A stretch of 64,000 bases of DNA. Origin: an uncultured Methylomirabilota bacterium (lineage in GTDB: Bacteria > Methylomirabilota > Methylomirabilia > Methylomirabilales > 2-02-FULL-66-22). The stretch lies in NCBI GenBank assembly GCA_963705305.1, contig OY970067.1, positions 3,520,001 through 3,584,000 of the forward strand. Reading direction: 5' to 3'. The translations under genes were made by a program, and so were the position numbers. The notes under the pieces are model-generated. The model was not told the origin of the DNA. It saw only the letters and a list, made by a program, of their open reading frames with translations, and ran no database searches. Positions 1 through 64,000 of the stretch are shown here, in pieces. The stretch's first letter is position 1, and each line of letters starts with the position of its first letter.

Positions 1-250
1 GTGATGGGGATGCGGCGCGCGGCACGATGCTACCGGCGCAAGCCATCCCTGTCAAAGCCCGACCCGGTATTTTGGCTTGACGCCGGCGGGCTCGCCGCGG
101 CATGCTTCGCGGGACACGGAGAGGACCGCGACCTGCCGCGCCTTCCGGTTTCGGCAGACGGGGGCCGGCAGCCGATCGTTCGAGTGGGTGTGGAGGGGGC
201 GCGGCGGACGACTGACGGATCGCGCGGAACGGATGGATTGGAGGGACGCC

Positions 251-1255
251 ATGCAGACAGCTCCACCAGGCTCTCCCGGGGACTCCCGGGAATCATCAGG
301 AACGCCCACGATCCTGGTGTCCGCGCCGAGTGTGCCCACGGCGATCTACGAGGCCATGCGGCAGCTGCTGGCCGCGGGCTTCCGGATCCGGACGCAGTAC
401 GACCGGAAGGACGTGCGGGGGAACCTCCTGGATCCCCCCAGCCTGGACGTGAGCTCCGCCATCGAGATTCTCGACCCCTACGCGCAGCCGCGGTTTCCCA
501 AGGCGAGCTGCGTCGAGATCGGAAAATATATCGCCGAGACCTGTTGGGGAGCCAAGGATCACCTGGTGCTCGACCAGGAGGAGCTGAAGGAGAAGCTGGC
601 GCGGGGCGCCTTCGACGAGACGAAGGAGACGCACTGGCCGTACACCTACCACCAGCGGCTGTTTGCCTACCCGGCGTCGCGCGGGCGGCGGATCAACCAG
701 GTGCAGCACATGCTGGCCCGACTGGCGGATGATCCGGTCACGCGGCGGGCGGTCGCCATCACCTGCGTCCCCGAGATCGACCAGTACCTGCGGGGAGACC
801 TGCCCTGCCTGCAGCGCATCGCGCTGCGCTGCACGGAGGATGAGCAGGGGAGGCTCTCGCTCCACATGCACACGCACTGGCGCTCGCGGGATCTGTTCAA
901 TGCGGCTGCCGATAACATCATTGCCATGACCTTCTGGCAGCGGGAGTGGGCGGAGGAGCTCTCGGGGATGCTGGGGAGGCAGGTCCAGGTCGGGCGCTAC
1001 AAGGATTTCGCCGACTCCCTCCACATCTATGGCCAGGTGCTGCAGGGCACGGATGTGCAGAAGCTGGTGGGCCGATGGAACGCCCTGCCAGACGATCAGA
1101 AGGGATATACCAGCCAGGATGCCCGCGATCTGCTCGTCATCCCGGACCTGGAGAAGCTGCTGGCCGAGGATTCTCAGTGGCATTTTCCAGCCGAGATCTC
1201 GGCGGGGATCCCGCGAGAAATCGCCCGCATGCAGCGGGGGGAGTACCTGCCATGA
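251..1255 (+). CDS. thyA: Thymidylate synthase, archaeal-type ThyA family
   Basis: Motifs YTYHQRL, TRRA, catalytic PCLQ, HWRSRD, Asn eight residues after that Asp (dUMP-type) and SLHIY; GGAGG before ATG at 251. Confidence 0.8.
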   Translation: MQTAPPGSPGDSRESSGTPTILVSAPSVPTAIYEAMRQLLAAGFRIRTQYDRKDVRGNLLDPPSLDVSSAIEILDPYAQPRFPKASCVEIGKYIAETCWGAKDHLVLDQEELKEKLARGAFDETKETHWPYTYHQRLFAYPASRGRRINQVQHMLARLADDPVTRRAVAITCVPEIDQYLRGDLPCLQRIALRCTEDEQGRLSLHMHTHWRSRDLFNAAADNIIAMTFWQREWAEELSGMLGRQVQVGRYKDFADSLHIYGQVLQGTDVQKLVGRWNALPDDQKGYTSQDARDLLVIPDLEKLLAEDSQWHFPAEISAGIPREIARMQRGEYLP

Positions 1256-1457
1256 CCGGGCCGGCCGAACGGCTCACCGTCCGCCGCGGGCGTTGCCCGG
1301 CTCCGCTGCCGCGTCCCCGCCGAGGACGATGCGGCGGCGCCACCATGAGGAGTCTCCCGTCGCGACCGGACGGATCCGGAGGGTCCGCCGGGTGCGGCCG
1401 GGGAGGCGGCTTGCCTCACCGTTCCGCGGCGCGTATACTCCGGCGGCGGAGGTCGGA

Positions 1458-2156
1458 ATGCTGGTCCTCGGTATCGAGACGTCGACGAAGCAGGGCGGGG
1501 TCGCCCTGGTCGGGGAGGCGGGCCTCCTCTCCGAATATACCCTGAACGTGGAGGTGACGCACTCGGAGCGGCTCCTGCCCGCCGTCGACCGGGTTCTCCA
1601 GGACGCGGGCCTCGGGCTGGACGCGGTCGGCGGAATCGCGGTGAGCGCCGGACCGGGATCCTTCACCGGGCTGCGCATCGGCCTCAGCACGGCGAAGGGG
1701 CTGGCCTATGCGACCGGACTGCCGGTCGTGGCGGTGCCGACGCTGGAGGCGCTGGCCTGGACCCTGCCCTGGGTCCGCTGGGATGTCTGCCCGGTGCTGG
1801 ACGCGCGCAAGCAGGAGGTGTACGCCGCCATTTTCCGGTACGAGCGGGAGGGGCTGGTGCGCCTCATGGAGGACGCCGCCCTGGCGCCCGAGGCCCTCTG
1901 CCGCCAGATCCGGAAGGCGACGCTGTTCCTGGGGGACGGCCTCGGCCCCTACGCGGATCTGTTCCGAAGTCGGTTAGGGGACAAGTTCTTGCTGCCGCCT
2001 CAGGTCAACCGCGGCGCGCGTCCCGCCACGGTGGCCGAGCTGGGACGGCAGCGCCTGCTCGCGGGCGAGCGCGTGGCCCCCGAGGGGCTGCTTCCCCGCT
2101 ACCTGCGGCCGTCCGAGGCCGAGCTGCGGCGCCGAAGCCGGCCGGTCGCTGGCTGA
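1458..2156 (+). CDS. tsaB: tRNA threonylcarbamoyladenosine biosynthesis protein TsaB
   Basis: MLVLGIETST, HSERLLP, GPGSFTGLRIG, DARKQEVY; adjacent to rimI. Confidence 0.95.
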   Translation: MLVLGIETSTKQGGVALVGEAGLLSEYTLNVEVTHSERLLPAVDRVLQDAGLGLDAVGGIAVSAGPGSFTGLRIGLSTAKGLAYATGLPVVAVPTLEALAWTLPWVRWDVCPVLDARKQEVYAAIFRYEREGLVRLMEDAALAPEALCRQIRKATLFLGDGLGPYADLFRSRLGDKFLLPPQVNRGARPATVAELGRQRLLAGERVAPEGLLPRYLRPSEAELRRRSRPVAG

Positions 2157-2199
2157 GGTTGCGCGCACCCGCTTTTTGCGGACACGGGGAATCTGTGCC

Positions 2200-2691
2200 A
2201 TGCGACGGTGTTCCCAGCAGAGTACGGAGCCTTCGGTCGTCATCGAGCCCATGCGGGCCGAGGATCTGCCGGAGGTCCTGGCCATCGAGGTGACCTCCTT
2301 CGCTCTCCCCTGGACCCAGGAGATGTTCGAGAACGAGCTGTCCCGGGGGAGCCTGTCGGAGGTGCTGGTCGCCCGGGCCTTCGCCGCCGGAGGCTCGTCC
2401 GCGCTCCTGGGGTACATCTGTGTCTGGGTGGTCACGGACGAGCTCCATATCAACAACCTGGCCGTGCACCCCCGCTGGCGCCGGCGGGGAATCGCCAAAG
2501 TCCTCTTGCAGGCGGCCCTCGACCACGGCCGGGCCAATGGCGCCGTGCGTGCCCTGCTGGAAGTCCGCGCCTCGAATGCGTCGGCGCAGGCCCTGTATCG
2601 GGCGTTCCGGTTCCAGCCCTCCGCCGTCCGGAGGCACTACTACACGCACCCCGTCGAGGATGCCGTCATCATGATCCGCGAGGGCCCCTGA
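2200..2691 (+). CDS. rimI: Ribosomal protein S18 alanine N-acetyltransferase
   Basis: ELHINNLAVHP, RRRGIA, LEVRASN, YY..P.EDA; start uncertain. Confidence 0.9.
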   Translation: MRRCSQQSTEPSVVIEPMRAEDLPEVLAIEVTSFALPWTQEMFENELSRGSLSEVLVARAFAAGGSSALLGYICVWVVTDELHINNLAVHPRWRRRGIAKVLLQAALDHGRANGAVRALLEVRASNASAQALYRAFRFQPSAVRRHYYTHPVEDAVIMIREGP

Positions 2692-2715
2692 GATGCCCGG
2701 CGTCGGCGGCGGCGA

Positions 2716-2744
2716 TTGACAGCGGATCGCCTCGCTGATAGCCT
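2716..2744 (+). promoter_or_regulatory. Putative sigma70 promoter of the Trm112/rml/arn operon
   Basis: TTGACA-17 bp-TAGCCT. Confidence 0.5.
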
Positions 2745-2831
2745 TCCGGCGGCACGGGCGTGACGGACGGTTTCGGGCTTCGCCGTGGCGCCGCAATCTT
2801 ACCCGCGCGTCCGGGGCGGCAAGGAGGCGAC

Positions 2832-3014
2832 ATGATCGACAAAGAGCTGTTAGAGATTCTGGCGTGTCCGAAGTGCAAGTCCCCTGTTCGTCTGGATGAA
2901 GCGGCCCAGCGGATCATCTGCACTTCCCCCAGCTGCGGCCTCCGCTATCCCATCCGTGACGGCATCCCGGTCATGCTCATCGACGAGGCCGAGCCCGGGC
3001 AGGGCCGGGCCTGA
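2832..3014 (+). CDS. Trm112/YcaR family protein
   Basis: LLEILACPKCK...YPIRDGIPVMLIDEA; AAGGAGG SD. Confidence 0.93.
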   Translation: MIDKELLEILACPKCKSPVRLDEAAQRIICTSPSCGLRYPIRDGIPVMLIDEAEPGQGRA

Positions 3015-3017
3015 GCC

Positions 3018-4121
3018 ATGAGCGGAGCATCGCGGCGCCCCCGGCGCGCCCTCATCACCGCCGGGGGGCGGGGGACCCGGCTGCGCCCCCTCACCCACAC
3101 GAGCAACAAGCACCTCATCCCGATCGCCAACAAGCCCATGATCCACTACGCCCTGGAGGCGGTGGCGGCCGCCGGCCTCCGGGAGGCGGGGATCGTCATC
3201 AACCCGGACACCGGCGCCGAGATCCGGCGGGCCCTGGGGGATGGGGCGGCCTGGGGGCTCCAGCTGACGTACGTGGTGCAGGACGCCCCGCGCGGCCTGG
3301 CCCACGTCATCCAGGCGGCGGAGCCGTTCCTCCAGGGCGAGCCCTTCGTCTTCTACCTCGGGGACAACGTCGTGGTGGGCGGCATCCGCCCCTTCCTGGA
3401 CCGGTTCGCGGGCGGGGAGGAGGCCTGCCACCTGGTGCTCGCCCGGGTGAAGGACCCCCAGCGGTTCGGGGTCGCCGAGGTCGCCGGCGGCCGGGTCGTC
3501 CGGGTGGTCGAGAAGCCGGCCCAGCCGCCCAGCGACTTCGCCGTGACCGGGATCTACGTCTACGACGCGGCGATCTTCGAGGCGGTCCACGCCATCCGGC
3601 CCAGCGCCCGGGGGGAGCTGGAGATCTCGGATGCCCACCAGTACCTGCTCGACCACGGGGCCCGGGTGGGCTTCTCCGAGATCACCGGCTGGTGGAAGGA
3701 CACCGGGAAGCCGGAGGACCTCCTGGAGGCCAACCGGTTCGTCCTGGACCAGGTCCTGGACGGTATGGCGCCCGTGATCCACGGGGCGGTCGATGGGGCG
3801 AGCGACATCGCGGGGAAGGTGGTGGTGGAGGCGGGCGCTCGGGTGGTGGCGAGCCAGATCCGGGGCCCCGCCATCATCGGCGCCGAGGCCGTCGTGGAGC
3901 ACAGCTACATCGGCCCCTTCACCGCCCTGGGCCGCCGCTGCGTCATCCGGAACAGCGAGCTCGAGTACAGCATCCTCTTCGAGGCCACGCAGATCCTGGA
4001 TGTGGACGTCCGGATCGAGCGGAGCCTCTTGGGGCGGGAGGTCTGCATCCGGCGGAGCGCCGGGCGGCCGAAGACGCAGAAGTTCATCCTGGGCGACCAG
4101 AGCAGCATCGAGCTGTGCTGA
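3018..4121 (+). CDS. rmlA: Glucose-1-phosphate thymidylyltransferase (long form)
   Basis: AGGRGTRLRPLT, KHLIPIANKP, RGELEISDA, WWKDTG, C-terminal hexapeptide-like domain. Confidence 0.92.
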   Translation: MSGASRRPRRALITAGGRGTRLRPLTHTSNKHLIPIANKPMIHYALEAVAAAGLREAGIVINPDTGAEIRRALGDGAAWGLQLTYVVQDAPRGLAHVIQAAEPFLQGEPFVFYLGDNVVVGGIRPFLDRFAGGEEACHLVLARVKDPQRFGVAEVAGGRVVRVVEKPAQPPSDFAVTGIYVYDAAIFEAVHAIRPSARGELEISDAHQYLLDHGARVGFSEITGWWKDTGKPEDLLEANRFVLDQVLDGMAPVIHGAVDGASDIAGKVVVEAGARVVASQIRGPAIIGAEAVVEHSYIGPFTALGRRCVIRNSELEYSILFEATQILDVDVRIERSLLGREVCIRRSAGRPKTQKFILGDQSSIELC

Positions 4122-4127
4122 CACGCC

Positions 4128-4240
4128 AGCGATCAGCGGGCAGCAGTCAGGGGTCAGGCGGCAGGGGTGCAGAGGCGCAGGGGCGCAGGGGGAATACAGG
4201 GCGCCTGCCTACTGCCCCCGGCCGACTGCAGACTGGCAAT
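4128..4240. repeat. Degenerate short (7-9 nt) CAG-periodic intergenic repeats
   Basis: cagcgat cagcggg cagcagt caggggt caggcgg caggggtg cagaggcg caggggcg caggggg. Confidence 0.5.
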
Positions 4241-4317
4241 GGCGAGCGCGGCGGGAGGCGCGCGGCGGCGGGGGCCGCCCGCGAAGACCCGAGGGACGGG
4301 GGCGGAGGACGGACCGG

Positions 4318-4797
4318 ATGATCCAGGGGGTGGTGGTCAAGCCGCTGACGGTGCGCCCCGACGACCGCGGCTTCCTCATGGAGATGCTGCGGGCGGACGA
4401 GGCCTGCTTCGAGGGCTTCGGGCAGGTCTACATCACCGGCTGCCGGCGGGGGGTGGCCAAGGGCTGGCACTACCACAAGGAGCAGGCCGACCACTTCGTC
4501 TGCGTCGGCGGCACCGCCCTCCTGGTGCTCTACGACGGCCGGGAGGCCTCCCCGACGCACGGGGAGGTCCAGGAGATCATCCTCCAGGCGCCCCCGGCCC
4601 TGGTCCCCCCGCCGGTCCTGGTGAAGATCCCGGCGGGGGTCCTGCACGGCTTCACGGCCCACGGCTGTGCGGAGGCCCGCATCGTGAACATCCCGACCCG
4701 GCCGTACCGGTACGCCGCCCCGGACGAGTACCGGACCCCCTGGAACAGCCCCGCGATCCCCTACCGCTGGCCGGCCGAGGTCGTGGCCGGAGGGTGA
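4318..4797 (+). CDS. rmlC: dTDP-4-dehydrorhamnose 3,5-epimerase family (cupin)
   Basis: DDRGFLMEMLR, GVAKGWHYH, IPAGVLHGF. Confidence 0.88.
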   Translation: MIQGVVVKPLTVRPDDRGFLMEMLRADEACFEGFGQVYITGCRRGVAKGWHYHKEQADHFVCVGGTALLVLYDGREASPTHGEVQEIILQAPPALVPPPVLVKIPAGVLHGFTAHGCAEARIVNIPTRPYRYAAPDEYRTPWNSPAIPYRWPAEVVAGG

Positions 4798-4803
4798 GCC
4801 CGG

Positions 4804-5685
4804 ATGCGCATCGTGGTGACCGGGGCCGCCGGGCAGTTGGGGGTGGAGCTCTGCACGGCTCTCCGGCCCCTGGGCGAAGTGACCGGCCTCGATCTCCCGG
4901 CCTGGGACCTCACGGCCCCGGACGCGGCCGCGCCGCTCCTGGCCGCCCGCCCCGCCTGGGTCGTCCACGCTGCCGCGTACACGGACGTGGACGGCTGCGA
5001 GCGGGACCCCGCCCGGGCCCACGCCGTGAACGCCACCGGGACGGCAGGGGTGGCCGCCGCCTGCCGGGCGATCGGGGCGGGGCTCGTCTACCTCAGCACG
5101 GACTACGTCTTCGACGGCCGCCAGGGGACCCCCTACACCGAGGCCGATCCGCCCGCCCCGCTCTCGGCCTACGGCCGCTCCAAGCTGGCGGGGGAGGAGC
5201 ATGTGCGGACCCTGGCGTCCCCCTGGGTGATCCTGCGCACCGCCTGGCTCTACGGGGTGCACGGCAAAAACTTCGTGAAGGCGATCCTGGGGAAGGCGGC
5301 GGCCGGCGAGCGCCTGCGGGTGGTCGATGATCAGGTCGGCTCGCCGACGTACGCGCGGGATCTGGCCGGGGCCGTCCGCCTGGTGCTGGAGCGGGAGCGG
5401 ACCGGCCTGTTCCACGTGACGAACCAGGGCGCCGCCTCCTGGTACGCCTTCGCGCAGGCGATCCTCCGGCGGGTCGGCGTCGGGGCGGACCGGGTGGAGC
5501 CCCTGACCACGGCGGCGCTGGGGCGGCCCGCCCCCCGCCCCGCCTGCTCGGTCCTGGCGAATGCCGCCTGGCGGGCCGCCGGCCTGCCGCCGCTCCGGCC
5601 GTGGCCGGAGGCCCTGGCGGCGATGCTGGCCGACTGGCGGGCGGCGGAGCCCGACAACCCCCTCCTCCGTAGGATCGGCCCATGA
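4804..5685 (+). CDS. rmlD: dTDP-4-dehydrorhamnose reductase
   Basis: GAAGQLG, AAYTDVDGCE, STDYVFDG, YGRSK, DQVGSPT. Confidence 0.95.
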   Translation: MRIVVTGAAGQLGVELCTALRPLGEVTGLDLPAWDLTAPDAAAPLLAARPAWVVHAAAYTDVDGCERDPARAHAVNATGTAGVAAACRAIGAGLVYLSTDYVFDGRQGTPYTEADPPAPLSAYGRSKLAGEEHVRTLASPWVILRTAWLYGVHGKNFVKAILGKAAAGERLRVVDDQVGSPTYARDLAGAVRLVLERERTGLFHVTNQGAASWYAFAQAILRRVGVGADRVEPLTTAALGRPAPRPACSVLANAAWRAAGLPPLRPWPEALAAMLADWRAAEPDNPLLRRIGP

Positions 5686-6668
5686 CGCGCGCCATGGTGA
5701 CGGGTATCGCGGGATTCGCCGGCTCCCACCTGGCGGAGTATCTGCTGGCGCGCGGGGTGGAGGTCTTCGGCCTGGTCCTGGACCCTCGGGACACCGACAA
5801 CCTGGCTCCCTGCCTGCTGGGGCCTTCGGCCGGACGCCTGCACCTCACGACTGGGGATCTCCTGGATGCCCCCCTAGTGACGCACTATCTTCGGGATGTG
5901 CAGCCCGACCGCGTCTACCACCTGGCGGCCCTGTCGTCGGTTCGCCAGTCCCAGGAGGATCCGGCCGCGACCTTCCGGGTGAACGTCCTGGGAACCCAGG
6001 ATCTGCTGGAGGCGGTTCTCGCCGCGGGCAGCCGGCCGCGCGTCCTGTATGTCAGCTCCGCCGAGGCGTACGGCGAATCGGCGCGGGCCGCGGCGCCCAT
6101 GGACGAGTCCCGCCCCCTGCTGCCCGTCACCCCGTACGGCAGCAGCAAGGCGGCCGCCGAGCGGCTGGTCTGCCGGTACGGGGCGGAGCGCGGGGTGCAC
6201 GCGGTGCGCGTCCGGCCATTTCCCCATACGGGGCCGCGCCACGGGACCCAGTTCGTCTTCCCCGACCTGGCGCAGCAACTCGTCGAGATCGAGGCGGGAC
6301 GGCGCCCGCCGCAGATCCGGGCCGGCAACCTCGACGTGCGGCGGGACCTCAGTGACGTCCGGGATGTCGTGGCCGCCTACGTCCTGACGCTGGAGGGCGG
6401 AGAGCCGGGGGCGGTCTACAACGTCTGCTCGGAGCGCGTCTCGTCCCTGCGGGAAGTGCTGGAGCGCATGATCGCCCTGACGGGACTCCGGGTGGAGGTC
6501 GTGACCGCCGCCGAGCGGCTGCGTCCCCACGATCTGGAGGTGCTGGCGGGGACCTCGCAGGCCCTGCGCCGGCGCACCGGGTGGAGGCCGGCCATCCCCC
6601 TGGAAGAGACCCTGCGGGATCTGCTGTCGTACTGGCGCGAGCGTCAGGCCGGCGGCGTCCCGTCCTGA
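5682..6668 (+). CDS. GDP-mannose 4,6-dehydratase/Rmd-like NAD-dependent epimerase-reductase
   Basis: TGIAGFAGSHL, YGSSK, RPFPHTGP, GNLDVRRDLSDVRD. Confidence 0.8.
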   Translation: MTRAMVTGIAGFAGSHLAEYLLARGVEVFGLVLDPRDTDNLAPCLLGPSAGRLHLTTGDLLDAPLVTHYLRDVQPDRVYHLAALSSVRQSQEDPAATFRVNVLGTQDLLEAVLAAGSRPRVLYVSSAEAYGESARAAAPMDESRPLLPVTPYGSSKAAAERLVCRYGAERGVHAVRVRPFPHTGPRHGTQFVFPDLAQQLVEIEAGRRPPQIRAGNLDVRRDLSDVRDVVAAYVLTLEGGEPGAVYNVCSERVSSLREVLERMIALTGLRVEVVTAAERLRPHDLEVLAGTSQALRRRTGWRPAIPLEETLRDLLSYWRERQAGGVPS

Positions 6669-6790
6669 CACTCCGGGGGTTTGGCGGGGGAGGCGCCCCG
6701 CCGGGCAGTGGGCCGTTTCCTGGCGGAAGAGCGCCCGATGGGGCGCGGCGCCGCGTCCGGCGGACCGCGACGGAAAACGGCGGGTGTGCG

Positions 6791-7759
6791 ATGATGGAAC
6801 CCGACACATCGATGGCGGAGGCAAGGAGCGGGCCGGAAGGAGTGGCCCTGACGGTGGTCATCCCCGTGTACAACGAGGAGACCGTCCTGGAGCGCCTGTC
6901 TCTGCGCCTGCGGCCGGTCCTGGAGGGAATCGGCCGGCCCTACGAGATCATCTTCGTCGACGACGGCAGCACGGATCGGTCCCTGGAGATTCTGCGGCGG
7001 CTTCAGGAGAAGGACCCGACCGTGCGGGTGATCCAGCTCAACCGGAACTACGGCCAGCACGCGGCCGTGTTTGCCGGCTTCGACCACGCCCGGGGCGACG
7101 TCATCGTTACCCTGGACGCCGATCTGCAGAATCCCCCCGAGGAGATCCCCCGGCTGCTGGATAAGATCGCCGAGGGGCACGACGTCGTCGGCGGCTGGCG
7201 GCGGGACCGCCACGACCACCCGGTGCGGCGGCTGCTGTCCTGGGCGGCGAACCGGGTCACCTCCAGGATCGTGGGCGTGCCGATGCACGATTACGGCTGC
7301 ATGCTCCGCGCCTACCGGCGGGAGGTCGTCCAGGTGATGCGGGACTGCAGCGAGATCTCCAGCTTCATCCCGGCCCTCGCCAACACGTTCGCCGGCGCCC
7401 CCGTGGAGGTGCCGGTGGAGCACGCCCCGCGCAGCCACGGGCGGTCCAAGTACCGGCTGTTCCGCCTGCTGCGCCTGAACTTCGATCTCATGACGGGCTA
7501 CTCCCTGCTGCCCATCCAGATCGTCAGCCTGGCGGGCATCGCCATCGCGCTATTGGGGGTGGGCTTCGGCGGCTTCCTCTTCGTCCGCCGCCTGCTGGTC
7601 GGACCCGAGGTGGAAGGGGTCTTCACCCTCTTCGCCATCCTGTTCGTCTTTGTGGGCCTCCAGATCCTGGCGCTGGGCCTCATCGGCGAATACATCGGCC
7701 GGATCTACCTGGAGGTCCGGCGCAGGCCGCGATATGTCATCCAGCGGATCTTCGAATAG
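6791..7759 (+). CDS. arnC: Undecaprenyl-phosphate glycosyltransferase, ArnC-like (GT2)
   Basis: VIPVYNE, DDGSTD, RNYGQHAA, DADLQNPPEEIP, DYGCMLRAY, two C-terminal TM helices. Confidence 0.85.
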   Translation: MMEPDTSMAEARSGPEGVALTVVIPVYNEETVLERLSLRLRPVLEGIGRPYEIIFVDDGSTDRSLEILRRLQEKDPTVRVIQLNRNYGQHAAVFAGFDHARGDVIVTLDADLQNPPEEIPRLLDKIAEGHDVVGGWRRDRHDHPVRRLLSWAANRVTSRIVGVPMHDYGCMLRAYRREVVQVMRDCSEISSFIPALANTFAGAPVEVPVEHAPRSHGRSKYRLFRLLRLNFDLMTGYSLLPIQIVSLAGIAIALLGVGFGGFLFVRRLLVGPEVEGVFTLFAILFVFVGLQILALGLIGEYIGRIYLEVRRRPRYVIQRIFE

Positions 7760-7792
7760 CCGGCCGATGCGCGCTCGGTCCGCGGAGGGGCG

Positions 7793-8767
7793 GTGACCCC
7801 CCTGGCTCCCGGCGACCACGGATCGCCCCGCATCGTGGTGTTCGGCTACCACGACATGGGTGTGGCCTGCCTGGAGGAGCTCCTGGGTCTGGGAGCGCGG
7901 GTCGTGGCGGTGGTCACCCACCGGGACGCCTCGGACGAGCCGGCCTGGTTCGACTCGGTCGCCGAGCAAGCCGCGGCGCACCGGCTGCCCGTGTTCGCCC
8001 CCGCGAACCCGAATGGGTCCGATTTCGTCGAGGCGCTCCGCGGGCTCGGACCCGAGCTGATCTTCTCGTTCTACTATCGGCGGCTGCTGTCCCCGGCCCT
8101 CCTGTCCCTGCCCCGCCTGGGCGCGGTCAATCTGCATGGCTCCCTGCTGCCGAAATATCGCGGCCGTGCGCCGCTGAACTGGGTCCTGGTGCGCGGCGAG
8201 ACCGTGACGGGCGTGACGCTGCACCACATGGACGAGCAGGCGGATCACGGCGACATCATCGCGCAGCGCGCGGTGCCGATCCTCATCGAGGACACGGCGC
8301 TCACCCTCTGGCGGAAGCTCGTCGCGGCGGGACGGACGCTGTTGGCGGAGACGTACCCCCTGATCGCGGCGGGACGCGCCCCCCGCATCCCCCAGGAGTA
8401 CGCCGCCGCCTCTACCTTCGGCCGGCGGAGGCCGGCGGACGGCCGCATCGACTGGTCGCGACCGGCCCGGGAGATCTACAATCTGATCCGGGCGGTGACG
8501 CACCCGTTTCCGGGGGCCTTCACACATCTGGAAGGGCGGCAGGTGTTCGTCTGGGCGGCCCGGCCGCCTGCCGGGCGACCGGGCCGGGAATCTCCCGGGA
8601 CCATTCTCGGCATCGGCGAGGGGGGCGCGCTGGACGTGGCGACAGGGGAGGGAGCGGTGGAAATCCTCCGGCTCCAGCCGGGGGGGGATGCGGAGATGGA
8701 CGGGGCGGCGTTCCTGGCGAGATTCGGCCCGGCGCCCCTGCGGTTCGGGCGGGCGTTCGGGGAATGA
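7793..8767 (+). CDS. Formyltransferase, stand-alone ArnA N-terminal-like domain
   Basis: VVFGYHDMG, FSFYYR, NLHGSLLPKYRGRAPLNW, RRRPADGRIDW, RAVTHPFPGAF. Confidence 0.85.
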   Translation: MTPLAPGDHGSPRIVVFGYHDMGVACLEELLGLGARVVAVVTHRDASDEPAWFDSVAEQAAAHRLPVFAPANPNGSDFVEALRGLGPELIFSFYYRRLLSPALLSLPRLGAVNLHGSLLPKYRGRAPLNWVLVRGETVTGVTLHHMDEQADHGDIIAQRAVPILIEDTALTLWRKLVAAGRTLLAETYPLIAAGRAPRIPQEYAAASTFGRRRPADGRIDWSRPAREIYNLIRAVTHPFPGAFTHLEGRQVFVWAARPPAGRPGRESPGTILGIGEGGALDVATGEGAVEILRLQPGGDAEMDGAAFLARFGPAPLRFGRAFGE

Positions 8768-8787
8768 CGGCGGGGGGAGGAGGCGGG

Positions 8788-9750
8788 ATGAAGATCCTCA
8801 TTACGGGCGGCGCGGGGTTTCTGGGGTCGCACCTGACGGATGCGTTCCTGGCCCGGGGCGACGAGGTGACCATTCTGGATGTGGGGAGCGACCAGAAGGT
8901 GCGGCATCAGATCGGCAACCCCGGCTTCCGCTACGTGCGGGATTCGATCTTCAACACCGAGATCCTGGAAAGCCTGATCCTGAAGAGCGACCTCGTCTAC
9001 CACCTGGCGGCGGTGGTCGGGGTGGAACACTACGTGGGCGACCCGTACGAGGTGCTCAACGTGAACATCAACGGGACGCAGGCGGTGCTGAAGCTGGCCT
9101 ACAAGCACAATCGCAAGGTGGTCTTCAGCTCCACCTCCGAGGTCTACGGGCGGAATCCCCGCGTGCCGTTCGACGAGGACGACGAGCGGGTGCTGGGCTC
9201 CACGCGGATCGACCGCTGGTGCTACGCCACCTCCAAGGCGGCCGGCGAGCACTTCTGCTTCGCTTACCAGCGCCTGGGCCTCCCGGTAGTGATCCTGCGC
9301 TACTTCAACATCTACGGGCCCCGCCTGGACAAGATCGACGTGGGCCGCGTCATCACCATCTTCATGGGCCAGGTGCTGCGGGACGACCCGGTGACGGTGA
9401 TCGGCGACGGAAAGCAGACGCGCTGCTTCACCTACGTCGGGGATGCCGTGCGGGCCACGGTGGAGGCCGGCCTCACCGCGCGCGCGGTGGGCCAGATCTT
9501 CAATGTGGGCTCGGATGTGGAGACCAGCATCCTGGAGCTGGCGCAGCGTATGATCCGGCTCGCGGGCTCGCGCTCGGAGGTCCGCTTCGTGCCCCAGGCC
9601 GCGGTGTACGGGGACAGCTACGAGGATGTCCCGCGGCGGGTGCCCGCGCTCTCGCGGATGCACGGGATCCTGGGGGTGCGGGCCGACACCCCCCTGGAGC
9701 AGGGGCTTCGGCAGACGATCGACTGGTTCCGTGCGGGCAATGGCCGCTGA
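8788..9750 (+). CDS. NAD-dependent sugar epimerase/decarboxylase (ArnA C-terminal/UXS-like)
   Basis: GGAGFLGSHL, SSTSEVYG, RWCYATSK, QTRCFTYV. Confidence 0.82.
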   Translation: MKILITGGAGFLGSHLTDAFLARGDEVTILDVGSDQKVRHQIGNPGFRYVRDSIFNTEILESLILKSDLVYHLAAVVGVEHYVGDPYEVLNVNINGTQAVLKLAYKHNRKVVFSSTSEVYGRNPRVPFDEDDERVLGSTRIDRWCYATSKAAGEHFCFAYQRLGLPVVILRYFNIYGPRLDKIDVGRVITIFMGQVLRDDPVTVIGDGKQTRCFTYVGDAVRATVEAGLTARAVGQIFNVGSDVETSILELAQRMIRLAGSRSEVRFVPQAAVYGDSYEDVPRRVPALSRMHGILGVRADTPLEQGLRQTIDWFRAGNGR

Positions 9751-10699
9751 GCGCCCGAGCCGGCCCTCTGCGGCCGGAGGGTCTGGCCCGGTCCTCGGGC
9801 TCAAGGTGGATGTCTGCACCTACGAAGGCCTGCGGGCGGGCGTCCCGAACCTCCTGCGGCTCTTCGCGGCGCAGGGGGTCCGGGCCAGCTTCTTCGTGGC
9901 CCTGGGGCCGGATACCACCGGCCGGGCCGTCCTCCGCCTCCTGCGGCCCGGATTTCTGGCCAAGCTGAGGCGGACGCGGGCCGTCCGAACCTACGGGCTG
10001 CGCACGATCCTTTCCGGGACGCTCCTCCCGCCGCGCCACCCCACGCCCCGCCTGGTGCCGGTCCTGCGGTCGATCCTGGAATCGGGCCACGAGCTGGCCG
10101 TCCACGGGTACAATCACCAGCACTGGCAAGACCGGCTGGGGCGCATGGAGGAGAAGGCCGTCCGCGAAGAGGTCGGCCGGGCCGCGGCGGTCTACCACGA
10201 GGTGGCCGGGGGAGCGCCGCGGGGATTCGGCGCGCCGGGCTGGCAAGTGACGCCCGCCAGCCTGCGCATCGTGGAGGAGGCGGGGTTCGTCTACGCCAGC
10301 GATGCCCGCGGCCGGCGGCCCTTCTTCCCGCAGGTGGGGGGGGTCAGGCTGCGGACGCTCCAGCTCCCCACGACCTTTCCCACCCTGGATGAAGTCCTGG
10401 GGCGAGAGGGGAGGACGGCGGAGGACTTCGAGAGGCTGGTAGTGGGGGAGGTAGCGCGGCTGCGGGGAGGCGTCCTGACCCTCCACGCCGAGATGGAGGG
10501 GATCAACTACCTTGCGACGGCCGACCGCCTGCTATCGGCGCTTCGTGCAGGGGGCGTCGGCTGTGTTCCCCTGGCGGCGCTGGCGGACGGAGTCGTCGCC
10601 GGAGGCGCGGAAAAGGTCCCCACAGCCGAAATTGTCCTCCGTCCCATCGCCGGGCGCGCCGGGACGGTGGCCATGCCCGCCGGCCTGGAGGTCCCGTAG
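9740..10699 (+). CDS. arnD: Polysaccharide deacetylase family, ArnD-like deformylase
   Basis: LKVDVCT, ASFFVALGPD, HGYNH..WQD, PGWQ, PTLDE, LHAEMEG. Confidence 0.8.
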   Translation: MAAERPSRPSAAGGSGPVLGLKVDVCTYEGLRAGVPNLLRLFAAQGVRASFFVALGPDTTGRAVLRLLRPGFLAKLRRTRAVRTYGLRTILSGTLLPPRHPTPRLVPVLRSILESGHELAVHGYNHQHWQDRLGRMEEKAVREEVGRAAAVYHEVAGGAPRGFGAPGWQVTPASLRIVEEAGFVYASDARGRRPFFPQVGGVRLRTLQLPTTFPTLDEVLGREGRTAEDFERLVVGEVARLRGGVLTLHAEMEGINYLATADRLLSALRAGGVGCVPLAALADGVVAGGAEKVPTAEIVLRPIAGRAGTVAMPAGLEVP

Positions 10700-10782
10700 C
10701 CTTCAGTTGCCGCAGATTCCAAAACTGGAAGGTTCTTCTTGGCGAGCTTGGCGATCTTTGCGTGAGATCAGCCCAAAAAAGC

Positions 10783-10830
10783 GCGTCCCGACGACCGGGC
10801 ACGCTCGGCAGCGGCCGGCCGTCGGGACGC
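10783..10830. terminator. GC-rich hairpin between convergent genes
   Basis: gcgtcccgacg...cgtcgggacgc inverted repeat. Confidence 0.5.
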
Positions 10831-10855
10831 ATGTCTCGGGTGGGTGAATCGGAAA

Positions 10856-11956
<1,101 letters not shown>

Positions 11957-12158
11957 GGTGTCCCATGCCTCCTTCGCCCAGCGTGCTACCGCGGGGCAGG
12001 ATGGAAAGTGTCGACCACCGCAACGCGCAGGGTCAAAGCCTCTGCGGCCCGGCGGGTGGTCTCCGCAAGGCGTCCGGGACGCCACGTACGTAAGAGTGGC
12101 GCCATTCTATTGAAGGACAACTGTGAAAGGCAAGCGAAAACTCCGGTCGGCGCACCGC

Positions 12159-13678
12159 CCCTAATCTCCGGCTAAGAAGTTGAGGGGGATCGCGAATCAC
12201 GCAGCGGCCCGCAGTGCGCGCGGCCCGCGGGGTTGGCATCGGCCTTGCTTGGTTTCACCCAGTGGGTGCAAACACCACAAGGAGGAGAGCGATGCCCGAC
12301 ACCTCGCCCCGGTTGCCGTTCGAGATCGATGACGCGATCGACCCCACGCTGGTCACGGGCCGGGCCGGGGTCCCGCTCGTGATCGAGCTGTTCCGCCAGC
12401 TCGGGGTGGCCCAGGCCGTCGACACCCACGTTGCGGTCAAGCAGCGGCAGCGCGGATTACCCCCCTCGCAGCTCGTGGAGAGTCTCGTCGCGTTGTGGAC
12501 GAGCGGCGGGGACCGCTGCCAGGACCTCACGACGCTCCGGGAGGATCAGGCCCTGGCCACGCTGCTCGGCTACCCCCTGCCGGCCGCGACCACGGTCCGG
12601 GACTTCCTCGAGGCCTTCCACGTGGAGGACGGGCCGCTCTGGGTGGCCGGGCCCGCGGCCACGGTCCCCCTGGAGTCCGCCCCCTTGGCGGGCCTCGGAC
12701 AGGCGAACCGGACGCTGGTCGCGGGCGTCCAGCGCGGGGCCCGGGCGGCGACGGCCACCCTGGATGTGGACGCGACGCTCGTCGAGAGCCACAAGGACGC
12801 GGCGACCGTGGCCTACGACGGGACCCGGGGCTACCAGCCCGTCGTGGTCCTCTGGGCCGAGCACGATGTCATCGTGCACGACCAGTTCCGCGATGGCCAG
12901 GTGCCCGCCGGGTGCGGCAACGTGCGCGTCCTCGAACAGGCGGTGGCCAACTTGCCCCAGGGCGTGGACCGCATCTCCCTGCGGGCCGACAGCGCCCTCT
13001 ACGAGACGGAGGTCCTCCGCTGGTGCGAGGAGAAGAAAATCGCCTACGCGATTAGCGCCGATATGTCCGCGCAGCTCCAGGCCGAGATCCGGCGCCTCCC
13101 CGCGGCCGCCTGGCAGCTCGAGCGGGAGGAGCCCGAGGCGATCCGGGCCTGGGCCGAAGTCCCCTACGTCCCCGAGGATGGCGATCACCGGAAGGCGCGG
13201 CCGTGCGTTCGCCGCTACCTCGCGGTGCGTATCCAGCGACGCCAGGGGAGCCTCTTCGCCGACGGGAGTAGCGTGCAGTACTTCGCCGTGGTCACCAATC
13301 GGCCGGAGGATGGGCTCACGATCCTCCGGTGGCACCGGGAGAAAGCAGGGACCATCGAGCACACCCATCACGTCCTCAAGACCGAGCTGGCGGCCGCCGC
13401 GCTGCCCAGTGGGAAGTTCGGGGCGAACGCCGCCTGGTTCCGGCTGAACGTGCTCACCTACAACCTGCTCACCGCGCTCAAGCGGTTGACCTTACCCGGA
13501 GATCTCCGGACCGCCCGGCCGAAGCGTCTCCGGTTCCTGCTGTTCAACACCGTCGGGAAGGTCGTCGCGCATGCCCGACGGACGCTCTTGCGGCTCTCGG
13601 GCGCCCTGCAGCACGCCTTGCTCGTCCGGGCGCGGCGCAAGATCGCCCGGCTGGCCACCGCTTAGCCGGAGATTAGGG
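12159..13678 (+). mobile_element. IS1380-family insertion sequence, copy 1 (1520 bp)
   Basis: 18-bp terminal IRs CCCTAATCTCCGGCTAAG / CTTAGCCGGAGATTAGGG; flanking direct repeat CACCGC; second copy at 55870-57389. Confidence 0.92.
12292..13665 (+). CDS. IS1380-family DDE transposase
   Basis: LDVDAT, LRADSA, GTIE...K, PSGKFGANAAW, LTYNL; AAGGAGGAG SD. Confidence 0.9.
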   Translation: MPDTSPRLPFEIDDAIDPTLVTGRAGVPLVIELFRQLGVAQAVDTHVAVKQRQRGLPPSQLVESLVALWTSGGDRCQDLTTLREDQALATLLGYPLPAATTVRDFLEAFHVEDGPLWVAGPAATVPLESAPLAGLGQANRTLVAGVQRGARAATATLDVDATLVESHKDAATVAYDGTRGYQPVVVLWAEHDVIVHDQFRDGQVPAGCGNVRVLEQAVANLPQGVDRISLRADSALYETEVLRWCEEKKIAYAISADMSAQLQAEIRRLPAAAWQLEREEPEAIRAWAEVPYVPEDGDHRKARPCVRRYLAVRIQRRQGSLFADGSSVQYFAVVTNRPEDGLTILRWHREKAGTIEHTHHVLKTELAAAALPSGKFGANAAWFRLNVLTYNLLTALKRLTLPGDLRTARPKRLRFLLFNTVGKVVAHARRTLLRLSGALQHALLVRARRKIARLATA

Positions 13679-13692
13679 CACCGCGGTTCTAC

Positions 13693-13721
13693 TTGACCGC
13701 TTGGCCTCGCTGGTCCAAAAT
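13693..13721 (+). promoter_or_regulatory. Putative sigma70 promoter of gltX
   Basis: TTGACC-17 bp-CAAAAT. Confidence 0.5.
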
Positions 13722-13783
13722 GGGCAATCGCCCGGGGGGGACAAGAGCTTCGCGGCATCCCCCGAAAAGTCCAGGAGTCCGAT

Positions 13784-15241
13784 ATGCCTGCGTCCTCGCA
13801 TGGCGGCATCCGGGTCCGCTTCGCGCCCAGCCCCACCGGCTTCCTGCACGTGGGGGGAGTGCGGACGGCGCTCTACAACTGGCTGTTCGCTCGGTCACAG
13901 CAAGGGGTCTTCGTCCTCCGGATCGAGGATACGGACGTGGAGCGGTCCACGGAGGAGGCGGTCCGTGCCATCCTGGACGGCCTACGGTGGCTGAGCCTCG
14001 ACTGGGACGAGGGGCCGGATGTGGGCGGCCCGGTCGGACCGTACCGGCAGTTGGAGCGGGACCACCTGTACCGGGAACATGTACGCCGGCTGGTCGGCGA
14101 GGGGAAAGCCTATCCCTGCACCTGCGCCGCGGAGGAGCTGGCGCGCCGGCGCGACGCGGCGCGGGCGGCCAAGCAGTCGCTGCGCCACCTCTGCCCCTGC
14201 CGCGAGCGGGGCCCGGAGGCCGGCCGGCGCCCGGCCATCCGCTTTCACGTGGCGGAGCAGGGAAAGGTGGGCTGGGACGACCTGATCCAGGGCCGGATCG
14301 AGGTGGCGGCGGAAGAGATCGACGATTTCATCATCCTGCGGTCGGACGAGCGCGAGACCCCCGTCTATAACTTCGCGGCGGTTGTGGACGATGCCCTGAT
14401 GGGCATCACCCACGTGGTACGGGGGGCCGACCACATCCCCAACACGCCGCGGCAGATCCTGCTCTACCGGGCGCTGGGGTACCCGCTGCCGGCCTTCGGC
14501 CACATCCCGCTGGTCCTGGGAACGGATCGGGAGAAGCTGAGCAAGCGCCACGGCGACGTGGCCCTGCACGAGTACCAGGCCAAGGGGTATCTTCCGGAGG
14601 CGGTGGTGAACTATCTGGTCCGGCTGGGCTGGGCCCACGGGGACCAGGAGGTATTCACCCGCGAGGAGCTGCTGCAGGCATTCCGGCTGGACCGGGTCAA
14701 CAGCTCGCCCGGGATCTTCGATCGGGTCAAGCTGGACTGGCTGAACGGCCTCTACATTCGCCAGACGCCGCCGGAGCGGCTGGCGGATCTGCTGGTCCCC
14801 TTCTGGGAACCGGCGGGGGTGCCGCCGCAGGCGGTGGAGTCCCGCGGCCGGGCCTGGCTCTTGTCGGCCCTGCCCCTGTTCGTCGAGCGCGCCAAGACGC
14901 TCTGCGAGCTGGCCGCCTCTATGCGGTTCCTGTTCGCGCCGCCGGCCGCGCGCGACCCCAAGGCGGAGGCCAAGTTCCTCACCCCCAGGCACATCGCGAA
15001 CCTGCGGGAGATCTGCGATCTGGTGCGGGAGATTCCAAGCATCACCGACGAGGCGCTGGAGGCCGGCGTCCGGGACCTGGCCGAGAAAGCCGGCGGCAAG
15101 CTGATCGATTACGCCCAGCCCGTCCGCGTGGCCATCACGGGCACCGCGGCTAGCCCGCCGATCTTTCCCGTGCTGGTGCTCCTGGGGCGGGAGGAAGTCC
15201 TGGAGCGGCTGTCCCGGACCTGCGGCCAAACTGACCGCTGA
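13784..15241 (+). CDS. gltX: Glutamate--tRNA ligase
   Basis: RFAPSPTGFLHVGG (HIGH), LRIEDTD, ITHVVRGADH, KLSKR (KMSKS), anticodon-binding domain. Confidence 0.97.
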   Translation: MPASSHGGIRVRFAPSPTGFLHVGGVRTALYNWLFARSQQGVFVLRIEDTDVERSTEEAVRAILDGLRWLSLDWDEGPDVGGPVGPYRQLERDHLYREHVRRLVGEGKAYPCTCAAEELARRRDAARAAKQSLRHLCPCRERGPEAGRRPAIRFHVAEQGKVGWDDLIQGRIEVAAEEIDDFIILRSDERETPVYNFAAVVDDALMGITHVVRGADHIPNTPRQILLYRALGYPLPAFGHIPLVLGTDREKLSKRHGDVALHEYQAKGYLPEAVVNYLVRLGWAHGDQEVFTREELLQAFRLDRVNSSPGIFDRVKLDWLNGLYIRQTPPERLADLLVPFWEPAGVPPQAVESRGRAWLLSALPLFVERAKTLCELAASMRFLFAPPAARDPKAEAKFLTPRHIANLREICDLVREIPSITDEALEAGVRDLAEKAGGKLIDYAQPVRVAITGTAASPPIFPVLVLLGREEVLERLSRTCGQTDR

Positions 15242-15268
15242 CTGCTGAACCCAAGTGGAGGTGAGGGA

Positions 15269-15769
15269 GTGGCAATGAACAGCATCGTGGATCGGTTAAA
15301 GGAGACCCTGGCCGCGCTGGAGCGGGAGCTCCGGATCGAGATTCCGGAGCGCATCCGTCTGGCGCGGGAGCTGGGAGACCTGCGGGAGAACGGGGAGTAC
15401 GAGGTCGCCAAGGACCGCCAGGGGTTTCTCCACGCGCAGGTCAGCCACCTGCAACAGCGCATCGCCGAGCTGTCCAGCATTGACCTGTCCCAGGTGCCGC
15501 GGGATCGGGCCGCCCTCGGCTCGACCGTCCACCTGGTGGACGAGGAGAGCGGCGAAGAGCGGATCTTTCGCCTGGTGGCGTCGGAAGAGGTGGATACGAG
15601 CCGGGGCTGGATCTCCCCGGCGTCGCCGGTGGGCCGGGCACTGGTCGGCCGGCGCCTGGGGGATATCACCACCATCACGGCGCCCAACAGCGTGCGGCGC
15701 TACGAGGTGACCCGCGTGATCACGCTGCACGACGAGCTGGCAGAGGAGACCGGAGGATCGAATGACTAG
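15269..15769 (+). CDS. greA: Transcription elongation factor GreA/GreB
   Basis: ARELGDLRENGEY, ISPASPVGRALVG. Confidence 0.9.
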   Translation: MAMNSIVDRLKETLAALERELRIEIPERIRLARELGDLRENGEYEVAKDRQGFLHAQVSHLQQRIAELSSIDLSQVPRDRAALGSTVHLVDEESGEERIFRLVASEEVDTSRGWISPASPVGRALVGRRLGDITTITAPNSVRRYEVTRVITLHDELAEETGGSND

Positions 15770-16328
15770 AGAGGAGACCTGGCAGGTGCTCACGGAGTAC
15801 ACCCAGAACGAAAGCCTGCTCAAGCACGCCCTGGCGGTGGAGGCCGCCATGCGCGCCTATGCGGCAAAGCTGGGGGGCGACCCGGACGAGTGGGGGATCG
15901 TGGGCCTCATCCACGACTTCGACTACGAGCGGTATCCCAGCGCCGAGGCGGGCCACCCGTTCAAGGGGGCGGAGGAGCTCCGCCGCCGCGGGTATCCGGA
16001 GCACGTGGTCCAGGCCGTCCTCTCCCATGCCGATTACTCGGGGGTCCCCCGGGAAACGCCCATGGAGAAGGCGTTGTTTGCCTGCGACGAGCTGTGCGGC
16101 TTCATCACGGCGGCGGCCCTGGTCCGGCCCACCAAGAGCGTGCTGGACCTGGAGGCGTCGTCCGTCCGCAAACGGATGAAGGACAAGGCCTTTGCGCGGC
16201 AGGTGAAGCGGGAAGACATCATCCACGGCGCGGAGATCCTGGGGGTGGACCTGAACGACCACATTACGTTCGTCATCCAGGCCATGCGGGGGGTGGCCGA
16301 CGAGCTGGGCTTGCGCGGCACGCTGTAA
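15762..16328 (+). CDS. HD-domain (HDIG-like) metal-dependent phosphohydrolase
   Basis: KHALAVE, LIHDFDYE, H, SH, ACDELCG, KDKAFAR. Confidence 0.88.
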   Translation: MTREETWQVLTEYTQNESLLKHALAVEAAMRAYAAKLGGDPDEWGIVGLIHDFDYERYPSAEAGHPFKGAEELRRRGYPEHVVQAVLSHADYSGVPRETPMEKALFACDELCGFITAAALVRPTKSVLDLEASSVRKRMKDKAFARQVKREDIIHGAEILGVDLNDHITFVIQAMRGVADELGLRGTL

Positions 16329-16338
16329 AGGCTTTTCA

Positions 16339-16500
16339 TTTCGAATTTCGAACTTCGAATTTCGAAATTGAAGAGGCTTGTCTTGGTGACCTTGGCGTGA
16401 GATCCGACTCGGAGTTCTCCTCACGCAAAGGCGCAAAGGTCGCAACGGAGAGCAGTCCCGGCTGGAGGCTGACCCCTGACGCCGGATTCCTGACCCCTGG
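16339..16500. repeat. Cluster of short intergenic repeats/palindromes
   Basis: tttcgaatttcgaacttcgaatttcgaaa (4x TTCGAA, palindromic); cttggtgaccttggcgtgaga; cgcaaaggcgcaaagg; ctgacccctg x2. Confidence 0.6.
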
Positions 16501-16527
16501 ACAGCGCCTCGGGGGCGCTGTTTGCCC

Positions 16528-16556
16528 TTGACAAACAAGGGGGGATGACGGATACT
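16528..16556 (+). promoter_or_regulatory. Putative sigma70 promoter of the tRNA pair
   Basis: TTGACA-17 bp-GATACT. Confidence 0.6.
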
Positions 16557-16652
16557 CCGCCTCGTCCAAAGGCGCGTCCTTTGGATTTTTCCATTTTGAT
16601 CTCTCCGGGCGAGCAAGCGCCCGTGCGGTGGCTGCCGACCCTTGTGGTTCAT

Positions 16653-16726
16653 TGCGGGGTCGTCCAATGGTAGGACGGCAGACTCTGGATCTGCTTATTG
16701 GGGTTCGAATCCCTGCCCCGCAGCCA
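16653..16726 (+). tRNA. tRNA-Gln(CTG)
   Basis: Acceptor TGCGGGG/CCCCGCA, anticodon arm GCAGA-CTCTGGA-TCTGC, GGTTCGAATCC, encoded CCA. Confidence 0.97.
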
Positions 16727-16750
16727 ACAATCGAAAAATAGTTAGCGCTC

Positions 16751-16828
16751 GGCCCTATCGTCTAGCCCGGCCTAGGACGCGGCCCTCTCAAGGCTGAAAC
16801 TCGGGTTCGAATCCCGATAGGGCCACCA
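16751..16828 (+). tRNA. tRNA-Glu(CTC)
   Basis: Acceptor GGCCCTA/TAGGGCC, anticodon arm CGGCC-CTCTCAA-GGCTG, GGTTCGAATCC, encoded CCA. Confidence 0.97.
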
Positions 16829-16833
16829 AAAAG

Positions 16834-16866
16834 AAGCGCCCGGAATCCTAAGGATTTCGGGCGCTT
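16834..16866 (+). terminator. Hairpin after tRNA-Glu (terminator and/or att-associated); related copy at 53607-53639
   Basis: AAGCGCCCGGAATCC-TAA-GGATTTCGGGCGCTT. Confidence 0.7.
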
Positions 16867-17129
16867 TGCCTCTCTGGCGCGCTGCCACCCCAACGGACAG
16901 GATCCTTGTAGAGTGTGCCCCAATCGTAGTGGGAAACGTTCCAGTCTTGGTCGTCTTCGTTTGCGAGCCGACTTGTCAGTTCCACCATTGATAGAAAGGC
17001 GACATAAGCGCCAACATCCCCCACTGCCAGGTGGAGCGCCTCCCTTGGGGATCCACCCCGCCGTTGTCTACCAGGCGGCCCGCCGTGGGGCGGCGTCCGC
17101 GCGCGAGTGGGGCCGCCTTCTGGGCTGGG

Positions 17130-17260
17130 CGCTCAAGACGACGTAGCTTGCAGCGTCCCCTGCTTCATGGCCCGGATCGCGGCCGGCATCCGGATCGTCG
17201 CCCAGTAGGAACCGGAGGCAGGGCGGGGGAAGCATCCGCTGGTACACGGCTTCAATCCCG
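17130..17260 (-). pseudogene. Possible degraded response-regulator receiver fragment
   Basis: Frame-broken CFPALP...AAIRAMKQG...YVV resembles receiver-domain C-terminus. Confidence 0.25.
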
Positions 17261-17434
17261 TGCGGCAGGGTAGGGACGCCAGAGAGGCTGACGGCGAACT
17301 GCCCGTCGTGGGCGTAGGCGAGGCGAATCCGGGCGGATTTCCTGAAGTCTCAGGGCAACGGGAGCGCTGCGCGACCATTGCCGTCGTACGTTTCATCGCT
17401 CTCGCGGCCGCGGCTTTGCGACGACGGATCTATA

Positions 17435-19357
17435 TTAGAGCCTCATTCCGATTAGTCGCGGCAATGCCAAGGTCACCTCGGGTAGGTAGGCAACCAACAA
17501 GAGGCCGATCAGCAGCACCAGTAGGTAGTACACCATTGGCCGAGTTGCCTTCTCCACAGTCGTTTCTGCAATGGCGGCGGCAAAGTAGATGCCGAGACCC
17601 GTCGGAGGGGAAAAGAGGCCGATCCCCATTGCAATAATCATCACGATCCCGAACTGCAAGGGGTTGATTCCAAATTGTGGCACGATCGGCAGCAGAATCG
17701 GCGCAAAAATGAGGATGACGGGAAGTCCTTCCAGCACGGATCCCATGACAACTAGCAAGACAAGGCACGCCAGGGTGAACAGCCAAGGCTGGCCGCGTAG
17801 CATGTCTAAGGAGCCCGCCAATCGCTGGGGCACTCGCGCATAGGTGAGCACCCAAGAGAAGGCGCCAGCTGCGCTAACGATGAACAGCACGTTACCCGTC
17901 ATACTGCACGCGTCGCCCAGCACCCTCCAAAACGTCTTGAGATCCAGGGAATGATAGAACGCGACCGCCATTAAGACGCCATAGACTACGGCAAACGTCG
18001 AGACCTCGGTGGGCGTAGAGACTCCGGTCAATATGCCGACCACGAGGATAACCGGCATCGCAAAGGCGGGGATGGACAGAATGCCTTTCCATCCGATTTC
18101 CCGAAAGGGCACCGCGGCGCTTCCTCTCAGGCCAAGTTTCCCGGCTCGGAAGTAGACGGCCACCATTAAGCACAAGGCAATCAGCGCGGCGGGAAACAGC
18201 CCAGCGATGAAAAGCGTGGCAACCGAGAGTGTGGAAACAGAGGCGAGCACCAGCATTGGGATGCTGGGCGGCACGGTCTCTCCCATCGCCGCGGAAGCCG
18301 AGAGAACGGCCGCGGTCTCCCCCGGCGGGTATCCCTGCCGCTTCAGCATGTCGCTTAGCGTCGTGCCAACTGCCACCATGTCTGCCACCTTCGATCCCGA
18401 GATGCCGGAGAAGATATACATCCCGACGACGATCACCTGAAATAGGCCGCCGCGGAACCGGCCGATTACGCTGACAATAAAATCCGACATAGGCTGCGCG
18501 AGCCCTCCCTCCGTCATCACCATGCCGGCAAGCACGAAGAAAGGCACCGCGAGCAATACGAAGGCGGACGCCCCGTGATGCATGTGGAGTGGCACCATGG
18601 AAAGCATTCCCGCCTTCAACTGTTGCACGTACAGTATGCTCGCTGCGGCGAACACAAACCCGATGGGCGCCGACATCGCGAGCAAGGCCGCAAAGGCCAC
18701 GAGCGTGGCGTAGAGACTCAGGGGCGGCGAGGCAGAGATCTTGATGAAGGCAACCGCCGCCAAGGACACCAGCGGCAGGGTCGCCAGCATCACTCGGGAT
18801 CGATGGGTAAACAGCCGCCCGGCGGCAAAGACGGTCATCAGTAGCATGCCGATCGGCAGGGGCGCTCGGAGCCACGCCACTGGCACGCCCAGGATTTCCG
18901 TCAACTCTTGACCGTGCAACATCTGCAAGGAATTCTGCGTGAGAAGCAGTGCTGTCCCGAAGACAATGGCGTCGACAGCGCTCGCAACATACGGGCGAGC
19001 TTCTCCGGGCAATATGTCTACCATCGCTCGAACGCGCATATGGGCATTCTGCTTGTAGGCGAGCGCGCCTCCAACGAATGTCAGGAATACCAGGGCAAAC
19101 TCCGAGACCTCCAAGGCCCAGTCGAGGTTGACCCCGAAACCAAACCTCAAGACGATGTTGCCAAAGACGACCGCCAATTCCGCAAGCAGGACGAAGGCGA
19201 CGGATGCACGTATAATTTGCTCAAGCCATCTGCCCGCCTTCGTCCCGCCGGTCAGGACCTGGCCCATGATTCCAAGCGGTTGGTGATCCGAGGTCGTCGG
19301 GGCGGCTAGAATGATTTCGCCGCTAGGTGGCGCTGTCGCCCCCCCGTCATCCACCAT
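17435..19357 (-). CDS. TRAP transporter fused small/large permease (DctQM)
   Basis: N-terminal DctQ-like part, then LLAVPFFVLAG, FSGISGSKVAD, VPPSIPM, TPTE, FSPPTG. Confidence 0.9.
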   Translation of the reverse strand: MVDDGGATAPPSGEIILAAPTTSDHQPLGIMGQVLTGGTKAGRWLEQIIRASVAFVLLAELAVVFGNIVLRFGFGVNLDWALEVSEFALVFLTFVGGALAYKQNAHMRVRAMVDILPGEARPYVASAVDAIVFGTALLLTQNSLQMLHGQELTEILGVPVAWLRAPLPIGMLLMTVFAAGRLFTHRSRVMLATLPLVSLAAVAFIKISASPPLSLYATLVAFAALLAMSAPIGFVFAAASILYVQQLKAGMLSMVPLHMHHGASAFVLLAVPFFVLAGMVMTEGGLAQPMSDFIVSVIGRFRGGLFQVIVVGMYIFSGISGSKVADMVAVGTTLSDMLKRQGYPPGETAAVLSASAAMGETVPPSIPMLVLASVSTLSVATLFIAGLFPAALIALCLMVAVYFRAGKLGLRGSAAVPFREIGWKGILSIPAFAMPVILVVGILTGVSTPTEVSTFAVVYGVLMAVAFYHSLDLKTFWRVLGDACSMTGNVLFIVSAAGAFSWVLTYARVPQRLAGSLDMLRGQPWLFTLACLVLLVVMGSVLEGLPVILIFAPILLPIVPQFGINPLQFGIVMIIAMGIGLFSPPTGLGIYFAAAIAETTVEKATRPMVYYLLVLLIGLLLVAYLPEVTLALPRLIGMRL

Positions 19358-19709
19358 CGCCAGCTCCTATTGAAATTGAAGAAGTAATCGGACCTCAAAG
19401 GCATCGCTAGCCGCGCTGACCGGGCGACCCTGAGCGCACCGCGGATGCCCCCCGGCCGGGCCTGGCCCGGAAGCCACCGTTCTCTGGCGGCCGACCCGGA
19501 GCAAGGCCGGGCGGTTCCGGGTACCTGACCGTCAGGCCGGGTGCAGGGGCCAGAAGGGTTGTCCTGGCCAGCCGGGCAATTGGGCAGGACCGGGCGCCCC
19601 ATCATTTCTTGCCAATAGTTCGAAGTGGACTCAGCACCCCGGCTTCGCTGCGGAGGAGTGGAGCCTCCCCGCTTGCCATACAGAGACCGGCGCGCCGCTG
19701 CACAAATTG

Positions 19710-20729
19710 CTACTGGCCCGCGACGATTTTCGCGAGGTTGATGGACGCGAACCTTGCCCTGTAGCTGTCGATGACGGGCTCGACGGCCTTCACGAACTCA
19801 TCGCGTTTCGGGGAAAGTATCGTCATCCCGACTGCCTGCAATTTCTTCATCAGTTCAGCATCCCGTGCGATGACGTATTTCCTCTGAAAGTCGCGCGCCT
19901 CGATCGCGGCCTGCTGCACCCAGTTCTGCTGATCGGGAGTCAGCGTCTTCCAGCTTTTCTCTGATATGGCAATCGGAGCGCCATCGTACATGTGGTTGGT
20001 CAGCACGAGGAATTTTTGGACTTCATACAACTTCGCGGAGTCGATCAGCCCCAGGGCGTTTTCCTGGCCATCCACGACCCCAGCCTGCAGAGCAGTGAAC
20101 AACTCGGTGAAGGTGATAGGCGTAGCAATGGTGCCCAATGCCTTAAACGTATCCATGGACAGCTTGGTCTGGGGCACACGCATTTTCAGTCCCTTCAGGT
20201 CCGCCAGCGTTCTAATCGGCTTCTTAGCAGTCGTGATCTGGCGGAAGCCATTCTCGGCTACAGCCAAAATGCGGACCCCAATCTGCTCGCGCACGAGCCC
20301 CCACACCTGCTGACCCGTAGGCGAATCCAACGCCTTAAATGCCGTTTGCCGATCCCTATACAGGAATGGCAGGTCGAAGAGCGCGGTCTCTGGAACAAAC
20401 ACGTCGTAGTTGTTATTGCCCTGAATGCTCATATCGACGTTGCCCAGCCGCATTGCCTCGATTAGCTCGCGATCGTTGCCCAACTGTCCGCCCGGGAAAA
20501 CCTCGATCTTTACCTCCCCTTTGCTTTTGGCCGCAACCAACTCCGCCAGCTTATTGGCGGCCACGTCAAATGCATCACCCGGGGGAAGAGTGTGGCCCAT
20601 TTTCAGGACGATCTGGGTTTGTGCCGTCGCGGCGACCGTCGGAGCGACTCCAACCCCGCAGACAACAAGCATCAGCGTGACGGCCAGAACGACAACTGGG
20701 ATGCTCCGAACTAACGGTTTGCCTCTCAT
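19710..20729 (-). CDS. dctP: TRAP transporter substrate-binding protein
   Basis: Signal peptide, FPGGQLG, NGFRQIT, DLKGLKMRVP, ALQAGVVDGQEN. Confidence 0.93.
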   Translation of the reverse strand: MRGKPLVRSIPVVVLAVTLMLVVCGVGVAPTVAATAQTQIVLKMGHTLPPGDAFDVAANKLAELVAAKSKGEVKIEVFPGGQLGNDRELIEAMRLGNVDMSIQGNNNYDVFVPETALFDLPFLYRDRQTAFKALDSPTGQQVWGLVREQIGVRILAVAENGFRQITTAKKPIRTLADLKGLKMRVPQTKLSMDTFKALGTIATPITFTELFTALQAGVVDGQENALGLIDSAKLYEVQKFLVLTNHMYDGAPIAISEKSWKTLTPDQQNWVQQAAIEARDFQRKYVIARDAELMKKLQAVGMTILSPKRDEFVKAVEPVIDSYRARFASINLAKIVAGQ

Positions 20730-20861
20730 CGCATGCCCCTCCGTTCGTTATAGAGTTGGCGCCTCGGTGTGAGTTGAAGGCCGCGCAATACCGCTGCATC
20801 TCCTTGTCATGTCCGCACCCCCGCGCCGCTGCCGGCATGTGCTGGTGTAACGGCGCTGGTC

Positions 20862-21560
20862 CTAATGCCTTCCATGGCCCAGGGCACACTCCGCAACGAG
20901 CGATCGGTGGATTTCGCTGCTCCCCTCGATGCCCTGCATGAAACGTGGCGTCCCGTCGGTTGCGGCCCCCGTTGTAGTCGTCCGAGCAGCCGGAGGCGCC
21001 GTGGATCTGCATGGCGTGCTCGGCCGCCCCCCATGAGCATGTCGCTGGCATACATCCTGCCCATGGAGGCCTCCACCCGCGCCGTTGACCCTGGTCTTTC
21101 GACCGGGCCGGCTTGACTGGCGCTCTTGTGCCAGAGCAGCCTGTCGGTCGCCTGAGACCGGATAAGCTGGCGGTGGCCGATGGGCTGGCGAAGGTTTCAC
21201 GGGTGGGGATGTAGGCGAACGACTCCTCGCGGCAGGCCCGGAGCATCGCGCAGCAGCGGGACGTCATACCGAGCTGGCCATTGTCCACCATGCACATCAG
21301 CCTGGCAACCCAGGGTGCTCGGTCCTGTCGGAGGGCGGCCAATCCAAAGCGGCCGGACGCGCCGAGGCCACGCGGTCCAGCACCGCTGCCAGAGCTGCCT
21401 CCGTGGCGCGGGAGATCTCAATGATACAGATGCCGGTTAGGCCCAGCAAGGAACGCGGAGGTCGCGGGTCCTCCTTGCGAACCGAGCAAGCTCCGCCGCC
21501 TCCTTGGGGTGGGAACGCACGCCAAATAGCCGTGCGTATACACCAGACGGCGCCCATGGG
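20862..21560 (-). pseudogene. Degraded acyl-CoA dehydrogenase
   Basis: Fragments in different frames: ICIIEISR, EASMGRMYASD, AMQIHGASGCSDDY...RDA, IEGSSEIHRSLVA. Confidence 0.65.
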
Positions 21561-21615
21561 TCAAGCCCAAAATGGGGTGTAAAAGCAAAAAGGCGTAGGG
21601 TGCCATGTTAGGGGG

Positions 21616-22965
21616 TTAGCGTCCCCCGCGCGGTCTTGCCGATTCTGGGGCGGCCGCCGCCGCGGTTCCCCGGCGCGAAGGGAGATCCGACGGCGTGGTC
21701 CCGGTGATGAGGCGGGCGCCGCGGCTGAAGGTCAGGTACTGGAAGCCCCACTGGATGAAGACGAGCACCCGGCTCTGGAACTGAACGAGATACATCAGGT
21801 GGACAAATAGCCAGAGCAGCCAGGCCATGAAGCCGGACACGTGGAACCCCCGGAGGTCGGCCACCGCGGCGGCCCGGCCGATCACGGCCATCGTGCCCCG
21901 TTCCCTGTAGCGAAAGGGTGGGAGCGGCGGCTTGCCATCGAGGCGCCGGATGATGGCCCGCGCGGCGTAGGCGCCCTGCTGCATGGCGACCGGCGCAAGA
22001 CCGGGGAGGGGGTGGCCGTCGGGGCCGCTCGCGCAGGCGAGGTCGCCGATGACGTAGATGTCGGGAAATTGTGGGAGCGTGAGGTCCGCCTGCACCTGCA
22101 CCCGGCCGCCCCGATCGGTCGTCGCCCCAGTCCGTTGGGACAGCGTTTGCCCGAGCGCCGTCGGGCGCACGCCGCCGGCCCAGAGGACGGTCTTGGCTGG
22201 CACCCGCTCCGGCCCGCCCGGGCCCTCAATCGCCACGCCGTCCCCATCGACCCCGACCACCTGCACCCCTGTCCGCACCTGCACGCCCAGGGCGGCCAGC
22301 TGCCGCGCCGCTTTGACGGACAGGTTCGGCGGGAAGCTCGAGAGCACGCGCGGGGCCCCCTCCAGGAGGAGGATCCGCGCATCCTGAGAGCGGATGCGGC
22401 GGAAGTCGTGGCGGAGGGTCTCGCGGGCGATCTCGGCCAGGGCGCCGGCGAGCTCGAGGCCGGTCGGCCCGGCGCCCACGATCACGAAGGTGAGCCAAGG
22501 ACGGGACTCCTCCCGGGTGCGGAGGCGCTCCGCGGCCTCGAACGCATAGAGGATCTTGTGGCGGACCTCCGTAGCCTCCTCCACACTCTTCAGGTCCAGG
22601 GCCCAGCGCTGCCAGTCGGGGTGGCCGAAGTAGTTCCCCTGGGAGCCGGTGGCGACGATGAGGGAGTCGTAGGGGAGCGCTTCCCCGTCCGCGAGGAGGA
22701 GCTGCTTGCCGTGCGGATCGATGTCCTGCGCCTCGCCGAGCAGCACCCGGGTATTCGCCTGCCGGGCGAGGACCGCCCGCAGCGGAGCCGCGATCTCGCC
22801 CGGCGAGAGCGACCCGGTGGCCACCTGGTACAGCAAGGGCTGGAACAGGTGATAGTTGCGGCGGTCGATGAGGGTCGCCTCGACCGGGGCCTTGGCCAGG
22901 GTGCGGGCCGCGTAGAGGCCACCGAACCCCCCGCCGACGATGAGGACCCGGTGTGTTTCAGGCAT
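21616..22965 (-). CDS. ndh: Type II NADH dehydrogenase (NDH-2)
   Basis: IVGGGFGG, HLFQPLLYQVATG, VGAGPTGLELAG, WAGGV, IGD, APVAMQQG. Confidence 0.93.
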   Translation of the reverse strand: MPETHRVLIVGGGFGGLYAARTLAKAPVEATLIDRRNYHLFQPLLYQVATGSLSPGEIAAPLRAVLARQANTRVLLGEAQDIDPHGKQLLLADGEALPYDSLIVATGSQGNYFGHPDWQRWALDLKSVEEATEVRHKILYAFEAAERLRTREESRPWLTFVIVGAGPTGLELAGALAEIARETLRHDFRRIRSQDARILLLEGAPRVLSSFPPNLSVKAARQLAALGVQVRTGVQVVGVDGDGVAIEGPGGPERVPAKTVLWAGGVRPTALGQTLSQRTGATTDRGGRVQVQADLTLPQFPDIYVIGDLACASGPDGHPLPGLAPVAMQQGAYAARAIIRRLDGKPPLPPFRYRERGTMAVIGRAAAVADLRGFHVSGFMAWLLWLFVHLMYLVQFQSRVLVFIQWGFQYLTFSRGARLITGTTPSDLPSRRGTAAAAAPESARPRGGR

Positions 22966-23099
22966 GGTGTCCCTCCGAAACGGTGCGACACCGATCGCCG
23001 CAATTGGTGTTGGCAGTATGCCCTGGCAAGCGCCGGCAGGCAACTCGGGGGACCCGCGGGGCACTGCGCCAGCTCTCGACACTACCAGGTCATGTCCGA

Positions 23100-23240
23100 T
23101 GATCCTTTGCAAGGTATTATGTTCAGTTATTAACAATAGTACAATTAAAATGATCGTAATATTTACTTCTTTGTTATTATTTTATGTTGACTTAATCATA
23201 TTGCGATATAATATTATCACCATCACAAAAAAATAGAGTG
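23100..23240. promoter_or_regulatory. AT-rich divergent promoter/operator region (ndh / DeoR operon)
   Basis: Sharp AT-rich island in GC-rich DNA; TTGACT at 23187 and TATAAT at 23207. Confidence 0.55.
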
Positions 23241-23257
23241 TGTTGAGGGGGGAACCG

Positions 23258-24136
23258 ATGCCAAGGAAGAAAATGACCATTGAAGATCGTCGAAACACGA
23301 TTTGTGAACTCCTGAAAAGCGGCAAAATCCTGAGCATCGATTACCTGAGCTCTGTCTTGGGAAATTCTCCCATGACGATCCGCCGCGACCTTAGTTTTCT
23401 GAGCGAACGCGGTTTAGTCCAGCGGGTCCACGGTGGTGCTGCATTGAGCCGGTCCGAAGTGACCGAGCCGCCCTACACGATTCGCGAGCGGGAGATGCAG
23501 CGAGAGAAGCAACAGATCGGGCTGGCAGCGGCTGGACTCGTCGGCGAGCGGGAAGCGCTTCTGATCGACATTGGGAGCACGCTTCTATATCTCGTCCGGA
23601 GCCTTCCGCTCGAGAAGGACATCACGATCATCACCCACTGGCTGCCGGTCGTTTTGGAGCTGAGCCGCCGGTCGCCTTCTAAGGTGATCTTTCTTGGCGG
23701 CCAGGTCAGCTTTGGGGAATTGTGCGCCACGGGCGGCTACACGATGGAGATGTTGCAGAACTTCCATGCCGACAAGTTATTCCTCGGGGTAGCCGGAGTA
23801 TCCAGCCAGTATGGCCTGACCGACTACAACGCCGAGGAGATCCAGGTGAAGCGAGAGATGATCAAGTGTGCCAAGAAGGTCATCGTCCTCGCTGACCACA
23901 GCAAGTTCGGGCGCGTCGCACCGTTGAAGATTGCTGACCTGACCGGCATCCACCAGATCATCACGGATGAAGGCATTGCCGAGAGCGACCGAGCGGCTGT
24001 TGAGAGCTGCGGCGTTGAAGTTGTGAGTGCTGGTCAGCGGGGAGGCTGGGGGACAGGCGCGAATGGGCCCCTCGGATCGGGGCCATCCTCTCTTGAGTCT
24101 CGAGCAGCCGCAGATTCAGGATCGCAGGGTGCCTGA
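23258..24136 (+). CDS. DeoR/GlpR family transcriptional regulator
   Basis: MTIRRDL, RVHGGA, DIGST, ADHSKFG, IITD. Confidence 0.93.
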   Translation: MPRKKMTIEDRRNTICELLKSGKILSIDYLSSVLGNSPMTIRRDLSFLSERGLVQRVHGGAALSRSEVTEPPYTIREREMQREKQQIGLAAAGLVGEREALLIDIGSTLLYLVRSLPLEKDITIITHWLPVVLELSRRSPSKVIFLGGQVSFGELCATGGYTMEMLQNFHADKLFLGVAGVSSQYGLTDYNAEEIQVKREMIKCAKKVIVLADHSKFGRVAPLKIADLTGIHQIITDEGIAESDRAAVESCGVEVVSAGQRGGWGTGANGPLGSGPSSLESRAAADSGSQGA

Positions 24137-24196
24137 TCGTTCCCCCGGAACCTGAAGGGTCGAAGTGGCGTCACAACACCAAGCCAGGGAGGTCTG

Positions 24197-24853
24197 ATGA
24201 AGATCAAGACGGAATTGAAAGAGGAGTTGGCAGCAGCCACGCGGCTCTTTTGGGAAAAGGGGTTGAGTCCCGGCCGCGACGCGGGTGATGTCTCCCTCCG
24301 GGATTTGGAAACCGGGTTAATTTATATTTGCCCGCGTCCGAAGCCCAAGGTCCTCCGGATCCCCAAATGGGGAGTGATCAAGGCCGCCCACATGGTTGCG
24401 ATCGACCCGGAGGGAAAGGTGGTCGATGATTCCGGCCTGCTGCCGACGGTGGAGGCGCCGATGCACGTCGCCATCTACAAAGCCAGGCCCGATGTGAATG
24501 CGATTGTCCACTCGCACGCCGTGTGGTCGTCCGCCTTCGCGGTGACGGGGAAGAACATCCCGTTGATCCTGGCCGAGCAATCCCTCCGCCTCGGAGGCGA
24601 GGTGGTCTGCGCCGCCTACGGGAAGGTGGGCTCCAAAGAGATCGCCCAGAACATCGTACAGGCGCTGGGCAAGAATAAGATGGCGGCGCTCATGCAGAAT
24701 CATGGGGCCGTGGCCCTCGGTGTCACCCTTGAAGAAGCCTTCATCGCCTCCGATTTTCTGGAGAAAGGCGCCCAGGTGGCGATCCTCGGAGGGATGCTCG
24801 GGCCGCTGATTGTCCGCCGGCCGGAGGAGATCCTGGACGAAAGCCTCAAGTAG
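24197..24853 (+). CDS. Class II aldolase/adducin family protein (FucA-like)
   Basis: PTVEAPMHVAIY, AIVHSH, LMQNHG. Confidence 0.88.
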   Translation: MKIKTELKEELAAATRLFWEKGLSPGRDAGDVSLRDLETGLIYICPRPKPKVLRIPKWGVIKAAHMVAIDPEGKVVDDSGLLPTVEAPMHVAIYKARPDVNAIVHSHAVWSSAFAVTGKNIPLILAEQSLRLGGEVVCAAYGKVGSKEIAQNIVQALGKNKMAALMQNHGAVALGVTLEEAFIASDFLEKGAQVAILGGMLGPLIVRRPEEILDESLK

Positions 24854-24936
24854 GAATCTTGGAAAGTCCTATCGGATGATCGCGGAGCCCGGCGCAAGTG
24901 TGGCGGGCTCGGGTGGGTTCGGGAAGGGAGGATGAG

Positions 24937-25275
24937 GTGGAGCCACGTGGAGTCATTCGGACGGCGAGGGAAGCCAAGACGTTCATGGATGAGGGTGAAT
25001 TCATTCGCGAGTACTTTCGCACCGCCCGGTTGACGTTCGGCGTTTCCGAGCTGCTTCCCGGAAAAGTGGGCGGCCTCGACAGGGGTCATTCGGAGGCGGA
25101 CGAGGTCTTCTACTGCGCCGCTGGTCACGTCCTCTGCTACTTCCCCGAGGAGGATCGATACTATCAGCTGGAAAGAGGCGACGCCCTCCTCATCCCGCAG
25201 GGCGTGGGCCACAAGCTCCTAAACGTCGGAGACGAACGGGCCGTGATCGTCTGGTGCTGCGCCCCCCATCCGTGA
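24937..25275 (+). CDS. Cupin domain protein
   Basis: H...DEVFY..G, L..GDALLIP.GV.H..N. Confidence 0.82.
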   Translation: MEPRGVIRTAREAKTFMDEGEFIREYFRTARLTFGVSELLPGKVGGLDRGHSEADEVFYCAAGHVLCYFPEEDRYYQLERGDALLIPQGVGHKLLNVGDERAVIVWCCAPHP

Positions 25276-25308
25276 GGTACCGCATAGGCAGAGCGGAGGA
25301 AACCGGCG

Positions 25309-26833
25309 ATGCAGGATCTCATCCTCAGCGTGGACCTGGGAACGACAGCCGTCAAGGTGGCCCTCTTCAACGGGTCAGGGGAACTGAAGGCTCTCTCGAC
25401 ACAAGAGTATGCCCTGCTCACCCCGAAGCCTGCAGTGGTTGAGGGGGACCCGAAGACCTACTGGGACTCCTTCAAGAAGGGGATTCGCGACCTTCAGACC
25501 AAGTCGCCATTTCCGCCGGAGCGTGTCCGGGCACTCGGTATTTCCGCCCAGGGAGAAACCCTCTTCTGTCTGGATAGGGACGGAACCCCGCTGCGCAACG
25601 CCATCGTCTGGATGGACAATCGGGCCCAGGCGGAGGCAGAGCGCCTGGCCGCCGAGTTCACCAATGAAGCCTGTTACCGGATCACCGGCCAGGTTAGCTT
25701 CGATCCCTGCTGGCCGGCGGCGAAGATCCTCTGGCTGCGTTCCCACGAACCGGATCTCTTCAGGAAGACCGCGACCTTTGCCCTCATCGAGGACTACTTC
25801 ATTCGCCGGATGACGGGTCGGCTGGTGTCCGAAGGCTCCCTCCTGTGCTCGACAGTGTATTGGAATATCACCACGAAGGCGTGGTGGCCGGAGATGCTTG
25901 CGTACCTTGAGAATCAGCGAGGCGCGCCTCCCGGAGATCCGCGAACCCGGCGAGGCCGTTGGTCCGATCCTACCGGAGGTCGCGGCAGAATTGGGATTGA
26001 GCCCGAACACGATCGTGGCCACGGGGGCCCTCGACCAGGCAGCGGGGGCCGTCGGGGTCGGCAACATTGCCGAGGGGATCTTCTCGGAGAACATCGGCGC
26101 GGCGCTGGCTGTCTGCTCGCCGGTCCGACGGCCGGCGTTCCATGCGAGCCGCCTCCTGCCCATCCACTACTTCGCGATCCCCGACATGTACATGATGCAC
26201 AGCTTCACCACCGGCGGGATGGTCCTCCGCTGGTTCCGCGACGCCTTCTGCGAGATGGAGAAAACCGTCGGCGGAATGATCGGCAGCGACCCCTACGATC
26301 TGCTGGGTCGCGAGGCCGCTGCGGTCCCCCCCGGGTGCGAAGGGCTGATCATGCTCCCTCACCTGAACGGGTCCATGGCGCCGGACGTAAACCCGAAAGC
26401 GAAGGGGGTTTTTTACGGCTTCACGCTCAAGCACCAGAAGCCCCATTTCGTCCGGGCCATCATGGAGGCCCTGGGGTATCTCGTCCGGCGCAACATCGAG
26501 GCGCTGGAGGGCGTCGGGATCGCGGTGGGGGAGATCCGCTCCTTGGGGGGCGGCGCCCGCAGCGCCGTCTGGAACCAGATCAAGGCCGACATCACCGGCC
26601 GGCCGCTCATCACCATGCAGTGCACGGAGGCGGCCAGCCTGGGGGCGGCAATCCTGGCCGGAAAGGCGGTCGGGATGTACAGCGACATTGCAGAGGCGTG
26701 CGCCCGGATGATCCGCGTGGCCGGCCGATTCGAACCGAATCCCGCCTGCCGAGGCGTCTACGACCGGAGCTACGATCATTACAAGACTCTCCTCAACGAT
26801 CTGACCGCGCTGTTCCAAAAGAGCTATGAATAA
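25309..26833 (+). pseudogene. FGGY-family carbohydrate kinase (xylulokinase-like), frameshifted near 25910
   Basis: N-half (DLGTTAVK, WMDNR) and C-half (GALDQAAGAVG, GGGARS, EAASLGAA) are in different frames; removing A25910 restores ...YLGISE... Confidence 0.8.
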
Positions 26834-26860
26834 CCCGGGCACCACGCCCGAAGGAGGCAC

Positions 26861-27619
26861 ATGAGACCCGAACTGATAGTCATGCTGACCCTGAACGATC
26901 AAACGGTCCCGAACGCCATCGAGGTGTTCGCGACTTGCCGCGACCTGCCCGTACAGTTCTGGGGGTTCAAGAACGTCGGACTTCCGATCGACCAGATGAA
27001 GGTTCTGGTGGAGAACCTCAAGGCGGCCGGGAAGACCGCGTGTCTCGAGGTGGTGACCTACACGGAGGCCGAGTGCCTGGCCGCTGCCCGGCTGGCGGTG
27101 GAATGCCGATTCGACTATCTGATGGGGACCGTCTTCTACCCGGGGGTCTTTGCCTTCTTGAAGGGGAAGCCGATCAAGTTCTCTCCTTTCATCGGCAAGG
27201 TGAGCGGTCATCCGAGCATTCTGGAAGGTTCCATCGACGAGATCGTCGCGGAGGGGCGGAAGCTCGTGGACCTCGGTGTGGACGCGTTCGACCTCCTGGC
27301 CTACCGGTACGTGGGTGATCCGGAGGCGCTGGCCACGGCCGTCATCCGAGCCATGAGCGTCCCCGTGATCCTGGCGGGAAGCGTGGACAGCTTCGCCCGG
27401 ATCGACCGGGTCAAGGCGATGGGTGCATGGGGCTTTACGATCGGCGGGGCCTTCTTCGCCAAGAAGTTCCTTGCAGGGGGCTCCTTCCGAGAGCAGGTCG
27501 CGGTGGTGGCCAAATACCTGCAAGAAGGCGATATAGGGGAGCCGCGTCGCGGCCGCCCGCCCGCAAAGGGAAGGGTTCCCGACGGGGTGCCACGCTCCCG
27601 ATTGTCTCAAGATGGATGA
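26861..27619 (+). CDS. Conserved hypothetical protein, probable TIM barrel
   Basis: GAAGGAGG SD; alternating beta/alpha pattern, DLLAYRY, AGSVDS, FTIGGAFF resembling a phosphate-binding end. Confidence 0.6.
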   Translation: MRPELIVMLTLNDQTVPNAIEVFATCRDLPVQFWGFKNVGLPIDQMKVLVENLKAAGKTACLEVVTYTEAECLAAARLAVECRFDYLMGTVFYPGVFAFLKGKPIKFSPFIGKVSGHPSILEGSIDEIVAEGRKLVDLGVDAFDLLAYRYVGDPEALATAVIRAMSVPVILAGSVDSFARIDRVKAMGAWGFTIGGAFFAKKFLAGGSFREQVAVVAKYLQEGDIGEPRRGRPPAKGRVPDGVPRSRLSQDG

Positions 27620-27974
27620 GGTCGGTAGAATTGATCAATGAACGGAGATTGGAAATGAGGAAAGGAGGGTAGGAAGACCCTTGGTACCTTGCGAGGCAGG
27701 CTGCGACCTCGGGCGGGAATGTGGCGGGCGTGTTTGGGCGACCCGATCCCTCCGGGGAAAGGGTGGAAGAACAGGGCATTCGGCGAATTGATAGGGAAGA
27801 GCCCTTCGCCCGGGCTGCTGCCTGATCTTCGCCAGGAGTACATGGGCACGAACAGAACGGGCACGACGGCAAGCGGCACAGAGGTGCACGCAGGGTATTC
27901 GTCATCGGGTGTTCAGTCGGAGGAACTCCTTGGCAAGAAGGTGGGTCCTGCGACTAAGGAGGGAAGAGGATAAT

Positions 27975-29594
27975 ATGAGCACACTCGTGAAGCGGCGTCC
28001 CATCTTGCTGGTGATCATCCTGGCATTCGGCCTGGCAATCCCGGGGGCATTCGGTGTCTCAGGAGCGGTGGCGGGGCAGCCCGCGGGCGGGAAGACGCTG
28101 GTCATGGCGATGGATCAGTCGGATATGAAGACCCTCGACCCCGGCCGCCAGTTCGAGTTCGCCGGGGAGTTCATCAACCTCAACTGCTATGACACGCTCG
28201 TGGCGCACAAAAGCCCGACGGACCTCACGACGTTCGTCCCCCTCATTGCGACCTCCTGGAGCATATCCAAGGATGGGAAGGAATATACCTTCAAGCTGCG
28301 GAAAGATGTGAAGTTCGTCAGCGGGAATCCGCTCACCGCTGAAGATATTCGATTCAGCCTCATGCGCCTCAAGAATCTGAAGGGGAACGCGAGCTGGATG
28401 ATGGATCCCCTGAAAGAGGTCCAGGTCATTGATCCGTATACGGTGAAGACAATCCTGAACGAGCCGTTCGGCGACTGGCTTCCGATGCTGGCAGGGCCGA
28501 ATGCGTCGATCCTGGACTCGAAGGAGGCCCGCGCGCACGGGGCCAGCGATGCGCCGACAGCGGACAAGGACGACAAGGCGGAGGAGTGGCTGAACCAGAA
28601 TTCGGCGGGGAGCGGGCCATTCGTCCTGACGGGCTGGCTCCGGAGCACCGGGATCACGCTGGAGCGGAACCCCCACTACTGGCGGGGGCCCGCGCAGATC
28701 GCCAAGGTAGACATCCGGGACGTCGCCTCGCCTTCGACGCAAAAGCTCCAGGTCGAGAACGGGGACGTGGACGTCGCGCTGAACATCACCCCCGACATCG
28801 TCGCGACGATGCGGGGCGAGAAGAACATCAAGATTGTCTCCGGCCAGTCCCTCGACATGATGTACATGGGGCTGACCGTGGATCCGCAGATTCATCCCCA
28901 ATTGGCCAAGAAGGAGGTCCGGCAGGCGATCCGGGCCGCCATCGACTACGATGGGATTCTTGCCCTGACCAATAATCAGGCGGTGCGCGGACCGGTACCG
29001 TACTCGGTCGGCCTCCTGGGCCTCTCGCAGGCGGATGCCGATCGGCTGGACCCGAGGCTGGATCTCGCCAAAGCCAAGGCACTCTTGGCAAAGGCGGGCG
29101 TGCCCAATGGCTTCAAGTTTCCGCTCCGGTACGGCACCGGGCCCTCCCCGGTCGGCGTTCCCTACGAGATGGTAGCCCAGAAGATCCAGGCGGACCTGAA
29201 GAAAGTTGGAATCGAGGTGGAACTCCTGCCCGATGAATTTGGTGTGATGATGACCAAGTACCGGGCGAAGACAGAAGCGGCAGTAATTGCGTACACGACC
29301 CCGGATTTTGTCGGGCCGTCGGACTGGGTGGGCCAGATGGTCCTCAATACGTGGGCTCCCCGCCTGCACTACGATAGTCCGAAGGCTAAACTGCTCGCCA
29401 ACCAAGGGAACAGCGAGGTCAATCCGAAGAAACGAAGTGAGTTGTATCAGGAGCTCATGAAGCTCTTGTTGGATGAGGGGCCGTACGTGATGCTGTTGCA
29501 GGGCAAGGTCCAGGTCGTCATGCGGCCGAACATCCAGGGGTATCAGTATTTCCCGGTCGGGTATGCGCGGCTCTGGTCGGTGGTGAAGAACTAA
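27975..29594 (+). CDS. ABC transporter substrate-binding protein (peptide/nickel family 5)
   Basis: Signal peptide, TLDP, YTFKLRKDVKF, GSGPF, ERNPHYW, VRQAI. Confidence 0.93.
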   Translation: MSTLVKRRPILLVIILAFGLAIPGAFGVSGAVAGQPAGGKTLVMAMDQSDMKTLDPGRQFEFAGEFINLNCYDTLVAHKSPTDLTTFVPLIATSWSISKDGKEYTFKLRKDVKFVSGNPLTAEDIRFSLMRLKNLKGNASWMMDPLKEVQVIDPYTVKTILNEPFGDWLPMLAGPNASILDSKEARAHGASDAPTADKDDKAEEWLNQNSAGSGPFVLTGWLRSTGITLERNPHYWRGPAQIAKVDIRDVASPSTQKLQVENGDVDVALNITPDIVATMRGEKNIKIVSGQSLDMMYMGLTVDPQIHPQLAKKEVRQAIRAAIDYDGILALTNNQAVRGPVPYSVGLLGLSQADADRLDPRLDLAKAKALLAKAGVPNGFKFPLRYGTGPSPVGVPYEMVAQKIQADLKKVGIEVELLPDEFGVMMTKYRAKTEAAVIAYTTPDFVGPSDWVGQMVLNTWAPRLHYDSPKAKLLANQGNSEVNPKKRSELYQELMKLLLDEGPYVMLLQGKVQVVMRPNIQGYQYFPVGYARLWSVVKN

Positions 29595-29625
29595 AGGGTG
29601 ACCGGGTGAATCGTTGAGGGCTCAT

Positions 29626-29655
29626 TCACCCCGGCTTGCCGCGGGGTAGTTGATT
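29626..29655. repeat. REP-like palindrome (partial copy)
   Basis: caccccggcttgccgcggggtagttgatt, related to 38600-38639. Confidence 0.5.
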
Positions 29656-29814
29656 GCGGGCGGGAGGGGCCCCGAGGCTGTTTGGTGCAGGGGCGTCACA
29701 CGACCGACCTGATGCTCTGCGAGGTATCTGTGGCGTGTGGCGCCCTTGCTGCCCCACTGCTCCGCCCGAAGGCGAGGGGCTTATTTTCCCTGGAATGGAG
29801 ACGAGGGAGCTTCG

Positions 29815-30828
29815 GTGAGTCGATACATCGTACGACGCCTCGTTCTTATGGTCGTGGCAGCCCTGGGAGTGACGCTCATTTCCTTCGTCGTTTCCCACGC
29901 CGTCCCGGCCGATCCGGTTGTGTCCAATCTTGGGCAGATTGCCTCGCAACGTCCCGAGATCGTTCAGGCGTTTCGGGAGAGGTGGGGCCTCGACAAGCCG
30001 CTGTACGAGCAGTATATCGTGTTCGTTCGCAACCTCGCCCATGGCGAGTTCGGTATCTCCATCAACACGCGGCGACCGGTCCGGAAGGATCTCGCTCTGT
30101 TCCTGCCGGCAACCATAGAGCTGGCGACCGTCGCCGTTCTCCTTGCCTTAGTCCTGGGGGTCCCCCTCGGCATCTTCGCAGCCATCCGGCGCGATGGTCC
30201 CATAGACCATCTCGCCCGGCTGGTCTCGTTGGTTGGGGTCTCGATTCCGATCTTCTGGCTGGCGACCGTGTCGCTGGTACTCTTTTACGCCACGCTGCAC
30301 TGGACGGTCGGTCCGGGGCGGTTAGGGCCGCAGATGGAACGCCCAGAAATCGTGACGGGGTTCTTCACGATCGATAGTCTCCTGGCCGGGGACTTTGCCG
30401 CCTTTAGGGATGCCCTGGCGCACCTGATTCTTCCCGGTCTCGTCCTGGCCAGCTCCATCATGGGCCTTGTCACCCGGGTGACGCGATCCTCCATGCTGGA
30501 GGTACTCTCGCAGGACTACACACGGACCGCCAGGGCCAAAGGACTCTCAGAGCTTCGAGTGGTGGCTCGCCACGCGCTGCGCAATGCGCTCATTCCCACT
30601 GTCACGATCTTGGGGTTGGCATACGGCGGACTCCTGGCGGGGGCAGTCATGACCGAAACGATCTTCGCGTGGCCGGGACTCGGCCGCTACGCCTTCGAGT
30701 CCGTGATCACAAATGATTTCCCGAGCATTATGGGCGTGACGTTCGTGATTGGGATTATGTATGTGGCCGTCAACCTGTGCGTGGATCTTTTATACGGCTG
30801 GCTGGATCCCCGGATCTACTATTCATAG
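29815..30828 (+). CDS. Peptide ABC transporter permease (DppB/OppB-like)
   Basis: YIVRRL, GLDKP, PATIEL, TARAKGL, HALRNA, WPGLG. Confidence 0.93.
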   Translation: MSRYIVRRLVLMVVAALGVTLISFVVSHAVPADPVVSNLGQIASQRPEIVQAFRERWGLDKPLYEQYIVFVRNLAHGEFGISINTRRPVRKDLALFLPATIELATVAVLLALVLGVPLGIFAAIRRDGPIDHLARLVSLVGVSIPIFWLATVSLVLFYATLHWTVGPGRLGPQMERPEIVTGFFTIDSLLAGDFAAFRDALAHLILPGLVLASSIMGLVTRVTRSSMLEVLSQDYTRTARAKGLSELRVVARHALRNALIPTVTILGLAYGGLLAGAVMTETIFAWPGLGRYAFESVITNDFPSIMGVTFVIGIMYVAVNLCVDLLYGWLDPRIYYS

Positions 30829-30830
30829 CC

Positions 30831-31748
30831 ATGATGACTGAGATCTCGACAGCGACGGGATCCACGACGGACACGAACATCTCCGAACAGGAATTCGCCG
30901 AACCGTCCGAGAGCGAATGGCGCCTGGTTGTGGGGCGGCTATCCCACAATCCCATGGCGGTGTCAGGTCTCCTCATTGTCCTGGCGTGGGCGCTGATCGC
31001 GGTATTCGCTCCCTGGATCGCCCCCTATAATCCGATCGGCCAAAATGTCCTGAACCGGCTTGCGCCGCCGTCAGTGCACCACTGGCTCGGCATGGATGAG
31101 CTGGGCCGTGATGTCTTCAGTCGTGTGCTCTACGGGGGCCGGGTCTCGCTTCCGGTTGCGGCCGTGGTCGTCATTCTGGCGTCATTGGCCGGGACCCTCT
31201 ACGGGGCGCTGGTCGGCTTTCTTGGCGGGTGGGCTGATGAGATCGGCATGCGGATCGTGGATATGGTGCTTTCGTTCCCGGCGCTCATTCTGGCCATGGC
31301 GATCGCAGCCGCTTTGGGTCCGAGCATCAGGAACTCGATGCTTGCGATGCTCTTAGTCTGGTGGCCACCGTATGCGCGATTGGTCCGCGGCCAAGTGCTC
31401 ACTCTGAAGGAGCACGACTTTGTCCCCGCCGCCCGCGCGCTGGGCATGTCGAATACGCGGATTCTTCTGCGCCATATCCTTCCGAATTCGCTTGCCCCCT
31501 CCTTGGTCCTGATGGCGATGGATTTCGGGAACGCGATTATCATCACGGCGGCCCTGTCTTTCCTCGGCCTCGGCGCCGTCCCGCCGACGCCGGAGTGGGG
31601 GGCGATGGTCTCTGAAGGGCGCGAGCTGATCCAGCAATGGTGGATTTCGACGTTCCCCGGCATTGCCATCCTGCTGGTGTCTATCGCGTTCAACTTTATC
31701 GGCGATGGATTGCGAGACGCAATGGATCCGCGGCTGCACCTGCGCTGA
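30831..31748 (+). CDS. Peptide ABC transporter permease (DppC/OppC-like)
   Basis: HWLGMDELGRDVFSR, HILPN, PEWGAM, GDGLRDAMDP. Confidence 0.93.
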   Translation: MMTEISTATGSTTDTNISEQEFAEPSESEWRLVVGRLSHNPMAVSGLLIVLAWALIAVFAPWIAPYNPIGQNVLNRLAPPSVHHWLGMDELGRDVFSRVLYGGRVSLPVAAVVVILASLAGTLYGALVGFLGGWADEIGMRIVDMVLSFPALILAMAIAAALGPSIRNSMLAMLLVWWPPYARLVRGQVLTLKEHDFVPAARALGMSNTRILLRHILPNSLAPSLVLMAMDFGNAIIITAALSFLGLGAVPPTPEWGAMVSEGRELIQQWWISTFPGIAILLVSIAFNFIGDGLRDAMDPRLHLR

Positions 31749-32019
31749 CGGGGGCGGACTGGCCCGTTGGCGCGGCTCTAGGCAGGAGGTCGGAGCCTCC
31801 AGGGAGCGGAGTGGCTGTCGTTCTCAGTGGACCGAAATTCCCTCTGCGACCTGGTGAGGCGGGTGAAAGCAACGCAGGCGCTCACGGGTTCATCGCTTTT
31901 CTGGCTGGCCGGGTATGCGCCCTCCATGGCGGCCAGCGCTGGCGCGTTCCTCCGGACACGAAGTCGCCCCCGCCCCGGCGTGGACTGTTCACGGTGAGGA
32001 CCGCCGCGAAGGACATGTT

Positions 32020-33012
32020 ATGAGCCACACCCCTGCGTCGACGGACGAATTCCTGCTCCAGATCGCCGATCTGGAGACGCATTTCATCACCGAGGCGGGC
32101 ACGGTGCGGGCGGTGGACGGCGTGAGCCTCACCATCCGGAAGGGGGAGACGCTGGGCGTCGTCGGGGAATCGGGGTGCGGGAAGAGCGTCACGGCGCTGT
32201 CCATCCTCCGGCTGATCCCCACCCCCCCGGGAAAGATTACGGGCGGCAGCATCCGGCTGGGCGGGCGCAACCTGTTGGAGCTCTCCGATGGGGAAATGCG
32301 CAAGGTGCGCGGCGGCTCCATCTCCATGATCTTCCAGGAGCCCATGACCTCCCTCAACCCCGTCTTCACCGTGGGCGACCAGATTGCCGAGGGGATCCGT
32401 CTGCACCAGGGGCTGTCCAAGCGCGAGTCCTGGAACAAGGCCATCGAGATGCTGCGCCTCGTGCGCATCCCGGACGCCGAGCGCCGGGTGAAGGAGTACC
32501 CGCACCAGATGTCCGGCGGGATGCGCCAGCGGGTCATGATCGGCATGGCCCTGTCCTGCAATCCCCAGCTCCTCATCGCCGACGAGCCGACGACCGCGCT
32601 GGACGTGACCATCCAGGCCCAGATCCTGGAGCTCTTGAACCAGCTGAAGGCCGAGCTGGGCATGGCGGTCATGCTCATCACGCATGACCTGGGGGTGGTG
32701 GCCGACACGGCCGCCCGCGTGGCGGTGATGTACGCCGGCCGCGTGGTGGAGGAGGCCCCGGTCCTCGAGCTCTTCACGCACCCCAAGCACCCGTACACGC
32801 AGGGCCTCCTGGCCTCCATTCCCCGCATCGAGAAGGCGGCGCGCCGGCCCCGCCTGCAGGCCATTCCCGGCATGGTGCCGGACCTGCTGGACCTGCCGCC
32901 GGGCTGCAAGTTCCAGGCGCGCTGCGCCCAGGTCTTCGACCCGTGTCGCGGCGAGGAGCCGCCGCTGAAGACGGTCGGGCCGGAGCATTGCGCGCGCTGC
33001 TATCTGTACTGA
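32020..33012 (+). CDS. Peptide ABC transporter ATP-binding protein (DppD/OppD-like)
   Basis: [31 protein letters not shown]-terminal Cys motif. Confidence 0.95.
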
Positions 33013-33023
33013 AGGGTGCCCCT

Positions 33024-33995
33024 ATGGCCAACGACGTGTTGCTCGGCGTCCACAACCTGCAGAAGCACTTCGAGATCAAGCGGGGCTTCTTCTGGGGGGA
33101 GCCGGCCAAGGTCCACGCCGTCGACGGCGTGAGCTTCGAGCTGCGGCGCGGAGAAACCCTGGGGCTGGTGGGGGAGTCCGGCTGCGGCAAATCGACCACG
33201 GGCCGGCTGATCCTGCGCCTCATCGAGCCGACCGCCGGCGAGGTGCACTTCGAGCAGGTCCCCATCTTCCAGGCCGGCAAGCGCGAGATGCGGAGCCTGC
33301 GCCAGCGAATGCAGATCATCTTCCAGGACCCGTACTCCTCCCTCAACCCCCGGATGACGGTCGAGCAGATCGTGGGGGAGGGGATCGTGATCCACAAGCT
33401 CTGCCACAGCAAAGCCGAGCGGCGCGCGCGCGTGGCCGACCTGCTGCAGCAGGTCGGCCTGAGCCCGGAGCAGATGCACCGCTACCCGCACGAGTTCAGC
33501 GGCGGCCAGCGCCAACGGGTGGGGATCGCGCGGGCCCTGGCGGTGAACCCCAAGCTCATCATCGCCGACGAGCCGATCTCCGCGCTGGATGTGTCCATTC
33601 AGGCCCAGGTCATCAATCTGCTGGAGGACCTCCAGGAACAGTTCAACCTGACCTACCTCTTCATTGCCCATGATCTGCGGGTGGTGGAGCACATCAGCGA
33701 CCGCGTGGCGGTCATGTACCTGGGCCAGATCGTCGAGCTGGCGGACAGCGAAGAGCTGTACGCCAAGCCGCTGCACCCCTACACGGAGGCCCTCCTCTCG
33801 GCCATCCCCATCCCCGATCCGACCACCAAGCGGCGGCGGATCATCTTGGAGGGCGATCCCCCCAGCCCGATCCATCCCCCGCCGGGGTGTCGGTTCCACA
33901 CGCGGTGCCACAAGCGGTTCGAGCGCTGTGACAAGGACGCGCCGGTTCTGCGCGAAGTCGCTCCGCGGCACTGGGTGTCCTGCCACCTGTATTAA
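33024..33995 (+). CDS. Peptide ABC transporter ATP-binding protein (DppF/OppF-like)
   Basis: [39 protein letters not shown]. Confidence 0.95.
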
Positions 33996-34038
33996 GGGAC
34001 GGTATTATGGCGATCTAAACGTCGAAAGGAGAACGCGC

Positions 34039-35397
34039 ATGGAAACTTGGAATGTGTCGTCGCTTGTGAAGGAAGATCACGAGCATCTTCTCCATCCCCT
34101 TCAACACCCGGCGGATCACGCCGCCCCCCACATCTGGGTCCGGGGGAAGGGGGCCGTCCTGGTGGATGCCGAGGGCCGCGAGTTCCTCGACGGCCTCGCC
34201 TGCCTCTGGAACGTGAACGTGGGCCACGGGCGCCGGGAGTTGGCCGAGGCCGCGGCCGAGCAGATGGCGACCCTGGCCTACTCGACGAACTACGTCGGCT
34301 CCTCCAACGTGCCCGCGATCCAGCTCGCCCGCCGGCTCACGGAACTCGCCTACCCGAACCTCGTGGCGACCTACTTCGCCAGCGGGGGGGCGGAGGCCGA
34401 CGAGAGCGCCTTCAAGACCGCCCGCTTCTACTGGAAGGCCAAGGGGCAGCCGCAGAAGGTGAAGGTGATCTCCCGCCAGTTCGGCTACCACGGGGTCACC
34501 CTGGCGACCATGAGCGCCACCGCCGTCCCGGGGTACGGGAGGATGTTCGAACCCCTCGTCCCCAACTTCATCCATACCGCCACCCCGTACCCGTACCGGC
34601 TTGAAGGGGTGCGGCCGGGGGAGACCGTGGGGCAGGCGGCGGCGCGCATGCTGGAGGAGACCATCCGGGCGGAGGGGCCGGAGACGGTGGCCGCGTTCAT
34701 CGCGGAGCCGGTGCAGGGGGCCGGCGGGGTCATCGTCCCCCCGGCCGACTACTTCCCCTTGGTCCGCCAGATCTGCACCAAGCACGAGGTCCTCTTCATC
34801 GCCGACGAGGTCATCACCGGCTTCGGCCGCACCGGGGACTGGTTTGCCCTGAAGCGGTGGGGCGTCCAGCCGGACATCCTCGCCTTCGCGAAGGGGGTCA
34901 CCAGCGGCTACCTCCCCCTCGGGGGGATCATGGTGTCGCAGCCCATCCTGGAGACGCTCCTCGCGGCCCCCTACGCCGACCGCTGGATGCACGCCTACAC
35001 CTACTCGGGGCACGCCACCTGCTGTGCGGTCGGCCTCCGGAACCTGGAGATCATCGAGAAGGAGGGCCTGGTGGAGAACGCCGCGACGATGGGCGCCCGG
35101 CTCCTCGCCGGCATGGAGACGCTGCGGGACCTGCGGGCCGTCGGGGACGTGCGCGGCCTGGGGCTCATGGTGGGGGTGGAGCTGGTGGCCGACCGCGCCA
35201 CCAAGGCCACCTTCGACCCCGCCAAGAAGGTCATCAACAAGGTGCGGGCCGAGCTGGAGGCCCGTGGCGTGTTCACCCGGGCCATGCGGGACATCCTCGC
35301 CTACGCGCCGCCCCTCGTGATCACCGCCGCCCAGGTGGACAGGCTGGTGGCCGCCACCCGGGACGCCATCACCGCCGTGCTGCCCGAGCGGGCCTGA
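34039..35397 (+). CDS. Class III PLP-dependent aminotransferase (omega-amine type)
   Basis: LWNVNVGHG, SGGAEA, GYHG, EPVQGAGG, DEVITGFGRTG, AKGVTSGY. Confidence 0.93.
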   Translation: METWNVSSLVKEDHEHLLHPLQHPADHAAPHIWVRGKGAVLVDAEGREFLDGLACLWNVNVGHGRRELAEAAAEQMATLAYSTNYVGSSNVPAIQLARRLTELAYPNLVATYFASGGAEADESAFKTARFYWKAKGQPQKVKVISRQFGYHGVTLATMSATAVPGYGRMFEPLVPNFIHTATPYPYRLEGVRPGETVGQAAARMLEETIRAEGPETVAAFIAEPVQGAGGVIVPPADYFPLVRQICTKHEVLFIADEVITGFGRTGDWFALKRWGVQPDILAFAKGVTSGYLPLGGIMVSQPILETLLAAPYADRWMHAYTYSGHATCCAVGLRNLEIIEKEGLVENAATMGARLLAGMETLRDLRAVGDVRGLGLMVGVELVADRATKATFDPAKKVINKVRAELEARGVFTRAMRDILAYAPPLVITAAQVDRLVAATRDAITAVLPERA

Positions 35398-35426
35398 CGT
35401 CCGGGGAGGAGACTGGAGCAGAGGCC

Positions 35427-36260
35427 GTGAGCCAGCAGAGAGCCTTTGACGGGAAGGTCGCGTTCGTGACCGGCTCCTCCCGGGGGATCGGACGCGTCAT
35501 CGCCACCCACCTGGCGAACCTGGGAGCGTCGGTCGCCATCCAGGGGACGACGCCCACCTCCACGCGCGCCTTCGGGGAGGCCGATTCGCTTGCAACGGTG
35601 GCTCGGACGATCGAGGCGGAAACCAGGAGCAGGGTGTTTGCTGTGCATGGGGACCTCACCGACCCTAGCGTGGTCCGAGAGATGGTGCGGTTCGTGTGCG
35701 CGAACCTCGGTCCCATCGACATCCTGGTGACCTGTGCCGGTGGGGACATCGGGGCCGCTGGTACCAGCGGCCCGCGAGCGGGGAAGCCTAGCCAGAATGA
35801 CGCCCTCGCGATCTCCTACGAAGACCTCCGCGCCGTGCTCGACCGCAATCTCATGACCTGCATCCTCGTCTGCCGGGAAACGGTCCCCGGGATGGTCGAG
35901 CGCCGCCGAGGGCGGGTGGTCACCATCGGAAGCGTGGATGGGCTGATGGGGCAGGCCGAGAGCGCCATGTACGCCGCCGCGAAGGCCGCGGTTCATGCGT
36001 ACACGCGCTGTTTGGCGGTCATGCTGCGGCCCCACAACGTAACGGCCAACGTTGTGGCACCCGGCGACATCGTCACCCCCCGCTTCGTGGCCAGCCGCGC
36101 CATAGACGCCGCGAGAATGGAGGCGCCGGGTACGCTTGAGGGTTACGGCACCCCGATCGAGGTCGCGCACGCGGTGGCCTTCCTCGCCTCGGAGGAGGCA
36201 GGCTACATCACCGGACAGGTGCTTCGGGTCGACGGCGGTCTGCAGTGCTTCGCAGGTTGA
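35427..36260 (+). CDS. Short-chain dehydrogenase/reductase
   Basis: TGSSRGIG, YAAAK, NVVAPG, ITGQVLRVDGG. Confidence 0.92.
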   Translation: MSQQRAFDGKVAFVTGSSRGIGRVIATHLANLGASVAIQGTTPTSTRAFGEADSLATVARTIEAETRSRVFAVHGDLTDPSVVREMVRFVCANLGPIDILVTCAGGDIGAAGTSGPRAGKPSQNDALAISYEDLRAVLDRNLMTCILVCRETVPGMVERRRGRVVTIGSVDGLMGQAESAMYAAAKAAVHAYTRCLAVMLRPHNVTANVVAPGDIVTPRFVASRAIDAARMEAPGTLEGYGTPIEVAHAVAFLASEEAGYITGQVLRVDGGLQCFAG

Positions 36261-36344
36261 GCCGCGGGACGCTCTCCGGATTGTGGCCGAGGGTCTCTGG
36301 CGAGAGGGACAGAAGACGACTAGAGAGGGAAGGCCCGGGGAAGA

Positions 36345-37175
36345 ATGGCGAAGATAAAGATTGGCTACGTCGTGGCAACCCCTGAGGTCCGCCCGGATGA
36401 AGGTGTGACCGCCTATCAGGGGGACACGGGGACGGCCTTCCGCAGGCTCCGGGAGCTCGGGTACGATGGAGCAGAGCTGATGATCTGCGACCCGGCTTGT
36501 CTGGACCGTGCGATGGTGGAACGGCTCGCCCGGGAACACCGAATGGAGATACCGGCGCTGTGCACAGGAGAGGTGTTCGGTCAGGATCGGCTGTCCTTCA
36601 TGGATCCGGATGAGGGAATTCGGCACGAGGCGGTCCAGCGCATGAAGAAAATCATCGATTTCGCCTCGGGGTTCGGGGCCCAGGTGAATGTCGGAAGACT
36701 CCGGGGGCAGTTTCATCCGGAAATCCCCCGCGAGCGCTCACGCTCTTGGATGTTTGCCGCTTGCCAGACGGTGACAGATCACGCGGCCGCACGGGGAGTT
36801 ACGATTACGATCGAGCCGATCCCCCGCGTGGAGTGGAACAACATCTTCGACATCCGGGAGGGCATTGAGGTGGTGCGCGAAATGGGGCGGGAAAACTTCC
36901 GTCTGATGGCGGATGTCTACGCCATGAACATCGAGGAGAAATCGATCGCCCAGAGCTTCCGCGAGGCAAAACCGTACCTGTCACACATCCACATCTCTGA
37001 TTCAAACCGCCTGGCCCCTGGCGGCGGGAATCTGGACTTCCCGAAAATTGCCGAAGCGATTCGGGCGATCGACTATCGCGGCTACGTCTCGGCTGAAATC
37101 CTCCAATCTCCCAGTCAGGATATAGCCATGGAGACAAGCATCCAAGTTCTGAGACCTCTCTTAGCGGATCGGTAA
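36345..37175 (+). CDS. Sugar phosphate isomerase/epimerase (xylose-isomerase-like TIM barrel, IolO-like)
   Basis: GYDGAEL, IEP, D.YAMNIEE, HIHISDSNRLAPG.G.LDF, SAE. Confidence 0.88.
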   Translation: MAKIKIGYVVATPEVRPDEGVTAYQGDTGTAFRRLRELGYDGAELMICDPACLDRAMVERLAREHRMEIPALCTGEVFGQDRLSFMDPDEGIRHEAVQRMKKIIDFASGFGAQVNVGRLRGQFHPEIPRERSRSWMFAACQTVTDHAAARGVTITIEPIPRVEWNNIFDIREGIEVVREMGRENFRLMADVYAMNIEEKSIAQSFREAKPYLSHIHISDSNRLAPGGGNLDFPKIAEAIRAIDYRGYVSAEILQSPSQDIAMETSIQVLRPLLADR

Positions 37176-37281
37176 GCACTGCTAGAAAAAGCGCAACCGG
37201 GGCATCTCCATGAAAGGTTAGATTCTTAGCTGCTGTGGGGCCATCCATGTCTCCATTTGGGGTCCGCTCCCCAGTTCCTTA

Positions 37282-37417
37282 CCCTCATGCTCTCTCCGAT
37301 TTTCGCTCCACCTGATTGACGGGGGTCCCGGCAAGGCTCAAATGGAGCTTTGAGTCCCGCTGGGCCCCGGGCCATTACTCACGCCAACTCACGCGTCGGG
37401 GTTTGAGGAACATCGGC
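37282..37417. repeat. 136-bp diverged direct repeat, copy A, with conserved hairpin
   Basis: Colinear with 51441-51576 (offset 14159). Confidence 0.75.
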
Positions 37418-37766
37418 CCTGGTTCCTCTACATTCGTCATCAGCGTACCGCTGGATCTGCGTCTCCACCAGCGGCAAGCTGCCCGCCTCGGAGATTCTCT
37501 TTTCGGCCACAGGACCCTCCCACAGGATGCCCATCGGGCCTGCCCGGCCCAGTTTCAGGATCGAGCCGGCGACCGCCGATCCATCCCAGTGCCCGGAGGT
37601 GCTGGGCGGGGTGGACCAATCGGTGGGAGCGAGCCAATGGAAGCTGTCTGATTCCGATTGACGCCCCATGGAGGCTCCGATACGCTTTTGTGTGCCATCC
37701 AAATCCACTGGACGCGATTTCAACCGCGCCAATGCTCTCGGTCGTGTGCCATTGGGGAGACGCAGA

Positions 37767-38243
37767 GTGGAACCCGATATTCGTGAAGCAGCGGATGACG
37801 ACCTCGAAGCGATCCTGTGCGTGTACCGCGAAGCCGGCTTAGACACTGCTGGAGGCCTGTCCGTCGCCCAGGCGCGTGCCATTCGCGACAGAATGCGCGC
37901 CTACCCGAACTACCACCTCTACGTCGCGGTGACTCAAGGACGCGTCTGCGGCACATTCGCGCTCCTCATCATGGACAACCTCGCCCATGGCGGACTGCCC
38001 TCGGGGGTGGTGGAAGACGTCGCAGTCCTACCGTCCTTCCAAGGCAAAGGAATCGGGAAGGCCATGATGCATTTTGCGATGCAGCAGTGCAAGCGCGCTG
38101 GGTGCTACAAGCTGACCCTCTCCAGCAACCAGACCCGAGAAGCCGCACACAAATTCTACGAATCGCTCGGCTTTGTGCGCCACGGGTATAGTTTCCAAGT
38201 CGACCTTGAGCAGGCCGCCGACCCGTCCGCTGGGTCAGGGTGA
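37767..38243 (+). CDS. GNAT family N-acetyltransferase
   Basis: VEDVAV, QGKGIGK, GCYKLTLSSN..RE.AH.FYESLGF. Confidence 0.9.
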   Translation: MEPDIREAADDDLEAILCVYREAGLDTAGGLSVAQARAIRDRMRAYPNYHLYVAVTQGRVCGTFALLIMDNLAHGGLPSGVVEDVAVLPSFQGKGIGKAMMHFAMQQCKRAGCYKLTLSSNQTREAAHKFYESLGFVRHGYSFQVDLEQAADPSAGSG

Positions 38244-38599
38244 TTCGTGCGACCGAAGCAGGGATCGACCCTCGCCCGCCGGGCCACCGAAGCCTGCTTC
38301 ACAGGACGCCAACGCTCGACGCAAGGTTCACCCCAAGAGGGACACTGGATTTGTGGCTTCATTACATGGCCAATGAAGGCCTTGTGGTGACGTGGGTGCC
38401 CGACCCGTTGGCGATCCGCATCAGTCTCCTCCAAATCGACAATTCGCCTCAATCCGTGCTTCCACACCGCCTAGCTCGCGCCGTCACGTCATCGCTTGTC
38501 TCTTGACGTTCCTCCGACTACGGTAGCGGGGCCTGCGGTCCGCAAGGGTGATTAGCTCAGTGGTCTTGAGTCACTGGATTTGTGATTTCACTACATGGC

Positions 38600-38639
38600 C
38601 AATGAACTACCCCGCGGCTTGCCGCGGGGTAGTTCATTG
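38600..38639. repeat. REP-like perfect palindrome
   Basis: CAATGAACTACCCCGCGGC-TT-GCCGCGGGGTAGTTCATTG. Confidence 0.75.
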
Positions 38640-38699
38640 AGGACGGAGCCAATCCTCTTACCTCTATAGTGCGGAGTCTGATACAGTTCTATCCAATGA

Positions 38700-38760
38700 C
38701 ACTTGACAAAAATGGAATATATTATAACATATAACATATACGAAATTAATTTTAACAGTT
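38700..38760 (+). promoter_or_regulatory. AT-rich promoter/operator upstream of GntR
   Basis: TTGACA at 38703, TAACAT at 38725; tandem TATAACA repeats as candidate operator. Confidence 0.55.
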
Positions 38761-38782
38761 CCGATCCAAGTCTTTATCGTTC

Positions 38783-39553
38783 ATGGGTATGGAAGCAGCC
38801 GCTACTCCAGCAATAGGCTCATGGAGTCTAGCCTTGGAACTGATGAGTTCATTTGAATCAACAGGATACGCCACAAATGCGAAAGACGATGGAGGAGAGG
38901 AAACCTACGCTTCCCTCTCTGAAATAACCTACCGGAGGATTCGCCGGTCGATCCTTCGCGGCGAGTTTCCGCCTGGCGCGAGTATTACCGAGGCCGAGTT
39001 GGCCAGCAGATTCCACGTCAGCAAAACGCCGGTCCGGGAAGCGTTGCGCCGCTTGGGACAGGAGGGGTTGATCGTCGCAGTCCCCCATCGCGGCGCCAAG
39101 GTGGCGGGGCTCACGCGGGCAGACCTTGAGGAGATCTACCTCATGCGGAGTCGCCTGGAGAGCTTGGCGGCCCGGCTCGCGGCGGAGCGACTTACGGCGG
39201 AAGACGCGGCAGAATTTCAGTCGATTCTTGCCGAATTGCAGGCGCAGACGGCCGCCGGCAATACCGACGCCATCCGTCGGCTCAACGTCACCCTGCATGA
39301 GCAGATCTGGCGCACTAGCCGGAGCCAGCGCCTGGCCCAAACGCTCTCGAATCTCCAGGATTACATCGAGATGTCTCGGGCCACAAAGCTCTCGGTGCCC
39401 CGAGGGAGCGAGCTTCTGTTCGAGGAGAACGCGCGTATCGTTCAGGCCATCCTGGCCAAAGACCCGGACCGAGCAGAACAGGCAATGATCCAGCATATCG
39501 CCTATGTGCTAGGCGAGCTTCGCAGCGGGAATCCGTCAGCTTCGGAGGGCTAG
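38783..39553 (+). CDS. GntR family regulator (FCD domain)
   Basis: VSKTPVREAL HTH, E.Y..R..LE, N..LH; start may be further downstream. Confidence 0.9.
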   Translation: MGMEAAATPAIGSWSLALELMSSFESTGYATNAKDDGGEETYASLSEITYRRIRRSILRGEFPPGASITEAELASRFHVSKTPVREALRRLGQEGLIVAVPHRGAKVAGLTRADLEEIYLMRSRLESLAARLAAERLTAEDAAEFQSILAELQAQTAAGNTDAIRRLNVTLHEQIWRTSRSQRLAQTLSNLQDYIEMSRATKLSVPRGSELLFEENARIVQAILAKDPDRAEQAMIQHIAYVLGELRSGNPSASEG

Positions 39554-39557
39554 TCCC

Positions 39558-40907
39558 GTGCCACAACACATTCAGGTTGTGCACTACATCAACCAGTTTT
39601 TCGCGGGGATCGGCGGGGAGGCGGTGGCGAACACGCCCGTGGAGCTGCGGCCGGGACCGGTGGGGCCGGGCCGGCTCCTCCAGGATGCGCTCGGGGCAGC
39701 AGCGCACGTCGCGGCCACGATCGTCTGCGGCGACAACTTCTTCAACGACGAACGGGAGCGCGCCTCTGCACGGGTCCGCGAGATCGTCCGTGAGGTGAAG
39801 CCGGCCATCGTGATTGCGGGGCCAGCGTTCGAGGCGGGGCGCTACGGGGTGGCCTGCACCGAGGTGTGCGCGATCGCCCAAAGCGAGGGGATCCCCGCGC
39901 TGACGGCGATGCACCCTGAGAACCCGGGGGTGGCCCTCCACCGCCAGGACGTGACGATCCTCCCCACGGGAAAGAGCCCCGTCGAGATGCCCACGGCGGT
40001 TCAGCGGCTGGCGCGCCTCGGCCTTCGCCTCGCGCACGGGGAAACACTGGGACCTGCAGAGGTCGAGGGTTACCTGCCGCACGGCATCCGCCGGCTCGGC
40101 CGGCGCGAGCGGCCCGGGTACCTGCGCGCGGTGGAGATGCTCGTCGCGAAGCTCGCCAATCAGCCGTTCCAGAGCGAGGTGCCGTACCAGGCGCCCGAGG
40201 CGGTCTCGCCGGCCGCGCCGGTGCGAGATCTGCGCACAGCCTCGATCGCCCTCGTCACCACCGGCGGCCTCGTCCCAAAGGGCAACCCGGAGAAGCAGAC
40301 ATCGGGCAACCCGCAACGGTTCTACGGCTACCCGGTGGAGCGGCTCGAGCGGATGCGGCCCGGCGATTGGGAGGCGTACCACGCGGGCTACTTCACGCAC
40401 ATCGTGGATGCGAACCCGGACTATGTCCTGCCACTCGGCTTCCTGCGCGAGCTCGAGGCGGCCGGCCTGATTGGCGGGATCTCCCCGAAGGTCTACACCC
40501 TGCCCGGCGTGAGCACCCCGGTGGCGAGGTCGCGAGGGCTCGGCCTCGGCATCGCGGAGGAGCTGCGGAAGGCCAACGCGGGGGGCTGCATCCTCGTCTC
40601 GACCTGAGGGACGTGCAATCGTTGCGGGGCAACGATCGCCAAGGAAGTCGAGCGGGTCGGCATCCCCGTGGCCATGATTTCGGCCATCTACGACCTGGCG
40701 CTCACCACCGGGGCGAGCCGGGTCGTCCGGGGCTGCCGGATTGAGCATGTGTGCGGCAATCCCGAGCTGGGGCCGGAAAAGGATCATGCCTACGGCCTCC
40801 AGATCGTCCGGACGGCCCTGCGGGCCCTGCAGACCCCCGTGGAGCGCCCGACGCTCTTCGATCCGCTGAAGGACGAGGTCTCGAACGAGGTGCGCCATGA
40901 GGCTTGA
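39558..40907 (+). CDS. grdB: Glycine/betaine/sarcosine reductase selenoprotein B (449 aa, Sec at codon 350, TGA 40605-40607)
   Basis: VVHYINQFFAGIGGE, GPAFEAGRYG, VTTGGLVPKGNP; in-frame TGA in ILVST-U-GTCNRCGA continues in frame to 40907; SECIS-like hairpin follows. Confidence 0.93.
40618..40636 (+). promoter_or_regulatory. Putative SECIS element of grdB
   Basis: ATCGTTGC-GGG-GCAACGAT, 10 nt after UGA. Confidence 0.7.
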
Positions 40908-42207
40908 ACTGGGCACGTTTCCCGTCCGCGAGGTTGCATTTGGTCCTGAGACCCGGTATCACAGCGGGATGCTGGAGATCGATCGCGCTCGCGTGCTGGG
41001 CGCGGTGCGCGAGGATCCCCGGGTCCGGTCCGCAGACTTGGAGCTGGCGCGGCCCGGCGAGTCCGTCCGCATCTGGCCTGTCCGGGATGTGATCGAGCCC
41101 CGTGTCAAGGTCCAGGGGCCTGGGGTCGCCTACCCCGGCGTGTGCGGGCGAGCCGTCGGCGTCGTCGGTCAGGGACGCACCCACCGGCTCGCGGGCGTCG
41201 GCGTGGTGGAAGTCTCGAATGTCAACTGGCACGACGCGGGCGGCGACTTCGTCGACCTCTACCTGGACATGTCCGGCCCGTGGGCAGAGCTCCTGCCGCT
41301 GGCCAAGCTGCAGAACGTCTGCCTGGTGGTCGAACCCGACCCCGCGCTCTCCATCGAAGCCCAGAATGACGCGGTCCACAACGCCGCCCTGGTGGTTTCC
41401 GACCGCCTGGCTGAGAGCACACGCGCACTCGAGCCGCCCGAACTGCAGGTCCTCGACCTCGAGGCCCGCACGAATCCGGCCCTGCCCAGCGTGGTCTACA
41501 TCTGGTGCCTCCATTCCCCACAGGGGATGTCGAATGCTCTGAACACGTTCTGCACGGCGACCTACGGGCTCACGCGGCTCACGCCGCCATGGGTGCTCCA
41601 CCCCAACGAGGTGGTGGATGGCGCGATCAACGGCCCGTACCGCACGTCGTTCGCCACATCCTGGACCGTGGTCAACAATCCGCTCTTCCTGGAGCTGTAT
41701 CGCCGGCACGGCGTCGACTTCAACTTCCGGGCCGTGCTCGCGTTCCGGACGGAGTGGACCACCCAGCGGGAGAAGGACCTGATGGCCGAGCAGGCGGCGA
41801 AAACGGCCGAGCTGCTGGGGGCGCAGGGGGCGGTGGTCACCTGGGACGCGGGCGGCAACGAGTTCATCGAGGTGATCCACACGGTGCGCGCCTGCGAGCG
41901 CCGGGGGATCAAGACCGTGTTCCTGACCAGCGAAGATTCGCCGGAGGGCGGGGCGCCCACCCTGCTCGAGCCCTGTCCCGAGGCGGACGCGATCGTCACC
42001 ACCGGCTTTTTCAGCACCTCCGTGATGGATCTCGGGCTCCTCCCGGCTGTCCAGCGGGTCATCGGCAATCCGCTGAAGGTCCGCGGGCGCATGCGGGACG
42101 GGGCGATCCCGGAGGCCGGCGCCGCACAGACGGCAACTGCTCTCGCGCCGCCCGGCCGCTACGACGACCACTACGGCTTTGGCACCCTCACCTCTTTCAT
42201 GTACTAG
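40897..42207 (+). CDS. Glycine/sarcosine/betaine reductase component B subunit (GrdE/GrdI-like)
   Basis: MRLELG, ARPGESVRI.PVRDVIEPRVK, GRTH.L.G, DMSGP, HPNEVVDGAI, NNP, GIKTV. Confidence 0.88.
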   Translation: MRLELGTFPVREVAFGPETRYHSGMLEIDRARVLGAVREDPRVRSADLELARPGESVRIWPVRDVIEPRVKVQGPGVAYPGVCGRAVGVVGQGRTHRLAGVGVVEVSNVNWHDAGGDFVDLYLDMSGPWAELLPLAKLQNVCLVVEPDPALSIEAQNDAVHNAALVVSDRLAESTRALEPPELQVLDLEARTNPALPSVVYIWCLHSPQGMSNALNTFCTATYGLTRLTPPWVLHPNEVVDGAINGPYRTSFATSWTVVNNPLFLELYRRHGVDFNFRAVLAFRTEWTTQREKDLMAEQAAKTAELLGAQGAVVTWDAGGNEFIEVIHTVRACERRGIKTVFLTSEDSPEGGAPTLLEPCPEADAIVTTGFFSTSVMDLGLLPAVQRVIGNPLKVRGRMRDGAIPEAGAAQTATALAPPGRYDDHYGFGTLTSFMY

Positions 42208-42237
42208 GGAGCCGTCCGAAGAGCGGAGGTAGTGACG

Positions 42238-43692
42238 ATGAGCCCCACGGGTGGGCAGCCGGTCATTCGGGGCGCCCGGTTCTTCCTGGCGCACGCGCCG
42301 GGCCTCGTCCGCTACGGCTCGAAGCCCCGCCGGGAACTCGCCAAGGATGCCGCCCTCCTCGACCGCCTTACCCCGCACCTCCGCGCGTGGGATGGGGCGG
42401 CCGCGTACCCGCCGAACCAGGCATTCCTCGGCGGCATCTACCCGGACGACCTCGCCGCCATCCCCCGCCCCTGGTTTACAGGGGATCGCGCCCCTCTCCG
42501 CCGCCACCCCCACGGCGAGCTCATGCCGGAGGAGGAGTTCTACGGCCTCCTGAAGCTCTGCGACTGCTTCGATCTCCTGGCACTCGAGACCTCGTTCGCT
42601 GCCGAGGCAGCCACCGCGCTGGCGGCGCACCCCGATCTGCGGCCCGAGGAATCGGCTCGGGTCGCGGGAGGCGCGACCCTCGGGAGCATCGAAGCCGAAG
42701 TGGGGGGCCCGCAGCAGACGCTCCCGCTCTTCCTCCGCTCGGGCCGACTGGTGGGGTGCATCCGGCGGGGGCACGAGGAGGATACCGCCCTCACCGCCGA
42801 TCTCCTGCTCGAGAACCTCGCGTGCAAGGCGACCGCCACGATGGCCCTCCGGCAACTCCTCCGCGAGCAGGTGGTGGATCCGGGCCGCATTGAATACGTC
42901 ATCAACTGCGGCGAGGAGGCCGTGGGGGACCGGTACCAGCGGGGCGGCGGAAACCTCGCGAAAGCGGTTGCCGAGATGTGCGGGTGTGGGGAGGCAACCG
43001 GCTCGGACATCAAAGCGTTCTGCTGCGCACCGGTGCACGCCTTGGTCCTAGCTGGGGCGCTGGTTGCCGCGGGCGTCTACAGGCAGGTGGCCGTGGTCGC
43101 GGGCTGCTCCCTGGCGAAGCTCGGGATGAAATTCCAGGGGCACCTCGCCAAGGGACAGCCTGTGCTCGAAGACGTGCTCGCAGGGGCCGCAGCGCTCGTG
43201 AGCCAGGACGACGGATGTTCACCCGTGCTGCGCCTTGACTCGGTCGGCCGCCACCCCGTGCAGGCCGAGGGCGCCCAGCAGCGCATCCTCGAGGCCCTCG
43301 TGGAAGAGCCCCTCCGGCGGCTGGGGCTCCGGTTCGGCGACGTCGACAAGTACGCCACGGAGCTGCACAACCCGGAGGTCACGGAGCCGTCCGGCAGCGG
43401 CAATGTCCCCCTGCTGAACTACCGCCTCATCGCCGCTATGGCGCTCCGCGCCAAAGAACTCGATCGCGCCGGCCTCTCGGACTTCGTCCAGCGGCACGGG
43501 CTTCCGGGCTACGCGCCGACGCAGGGACACATCGCGTCGGCCATCCCCTTTCTCGGCCACGCATACGACCGGCTGACCGTCGGCACGATGACGCGAGCCA
43601 TGTTCCTGGCCAAAGGGAGCCTCTTCCTGGGCCGGATGACACAGATGTCCGACGGGCTGTCATTCGTTCTTGAGCGCAATCCCCGGGCCTGA
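42238..43692 (+). CDS. grdC: Glycine/sarcosine/betaine reductase component C beta subunit (FabH-like fold)
   Basis: YPPNQ, ENLACKAT, EEAVGDRYQRGGGNLAKA, KLGM, GYAPTQGHI, KGSLFLGRMT. Confidence 0.92.
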   Translation: MSPTGGQPVIRGARFFLAHAPGLVRYGSKPRRELAKDAALLDRLTPHLRAWDGAAAYPPNQAFLGGIYPDDLAAIPRPWFTGDRAPLRRHPHGELMPEEEFYGLLKLCDCFDLLALETSFAAEAATALAAHPDLRPEESARVAGGATLGSIEAEVGGPQQTLPLFLRSGRLVGCIRRGHEEDTALTADLLLENLACKATATMALRQLLREQVVDPGRIEYVINCGEEAVGDRYQRGGGNLAKAVAEMCGCGEATGSDIKAFCCAPVHALVLAGALVAAGVYRQVAVVAGCSLAKLGMKFQGHLAKGQPVLEDVLAGAAALVSQDDGCSPVLRLDSVGRHPVQAEGAQQRILEALVEEPLRRLGLRFGDVDKYATELHNPEVTEPSGSGNVPLLNYRLIAAMALRAKELDRAGLSDFVQRHGLPGYAPTQGHIASAIPFLGHAYDRLTVGTMTRAMFLAKGSLFLGRMTQMSDGLSFVLERNPRA

Positions 43693-43728
43693 CGCACGGG
43701 ATCGAGAGGCAGAAGGAGGTCGACCGCG

Positions 43729-44178
43729 ATGGAGCTTCGAGGTAAGAAGGTGATCGCGATTGGCGAGCGCGACGGGGTGGCCGGCTCGGCCATCGCCGCG
43801 TGCGCCAAGAGCGCAGGGGCTAGTGTCGTCTACGAGATGACGCACTGCTTCGTCTGAACGGCCGCCGGCGCACTTGACCTGGAGGGTCAAGAGGCAATCA
43901 AAACCACCGTGGCCAGGGTGGGCGCCGAGAACCTCATCGTCCTGCTAGGTACACCGAACCCAGAGAGCAGCGAGCTGTTCGCCGTCACGCTCAGCGAAGG
44001 CGACCCGACGTGGGCGGGACCGCTCGCGGGTGTTCGCCTGGGGCTCCCAGTCTTCCACATCACCGAGCCAGACATCCGAGGCCAGATTCCAGAGGACGTG
44101 TACGAGGCGCAAGTCGGCTTGGCTGAGGCCGTGCTCGACACCGACGCCATTGCCGGCGTGCTCCGCGCCCGACGGTGA
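43729..44178 (+). CDS. grdA: Reductase complex selenoprotein A (149 aa, Sec at codon 43, TGA 43855-43857)
   Basis: [20 protein letters not shown]...[15 protein letters not shown]...[25 protein letters not shown]-like hairpin follows. Confidence 0.93.
43873..43891 (+). promoter_or_regulatory. Putative SECIS element of grdA
   Basis: CTTGACC-TGGAG-GGTCAAG, 15 nt after UGA. Confidence 0.7.
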
Positions 44179-44234
44179 ATCGTCCTGGGCGAAGGGACGG
44201 CGGGAGCCCCTCGCCATATGGAGAGGAGGAGGAC

Positions 44235-45251
44235 ATGGAGCGCCACAGTTCGCTTGGAATCCTACTGATCGCCGTCGGCATTCTGCTCGTGTCCGGGTTG
44301 ACGGCGGGACCCGCGGCTGAGGCCCAGGCGAAGAAGATCGTGATGAAGTTCGGCACCGTCTTACCCAACGGCAGCGGCGAGGACCAGGGTGCCCACAAGT
44401 TCGCGGAGCTGGTGGCGCAGAAGACGGGCGAGCAGGCCGAAGTGCAGGTGTTCCCGAACTCGCAGCTCGGCGATGCGAAGAGCCAGCTCCAGGCGGTGGC
44501 CGTCGGCGGCCAGGACTTCTTCATGGACGGCATCGGCTGGTACGTCAGCTTCGACAAGGACTGGACCCCCTTCGCGCTGTGCTTCGCCATTCAGGACCGG
44601 GACGCGTTGCTCCGGGTGCTGGATTCCCCGGTCGGCCGCGAGGTGGAAAGCCGCCTGCTGAAGAAGGGGATCCGCGTAGCAGCGCACAACTGGTGGAAAG
44701 GAGAGCGCTCGCTGATTTCGCGGAAGCCGGTCCGGAGCCTCGCCGAGGCCCAGAACATTATGATGCGCGTGCCGAGCAAGGCGTTTTTCCTCGCCTGGCA
44801 AGGGATCGGGACCCGGCCGACCATCACCGCGACCTCCGAGATATTCACCGCCCTCCAGCAGGGTGTCGTCGACGCCGCCGAGAGCCCCATCATGGACATG
44901 TATACGCTGAAGCTCTACGAACCGGCGCCGCATATCACGCTGACCCGCCACCTGCAGAACATGGCTGCGGTGTCGGTGAGCGAGAAACTGTACGAGACCT
45001 GGCCCCCGAACGTGCAGAAGGCGGTGCTCGAGGCGGCCCGCGAGGCGGGCGAGGCTGAATACGGGTACGAGCTCGCCCACACGAAAGATGCCGTGGCCCA
45101 GATGAAGGCCGCGGGCGTGGCCGTTTACGAGCCCCTGCCGTCGCGGGAAGCGTGGTTCGCGAAGGTGGCGAACCTCCCGGAGAAACTCGAGGCGCAGGGG
45201 GAGTGGAGCAAGGGGCTCTGGGCCCGCATCCAGGCGGCGATCAAGCAGTGA
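44235..45251 (+). CDS. dctP: TRAP transporter substrate-binding protein
   Basis: Signal peptide, FPNSQLG, MRVP, ALQQGVVDAAE. Confidence 0.92.
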   Translation: MERHSSLGILLIAVGILLVSGLTAGPAAEAQAKKIVMKFGTVLPNGSGEDQGAHKFAELVAQKTGEQAEVQVFPNSQLGDAKSQLQAVAVGGQDFFMDGIGWYVSFDKDWTPFALCFAIQDRDALLRVLDSPVGREVESRLLKKGIRVAAHNWWKGERSLISRKPVRSLAEAQNIMMRVPSKAFFLAWQGIGTRPTITATSEIFTALQQGVVDAAESPIMDMYTLKLYEPAPHITLTRHLQNMAAVSVSEKLYETWPPNVQKAVLEAAREAGEAEYGYELAHTKDAVAQMKAAGVAVYEPLPSREAWFAKVANLPEKLEAQGEWSKGLWARIQAAIKQ

Positions 45252-45409
45252 CTTGCGGCGCGTGGGGGGTCTGGACCGGGTGCTCCTCAGAGGCATCGCC
45301 GATCGGTGAGCGGCCTGTCTCGGGCAGCGTGAGAGTGCTCCGACTTCACCCACCGCGCGCACCTTTTCGGCCAGAGAAGCCAGCGACTCATCTGTAGGAG
45401 ATATGACAG

Positions 45410-45955
45410 GTGGCGCGTGCAGGGCGGTACCTGCGGTGGGTGGGCGGCAACCTGGAAGAGATCGCTGGCTGCGCCTTCTTCGTCGGCATGGTCGGCAGCG
45501 TGAGCATCGGCGTCCTCTTCCGGTACGGGATCCGCCGCCCGCTCCTCTGGACGGAGGATGTCTCCACGCTCTGCTTCGTCTGGACGGTATTCCTCGGCAC
45601 AGCCGCGACGGCCAAGCACCGCACCTACCTCGCCGTCGATGCACTCATCGTGCACTTCCCGACGCCGCTTCAGCGTGCCATAGCGCTGCTCATCGACCTG
45701 TTGACGGTGGCACTCACGGGGGCCATCGCCGTTTTGGGGGTCCAGTACGCGCTGAGCCAGCAGGGGGTCACCACCGAGGCACTCGAGCTCCCGACAATGT
45801 GGTACGCTTTCGCGGTCCCCGTGTGGGGTGTGCTCGCGTGCGGCTACGCCGTCCGCGATTTCGTCCGGCACCTTCGGACCCCAGCGCTCGGGCCCTCCCC
45901 TGCTCGGGGGGGTCCGCTCCCCGGCTTCGTGAGCAGCGGCGGAGCGGGCCGATGA
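45410..45955 (+). CDS. dctQ: TRAP transporter small permease
   Basis: FRYG...PLLWTED, W.VFLG, four TM segments. Confidence 0.85.
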   Translation: MARAGRYLRWVGGNLEEIAGCAFFVGMVGSVSIGVLFRYGIRRPLLWTEDVSTLCFVWTVFLGTAATAKHRTYLAVDALIVHFPTPLQRAIALLIDLLTVALTGAIAVLGVQYALSQQGVTTEALELPTMWYAFAVPVWGVLACGYAVRDFVRHLRTPALGPSPARGGPLPGFVSSGGAGR

Positions 45956-47232
45956 ATGCGCTGTGGCTGGTCTTGGCCTTCCTGCTGTTTCTCCTCCTCG
46001 GCACCCCCGTCGGTTACGCCCTGGGTTTTGCGTCGTTCTTCTACCTGTTATTTCTCAATCACCTCCCGCTCATCATGGTGGCGCAGCGGCTCACAGCCTC
46101 CCTTGACAACTTCGTGCTCATGGCCGTGCCCTTCTTCATCCTGGCCGGCAACCTCATGAACACGGGGGGCATCACCGACCGGCTGGTGCGGTTCGCGATG
46201 AACACGGTCGGGCACGTTCGCGGTGGCCTCGCGCACACCACCATCGTCACCAACATGATCATGGCGGGGATGTCCGGATCCGCGGTGGCCGATTGCGCGG
46301 GGACCGGGATCGTACTCATTCCCGCGATGCAGAAGGAGGGGTATCCCAGCGAGGTAGCCGCCGGTGTCACGGCCTCAGCGGCCACCATTGGGCCGATCAT
46401 CCCCCCCAGCATTCCCATGGTGCTCTACGGCGCCATGGCGGGCGCCTCGATCACGAAGCTCTTCGTGGCCGGGTTCCTGCCGGGCGTGCTCATGGGCCTC
46501 GCCCTGATGACGATGGTGTACCTACGGGCGAACCGCTGGGGCCTCGGGGCTCACCGGCGGGCGTCTTTTGCCGAGTGGCTTCGGGCCCTCTGGCACGCGC
46601 TCCTGCCCCTTGGGCTCCCGGGCGTGATCATGGGCGGGATCCTGTTTGGGGTCTTCACGCCAACGGAGGCGGCGGCCATTGCCGCAGTGTACGCGGCCGC
46701 GTTGGGGACGTTCGTGTACCACGAGATGGGCGCCAAGTCGACGCTCCTGGTGGCCCGGGACTCGCTGTACCGCACCGCGACCGTGCTGTTCATTTTTGCA
46801 AACGCGGTGGTCTTCTCTTGGCTCATCACGGTCGAGCGGGTGCCGGACCTGGCCAGCAACTGGGTGCTGGGGGTGACGCATAGCCCCGCCTTGGTGCTCC
46901 TCATCATCAATGTGTTCCTACTCATCGCGGGGTGCCTCCTCGACCCCACACCGATCTTGCTAATTACGGTGCCCGTTCTGGCGCCGCTCGCCTCGAAGGT
47001 GGGCATCGATCTCGTGCACTTCGGGGTCGTCATGGTCCTCAACTTAATGATCGGGCTCCTCATGCCGCCCATGGGACTCAACCTCTACATTGTTTCCGAC
47101 ATCTCGCACATCCCCTATTCGCGGGCCCTGCGCGGGACCGCACCGTTCGTCGTCCCGCTCCTGATCGTGCTGGCCCTGATCACGTACGTCCCCCAGGTGG
47201 TCATGTGGCTGCCGGGACTGCTTTTGAAATGA
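45952..47232 (+). CDS. dctM: TRAP transporter large permease
   Basis: MAVPFFILAG, MSGSAVAD, IIPPSIP, FTPTEA, MPPMG. Confidence 0.93.
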   Translation: MNALWLVLAFLLFLLLGTPVGYALGFASFFYLLFLNHLPLIMVAQRLTASLDNFVLMAVPFFILAGNLMNTGGITDRLVRFAMNTVGHVRGGLAHTTIVTNMIMAGMSGSAVADCAGTGIVLIPAMQKEGYPSEVAAGVTASAATIGPIIPPSIPMVLYGAMAGASITKLFVAGFLPGVLMGLALMTMVYLRANRWGLGAHRRASFAEWLRALWHALLPLGLPGVIMGGILFGVFTPTEAAAIAAVYAAALGTFVYHEMGAKSTLLVARDSLYRTATVLFIFANAVVFSWLITVERVPDLASNWVLGVTHSPALVLLIINVFLLIAGCLLDPTPILLITVPVLAPLASKVGIDLVHFGVVMVLNLMIGLLMPPMGLNLYIVSDISHIPYSRALRGTAPFVVPLLIVLALITYVPQVVMWLPGLLLK

Positions 47233-47244
47233 GGAGGTGAAGCG

Positions 47245-47505
47245 ATGGCCCACGTCACGGTCTACACGAACTTCGGGTGAGGGGGGTGCCACCGAGCGAT
47301 GGAGTTTCTGTCGCAGAAGTCCGTCCCGTTCACCGAGAAGAACATCGGGCGCGACCCGGAGGCCCGGCGAGAGCTCCTGGCTATGGGACTGACGTCGCTC
47401 CCCGTGATCGTCATCGGGAATCAGAAGCTCTCGGGATTTGATCCTGCGCGCATTGCCGCCGCGCTGGCGGAGTCGGCAGAGAAAAGTCACTCCAAAGAAG
47501 CGTAA
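47245..47505 (+). CDS. Glutaredoxin/NrdH-like selenoprotein (86 aa, UxxC, TGA 47278-47280)
   Basis: GAGGAGGT SD; MAHVTVYTNFG-U-GGCHRAMEFL...SLPVIVIG...GFD is a Grx fold with the first Cys position encoded by TGA; hairpin follows. Confidence 0.88.
47296..47314 (+). promoter_or_regulatory. Putative SECIS element of the glutaredoxin-like gene
   Basis: GCGATGGA-GTT-TCTGTCGC (two G-U pairs), 15 nt after UGA. Confidence 0.55.
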
Positions 47506-47711
47506 CGCATACTTCGTACTGTTGCTCATGAAGGGGATCGTGAAGTTGGGAGCTGTAGCGCGTGTGGGAGCGTAGAAAAGGGGAGAGAACACCAGAATCC
47601 TGTGTGACGCCGTGGCCTCCGAGCGCCTCACCACAGACGAAAGCGGTATAGGTCGTGGCGGAGTGTTCGCCCTTGCGGTCTGACGTTTGGGCGTGGGGTG
47701 ACGGAGGGCCC

Positions 47712-47727
47712 TGTGATTTCATTCACT
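47712..47727. promoter_or_regulatory. CRP/FNR-family-like box
   Basis: TGTGA-N6-TCACT upstream of dctP. Confidence 0.4.
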
Positions 47728-47844
47728 ATCGGTCCCGAAAGCGTGCGAAAGGAGGTGGTGCCTGCGAAGATGAGCGCGGCGAATCCGCTCTAGGCGTTGG
47801 CGTGACTCCTTCAATGTCTGCCACTTATCGGGAGGTACGACTCA

Positions 47845-48849
47845 ATGGGATCCCAGGCGCCGCATCGAAACTCCATTTTGCGCATAGCGTTGGCTGCCGC
47901 GGTAGTCGTCCTAGTTGCGGCCGCCGGTCCCGCCTGGGCCGCCGCCAAGGTCATTCGGCTGGGGGACAGCGGGACCGAGCAGAACCCGCAGTTTCGGGCT
48001 CATCAGTTCTTGGCCAAACGGATCTCTGAGCTGACGAACGGTCAAATTGAAGTCAAAATCTTCATGAATGCGCAGCTCGGCGGCCACACGCAGATGAACG
48101 AACAGGTGGCCGAGGGTGCCCTGGAACTCGCCAAGGCCCCCAGCGCCTTCATGAGCACCTATGACAAACGGATGTCCATCTGGAGCCTGCCGTACTCCTT
48201 CTCAAGCCTCGAAAAACTCTACGCTGCGGAGGACGGGAGGCTTGGGCAGGCGTATGCGGCAATTGGCGAGAAGTACGGCTTCAAACTGCTCTCCTTCTAT
48301 CACGCGGGCACCCGGGACATCTACAACAAGAAAGGCCCCATCAGAACGTCCGATGACCTGAAAAATCTCCACATCCGCCTGCGGGTCATGCCGGACCCGG
48401 TAATGATTGACGCCCTGAACGCGATGGGAGCCCAGGCGACGCCGATGGAGGCGAACGAAGTCTACAACGGCATCCAGCAGGGCGTCATTGACGGGGCCGA
48501 GAACTCCATCACATGGTACCTCACCATGAAGCACTTTGAGGTGGCCCCCTATTTTTCGCTCACGCATCATTTCTACAGCGTCGACACCATCGTCGTGAGC
48601 ATGCGCTGGTTCGAGCAACAGACGCCGGAAATTCAGCGAGCGTTCGTCCAGGCAGGGAAAGAGACCACCTTGTTTGAGCGGAGGGCCTGGGCCGAGGATG
48701 AGCAGAAGAGCTACGCGAAGGCCAAGGCTGCCGGCATCAAGATCAACGAGGTCGACATCGCATCCTTCCAGAAGGCGGTGAAGCCGGTGCTGGAGAAGTA
48801 CGGGCCGTCCCTCGGAGACCTGTACACGATCCTCAAGGAATACCAGTAG
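47845..48849 (+). CDS. dctP: TRAP transporter substrate-binding protein
   Basis: Signal peptide, NAQLG, LRVMP, QQGVIDGAEN. Confidence 0.92.
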   Translation: MGSQAPHRNSILRIALAAAVVVLVAAAGPAWAAAKVIRLGDSGTEQNPQFRAHQFLAKRISELTNGQIEVKIFMNAQLGGHTQMNEQVAEGALELAKAPSAFMSTYDKRMSIWSLPYSFSSLEKLYAAEDGRLGQAYAAIGEKYGFKLLSFYHAGTRDIYNKKGPIRTSDDLKNLHIRLRVMPDPVMIDALNAMGAQATPMEANEVYNGIQQGVIDGAENSITWYLTMKHFEVAPYFSLTHHFYSVDTIVVSMRWFEQQTPEIQRAFVQAGKETTLFERRAWAEDEQKSYAKAKAAGIKINEVDIASFQKAVKPVLEKYGPSLGDLYTILKEYQ

Positions 48850-48878
48850 AAGCGATCCCCCTGCCAACCTCCGTCCTA

Positions 48879-49073
48879 GCCGTTACACAAAGGTGTTGAT
48901 AACGGTCGGCGTTTCGCTAGTAACGGCATGAATTGGTTGACCGAATCGGAACGCCTTGTCGGGGAAGAAATCTTCCTCGATGTCAGCTCAATCCGAAAAG
49001 GACGGAATGCGCTGTAACCACAGAGGAATCGCGCCTATTGACAAGCGAATCTTCAACACCTTTGTGTAGCGGG
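48879..49073. mobile_element. MITE-like element (~195 bp)
   Basis: TIRs CCGTTACACAAAGGTGTTGA / TCAACACCTTTGTGTAGCGG; TA (or TAG) on both sides; no ORF. Confidence 0.7.
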
Positions 49074-49579
49074 TAGACCTCCGTCCGGGGCTGGGGAGGG
49101 GGCTCGACACCGAATGGATGATTGCCGGCCACCCCGCGAGCTTGGCCAGCGGGCCGAGAGAGGTTAGATAGAGGCAATTCCTATGGTCTAGGCGATCATG
49201 CGTCGGTGCAAAGGGAAGATGCCGGAACCTGAAGCTGTCGTTCAGGAGCTTAGAAGGAGGGGGGTGGTCCGGAGTTCTTTTTCGCTTGGCTGCCGCGGGC
49301 GCATAACCAGGGGCTGCCCAATGCAAGCCCGGAAGTTATGTGCCCGCGGCATGCACGACTTGAGGCTTCCCTGGTGAAGAGTGCGTCAAAATGCGGGGTC
49401 CACATTCATGCCCAGTAACCAATTGAATGTGCGCAGAAGGATGGCTTTGTTTGCCCAGTGTGAATCGTTCATCCGCAGTGCCTTTTCCATGGCCCTGGAC
49501 GCATTTTCAATATGGGATTGCGTGAGAGAATTGGCATGCCCACGGTAGTAGTTCCGTTGAAAAATGGGGGACTTCTGAC

Positions 49580-50107
49580 GTGACAGCGACCACGTACCCC
49601 GACGAGCGGGCGCAACTCTCGTGCCTCGATCGAATCAACCGGATGGTCGCCCTGGCAGAAAACGTGCTGGGTATCGCCCTGGTAGTCACAGTGGTGATCG
49701 TGGTGAGCATGCAGGTCGGGTTTCGGTACTTCCTGAACCAGCCCCTCTCCTGGTCTGGTGAGACCGCCACGTACCTCCTGGTCTGGACGACGTTTCTCGG
49801 GATGGCTGTCGCTCAGCGAGAAAGAGCCCACGTGGCCATGCAGGTGCTGCCCACGATGCCCCGATTGGCTCAGCGGACGGTGGATTGGATCTGCTGGCTG
49901 GCTACTTTTGGCATGTTTCTGTCGCTGGGTCTGGGGGGACTCGAGCTTGCGTTCTTGCACCACATCCAGCGGTCACCCGCCACAGGTCTGCCGATTTGGG
50001 TTGTCTACACCGCAGTCCCCGTGGGCGGCGCCTTGGGGATCTGGCACACCGTCCAGGATCTGCCGGGGCTCATCCGCGGAGCGGAAAGGCCGAAGGGATG
50101 GCACTAG
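49580..50107 (+). CDS. dctQ: TRAP transporter small permease
   Basis: QVGFRYFLNQPLSWSGE, WTTFLG, HVAM. Confidence 0.88.
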   Translation: MTATTYPDERAQLSCLDRINRMVALAENVLGIALVVTVVIVVSMQVGFRYFLNQPLSWSGETATYLLVWTTFLGMAVAQRERAHVAMQVLPTMPRLAQRTVDWICWLATFGMFLSLGLGGLELAFLHHIQRSPATGLPIWVVYTAVPVGGALGIWHTVQDLPGLIRGAERPKGWH

Positions 50108-51396
50108 TCCTCACGATCGGATTTCTTGCGCTCCTGCTGCTGGGCGCGCCCATCCTGGCGGCCATGAGCTTGGGGACATGGCTGTCGCTTGTGACATACA
50201 GCCGGCCTTCCTACCTGCTGGCACAAACCGCCTTCTACGGGATCAGTTCTTTCACCCTGCTCGCCATCCCGCTGTTCGTGCTGGCCGGCGAGATTATGGA
50301 CAAGGGCGGCATCTCCGCGCGCTTGGCGCGATTCGTCATCATGCTGGTGGGCTGGCTCCCCGGGGGCTTGGGCATCTCGGTGGTGCTCACCACCATGCTT
50401 TTCTCCGGGATCTCGGGCTCCGTCAACGCCGACGCAGCCGCGATCGGCTCGGTAATGCTGCCCATGATGCACGAGGCGGGGTACCGAAAAGAGTGGGCGT
50501 CCTCGATTGTGGCCGCGTCGGCCGGGACTGGCATCCTAATCCCGCCCTCGATCACCATGATCGTACTGGGGACCATTGCCAATTTGTCCATTAAGCAGCT
50601 GTTCCTAGCCTCCCTGCTTCCGGCCGCCCTCATCGGCCTCTCCAAGGCGGTCGTTATCTGGTACAAAGCCAGAATGGGGTGGGAGCGGAGCCAAGAACGC
50701 GTGGTCTTTTCCTGGCGGCAGATGCTGTCGGCGACGCTGGAGGCGATTCCCGCCCTCATTGCGCCCGGAATTATCATGGGCGGAATCCTCTCAGGCATCT
50801 TCACGGCGACAGAGGCCGCTGCGGTGGCGGTCCTGTATGCAATCCTCGTCAGCGTCGTACTCTATGGTGAGATTACCTGGCAGAAGATGGGAAGCATGCT
50901 GGTCGCGACCGTCCGCCTGAGCGGGGTGGTCATCGGGCTTGTCGGAGCGGCCTCGGCCATCGCCTATGTCATGGCATATACGGAAGCCTCGAACCAATTG
51001 GCCGCGCTCGCGAGCGGTGTCATCGACCACTACCTGCTGTTCATCACGCTGCTCACGGCCCTCTTCTGGGTGCTCGGCGCCATGCTGGACGGCATCCCAG
51101 CCCTCGTGATCCTGATCCCGGTGTTCATGCCTCTCGCGGAGAAAGCGGGGATGCACCCTATTCACTTCGCGATCTTCTCTCTTGCGGTGTTTGGCATCTC
51201 ACTGGTGACCCCCCCACTGGGGACGGCCTGCTTCGTGGTGACCTCCTTGGCTGGGATAGAGATGAAACGGCTCATCTGGCCGATGCTTCCTTTCCTGGCC
51301 ATCATGTTCGGTACAATCCTAATCCTGTCATACGTTCCCTGGTTCTCCCTTGCACTGCCCAAGCTTTGGGGTGGATTGATCGTAATTCCGCAATGA
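50098..51396 (+). CDS. dctM: TRAP transporter large permease
   Basis: LLAIPLFVLAG, ISGSVNAD, LIPPSI, FTATEA, TPPLG. Confidence 0.93.
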   Translation: MALVLTIGFLALLLLGAPILAAMSLGTWLSLVTYSRPSYLLAQTAFYGISSFTLLAIPLFVLAGEIMDKGGISARLARFVIMLVGWLPGGLGISVVLTTMLFSGISGSVNADAAAIGSVMLPMMHEAGYRKEWASSIVAASAGTGILIPPSITMIVLGTIANLSIKQLFLASLLPAALIGLSKAVVIWYKARMGWERSQERVVFSWRQMLSATLEAIPALIAPGIIMGGILSGIFTATEAAAVAVLYAILVSVVLYGEITWQKMGSMLVATVRLSGVVIGLVGAASAIAYVMAYTEASNQLAALASGVIDHYLLFITLLTALFWVLGAMLDGIPALVILIPVFMPLAEKAGMHPIHFAIFSLAVFGISLVTPPLGTACFVVTSLAGIEMKRLIWPMLPFLAIMFGTILILSYVPWFSLALPKLWGGLIVIPQ

Positions 51397-51831
51397 TGAC
51401 GGCCCGAGAATTGCCTCGGGTACGGGACCTCCGTTCCCAGCCCTCATGCTCCCTCCTGTTTTCCCTGCTCCTGGTTGACTGGGGCCCCGGCAAGGCTCGA
51501 ATCGGGCTTTGAGTCCCGCTGGGCCCCAGCCCAATGGTCGCGGTGGCTTAGGCATCCGGGTTTGGGGAACATCGGCGCGCTCCGGGCTCCTCTCACCCGG
51601 CGCCAGGGCGCCCTCCCGGGCGGCGATCGCCGCCTGCCAGTCCGCCAGGGCGCCGAACTGTACCGCCTCGTCCATCCCCACGTTCTGGAGGAGGGCCGCG
51701 AACAGATACAGCCGATCCTGGGCCCGGGCGTGCATGTGTCCGTCCGTCAGTTCCAGCGGCCAGGTGAGCGTCAGGTACTGCGCCTCGGTGAGCGGCTGCG
51801 GCGCGCGGCCGACGGTCCAGTCGGTGTGCAT
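51328..51831 (-). CDS. Hypothetical protein (3' part runs through repeat copy B and may be non-native)
   Basis: AAAGGAGG SD; N-terminal ~75 aa look protein-like. Confidence 0.45.
   Translation of the reverse strand: MHTDWTVGRAPQPLTEAQYLTLTWPLELTDGHMHARAQDRLYLFAALLQNVGMDEAVQFGALADWQAAIAAREGALAPGERSPERADVPQTRMPKPPRPLGWGPAGLKARFEPCRGPSQPGAGKTGGSMRAGNGGPVPEAILGPSSLRNYDQSTPKLGQCKGEPGNV
51441..51576. repeat. 136-bp diverged direct repeat, copy B
   Basis: Colinear with 37282-37417. Confidence 0.75.
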
Positions 51832-51903
51832 ACAGCCTCCTTTCTGGGGTTCGTCAACGGCACCACTATCGATCTGCGGCGCGTCCGCCGTGTGCGCACG
51901 TCC

Positions 51904-52659
51904 TCAGTTCCAGCAGCCTGGGGCGAAGGCAGCGCCAGGCGACGACCGGAGACGGGTGGCTTCCATGGCCTGGGACGCGAGCAGCAGGCGGAGGGGCCGC
52001 AGCTCCTGGGGTGACCGCCGGACCTCCCGGATCACATCGGAGGTGAGGTAGCTCTCCCGCAGCACGATGGCGCGACCCGGGTAGGCCTGCTGCGCCCAGC
52101 CGATCGGGATCCCGGTCCGCTGGAACCGGTACAGGTCGAGGGGCCCGGAGTCGGCCGGCTCGATGTGCCAGGCGTAGAGCCGCATGGTCCCCATCTCCAG
52201 GTCCTCCGCGGCCCGCCCCAGGGTGCCGACGAACGTGGTCGAGTCGCCGGGGCCGGTCGGCACCGTCCACTCGTACCGGACCTGGTGCCCGAGGTAGCGC
52301 TCGCGCTTGAGCAGGCGGGGCTGCAGCACGGCGGCGAAGGTCCGGACGCAGCTGGCCCCGTGCCCGGCGAACTCCCCGAGGACCGGCTTCGGGGCCGGGG
52401 ACGGGATCCACTCCCCGACCCAGGACCAGAACGCGTCGTGGTCTAGGGCAACGTACGCGTCCACGGGCCGGGGCGACCGCTGGAGCTCCGTCTTGCCGAT
52501 GATCGTCGCCAGCGTCTCCTGCACCCCGGTGGAGACCAGTCGCGTCAGGGCCGGCGCATCCGCCCCCCAGATGGGCTGCCGCTGGAGGCAGCTCCAGCGG
52601 CGGCAGCTGCCGAGATCCGGGGGGACCGGGACCCCGTGGTCCGGACTCCGTGAACCCAT
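51904..52659 (-). CDS. Hypothetical protein, possibly a degenerate PD-(D/E)XK nuclease-like fold
   Basis: AAGGAGG SD; N-terminal CRRW, FVGTLGR, RESYL, C-terminal PGCW; resemblance weak. Confidence 0.45.
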   Translation of the reverse strand: MGSRSPDHGVPVPPDLGSCRRWSCLQRQPIWGADAPALTRLVSTGVQETLATIIGKTELQRSPRPVDAYVALDHDAFWSWVGEWIPSPAPKPVLGEFAGHGASCVRTFAAVLQPRLLKRERYLGHQVRYEWTVPTGPGDSTTFVGTLGRAAEDLEMGTMRLYAWHIEPADSGPLDLYRFQRTGIPIGWAQQAYPGRAIVLRESYLTSDVIREVRRSPQELRPLRLLLASQAMEATRLRSSPGAAFAPGCWN

Positions 52660-52979
52660 GGTTGCCTCCTTTGACCCCCTGGCGGGGCCGGGCGGGGTCC
52701 TGCCGTTCACCCGAGGCGCGGGCCCGGGACGACCGGGCCGGGGGAGGGGGGCCCACGGCTTGGAGCCCGAGCCGTCGTAATGGGACATCGACAGCCCGGA
52801 CGAAGACCGGCGTGCCGACAGGGATCCATCCGCTCTCCTCTGCGGCCCCGGTCGCCGGGGGCCAGCGCGCTGCTTCGACTCCATCGGCAGTTTCGGGGCC
52901 GGGGACCACTGTTTTTTGAGCTTTTTCACCGCCTCCAATCCAAAATCGAGCACGGGCCCCAACCCGGCGCCCACAACCG

Positions 52980-53585
52980 CTATGCGGATTCGGGGGCGGC
53001 CGCCCCGGGCACATCCTCCAGGAGCCGCTCGGCGGCCGCGTCGTAGAAGGCGACGGCGCGCTTGAGCTGCGGCGGGCGCATCGTGGTGTAGATGTTCGTG
53101 GTGTCCAGGCGGCTGTGGTCGAGCAGGGCGCGCACCTCCTCCACGTTGTTGCGCTGCTCGAGGACCTCCATGGCCACCCCGTGCCGCAGGTCGTGGGGCT
53201 TCAGGGTCGGGGCACCGATCCGGCGCCCGTAGACCTTGCACAGCCGCCAGATGTTCTTCCCGGTCATGGGCCGCCGGATCTTCCCGAGGGCCTTCCGCGC
53301 CCAGGTAGACCAGAAGAGCGGGGTCTCCGGATCCAGCGGGCCCCGGACCCGCAGGACACGGTCGACGTAGCGGTGGAGGAACCGCATCACGGGCGCGGGG
53401 ACCGGGATGTCCTGGACCTTCCCGCCTTTCCCGCGGACCGCGCGCAGCCCCCATTCGCCGTCCAGGTTCCGGAGCCGGAGCCGGGCGACCGCCTCCCGCC
53501 GCATGGCGGTGTAGCGGAGGAGGAGAAAGACGGCCAGATCCCGGTCCCGGCCCCGCGCCTTGGCCGCCCGGACCAGGGCGTCCAT
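52980..53585 (-). pseudogene. Tyrosine recombinase/integrase catalytic domain, apparently N-terminally truncated
   Basis: TAMRREA (R), GKGGK (K), HDLRH, LDH, TTNIY (Y); no core-binding domain upstream. Confidence 0.8.
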
Positions 53586-53606
53586 GAGACAGGGGGCCGG
53601 CAAAGA

Positions 53607-53639
53607 AAGTGCTCGGAATCCAAAGGATTTCGGGCACTT
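53607..53639 (+). repeat. Diverged copy of the post-tRNA-Glu hairpin
   Basis: AAGTGCTCGGAATCCAAAGGATTTCGGGCACTT, 29/33 identical to 16834-16866. Confidence 0.7.
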
Positions 53640-53748
53640 ACTGTATTCAGGCGCAGTAGGGGACATGTAACCCGCTTGATTGCCCACGAGCCTCCCGGTT
53701 GCCCCGCTGAATCCGACGGCTCATCCCCATGCAAACGATGAGGAGCCA

Positions 53749-54021
53749 ATGGCTACCCATGGCCAGGTGTTGTCAGTCCGAGTGTCGCCGAAACGGGGAG
53801 GTTCACGATTGACAGCCCATGCTTATGCCGATACCCTTCGCCCGAAGTTTCCGAGAATTTCTCCTGTGGCCAAGGGGATGCTCTCGGAAACCGCACTGGC
53901 GCAATTGGGCATCAGCTCGTCATACGTGCCGTTGAAGCCGATCCTGCCTCGGATTTGTATCAGTCGGCCCGGGCGGACAGGATGGCGACGCCCATGTGCG
54001 CAGCGCAAGACTTGCCCATGA
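53749..54021 (+). CDS. Hypothetical protein
   Basis: GAGGAG SD, 90 aa; may be frameshifted with the next ORF. Confidence 0.35.
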   Translation: MATHGQVLSVRVSPKRGGSRLTAHAYADTLRPKFPRISPVAKGMLSETALAQLGISSSYVPLKPILPRICISRPGRTGWRRPCAQRKTCP

Positions 54022-54025
54022 GCCC

Positions 54026-54199
54026 ATGACCCCCTCACAGGACCCCGCCGCGTTCGCGGCCAAGATCATGGAGGATCCGGCTCTATTCGACTATTGGGTC
54101 GTACGACATCCGCAGCGACTCTCCGCACTGCTCGGCTTTTGTGACCAGGGGCTCGGAATACTGCTGGAACGTCTCGACGGCGTTCCAGCCAACAGATAG
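54026..54199 (+). CDS. Hypothetical protein
   Basis: 57-aa ORF ending at the SD of the next gene. Confidence 0.35.
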   Translation: MTPSQDPAAFAAKIMEDPALFDYWVVRHPQRLSALLGFCDQGLGILLERLDGVPANR

Positions 54200-54209
54200 G
54201 AGGACGGCT

Positions 54210-54818
54210 ATGGCTAACGGGGAGCGGGCACAGCGAAAAGGCGGCGCACCAGCGGGGAAGCCGCCCAAGGCGAATCCTCAAGCGGAGCATGGCGAGCGTG
54301 AGTCATTCGCGGATGCCGTAGCCGATGTTGCCGTCGGCGCGGCCGAAGGTGCGCTCCGATCCACACCAGCCGGTGGCGCGGTCGCCGGCGCACTCGAGAA
54401 GATCCCCTGGGACAAGCTTATCGCCGCGCTGCTGGAGGGCGCAAAGGCAAAGAAGGACAAGGACTTCCTCAAGTCCTTCGTTAAGGCTGTCTTGAGCATC
54501 GACAATCTGAAGGATCTGCTCATCAAGCTCATCGACGACAGCCCGGTTCCGGATAAGGAAAAGGGGTGGATAGAGGGAGCCTTTCAGGGCTTCTACGACT
54601 GGCTGAATGGCAACGGGGACGCCGCTCTTGCCAGGGCGCGCAAGAAGAAAGCGTCGGAGGAGCTGAAGCCGCTCATACGCCAAGCGGAAGACTTGGCGCA
54701 CTCCATCGGACGCATGATCGACCGTGACGACTTTGACGAAGCCCGCAAGAATCTTAAAGATTCCCTTGTGCCGCTGCTGGAGAAGATTCGAGCCTGGATC
54801 AGCGCCAACGTCAAGTAG
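54210..54818 (+). CDS. Hypothetical alpha-helical protein
   Basis: AGGAGG SD; 202 aa, Lys/Asp/Glu-rich amphipathic helices; hairpins follow the stop. Confidence 0.7.
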   Translation: MANGERAQRKGGAPAGKPPKANPQAEHGERESFADAVADVAVGAAEGALRSTPAGGAVAGALEKIPWDKLIAALLEGAKAKKDKDFLKSFVKAVLSIDNLKDLLIKLIDDSPVPDKEKGWIEGAFQGFYDWLNGNGDAALARARKKKASEELKPLIRQAEDLAHSIGRMIDRDDFDEARKNLKDSLVPLLEKIRAWISANVK

Positions 54819-55275
54819 TACAGATCGAAGAACGTCCGCCCTGGAGATCTCAGGGTGGGCAGCAGTTGACGATGGCGCCCAACAATCAGTTGACAGGGAC
54901 GGCCCCGATTCGCGGGGCCGTCCCTGTGTTCGGGCCTCACCTTCCTCCGCCGGCAAGCTTTTTTCCATCCATCGCCTGGATTTGCCCTACCCAAGGAACC
55001 CCATTAGACTCGAATCCGTTCTGACTTCCGCCCCCCTCCCGTCCCCCCAGAGGGGGAGCGGGGGGCCGATCCGGCCGCCGGCAGGGGAAAAAGCGAGGGG
55101 AGCCGCGAAGTACTGGGTTCCCCTCTGCCGGATGGCCGTCCGCGCGGCGTCCCCCTGGCTCGCCCCGCAACCACGCCCTGCGCTGGCGTTAGGAGCCAGC
55201 TTACGCTAACATGCGAGTGGACCAATTCGTGGAGGCAGGACAGGGCAGACCAAAATCATGCGAAAGGAGACGATC

Positions 55276-55476
55276 ATGACGGAAAAATGCGAGTTCCTGA
55301 ATAAATGTGGATTCTTCTTGAATTTCAAAGGCAATACGCAGGTTGTCAAGGAAGGTTGGGTCAGAATGTTCTGTGAAGACAAAGATAAGTCAGAGAAGTG
55401 CGAGAGAAAAAAAATACGACTGCAGACAGGCAAACCACCTGCGGACAATATAGCTCCCACCGGAACAATGCTCTAA
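55276..55476 (+). CDS. Small Cys-rich hypothetical protein (putative metal-binding)
   Basis: AAGGAG SD; C-x5-C..FF...C...C.R...G.PP.N..P; low GC. Confidence 0.75.
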   Translation: MTEKCEFLNKCGFFLNFKGNTQVVKEGWVRMFCEDKDKSEKCERKKIRLQTGKPPADNIAPTGTML

Positions 55477-55556
55477 CGCCACTCGGACGGGCGTAGCGCC
55501 AGCTCCTATCATGCTGGCTAGCCGGCCGCTGCACTGCACAGCCCGGGGCCGCCGGC

Positions 55557-55830
55557 GAACTGCTCACGACTGAGCAGACGGCCCAGCGGCTCGGGATATC
55601 GGTGAAGTGCCTGCTTTCTCACAAGCGAAGAGGCAAGATCCAGCCGGCGGTGCAGAGGGGCAAGCTGCTCTGCCTCCGCTCCGGCGCGCTCTACCCCGGC
55701 GCCACCACCGATCTCGATCGGCGCTACGCAGAGCACCGAGCCGGCCGCGCCTGCCGTACCACGCGCGTCGATCCCCCGATCGCCCTCCTCTACGTCGAAG
55801 GCCTTCCCACGTTCTCGGCTGCGCGGCGGC
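55557..55830 (+). pseudogene. Chimeric remnant: excisionase-like HTH fragment joined to a GIY-YIG (YhbQ-like) fragment
   Basis: ELLTTEQTAQRLGISVKCL... then LRSGALYPGATTDLDRRYAEHRAG...AARRR; no proper start. Confidence 0.6.
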
Positions 55831-55869
55831 GCTCGGACCGACGGGTGATCGCAGTTCCAACCATGCCGC

Positions 55870-57389
55870 CCCTAATCTCCGGCTAAGCGGTGGCCAGCCG
55901 GGCGATCTTGCGCCGCGCCCGGACGAGCAAGGCGTGCTGCAGGGCGGCCGAGAGCCGCAAGAGCGTCCGTCGGGCATGCGCGACGACCTTCCCGACGGTG
56001 TTGAACAGCAGGAACCGGAGACGCTTCGGCCGGGCGGTCCGGAGATCTCCGGGTAAGGTCAACCGCTTGAGCGCGGTGAGCAGGTTGTAGGTGAGCACGT
56101 TCAGCCGGAACCAGGCGGCGTTCGCCCCGAACTTCCCACTGGGCAGCGCGGCGGCCGCCAGCTCGGTCTTGAGGACGTGATGGGTGTGCTCGATGGTCCC
56201 TGCTTTCTCCCGGTGCCACCGGAGGATCGTGAGCCCATCCTCCGGCCGATTGGTGACCACGGCGAAGTACTGCACGCTACTCCCGTCGGCGAAGAGGCTC
56301 CCCTGGCGTCGCTGGATACGCACCGCGAGGTAGCGGCGAACGCACGGCCGCGCCTTCCGGTGATCGCCATCCTCGGGGACGTAGGGGACTTCGGCCCAGG
56401 CCCGGATCGCCTCGGGCTCCTCCCGCTCGAGCTGCCAGGCGGCCGCGGGGAGGCGCCGGATCTCGGCCTGGAGCTGCGCGGACATATCGGCGCTAATCGC
56501 GTAGGCGATTTTCTTCTCCTCGCACCAGCGGAGGACCTCCGTCTCGTAGAGGGCGCTGTCGGCCCGCAGGGAGATGCGGTCCACGCCCTGGGGCAAGTTG
56601 GCCACCGCCTGTTCGAGGACGCGCACGTTGCCGCACCCGGCGGGCACCTGGCCATCGCGGAACTGGTCGTGCACGATGACATCGTGCTCGGCCCAGAGGA
56701 CCACGACGGGCTGGTAGCCCCGGGTCCCGTCGTAGGCCACGGTCGCCGCGTCCTTGTGGCTCTCGACGAGCGTCGCGTCCACATCCAGGGTGGCCGTCGC
56801 CGCCCGGGCCCCGCGCTGGACGCCCGCGACCAGCGTCCGGTTCGCCTGTCCGAGGCCCGCCAAGGGGGCGGACTCCAGGGGGACCGTGGCCGCGGGCCCG
56901 GCCACCCAGAGCGGCCCGTCCTCCACGTGGAAGGCCTCGAGGAAGTCCCGGACCGTGGTCGCGGCCGGCAGGGGGTAGCCGAGCAGCGTGGCCAGGGCCT
57001 GATCCTCCCGGAGCGTCGTGAGGTCCTGGCAGCGGTCCCCGCCGCTCGTCCACAACGCGACGAGACTCTCCACGAGCTGCGAGGGGGGTAATCCGCGCTG
57101 CCGCTGCTTGACCGCAACGTGGGTGTCGACGGCCTGGGCCACCCCGAGCTGGCGGAACAGCTCGATCACGAGCGGGACCCCGGCCCGGCCCGTGACCAGC
57201 GTGGGGTCGATCGCGTCATCGATCTCGAACGGCAACCGGGGCGAGGTGTCGGGCATCGCTCTCCTCCTTGTGGTGTTTGCACCCACTGGGTGAAACCAAG
57301 CAAGGCCGATGCCAACCCCGCGGGCCGCGCGCACTGCGGGCCGCTGCGTGATTCGCGATCCCCCTCAACTTCTTAGCCGGAGATTAGGG
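55870..57389 (-). mobile_element. IS1380-family insertion sequence, copy 2 (1520 bp)
   Basis: Same IRs as copy 1; flanking direct repeat GCCGC. Confidence 0.92.
55883..57256 (-). CDS. IS1380-family DDE transposase
   Basis: Protein identical to copy 1 except LSGAL->LSAAL. Confidence 0.9.
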   Translation of the reverse strand: MPDTSPRLPFEIDDAIDPTLVTGRAGVPLVIELFRQLGVAQAVDTHVAVKQRQRGLPPSQLVESLVALWTSGGDRCQDLTTLREDQALATLLGYPLPAATTVRDFLEAFHVEDGPLWVAGPAATVPLESAPLAGLGQANRTLVAGVQRGARAATATLDVDATLVESHKDAATVAYDGTRGYQPVVVLWAEHDVIVHDQFRDGQVPAGCGNVRVLEQAVANLPQGVDRISLRADSALYETEVLRWCEEKKIAYAISADMSAQLQAEIRRLPAAAWQLEREEPEAIRAWAEVPYVPEDGDHRKARPCVRRYLAVRIQRRQGSLFADGSSVQYFAVVTNRPEDGLTILRWHREKAGTIEHTHHVLKTELAAAALPSGKFGANAAWFRLNVLTYNLLTALKRLTLPGDLRTARPKRLRFLLFNTVGKVVAHARRTLLRLSAALQHALLVRARRKIARLATA

Positions 57390-57403
57390 GCCGCCGCCTT
57401 GGC

Positions 57404-57430
57404 TTGACAAGCGGCAGGGGCTCGTAGCAT
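57404..57430 (+). promoter_or_regulatory. Putative promoter of the transketolase operon
   Basis: TTGACA then TAGCAT (15-bp spacer, suboptimal). Confidence 0.35.
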
Positions 57431-57605
57431 CCTCCCGTCGTCGATCGAGGGGGCTGCGGCCTTCGGCGGCGTCCTTCGAACGAAAATTGACAGTCCTCCA
57501 TGGATGCCCGCTCCAGTGTCTGGGGGCACCTGTGTCCGGTCGAGCACGGCACCCCGGCCGGGCGCGGCGCCGGGGCCGAAACATAACAGCGCGGAGGCGA
57601 GACCA

Positions 57606-58469
57606 ATGGCACAATCGAGAGAGAACCTGATCGCCGATCTCCGAGCGAGAGCAACGCGACTCCGGCGCGAGTCGTTGCTCGTCATGAAAGAGATGGGGGC
57701 GGGCTGGCTGGGAGGGTCGTTCTCGTCGGCGGACTTCCTGACCGCGCTCTTCTTCTACCGGATGCGGCACGACCCGAAAAACCCGCGGTGGCCGGAGCGG
57801 GACCGGCTGATCATCTCGAAAGGGCATTCCTGCGAGTTCTTCTACGCCGCGCTCGCCGACGCCGGGTATATTCCGCGGGAAGAACTCCGGACGTACAGCC
57901 ATCCGGGCTCGCGGCTGCAGACCCATGTGGATTGCCGGACCCCCGGGATCGATTGCAGCGGGGGCTCCCTGGGGCTGGGGCTCTCCTTCGCGGTCGGATC
58001 GGCCATGGGCGCGTACATTCACCCGACAAGCGGCAATCTCTCCGCACAGGTCCGCCGGCAGCCGGCCCGATTCCGGGTGTACTGCGTGTTGGGGGATGGG
58101 GAGTGCAACGAGGGACAGGTCTGGGAGGCCGCCGCCAACGCGGCCCACTACCGCCTCGGCAACCTCACGGCCATCGTGGATCACAATCGGTTCCAGTCCA
58201 CCGGGTCGGTGGAGAAGAAGATGGACATGCTGTCCCTGGCGGAGAAGTTCCGCGCCTTCGGCTGGGAGACCCGGGAGATCGACGGCAACGACATGGATGA
58301 GGTGGTCCGCACCCTGGACTGGGCGGTCACCGTCGAACAGAGGCCTCAGGCCCTCATTGCGCGCACGGTCAAGGGGAAAGGCATGCCCTCCCTGGAGAAC
58401 ACGAACTGCCACTTCGTGAAGATCACCGAGGACGTCTTGAAGGTGGGACTCGAGGCCTTGAAGGGGTGA
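57606..58469 (+). CDS. Transketolase N-terminal (TPP-binding) subunit
   Basis: DRLIISKGH, GSLGLG, GDGECNEGQVWEA...N, TVKGKG. Confidence 0.92.
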   Translation: MAQSRENLIADLRARATRLRRESLLVMKEMGAGWLGGSFSSADFLTALFFYRMRHDPKNPRWPERDRLIISKGHSCEFFYAALADAGYIPREELRTYSHPGSRLQTHVDCRTPGIDCSGGSLGLGLSFAVGSAMGAYIHPTSGNLSAQVRRQPARFRVYCVLGDGECNEGQVWEAAANAAHYRLGNLTAIVDHNRFQSTGSVEKKMDMLSLAEKFRAFGWETREIDGNDMDEVVRTLDWAVTVEQRPQALIARTVKGKGMPSLENTNCHFVKITEDVLKVGLEALKG

Positions 58470-58509
58470 GGTCTGCGGCCGGGCCGAGGACCATGGAGGA
58501 GATCCGATT

Positions 58510-59487
58510 GTGAAAACGACATATCTGCGGGCGAGCAGGGAGCTGGCAGAGAACATGTACGCTGCCCACAACCGCGCGCTCGTCGAGCTGGCGCGGCGGA
58601 ACGGGCGGATCGTCTCCTGCTACGGGGACTTCCCGCCGGGCGAGGTGGGGGAGGTCTTCGCCAAGGAATGCCCCGACCGGCTGATCGACGTGGGGATCGC
58701 CGAGGGGCACCTCATCACCAGCGCCGCCGGCCTCGCGGATGCGGGCTATATCCCCTTCACGCACTGCCATGCGCTGTTCGCGCTGGGCCGCGGGTACAAC
58801 CAGATCAGGCAGAATGTGGCGTACGACAACCGGAACGTGAAGATCGTCCTGTGCAACGCGGGGGTCGTGTGGGGCGGGATAGGGCCCTCCCACCTGGCGG
58901 TGGAGGACGTGGCCGCGCTGCGGGCGGTGCCCAATCTGGCCTTGCTCTCCCCGGCCGACGCCGTCTCGAGCGAGAAGGCCACGCATGCGGCGGCAGCCCA
59001 CGCCGGCCCGGTGATTCTCCGGCTGCCGGCGGTCGGCGCGTCGTACCCGACCGTGTACACGCCCGATCTGGAATACCGCATCGGCCGGGCGATCTGGCTG
59101 CGGGAGGGGGGCGATGTGACGCTCATCGCCACGGGGATTCTGGTGGCGGACGCGCTCGCGGCGGCGGAGGAACTCGGCAAGAAGGGGATTCAGGCGGGCG
59201 TGCTGGACGTCCACACGATCAAGCCGCTGGATGAGGAGGCCGTGCTGGCGGCCGCCCGGGCGACCGGGGCCCTGGTCACGGCCGAGGATGCCAGCATCCT
59301 GGGAGGGCTGGGGAGCGCCGTGGCGGAGGTCACCACCGAGGCATGCCCCGTCCCGATCCGGCGGGTCGGCGTGAGAGACCAGTTCGGCGATTCCGGCACG
59401 TCTGCAGAGCTGAAGGAGTTGTTCGGCCTGACCGCGCCCGCGATCGTGCGGGCAGCGGAAGAAGTCCTGCGAGCAAAGCGGCGGTAG
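58510..59487 (+). CDS. Transketolase C-terminal subunit
   Basis: DVGIAEG, GPSH..ED, SPAD, HTIKPLD, GGLGSAVAE. Confidence 0.92.
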   Translation: MKTTYLRASRELAENMYAAHNRALVELARRNGRIVSCYGDFPPGEVGEVFAKECPDRLIDVGIAEGHLITSAAGLADAGYIPFTHCHALFALGRGYNQIRQNVAYDNRNVKIVLCNAGVVWGGIGPSHLAVEDVAALRAVPNLALLSPADAVSSEKATHAAAAHAGPVILRLPAVGASYPTVYTPDLEYRIGRAIWLREGGDVTLIATGILVADALAAAEELGKKGIQAGVLDVHTIKPLDEEAVLAAARATGALVTAEDASILGGLGSAVAEVTTEACPVPIRRVGVRDQFGDSGTSAELKELFGLTAPAIVRAAEEVLRAKRR

Positions 59488-59575
59488 AGACGCGGCGGCC
59501 GTCGAAGCCGCGGGCCCGCGCCGTGCGCACTCGCGACGGGCGCCCGCCCTTTCGGGGCGAAGAAACGAGGCGCGA

Positions 59576-60607
59576 ATGAAGGCATTGGTCAAGGCCGAGC
59601 CGAAACCGGGGGCGTCGCTTGTTGACATGGCCGCTCCGGACATCGGGCGCGACGAAGTCTTGGTCGAGGTGAAAGCCGCCGCCGTCTGCGGGACCGACAT
59701 TCACTTCTATCAGTGGGACACGATGGCGGCCAACCTCCCGGTCCGCCTTCCGTTGATTCTCGGCCACGAGTATTCGGGGGATGTCCTGAAGGTGGGCGGC
59801 GACGTGCGCGGGCTTGCGCCGGGGGACCGGGTGTCGGTCGAGACGCACGTGCCCTGCGGCACCTGCTATTCCTGCCGGCTCGGCAACGGCCACAATTGCC
59901 AGCACATGGAGCTGATCGGCATCACGTACCCAGGGGCCTTCGCCTGGTATGCGAAAGCGCCGGCGAAGGTGGCCTATCGGCTTCCCAGCGGCGTCACATA
60001 CGACGAGGGGGCGCTGTTCGAGCCGGCCGGGGTGGCCATGCGCGGGGTCGACGAGGCCCGCATCGCCCCCGGCGACGCCGTGGTGGTGGTCGGGTGCGGG
60101 CCGATCGGCCTGGTCGCCATTCAGATGGCGCTGGCGGTCGGGGCGGGGGTCGTGATTGCGATCGATGTGAACGAGTTCCGGCTGCAGATGGCGCATCGGG
60201 CGGGGGCGCGCACGCTGAACCCGCACCGGGACGACATCGCGGAGCAGGTGGGAATCCTCACGGGACGGCGGGGGGGCGCGGACGTCGTCCTGGAGATCAG
60301 CGGTGCCGCGGAGGTATTCGACTACCTGTTCGACATCGTCCGCCTGGAGGGGCGGGTGGTCACCATCGGCCACCCCGCCAAGCCCGTCAGCCTGAATGTC
60401 TCCAAGCAGATCAATCAGCGCGGGGTGACGCTCAAGGGGGTCTTCGGCCGGCGGATCTGGGAGACCTGGGAGCACCTCGCGGCGCTGGTGGTCGCCAAGC
60501 GGATCGATCTGTTGGCTGTCATCACCCACCGATTTCCCCTCGAGGCGTTTGAGGATGCATTCGGGCAGGTGCACGGCCAGGCGGGCAAGATTCTTTTCAT
60601 CCCCTAG
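59576..60607 (+). CDS. Zn-dependent alcohol dehydrogenase (threonine-dehydrogenase-like)
   Basis: CGTDIH, GHE, CGTCYSC...C, EP, GCGPIG, ITHRFPL. Confidence 0.9.
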   Translation: MKALVKAEPKPGASLVDMAAPDIGRDEVLVEVKAAAVCGTDIHFYQWDTMAANLPVRLPLILGHEYSGDVLKVGGDVRGLAPGDRVSVETHVPCGTCYSCRLGNGHNCQHMELIGITYPGAFAWYAKAPAKVAYRLPSGVTYDEGALFEPAGVAMRGVDEARIAPGDAVVVVGCGPIGLVAIQMALAVGAGVVIAIDVNEFRLQMAHRAGARTLNPHRDDIAEQVGILTGRRGGADVVLEISGAAEVFDYLFDIVRLEGRVVTIGHPAKPVSLNVSKQINQRGVTLKGVFGRRIWETWEHLAALVVAKRIDLLAVITHRFPLEAFEDAFGQVHGQAGKILFIP

Positions 60608-60788
60608 GATGAGGCGAGTCGCCACCGTGTCGGCGCCATTGCAAGCGCGGACAGTCTCGGCGTAGGCCACCCCCAAGAAGGGGTCGCCGCGGGAGAGAGG
60701 GGAACATGCCAGAGCCTACCCCGAAGACAGGCCGGCCGAATCTCCCGAATCGGTTTCGAGGGCCCGCCTAGCCGACATCCGCCGTCGT

Positions 60789-61886
60789 TTACCGCTCGCT
60801 GATCCTGAAAATGGCATCCAGGTTGTTGCCCAAGATCCTGTCCTTCTCGTCCGCGCTCAGGAATGGGCAGTATCGCCGGACGTAGTCCACCGACTGCGTG
60901 TAGGTGCAGAACCGCTCGACATTCGGCATATCCGAGCCCCAGATGAGCTTGGAGGCGCCGAACCTGTCCCGCATGTCCTTGATGAGCGCTCGCGCCTCGG
61001 GATAGGGATAGTCCCAGACGCCACCCCAGGTGATGGGGAACATAATTTCGAGCCACAGATTGTCGTGGCGGTACGTCGCCAGAACATCGTCTGGGAATTC
61101 CCACCTGCCCGAGACGGCGAAGTGGCCCACCGGCGGCCCCATGACCAACACCCACTGAATGTTCTTGAAGCGGGTCATGAGATCCAGGAGGCGCGCCATG
61201 TTCGCGATGTGGCTCGCCTTGTCGTAGTTCGGGATCACCGGCGCCTCTAGGAAGACCGGCAGCCGCCATCCGTCGATCGTGGACCAAAAAATGTCGAAAC
61301 AGCGGTCGTTGAACGCGAGGTCAAAGTTGTACCGGGCGAAGGTGTCGAGGCCGTAATAGACGCCCCGAAGATCGAGCGTGCCATAGGCGCGCTCGAGCTC
61401 TTTGAGCACGGGCTCCGTGTGGGCGCGGGGCTCCTCGATATTGAGGAGCGCCGTGAACTTGGCGGAATATTGGCGTTGCGCGAAGGCGTTGTAGTCGTTC
61501 ATCGCCCCGTACCCCCCTCCGGCCTGCAGGATGCAATGGTCGACTCGCGCGTAGGTCATCTGGGCGAGCATCAGCTCGGGCGGGGCCACGATCTCCTGCA
61601 TGCCGACGGGCATGTACTGAACGTAGTAGTCCGTGCCGTCGATCGTGAAGTCGAGCTGCCCGTAGCGGCCGACGCGAAAGGCGACCTCCGCGAGTCCGGC
61701 CCACGAATTATCCCCCTGGCGGAACAGCAGCGGACCCGTCACTTCCTTGCCGTCGCGGGCTCGGAATACCTTTGCCGCCGGCCGCGTCTGAGTCTTCTGC
61801 ATGAACTTGCGGTGGATCTCGCGGGATGGATGGCCGCACGCTCCCGCCCAATTCTGAAACACGTGCGCATGCGAGTCGATGATCAT
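60789..61886 (-). CDS. Amidohydrolase family protein (amidohydro_2-like)
   Basis: IIDSHAH, DYPY, WGSDMP, ILGNN. Confidence 0.88.
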   Translation of the reverse strand: MIIDSHAHVFQNWAGACGHPSREIHRKFMQKTQTRPAAKVFRARDGKEVTGPLLFRQGDNSWAGLAEVAFRVGRYGQLDFTIDGTDYYVQYMPVGMQEIVAPPELMLAQMTYARVDHCILQAGGGYGAMNDYNAFAQRQYSAKFTALLNIEEPRAHTEPVLKELERAYGTLDLRGVYYGLDTFARYNFDLAFNDRCFDIFWSTIDGWRLPVFLEAPVIPNYDKASHIANMARLLDLMTRFKNIQWVLVMGPPVGHFAVSGRWEFPDDVLATYRHDNLWLEIMFPITWGGVWDYPYPEARALIKDMRDRFGASKLIWGSDMPNVERFCTYTQSVDYVRRYCPFLSADEKDRILGNNLDAIFRISER

Positions 61887-61980
61887 GGGTGGCCTCTCCC
61901 AGGGGCGGCGCCGTCAGGCGAGCGCGCCGCGGCCGGTTCACGTCGAACACCACGATCCGGCCGCGGCGTCAGTCGCGTCG

Positions 61981-62502
61981 TCAGCCCAGTTTCTCGAGGT
62001 ACTCGTCGTAGAGCCGTTGCACCACGCCGTTGACGATCACGTAGGTGCTCCACATGTCGAGGAAGGTCTTCCACGCCACGTCGCCGTACCGGATCGCCCA
62101 CGTGTTCGGGCGCTTGTCGAAGGGGTGCTTCTCGTCGACGATGTGCGCCCAGCTGGCGTTGCGCTTCGCGAGCGCGATGGCGTCCAGGTCGCCCGTCACG
62201 TAGACGGTGGCGCGGCCGGTCCGCACCGGCTCGGCCGCCATGGCTTGCTGGCCGGCCACGGCGATCATTTTGGCTTTGGGAAAGAGCAGGGGCATTCGCT
62301 GCTCCTCGCTGGCGCCCGCGTTCACGGAAAAGGTGACATCCGGGCGATTCAGGTCCGCGACGGCCTTGAACTTCTTGGCGTCCTCCTTGCGGACGATGGC
62401 CAGGCTCCCCTTCGACCAGAGCGGGCCGATGTAGTTGCAGACGAGCCCCCGCGGCACCGTATACAGGAAATGCCGCCTCCCCCAATTCAGCTTACCGTCC
62501 AT
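61981..62502 (-). pseudogene. Polar amino-acid ABC substrate-binding protein with internal in-frame deletion
   Basis: Tat-like start MDGKLNWGRRHFL joined directly to mid-protein YTVPRG...DLNRPDV; only 173 aa. Confidence 0.65.
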
Positions 62503-62595
62503 GGCTGCCCCTCCTTCCCTGTTGATGGCTCCAGTCCGCAGCATCGGCCACGAAGGCACGCGAACTCCGGCCCCCCCGACCGCTTCCTCCGCATC

Positions 62596-63273
62596 TCACA
62601 CCAACCCTGCGAGTCCAAATCTGCTCCGGAAGTGATCGGAGGCCCACTTCGCCAGCATCGAGATCAGGAAGATCACGGCGAAATAGAGGAACGCCGCCGA
62701 CGTCAGGATCTCGATGGGCCCAAACTACATGTTCACGATCTTCAGCGCCTCGTACATCAGGTCCGGAATGGCGATGACCGAGACCAGTGTCGATGACTTG
62801 ATGACGACGGTCATCTGGTTGACGATCGATGGAGCCATCACCAGCACCACCTGCGGCATCACGATGCGTCGCATGATCTGGAAGTGGCTCATCCCGACAG
62901 CCGATCCCGCCTCGCGCTGCCCCTTCGACAGCCCCTCGATGCCCGGGCGGAATGTCTCGGCTAGATAGCCGCTTGACTGCAGGGCGAGGGCGATCACGCC
63001 CGCACCCACGACGCTCTTGGGAAACCCGAAAACGGTCGGCCAGACGTAATTGACCCACAGCAGCTGGACGAAGATGGGCGTGGCGCGACAGAACTCGATG
63101 TACCCGATCGCCGCGAACCGGAGAAACGGCACATACAGTCGGACCAGACAGGCGATCAAGCCGAGGACGATCGCCAGCAGGAAGACCAGAAAGCACACAT
63201 ACCCGGTGACGGACAGGCCGGACAGGAGGATATTGAGGTTTGCCAGGACCAGCCGATGAAAATTGACCAGCAT
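62596..63273 (-). pseudogene. Amino-acid ABC permease with internal TAG (62725-62727)
   Basis: RATP, YLAETFR.GI, GQREA, IKSSTL; frame continues past TAG as FGPIEIL...YF. Confidence 0.75.
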
Positions 63274-63282
63274 CGTCCCGCC

Positions 63283-63925
63283 TCACGCCCAGCCGCGCTG
63301 CCGCCAGCGATCCGAGAGCCGCTGGATGAGCTGCGCCGCGATGACGATGATCGCGCAGAAGAGGAGCGCGGCGCCCGTGTAAAGCGGCAGCGGCCGCATC
63401 TCGTACACCGTGATCATGGATACTTTGCACATGAGATTCTGGACGGCAATCAGAGAGACGAACGTCGTGGCCTTGAACAGCGCGACGAACTGGTTGAGGG
63501 CCTCCGGCAGCATGCGACGGACCGCTTGCGGGGCGACGATCCTCCGCATGATCGTCCACCTGGACATGCCGAGCGACATGGCGGCTTCGACGTGCTCGTG
63601 CGGGACGGACAGAATGCCGGCGCGCACCGTCTCGGACACGAACCCGCTGTAGGCGGTTCCAAGCGCGAGGATCGCCGCCGCATACGGGCTGACTGAAGTT
63701 CGTCGCCAGAAGCCGGCTGATGATGACGGGGAGGACGTAGTATACCTAGATCAGGAGGACATATTCGGGGGTGTTGCGGAAGAGCTCGGCGTATCCCGTG
63801 GACAGCGCGCGCACCGGCCACCGCCCGCTCAGCCTGGCGATGCCGATTGCGGACGCCAGAACCGTCGAGAGCAGCGCCCCCCCAGAAAGATGTAGATGTT
63901 CTGCAGGAGGCCGCTCAGCAGGATG
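63283..63925 (-). pseudogene. Amino-acid ABC permease with frameshifts and TAG (63746-63748)
   Basis: FRNTP, LLI*VYY, SETVRAGI, EAAMSLG, PQAVRRMLP; two frameshifts. Confidence 0.75.
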
Positions 63926-63978
63926 ATGCGGTCCGCCACCTCGCGCGCGAAGCCCATCTCATGGGTCACCACCAGCAT
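63920..63978 (-). pseudogene. Fragment of amino-acid ABC ATPase (GlnQ-like H-loop) fused to the permease
   Basis: MLVVTHEMGFAREVADRII. Confidence 0.7.
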
Positions 63979-64000
63979 GATTGACCTTGCTCAAGAAGTG

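Follow-up and report, generated by a model that had tools for sequence, protein, structure and literature searches.

A likely horizontally acquired operon for a selenocysteine-dependent Grd-type reductase, probably acting on an acetate-type compound rather than glycine, in an uncultured Methylomirabilota bacterium

There are nine genes in the operon, all on the plus strand at positions 38783-47505 of the window, the 64,000-nucleotide stretch of DNA that was analysed. These are gntR, grdB (Sec350), grdE-like, grdC, grdA (Sec43), dctP, dctQ, dctM, and grx (Sec12). The genes and their associated features are as follows.

38696..38780, + strand, cluster of sigma-70-like promoter matches just 5' of gntR (consensus matches only)
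38783..39553, + strand, GntR-family regulator with an FCD effector domain (GntR 65.9 bits, FCD 90.6 bits)
39558..40907, + strand, grdB-like selenoprotein B (PF07355, 378 bits; Sec350 = TGA 40605-40607)
40608..40645, + strand, SECIS element of grdB (RF01990, SECIS_4)
40897..42207, + strand, grdE-like protein B subunit, pyruvoyl-forming cysteine missing (PF09338, Gly_reductase, 266 bits)
42232..43692, + strand, grdC, protein C beta subunit, KAS-III-like with DUF5940 (NF040746, 617 bits, cut-off 450)
43729..44178, + strand, grdA selenoprotein A (NF040748, 188.6 bits, cut-off 130; Sec43 = TGA 43855-43857, CFVU)
43873..43891, + strand, SECIS-like hairpin of grdA (fold; 8-bp stem, GGA loop)
44235..45251, + strand, DctP, TRAP solute-binding protein (PF03480, 194 bits; alternative GTG start 44175)
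45410..45955, + strand, DctQ, TRAP small permease (PF04290, 94.4 bits)
45952..47232, + strand, DctM, TRAP large permease (PF06808, 404 bits; TIGR00786, 447 bits, cut-off 268)
47245..47505, + strand, glutaredoxin/NrdH-like small redoxin (PF00462, 49.2 bits; Sec12 = TGA 47278-47280, GUGGC)
47296..47314, + strand, SECIS-like hairpin of grx (fold; 8-pair stem including G-U pairs, loop begins with G)
47692..47715, + strand, terminator-like hairpin 3' of grx (consensus match only)

All nine genes were confirmed in place, with the order, strand, coordinates, and 11-nt overlap that an earlier note on this DNA had claimed. The overlap is exact, as the grdB stop lies at 40905-40907 and the grdE ATG at 40897. 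Intergenic distances within the operon range from -11 to +158 nt. The genes are more than a product of chance, since Pfam and NCBIfam scores (GRDB 378 bits, GRDA 189 bits, Gly_reductase 266 bits, and GrdC 617 bits) greatly exceed the cut-offs. Each gene is full length without a frameshift, and GC3 (0.80-0.89) is of coding type and persists 3' of each in-frame TGA. A consensus scan for promoters and terminators found a single promoter-like cluster, 5' of gntR (4 matches observed and 0.9 expected from shuffles), and no strong terminator before the end of grx. A strong SD precedes the dctP ATG at 44235, and an SD (AGGAGGTG) precedes the ATG of grx.

Judged from sequence, the three in-frame TGAs are selenocysteine codons. 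The machinery for decoding them, which the earlier note had proposed to look for, was found complete in the host genome. There are genes for selA (577 bits), selB (313 bits), and selD (342 bits; selD itself contains a TGA), and the gene for tRNA-Sec (selC) adjoins selB. The grdB SECIS element scored 42.2 bits (gathering score 38; E 3.6e-7), and SECIS_4 was found at the same grdB position in six of the seven clade loci searched as well as in the canonical grdB of Acetoanaerobium noterae. Compact hairpins begin 13-18 nt 3' of all three in-frame TGAs; in this fold comparison, none of the three true TGA stops was followed by one. The grdA and grx hairpins matched no Rfam model, and neither fold z-score is significant (-1.65 and -0.30, respectively).

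The TGA is kept in 111 of 111 clade GrdB HSPs, 8 of 8 for the paralogue, and 46 of 46 GrdA alignments spanning the site. Identity is undiminished across the TGAs in all 165 alignments examined. The GrdB motif around U350, STUGTCNRC, has the form UxxCxxC, and U350-G-T-C-N-R-C aligns with the canonical STUGTCTRC. C40 and U43 of GrdA are invariant (12 of 12 sequences). At the grx site one homologue (L107) has Cys (CKPC), and another (L135) and the host's own paralogue have TGA. The SECIS element, the TGA conservation, and the Cys form at the Grx site all favor the earlier placement of an in-frame TGA at the catalytic site of three genes.

GrdB can be assigned to its family at the subfamily level only (TIGR01918, 400 bits, cut-off 65). 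It scored below the equivalog cut-offs for GrdB (TIGR01917, 362 of 602), GrdF (NF040794, 417 of 800), and GrdH (NF040795, 358 of 775). The substrate motifs for GrdB and GrdF, taken as regular expressions from an excerpt of PMC9751293, both fail on it. Identity is 38-41% to GrdH, GrdF, and GrdB, and for the grdE-like protein it is 32-35% to GrdI, GrdG, and GrdE. The grdE-like protein also scored below cut-off for GrdG (213 of 780) and FarE (NF053623, 118 of 675). In a FastTree tree of 107 rows, built from N-terminal fragments and with 41 of 104 inner branches unresolved, the operon GrdB was placed in a clade of 21 rows from environmental loci (SH-like support 95). A separate clade, of 13 rows, comprises the characterised GrdB/F and GrdH-like sequences. 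The placement of GrdB and GrdE had been singled out beforehand as a check, and both fall outside the characterised clades. Neither this outcome nor that for the Sec machinery refutes the earlier note.

The grdE-like protein and its clade are missing Cys242 and Cys246 and have a 3-residue deletion. The canonical SGN-C242-VxxC-DK of A. noterae GrdE, Peptoclostridium acidaminophilum GrdG, and Photobacterium GrdE is replaced by NGP---YRTS. In characterised glycine and sarcosine enzymes the pyruvoyl cysteine lies at residue 242, according to an excerpt of PMC9908766. By alignment, GrdI of Enterococcus gilvus also does not have Cys242. The portion of PMC10838667 drawn on here describes FarE and GrdI as being without these cysteines and as not being proproteins. 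A glycine riboswitch is present in the canonical A. noterae operon; a search of 38000-48500 yielded none at E<=1.

GrdC and GrdA both exceed their equivalog cut-offs. GrdC is 41-42% identical to canonical GrdC. Within its clade Cys264 is invariant, Cys265 is present in 91%, and Cys252 in 93%; both canonical sequences have Ala at 265, and Phe or Cys at 252. GrdD was not found in the whole host genome. The best NF040747 match there (24 bits) is plsX, the sole gene of the PlsX/GrdD superfamily (392 bits to PF02504), and the same model gave 581 and 549 bits in two control records. GrdD was also found in none of five chromosome-level MAGs with the cluster and in none of the 251 genomes (species) of the host phylum in the collection. 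Thus, the earlier claims of a non-clostridial variant with no GrdD were borne out, and grdD is not supplied in trans from elsewhere in the genome.

The remaining genes are accessory. The TRAP complement is complete, with DctP, DctQ, and DctM each recognised by Pfam or NCBIfam. DctP belongs to a rare subfamily, with 17 clusters at identities of at least 58% and the next below 40%. Its best score against solved relatives is only about 120 bits, which is uninformative on the ligand. TRAP genes were found near the clade's clusters in 0 of 129 loci, with no shared contigs. The tie of the TRAP genes to the reductase rests on one operon. A Sec-glutaredoxin was near the cluster in two of the 129 loci, and so was a GntR regulator (L027 and L125), a 61% identical orthologue lying 5' of grdB. 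The operon regulator is below every NCBIfam equivalog cut-off (top phnR_burk, 124 of 271). Grx exceeds the PF00462 cut-off (22.9 bits) and is below those of the NCBIfam families YruB (62.7 of 88.6), NrdH (57.7 of 85.8), and Uxx-star (42.2 of 66). It may be a seleno-glutaredoxin that replaces Trx; TrxB is encoded in trans in the host genome. Only the TRAP importer, the Sec-glutaredoxin, and the GntR regulator are particular to this operon.

The grdB-grdE-grdC-grdA core was identified at 129 loci, from Rokubacteria, Entotheonella, Dehalococcoidia, and others. GrdE is present at 129, GrdB at 117, GrdC at 53, and GrdA at 48, many loci being too short for all four genes. The core appears to be under purifying conservation. 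It is a common environmental lineage, a large uncharacterised clade and not a one-off. The earlier view of the operon as the main candidate novel system overstates its uniqueness, because Grd loci with TRAP genes (Photobacterium) or with a dedicated transporter and GntR regulator (E. gilvus) exist.

Orthologues of the operon were found in none of 20 congeners and in none of 91 genomes from other families outside f9. Its absence from the congeners suggests that the cluster was acquired horizontally, and this distribution supports the earlier description of it as island-borne. The near surroundings of the operon include a tRNA pair, an integrase, and MITE-like repeats. The repeats bracket a 14-kb segment containing the operon, have complementary ends, and occur in four copies in the genome.

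37269..37417, + strand, left copy of a MITE-like 149-nt repeat (79% identical to 51428-51576)
51428..51576, + strand, right copy of the MITE-like 149-nt repeat (pairs with 37269-37417)

This Methylomirabilota bacterium thus likely carries a functional operon, obtained by horizontal transfer, that encodes a Sec-dependent Grd-type reductase of a large uncharacterised environmental clade. Two textbook parts are missing and the operon has its own importer, so the enzyme probably cleaves an acetate-type compound rather than glycine. The proposal of a variant acting on a different carboxylate substrate largely holds, as far as clade placement, equivalog scores, and motifs can indicate.

The enzyme could instead be an ordinary glycine-betaine reductase with exchanged accessory parts, yielding trimethylamine and an acetyl unit in the GrdH/GrdI reaction, but this is unlikely. 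TRAP systems can transport zwitterionic osmolytes such as ectoine, and grdHI of E. gilvus likewise comes with a transporter of its own and a GntR regulator. The operon GrdB shares H-A-G with GrdH where GrdB and GrdF have H-G-G, and the grdE-like protein is without Cys242 in the manner of GrdI, for which this is seen by alignment and stated in the excerpt of PMC10838667. However, the GrdH model fits GrdB no better than the GrdF or GrdB models do, and identities to E. gilvus GrdH (38%) and GrdI (32%) are the lowest among the canonical comparisons. GrdH-like representatives group with canonical GrdB/F, apart from the operon GrdB. The second substrate motif is TLPGVSTPV in the operon and ATVGTGTTQ in GrdH, and a betaine transporter of the BCCT or Opu type is lacking.

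A true glycine (or sarcosine) reductase that diverged in a distant phylum, serving for example glycine catabolism or a reductive-glycine route, is quite improbable. The orthologous GrdA and GrdC, the intact UxxCxxC and CxxU motifs, and the database names of relatives ("glycine reductase" or "sarcosine reductase", assigned automatically) speak for it. Against it are the missing pyruvoyl Cys242 that the excerpt of PMC9908766 gives for the characterised enzymes, the failure of both the GrdB and GrdF motifs, the lack of a glycine riboswitch in 38000-48500, and the position of GrdB outside the canonical clade. That the genes are decaying remnants, in which the TGAs terminate translation and the cluster does not function for want of GrdD, is hardly credible: standard gene callers do end GrdB at the TGA, most database GrdB representatives are fragments of about 349 aa, and GrdD is absent, but every one of the 165 alignments runs through the TGAs at full identity, SECIS elements are conserved, the Sec machinery is intact, all operon genes are full length without frameshift, and the GrdD-less condition is common to whole phyla.

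A mechanism for cleavage of an acetate-type compound can be proposed. The TRAP system would import a carboxylate of the form X-CH2-COO-, to which the GntR/FCD regulator would respond. Protein B, made up of GrdB with Sec350 and the unprocessed GrdE-like subunit, would displace X and pass a carboxymethyl-selenoether to Sec43 of GrdA. The catalytic residues for this step are present, and the chemistry would be that of the family. Cys40 of GrdA could then resolve the selenoether to give an acetyl thioester on Cys264 of GrdC. There is no GrdD, so release of the acetyl group would have to follow a different path, with acetate, acetyl-CoA, or acetyl phosphate formed via another enzyme. The Sec-glutaredoxin would re-reduce oxidised GrdA and would itself be fed by the TrxB encoded elsewhere. 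A GrdE-like subunit without the pyruvoyl cysteine, as in GrdI and FarE, suggests a good leaving group with no need for a Schiff base. For X, an onium group (betaines, thetins), a halide, or the like is therefore more probable than the amino group found in glycine and sarcosine.

A more specific reading is offered tentatively. The operon may possibly carry out reductive C-X cleavage of a TRAP-imported anionic acetate derivative that is not glycine, sarcosine, or glycine betaine, with the acetyl group freed from GrdC without GrdD. Candidate substrates include onium acetates such as thetins, haloacetates, and sulfoacetate. Acetyl release could, for example, go directly to CoA via the clade-typical Cys264-Cys265 pair. 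If true, both the class of substrate and the chemistry of product release would be new to the Grd family, and the lineages concerned are not considered strict fermenters.

The glycine/sarcosine reductase of Peptostreptococcales, represented by grdE-grdA-grdB-grdC-grdD of A. noterae and grdG-grdF of P. acidaminophilum, shares with the operon the STUGTCxRCGAT protein B, the CxxU protein A, and GrdC. The grdB SECIS falls in the same Rfam model, and protein B is a two-gene unit in both. The operon differs in identity (40% for B, 35% for E, 41-42% for C, and 46-52% for A), in its B-E-C-A order, and in its substrate motifs. It is also without Cys242/Cys246, a genomic GrdD, a glycine riboswitch, and trxA/trxB or grdX in the operon.

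The betaine locus of E. gilvus pCR1A, trxB-trx-grdA-grdC-grdD-grdI-grdH-BCCT-GntR, resembles the operon in its unprocessed-type alpha subunit, the HAG variant in GrdB/H, and the importer, GntR-family regulator, and redoxin alongside. The operon GrdB falls short of the GrdH model (358 of 775), and identity is 38% to GrdH and 32% to GrdI. There is a TRAP system in place of BCCT and a Sec-glutaredoxin in place of Trx/TrxB, and only E. gilvus has GrdD.

FarACEB of Cloacibacillus porcorum, a fluoroacetate reductase, applies a Grd-type protein B to a non-amine X-CH2-COO- substrate, as described in the excerpt of PMC10838667. According to the same excerpt, its E subunit is without the pyruvoyl cysteines, as in the operon, its operon holds a dedicated transporter, and shared GrdA and GrdC are used. 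FarB is there given as having no CxxC after Sec, whereas the operon GrdB retains UxxCxxC; the Far system has an MFS antiporter and a radical-SAM protein, and its host has GrdD. The FarE score (118 of 675) also sets the operon apart from Far.

Sec-containing glutaredoxins of the Clostridium oremlandii type (UxxC), as far as an excerpt of PMC13188914 describes them, are like the operon Grx in being small Trx-fold redoxins with Sec first in U/CxxC. Unlike them, the operon Grx ends a Grd/TRAP operon and scores below the NCBIfam family cut-offs.

In the Grd locus of Photobacterium sp. DA100, dctM and dctP adjoin grdA-grdA-grdC-grdD...grdE-grdB. Unlike the operon, this locus is canonical, with GrdD (549 bits), a GrdE with Cys242, and a GrdB in the characterised clade, and its DctP is 22% identical to the operon DctP. 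It thus provides a precedent for a Grd/TRAP neighborhood in a non-clostridial bacterium.

The operon at 38783-47505 consists of nine co-directional genes when TGA is read as selenocysteine (Sec). Every gene could be assigned by Pfam and NCBIfam, and the nine genes, their order and the positions of the TGAs are as the earlier note had placed them.

Genes of the operon in order, each assigned by Pfam and NCBIfam
First gene of the operon, + strand: GntR/FCD regulator
+ strand: GrdB, 450 codons, U350 in STUGTCNRC
ATG at 40897, + strand: GrdE-like protein, 436 aa
+ strand: GrdC, 486 aa
+ strand: GrdA, 149 aa, U43 in CFVU
Between grdA and grx, + strand: DctP (44235-45251), DctQ and DctM of a TRAP system
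+ strand: glutaredoxin (Grx), 86 aa, U12 in GUGGC

The 11-nt overlap that had been described between grdB and the grdE-like gene is present in the raw sequence, with the grdB stop at 40905-40907. Promoter-like matches cluster immediately 5' of gntR, and the earliest terminator-like hairpin is found 3' of grx. Upstream, the region 27909-37175 looks catabolic and encodes a Dpp/Opp-type ABC transporter, a class-III aminotransferase, a short-chain dehydrogenase, and a xylose-isomerase-like TIM-barrel protein.

Judged from the sequence, the three in-frame TGAs of the operon are selenocysteine codons. The genome is a single contig of 5.65 Mb, and the machinery that had been proposed as a check is all present: selA (577 bits), selB (313 bits), selD (342 bits), and a tRNA-Sec that adjoins selB. 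The selD gene itself contains an in-frame TGA. A match to the Rfam family SECIS_4 lies directly 3' of the grdB TGA (40608-40645) and exceeds the gathering score. At the gathering score, SECIS_4 is also found at the same position in the canonical grdB of Acetoanaerobium noterae (65 bits) and in six of the seven loci searched from the environmental clade to which the window's GrdB belongs, with none in the seventh (L033). Compact hairpins begin 13-18 nt past all three in-frame TGAs and past none of three genuine TGA stops, with fold z-scores that are not significant. Wherever a tblastn alignment crosses the site, TGA is the codon: in 111 of 111 HSPs for clade GrdB, 8 of 8 for the paralogues, and 46 of 46 for GrdA. 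The Sec site of Grx is Cys in a homologue at one locus (L107) and TGA in another (L135) and in the genome's own paralogue. Outside the window, at G000:C1:1503410-1503625, lies a second glutaredoxin-like gene, 43% identical to the operon's Grx, whose redox motif likewise begins with TGA (PG-U-GSC). Apart from grdB, the genome has just one GrdB-superfamily gene, which stands alone outside the window (G000:C1:5538755-5539561; L177:3256-4062, + strand). It encodes a PrdB-like candidate selenoprotein (268 aa) with an in-frame TGA (TPA-U-GLC) and a score of 170 bits against TIGR04483 PrdB, whose cut-off is 300.

GrdC (617 bits versus 450) and GrdA (189 versus 130) pass their NCBIfam equivalog cut-offs. 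GrdB clears only the broad NCBIfam subfamily model, "various selenoprotein B," and falls below the equivalog cut-offs for glycine (362/602), sarcosine (417/800), and betaine (358/775). With 213/780 for GrdG and 118/675 for FarE, the GrdE-like protein comes nowhere near either cut-off. Named references were taken from plasmid records: Peptoclostridium acidaminophilum grdG-grdF, A. noterae grdE-grdA-grdB-grdC-grdD, Photobacterium sp. DA100, and the Enterococcus gilvus betaine locus. The window's GrdB shares 38-41% identity with GrdH, GrdF, and GrdB, and the canonical proteins share 47-65% among themselves. For the GrdE-like protein, identity to GrdI, GrdG, and GrdE is 32-35%, with 39-63% among the canonical proteins. 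The N-terminal YxNx6GGE and CGD elements are retained in the window's GrdB. Neither the GrdB nor the GrdF motif, as given in the available text of PMC9751293, is matched. Where canonical GrdB/GrdF have AHGGxD/IHGGYDR and TxGNxTxV/TTGTGT, the window's protein instead has AYHAGYF and TLPGVSTPV. No PDB relative of GrdB or the GrdE-like protein was found among solved structures.

A whole-library search returned 1497 GrdB relatives (E<=1e-3), most of which end at the Sec codon. Among 89 scanned representatives of at least 330 aa, nearly all match the broad subfamily alone and a handful look canonical. A FastTree phylogeny of 107 rows was built with 83 of these 89, the window's protein, 20 locus-derived sequences, and three named references; six odd or partial representatives and 61 shorter than 330 aa were left out. 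The tree is based on N-terminal fragments and many of its deep branches are unresolved. The references and GrdH-like representatives form one 13-row clade. The window's GrdB falls outside it, in a 21-row clade (support 95) of environmental loci only.

Other arrangements of these proteins were seen. Fused GrdE-GrdB proteins of ~780 aa occur in other uncharacterised branches (database representatives P0147, P0164, P0181, P0228), and P0164 reaches 359 bits with the FarE model over its N-terminal half. P0250 appears to be a GrdB N-terminus joined to a phosphotransacetylase and may be a gene-call artefact. In several Rokubacteria-like loci (L028:13307-16220, L045, L050, L053, L064, L118), the first GrdE/GrdB pair has another, divergent one nearby, whose identities to the pair in the window are 33-35% and 41-46%. 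Such loci suggest that multiple protein-B modules use one common GrdA and GrdC. In L028 and L118, a DsbA-like gene is found close by.

GrdD is absent from the operon, as had been noted, and was not found in trans when the whole genome was searched with the GrdD model. The best score was 24 bits, and this ORF is plsX (392 bits), the sole PlsX/GrdD-superfamily gene present. The model also found no GrdD in five chromosome-level MAGs carrying the cluster, in 251 genomes of the window's phylum, or in 401 sampled genomes of the phylum of another genome, G005. Because the 251- and 401-genome nulls alone could not validate the model, a positive control was taken from plasmid records; it gave 581 bits in A. 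noterae and 549 bits in Photobacterium, a few kb from grdA. In GrdC, Cys264 is invariant. Cys265 is present in 91% of clade sequences and is Ala in both canonical sequences; Cys252 is present in 93% and is Phe or Cys in the canonical sequences. It is speculative that the extra cysteines could make up for GrdD.

The pyruvoyl site is also missing. In Clostridium difficile GrdE, the pyruvoyl group is on a Cys242-derived residue, according to the available text of PMC9908766. In the alignment, three references (A. noterae GrdE, P. acidaminophilum GrdG, Photobacterium GrdE) have SGN-C242-VxxC-DK; the window's protein and every clade member have NGP---YRTS, with no Cys and a three-residue deletion. 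E. gilvus GrdI is like the window's protein in being without Cys242. FarE, like GrdI, is without processing cysteines and is not a proprotein, and carbonyl chemistry is tied to amine substrates, as described in the accessible part of PMC10838667.

GrdB and GrdA have their catalytic Sec and Cys residues, GrdC is orthologous, and TrxB is encoded elsewhere in the genome. By the established Grd mechanism, the substrate would be X-CH2-COO-, with X displaced by Sec350 of GrdB. The carboxymethyl group would pass to Sec43 of GrdA and then become an acetyl thioester on GrdC. By analogy, GrdA could be re-reduced by the Sec-glutaredoxin. The lack of a carbonyl cofactor argues against glycine and sarcosine and speaks for a leaving group with no need of an imine. 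GrdH shares its HAG variant with the window's GrdB, which is a weak hint of a bulky onium substrate. The presence of a TRAP system suggests that the carboxylate is exogenous. With no GrdD, no pyruvoyl site, and GrdB outside the canonical clade, the earlier interpretation of a variant Grd reductase operon, probably acting on a different carboxylate, is supported.

The literature consulted portrays Grd-type selenoenzymes as rare, with a catabolic role in anaerobes that ferment amino acids. GrdB is functional only anaerobically (Haft preprint 10.1101/2022.07.06.499078), and by the count in the available portion of PMC9751293, 0.35% of natural-habitat GTDB species have GrdBE. The branch of this operon is large, with hosts in Entotheonella/Tectimicrobiota, Rokubacteria/Methylomirabilota, Dehalococcoidia/SAR202, Acidobacteriota, Binatia, SAR324, and Deferrimicrobiaceae. 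Full-text searches of openly accessible literature turned up no description of this GrdD-less clade. The GrdE-like protein has 1180 database relatives (E<=1e-10), and the best 120 clusters are all at least 65% identical. The loci compared numbered 129 (49 genome and 80 metagenome). By tblastn, GrdE was found in 129, GrdB in 117, GrdC in 53, and GrdA in 48, many loci being too short for all four; B-E-C-A is the usual gene order in the clade.

The accessory genes are seldom shared. GntR was found in two of the 129 loci, at the same position and 61% identical, and Grx in two (tblastn). DctP, DctQ, and DctM were found in none by tblastn. DctP is a member of a rare subfamily. No contig common to DctP and GrdE relatives was found, and there was no DctP orthologue (E<=1e-70) in 250 other genomes of the phylum with eight candidates scored per genome. 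Its relatives among solved structures, at ~120 bits or less, are too distant to indicate a ligand. A scan of 109 of 137 flank ORFs in 12 of 13 loci, leaving aside L142, which duplicates L040, and 14 short ORFs at the ends, found no conserved flanking neighbor of the cluster. Some flank genes recur only at the sub-lineage level. Two Rokubacteria-like loci, L028 and L118, share a DAO-type oxidoreductase and DsbA, L026 and L031 share an OprB porin, Entotheonella has an EVE domain, L037 a SelD-like gene, and L135 a Dpp-type ABC system.

The operon appears to have been acquired horizontally, which is well supported by its distribution. Another family of the phylum has orthologues (E<=1e-100, 64-70% identical) in 29 of its 159 genomes, and none were found in the 91 genomes of the remaining families, among them 20 of 20 congeners. 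The best database relatives (86-89%) are metagenomic. The earlier description of the operon as island-borne is supported to that extent. A tRNA-Gln/Glu lies at 16.6-16.8 kb of the window and an integrase at 52980-53687. Flanking DNA is lower in GC, and the grd genes, at 0.69, are host-like. A MITE-like 149-nt repeat (37269-37417 and 51428-51576; copies 79% identical, ends complementary, four in the genome) brackets a 14-kb segment with a GNAT gene, the Grd operon, and a second complete TRAP system (DctP, DctQ, DctM; 47845-51396) directly 3' of grx. As an RNA, the repeat has no Rfam match and its fold is not significant. Two identical, inverted copies of a 1522-nt IS with a DDE_Tnp_1_4 transposase lie at 12157-13678 and 55870-57391. 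A composite transposon was rejected, since these are just two of ~26 near-identical full-length copies in the genome, which point to a very recent transposition burst.

In a branch without the acetyl-phosphate-forming subunit and the pyruvoyl site, the textbook substrate and the energy-conserving step are both in question. The window holds the sole copy seen with both a solute-binding protein and a ligand-sensing regulator. Since neither DctP nor GntR contains selenocysteine, the two proteins are suited to expression and to ligand screens for the substrate. As Sec-free handles on what this widespread, uncharacterised clade of selenoenzymes acts on, they are the main value of the operon.

The operon can be compared with characterised systems. 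A glycine riboswitch (59 bits; L161:5561-5659) lies 5' of the canonical A. noterae grd operon, whereas none was found at 38000-48500 of the window at E<=1. In Photobacterium, Grd adjoins TRAP genes, a precedent for the window's architecture. The E. gilvus betaine locus, trxB-trx-grdA-grdC-grdD-grdI-grdH-BCCT-GntR, is another, in that it combines Grd with a dedicated transporter and a GntR regulator.
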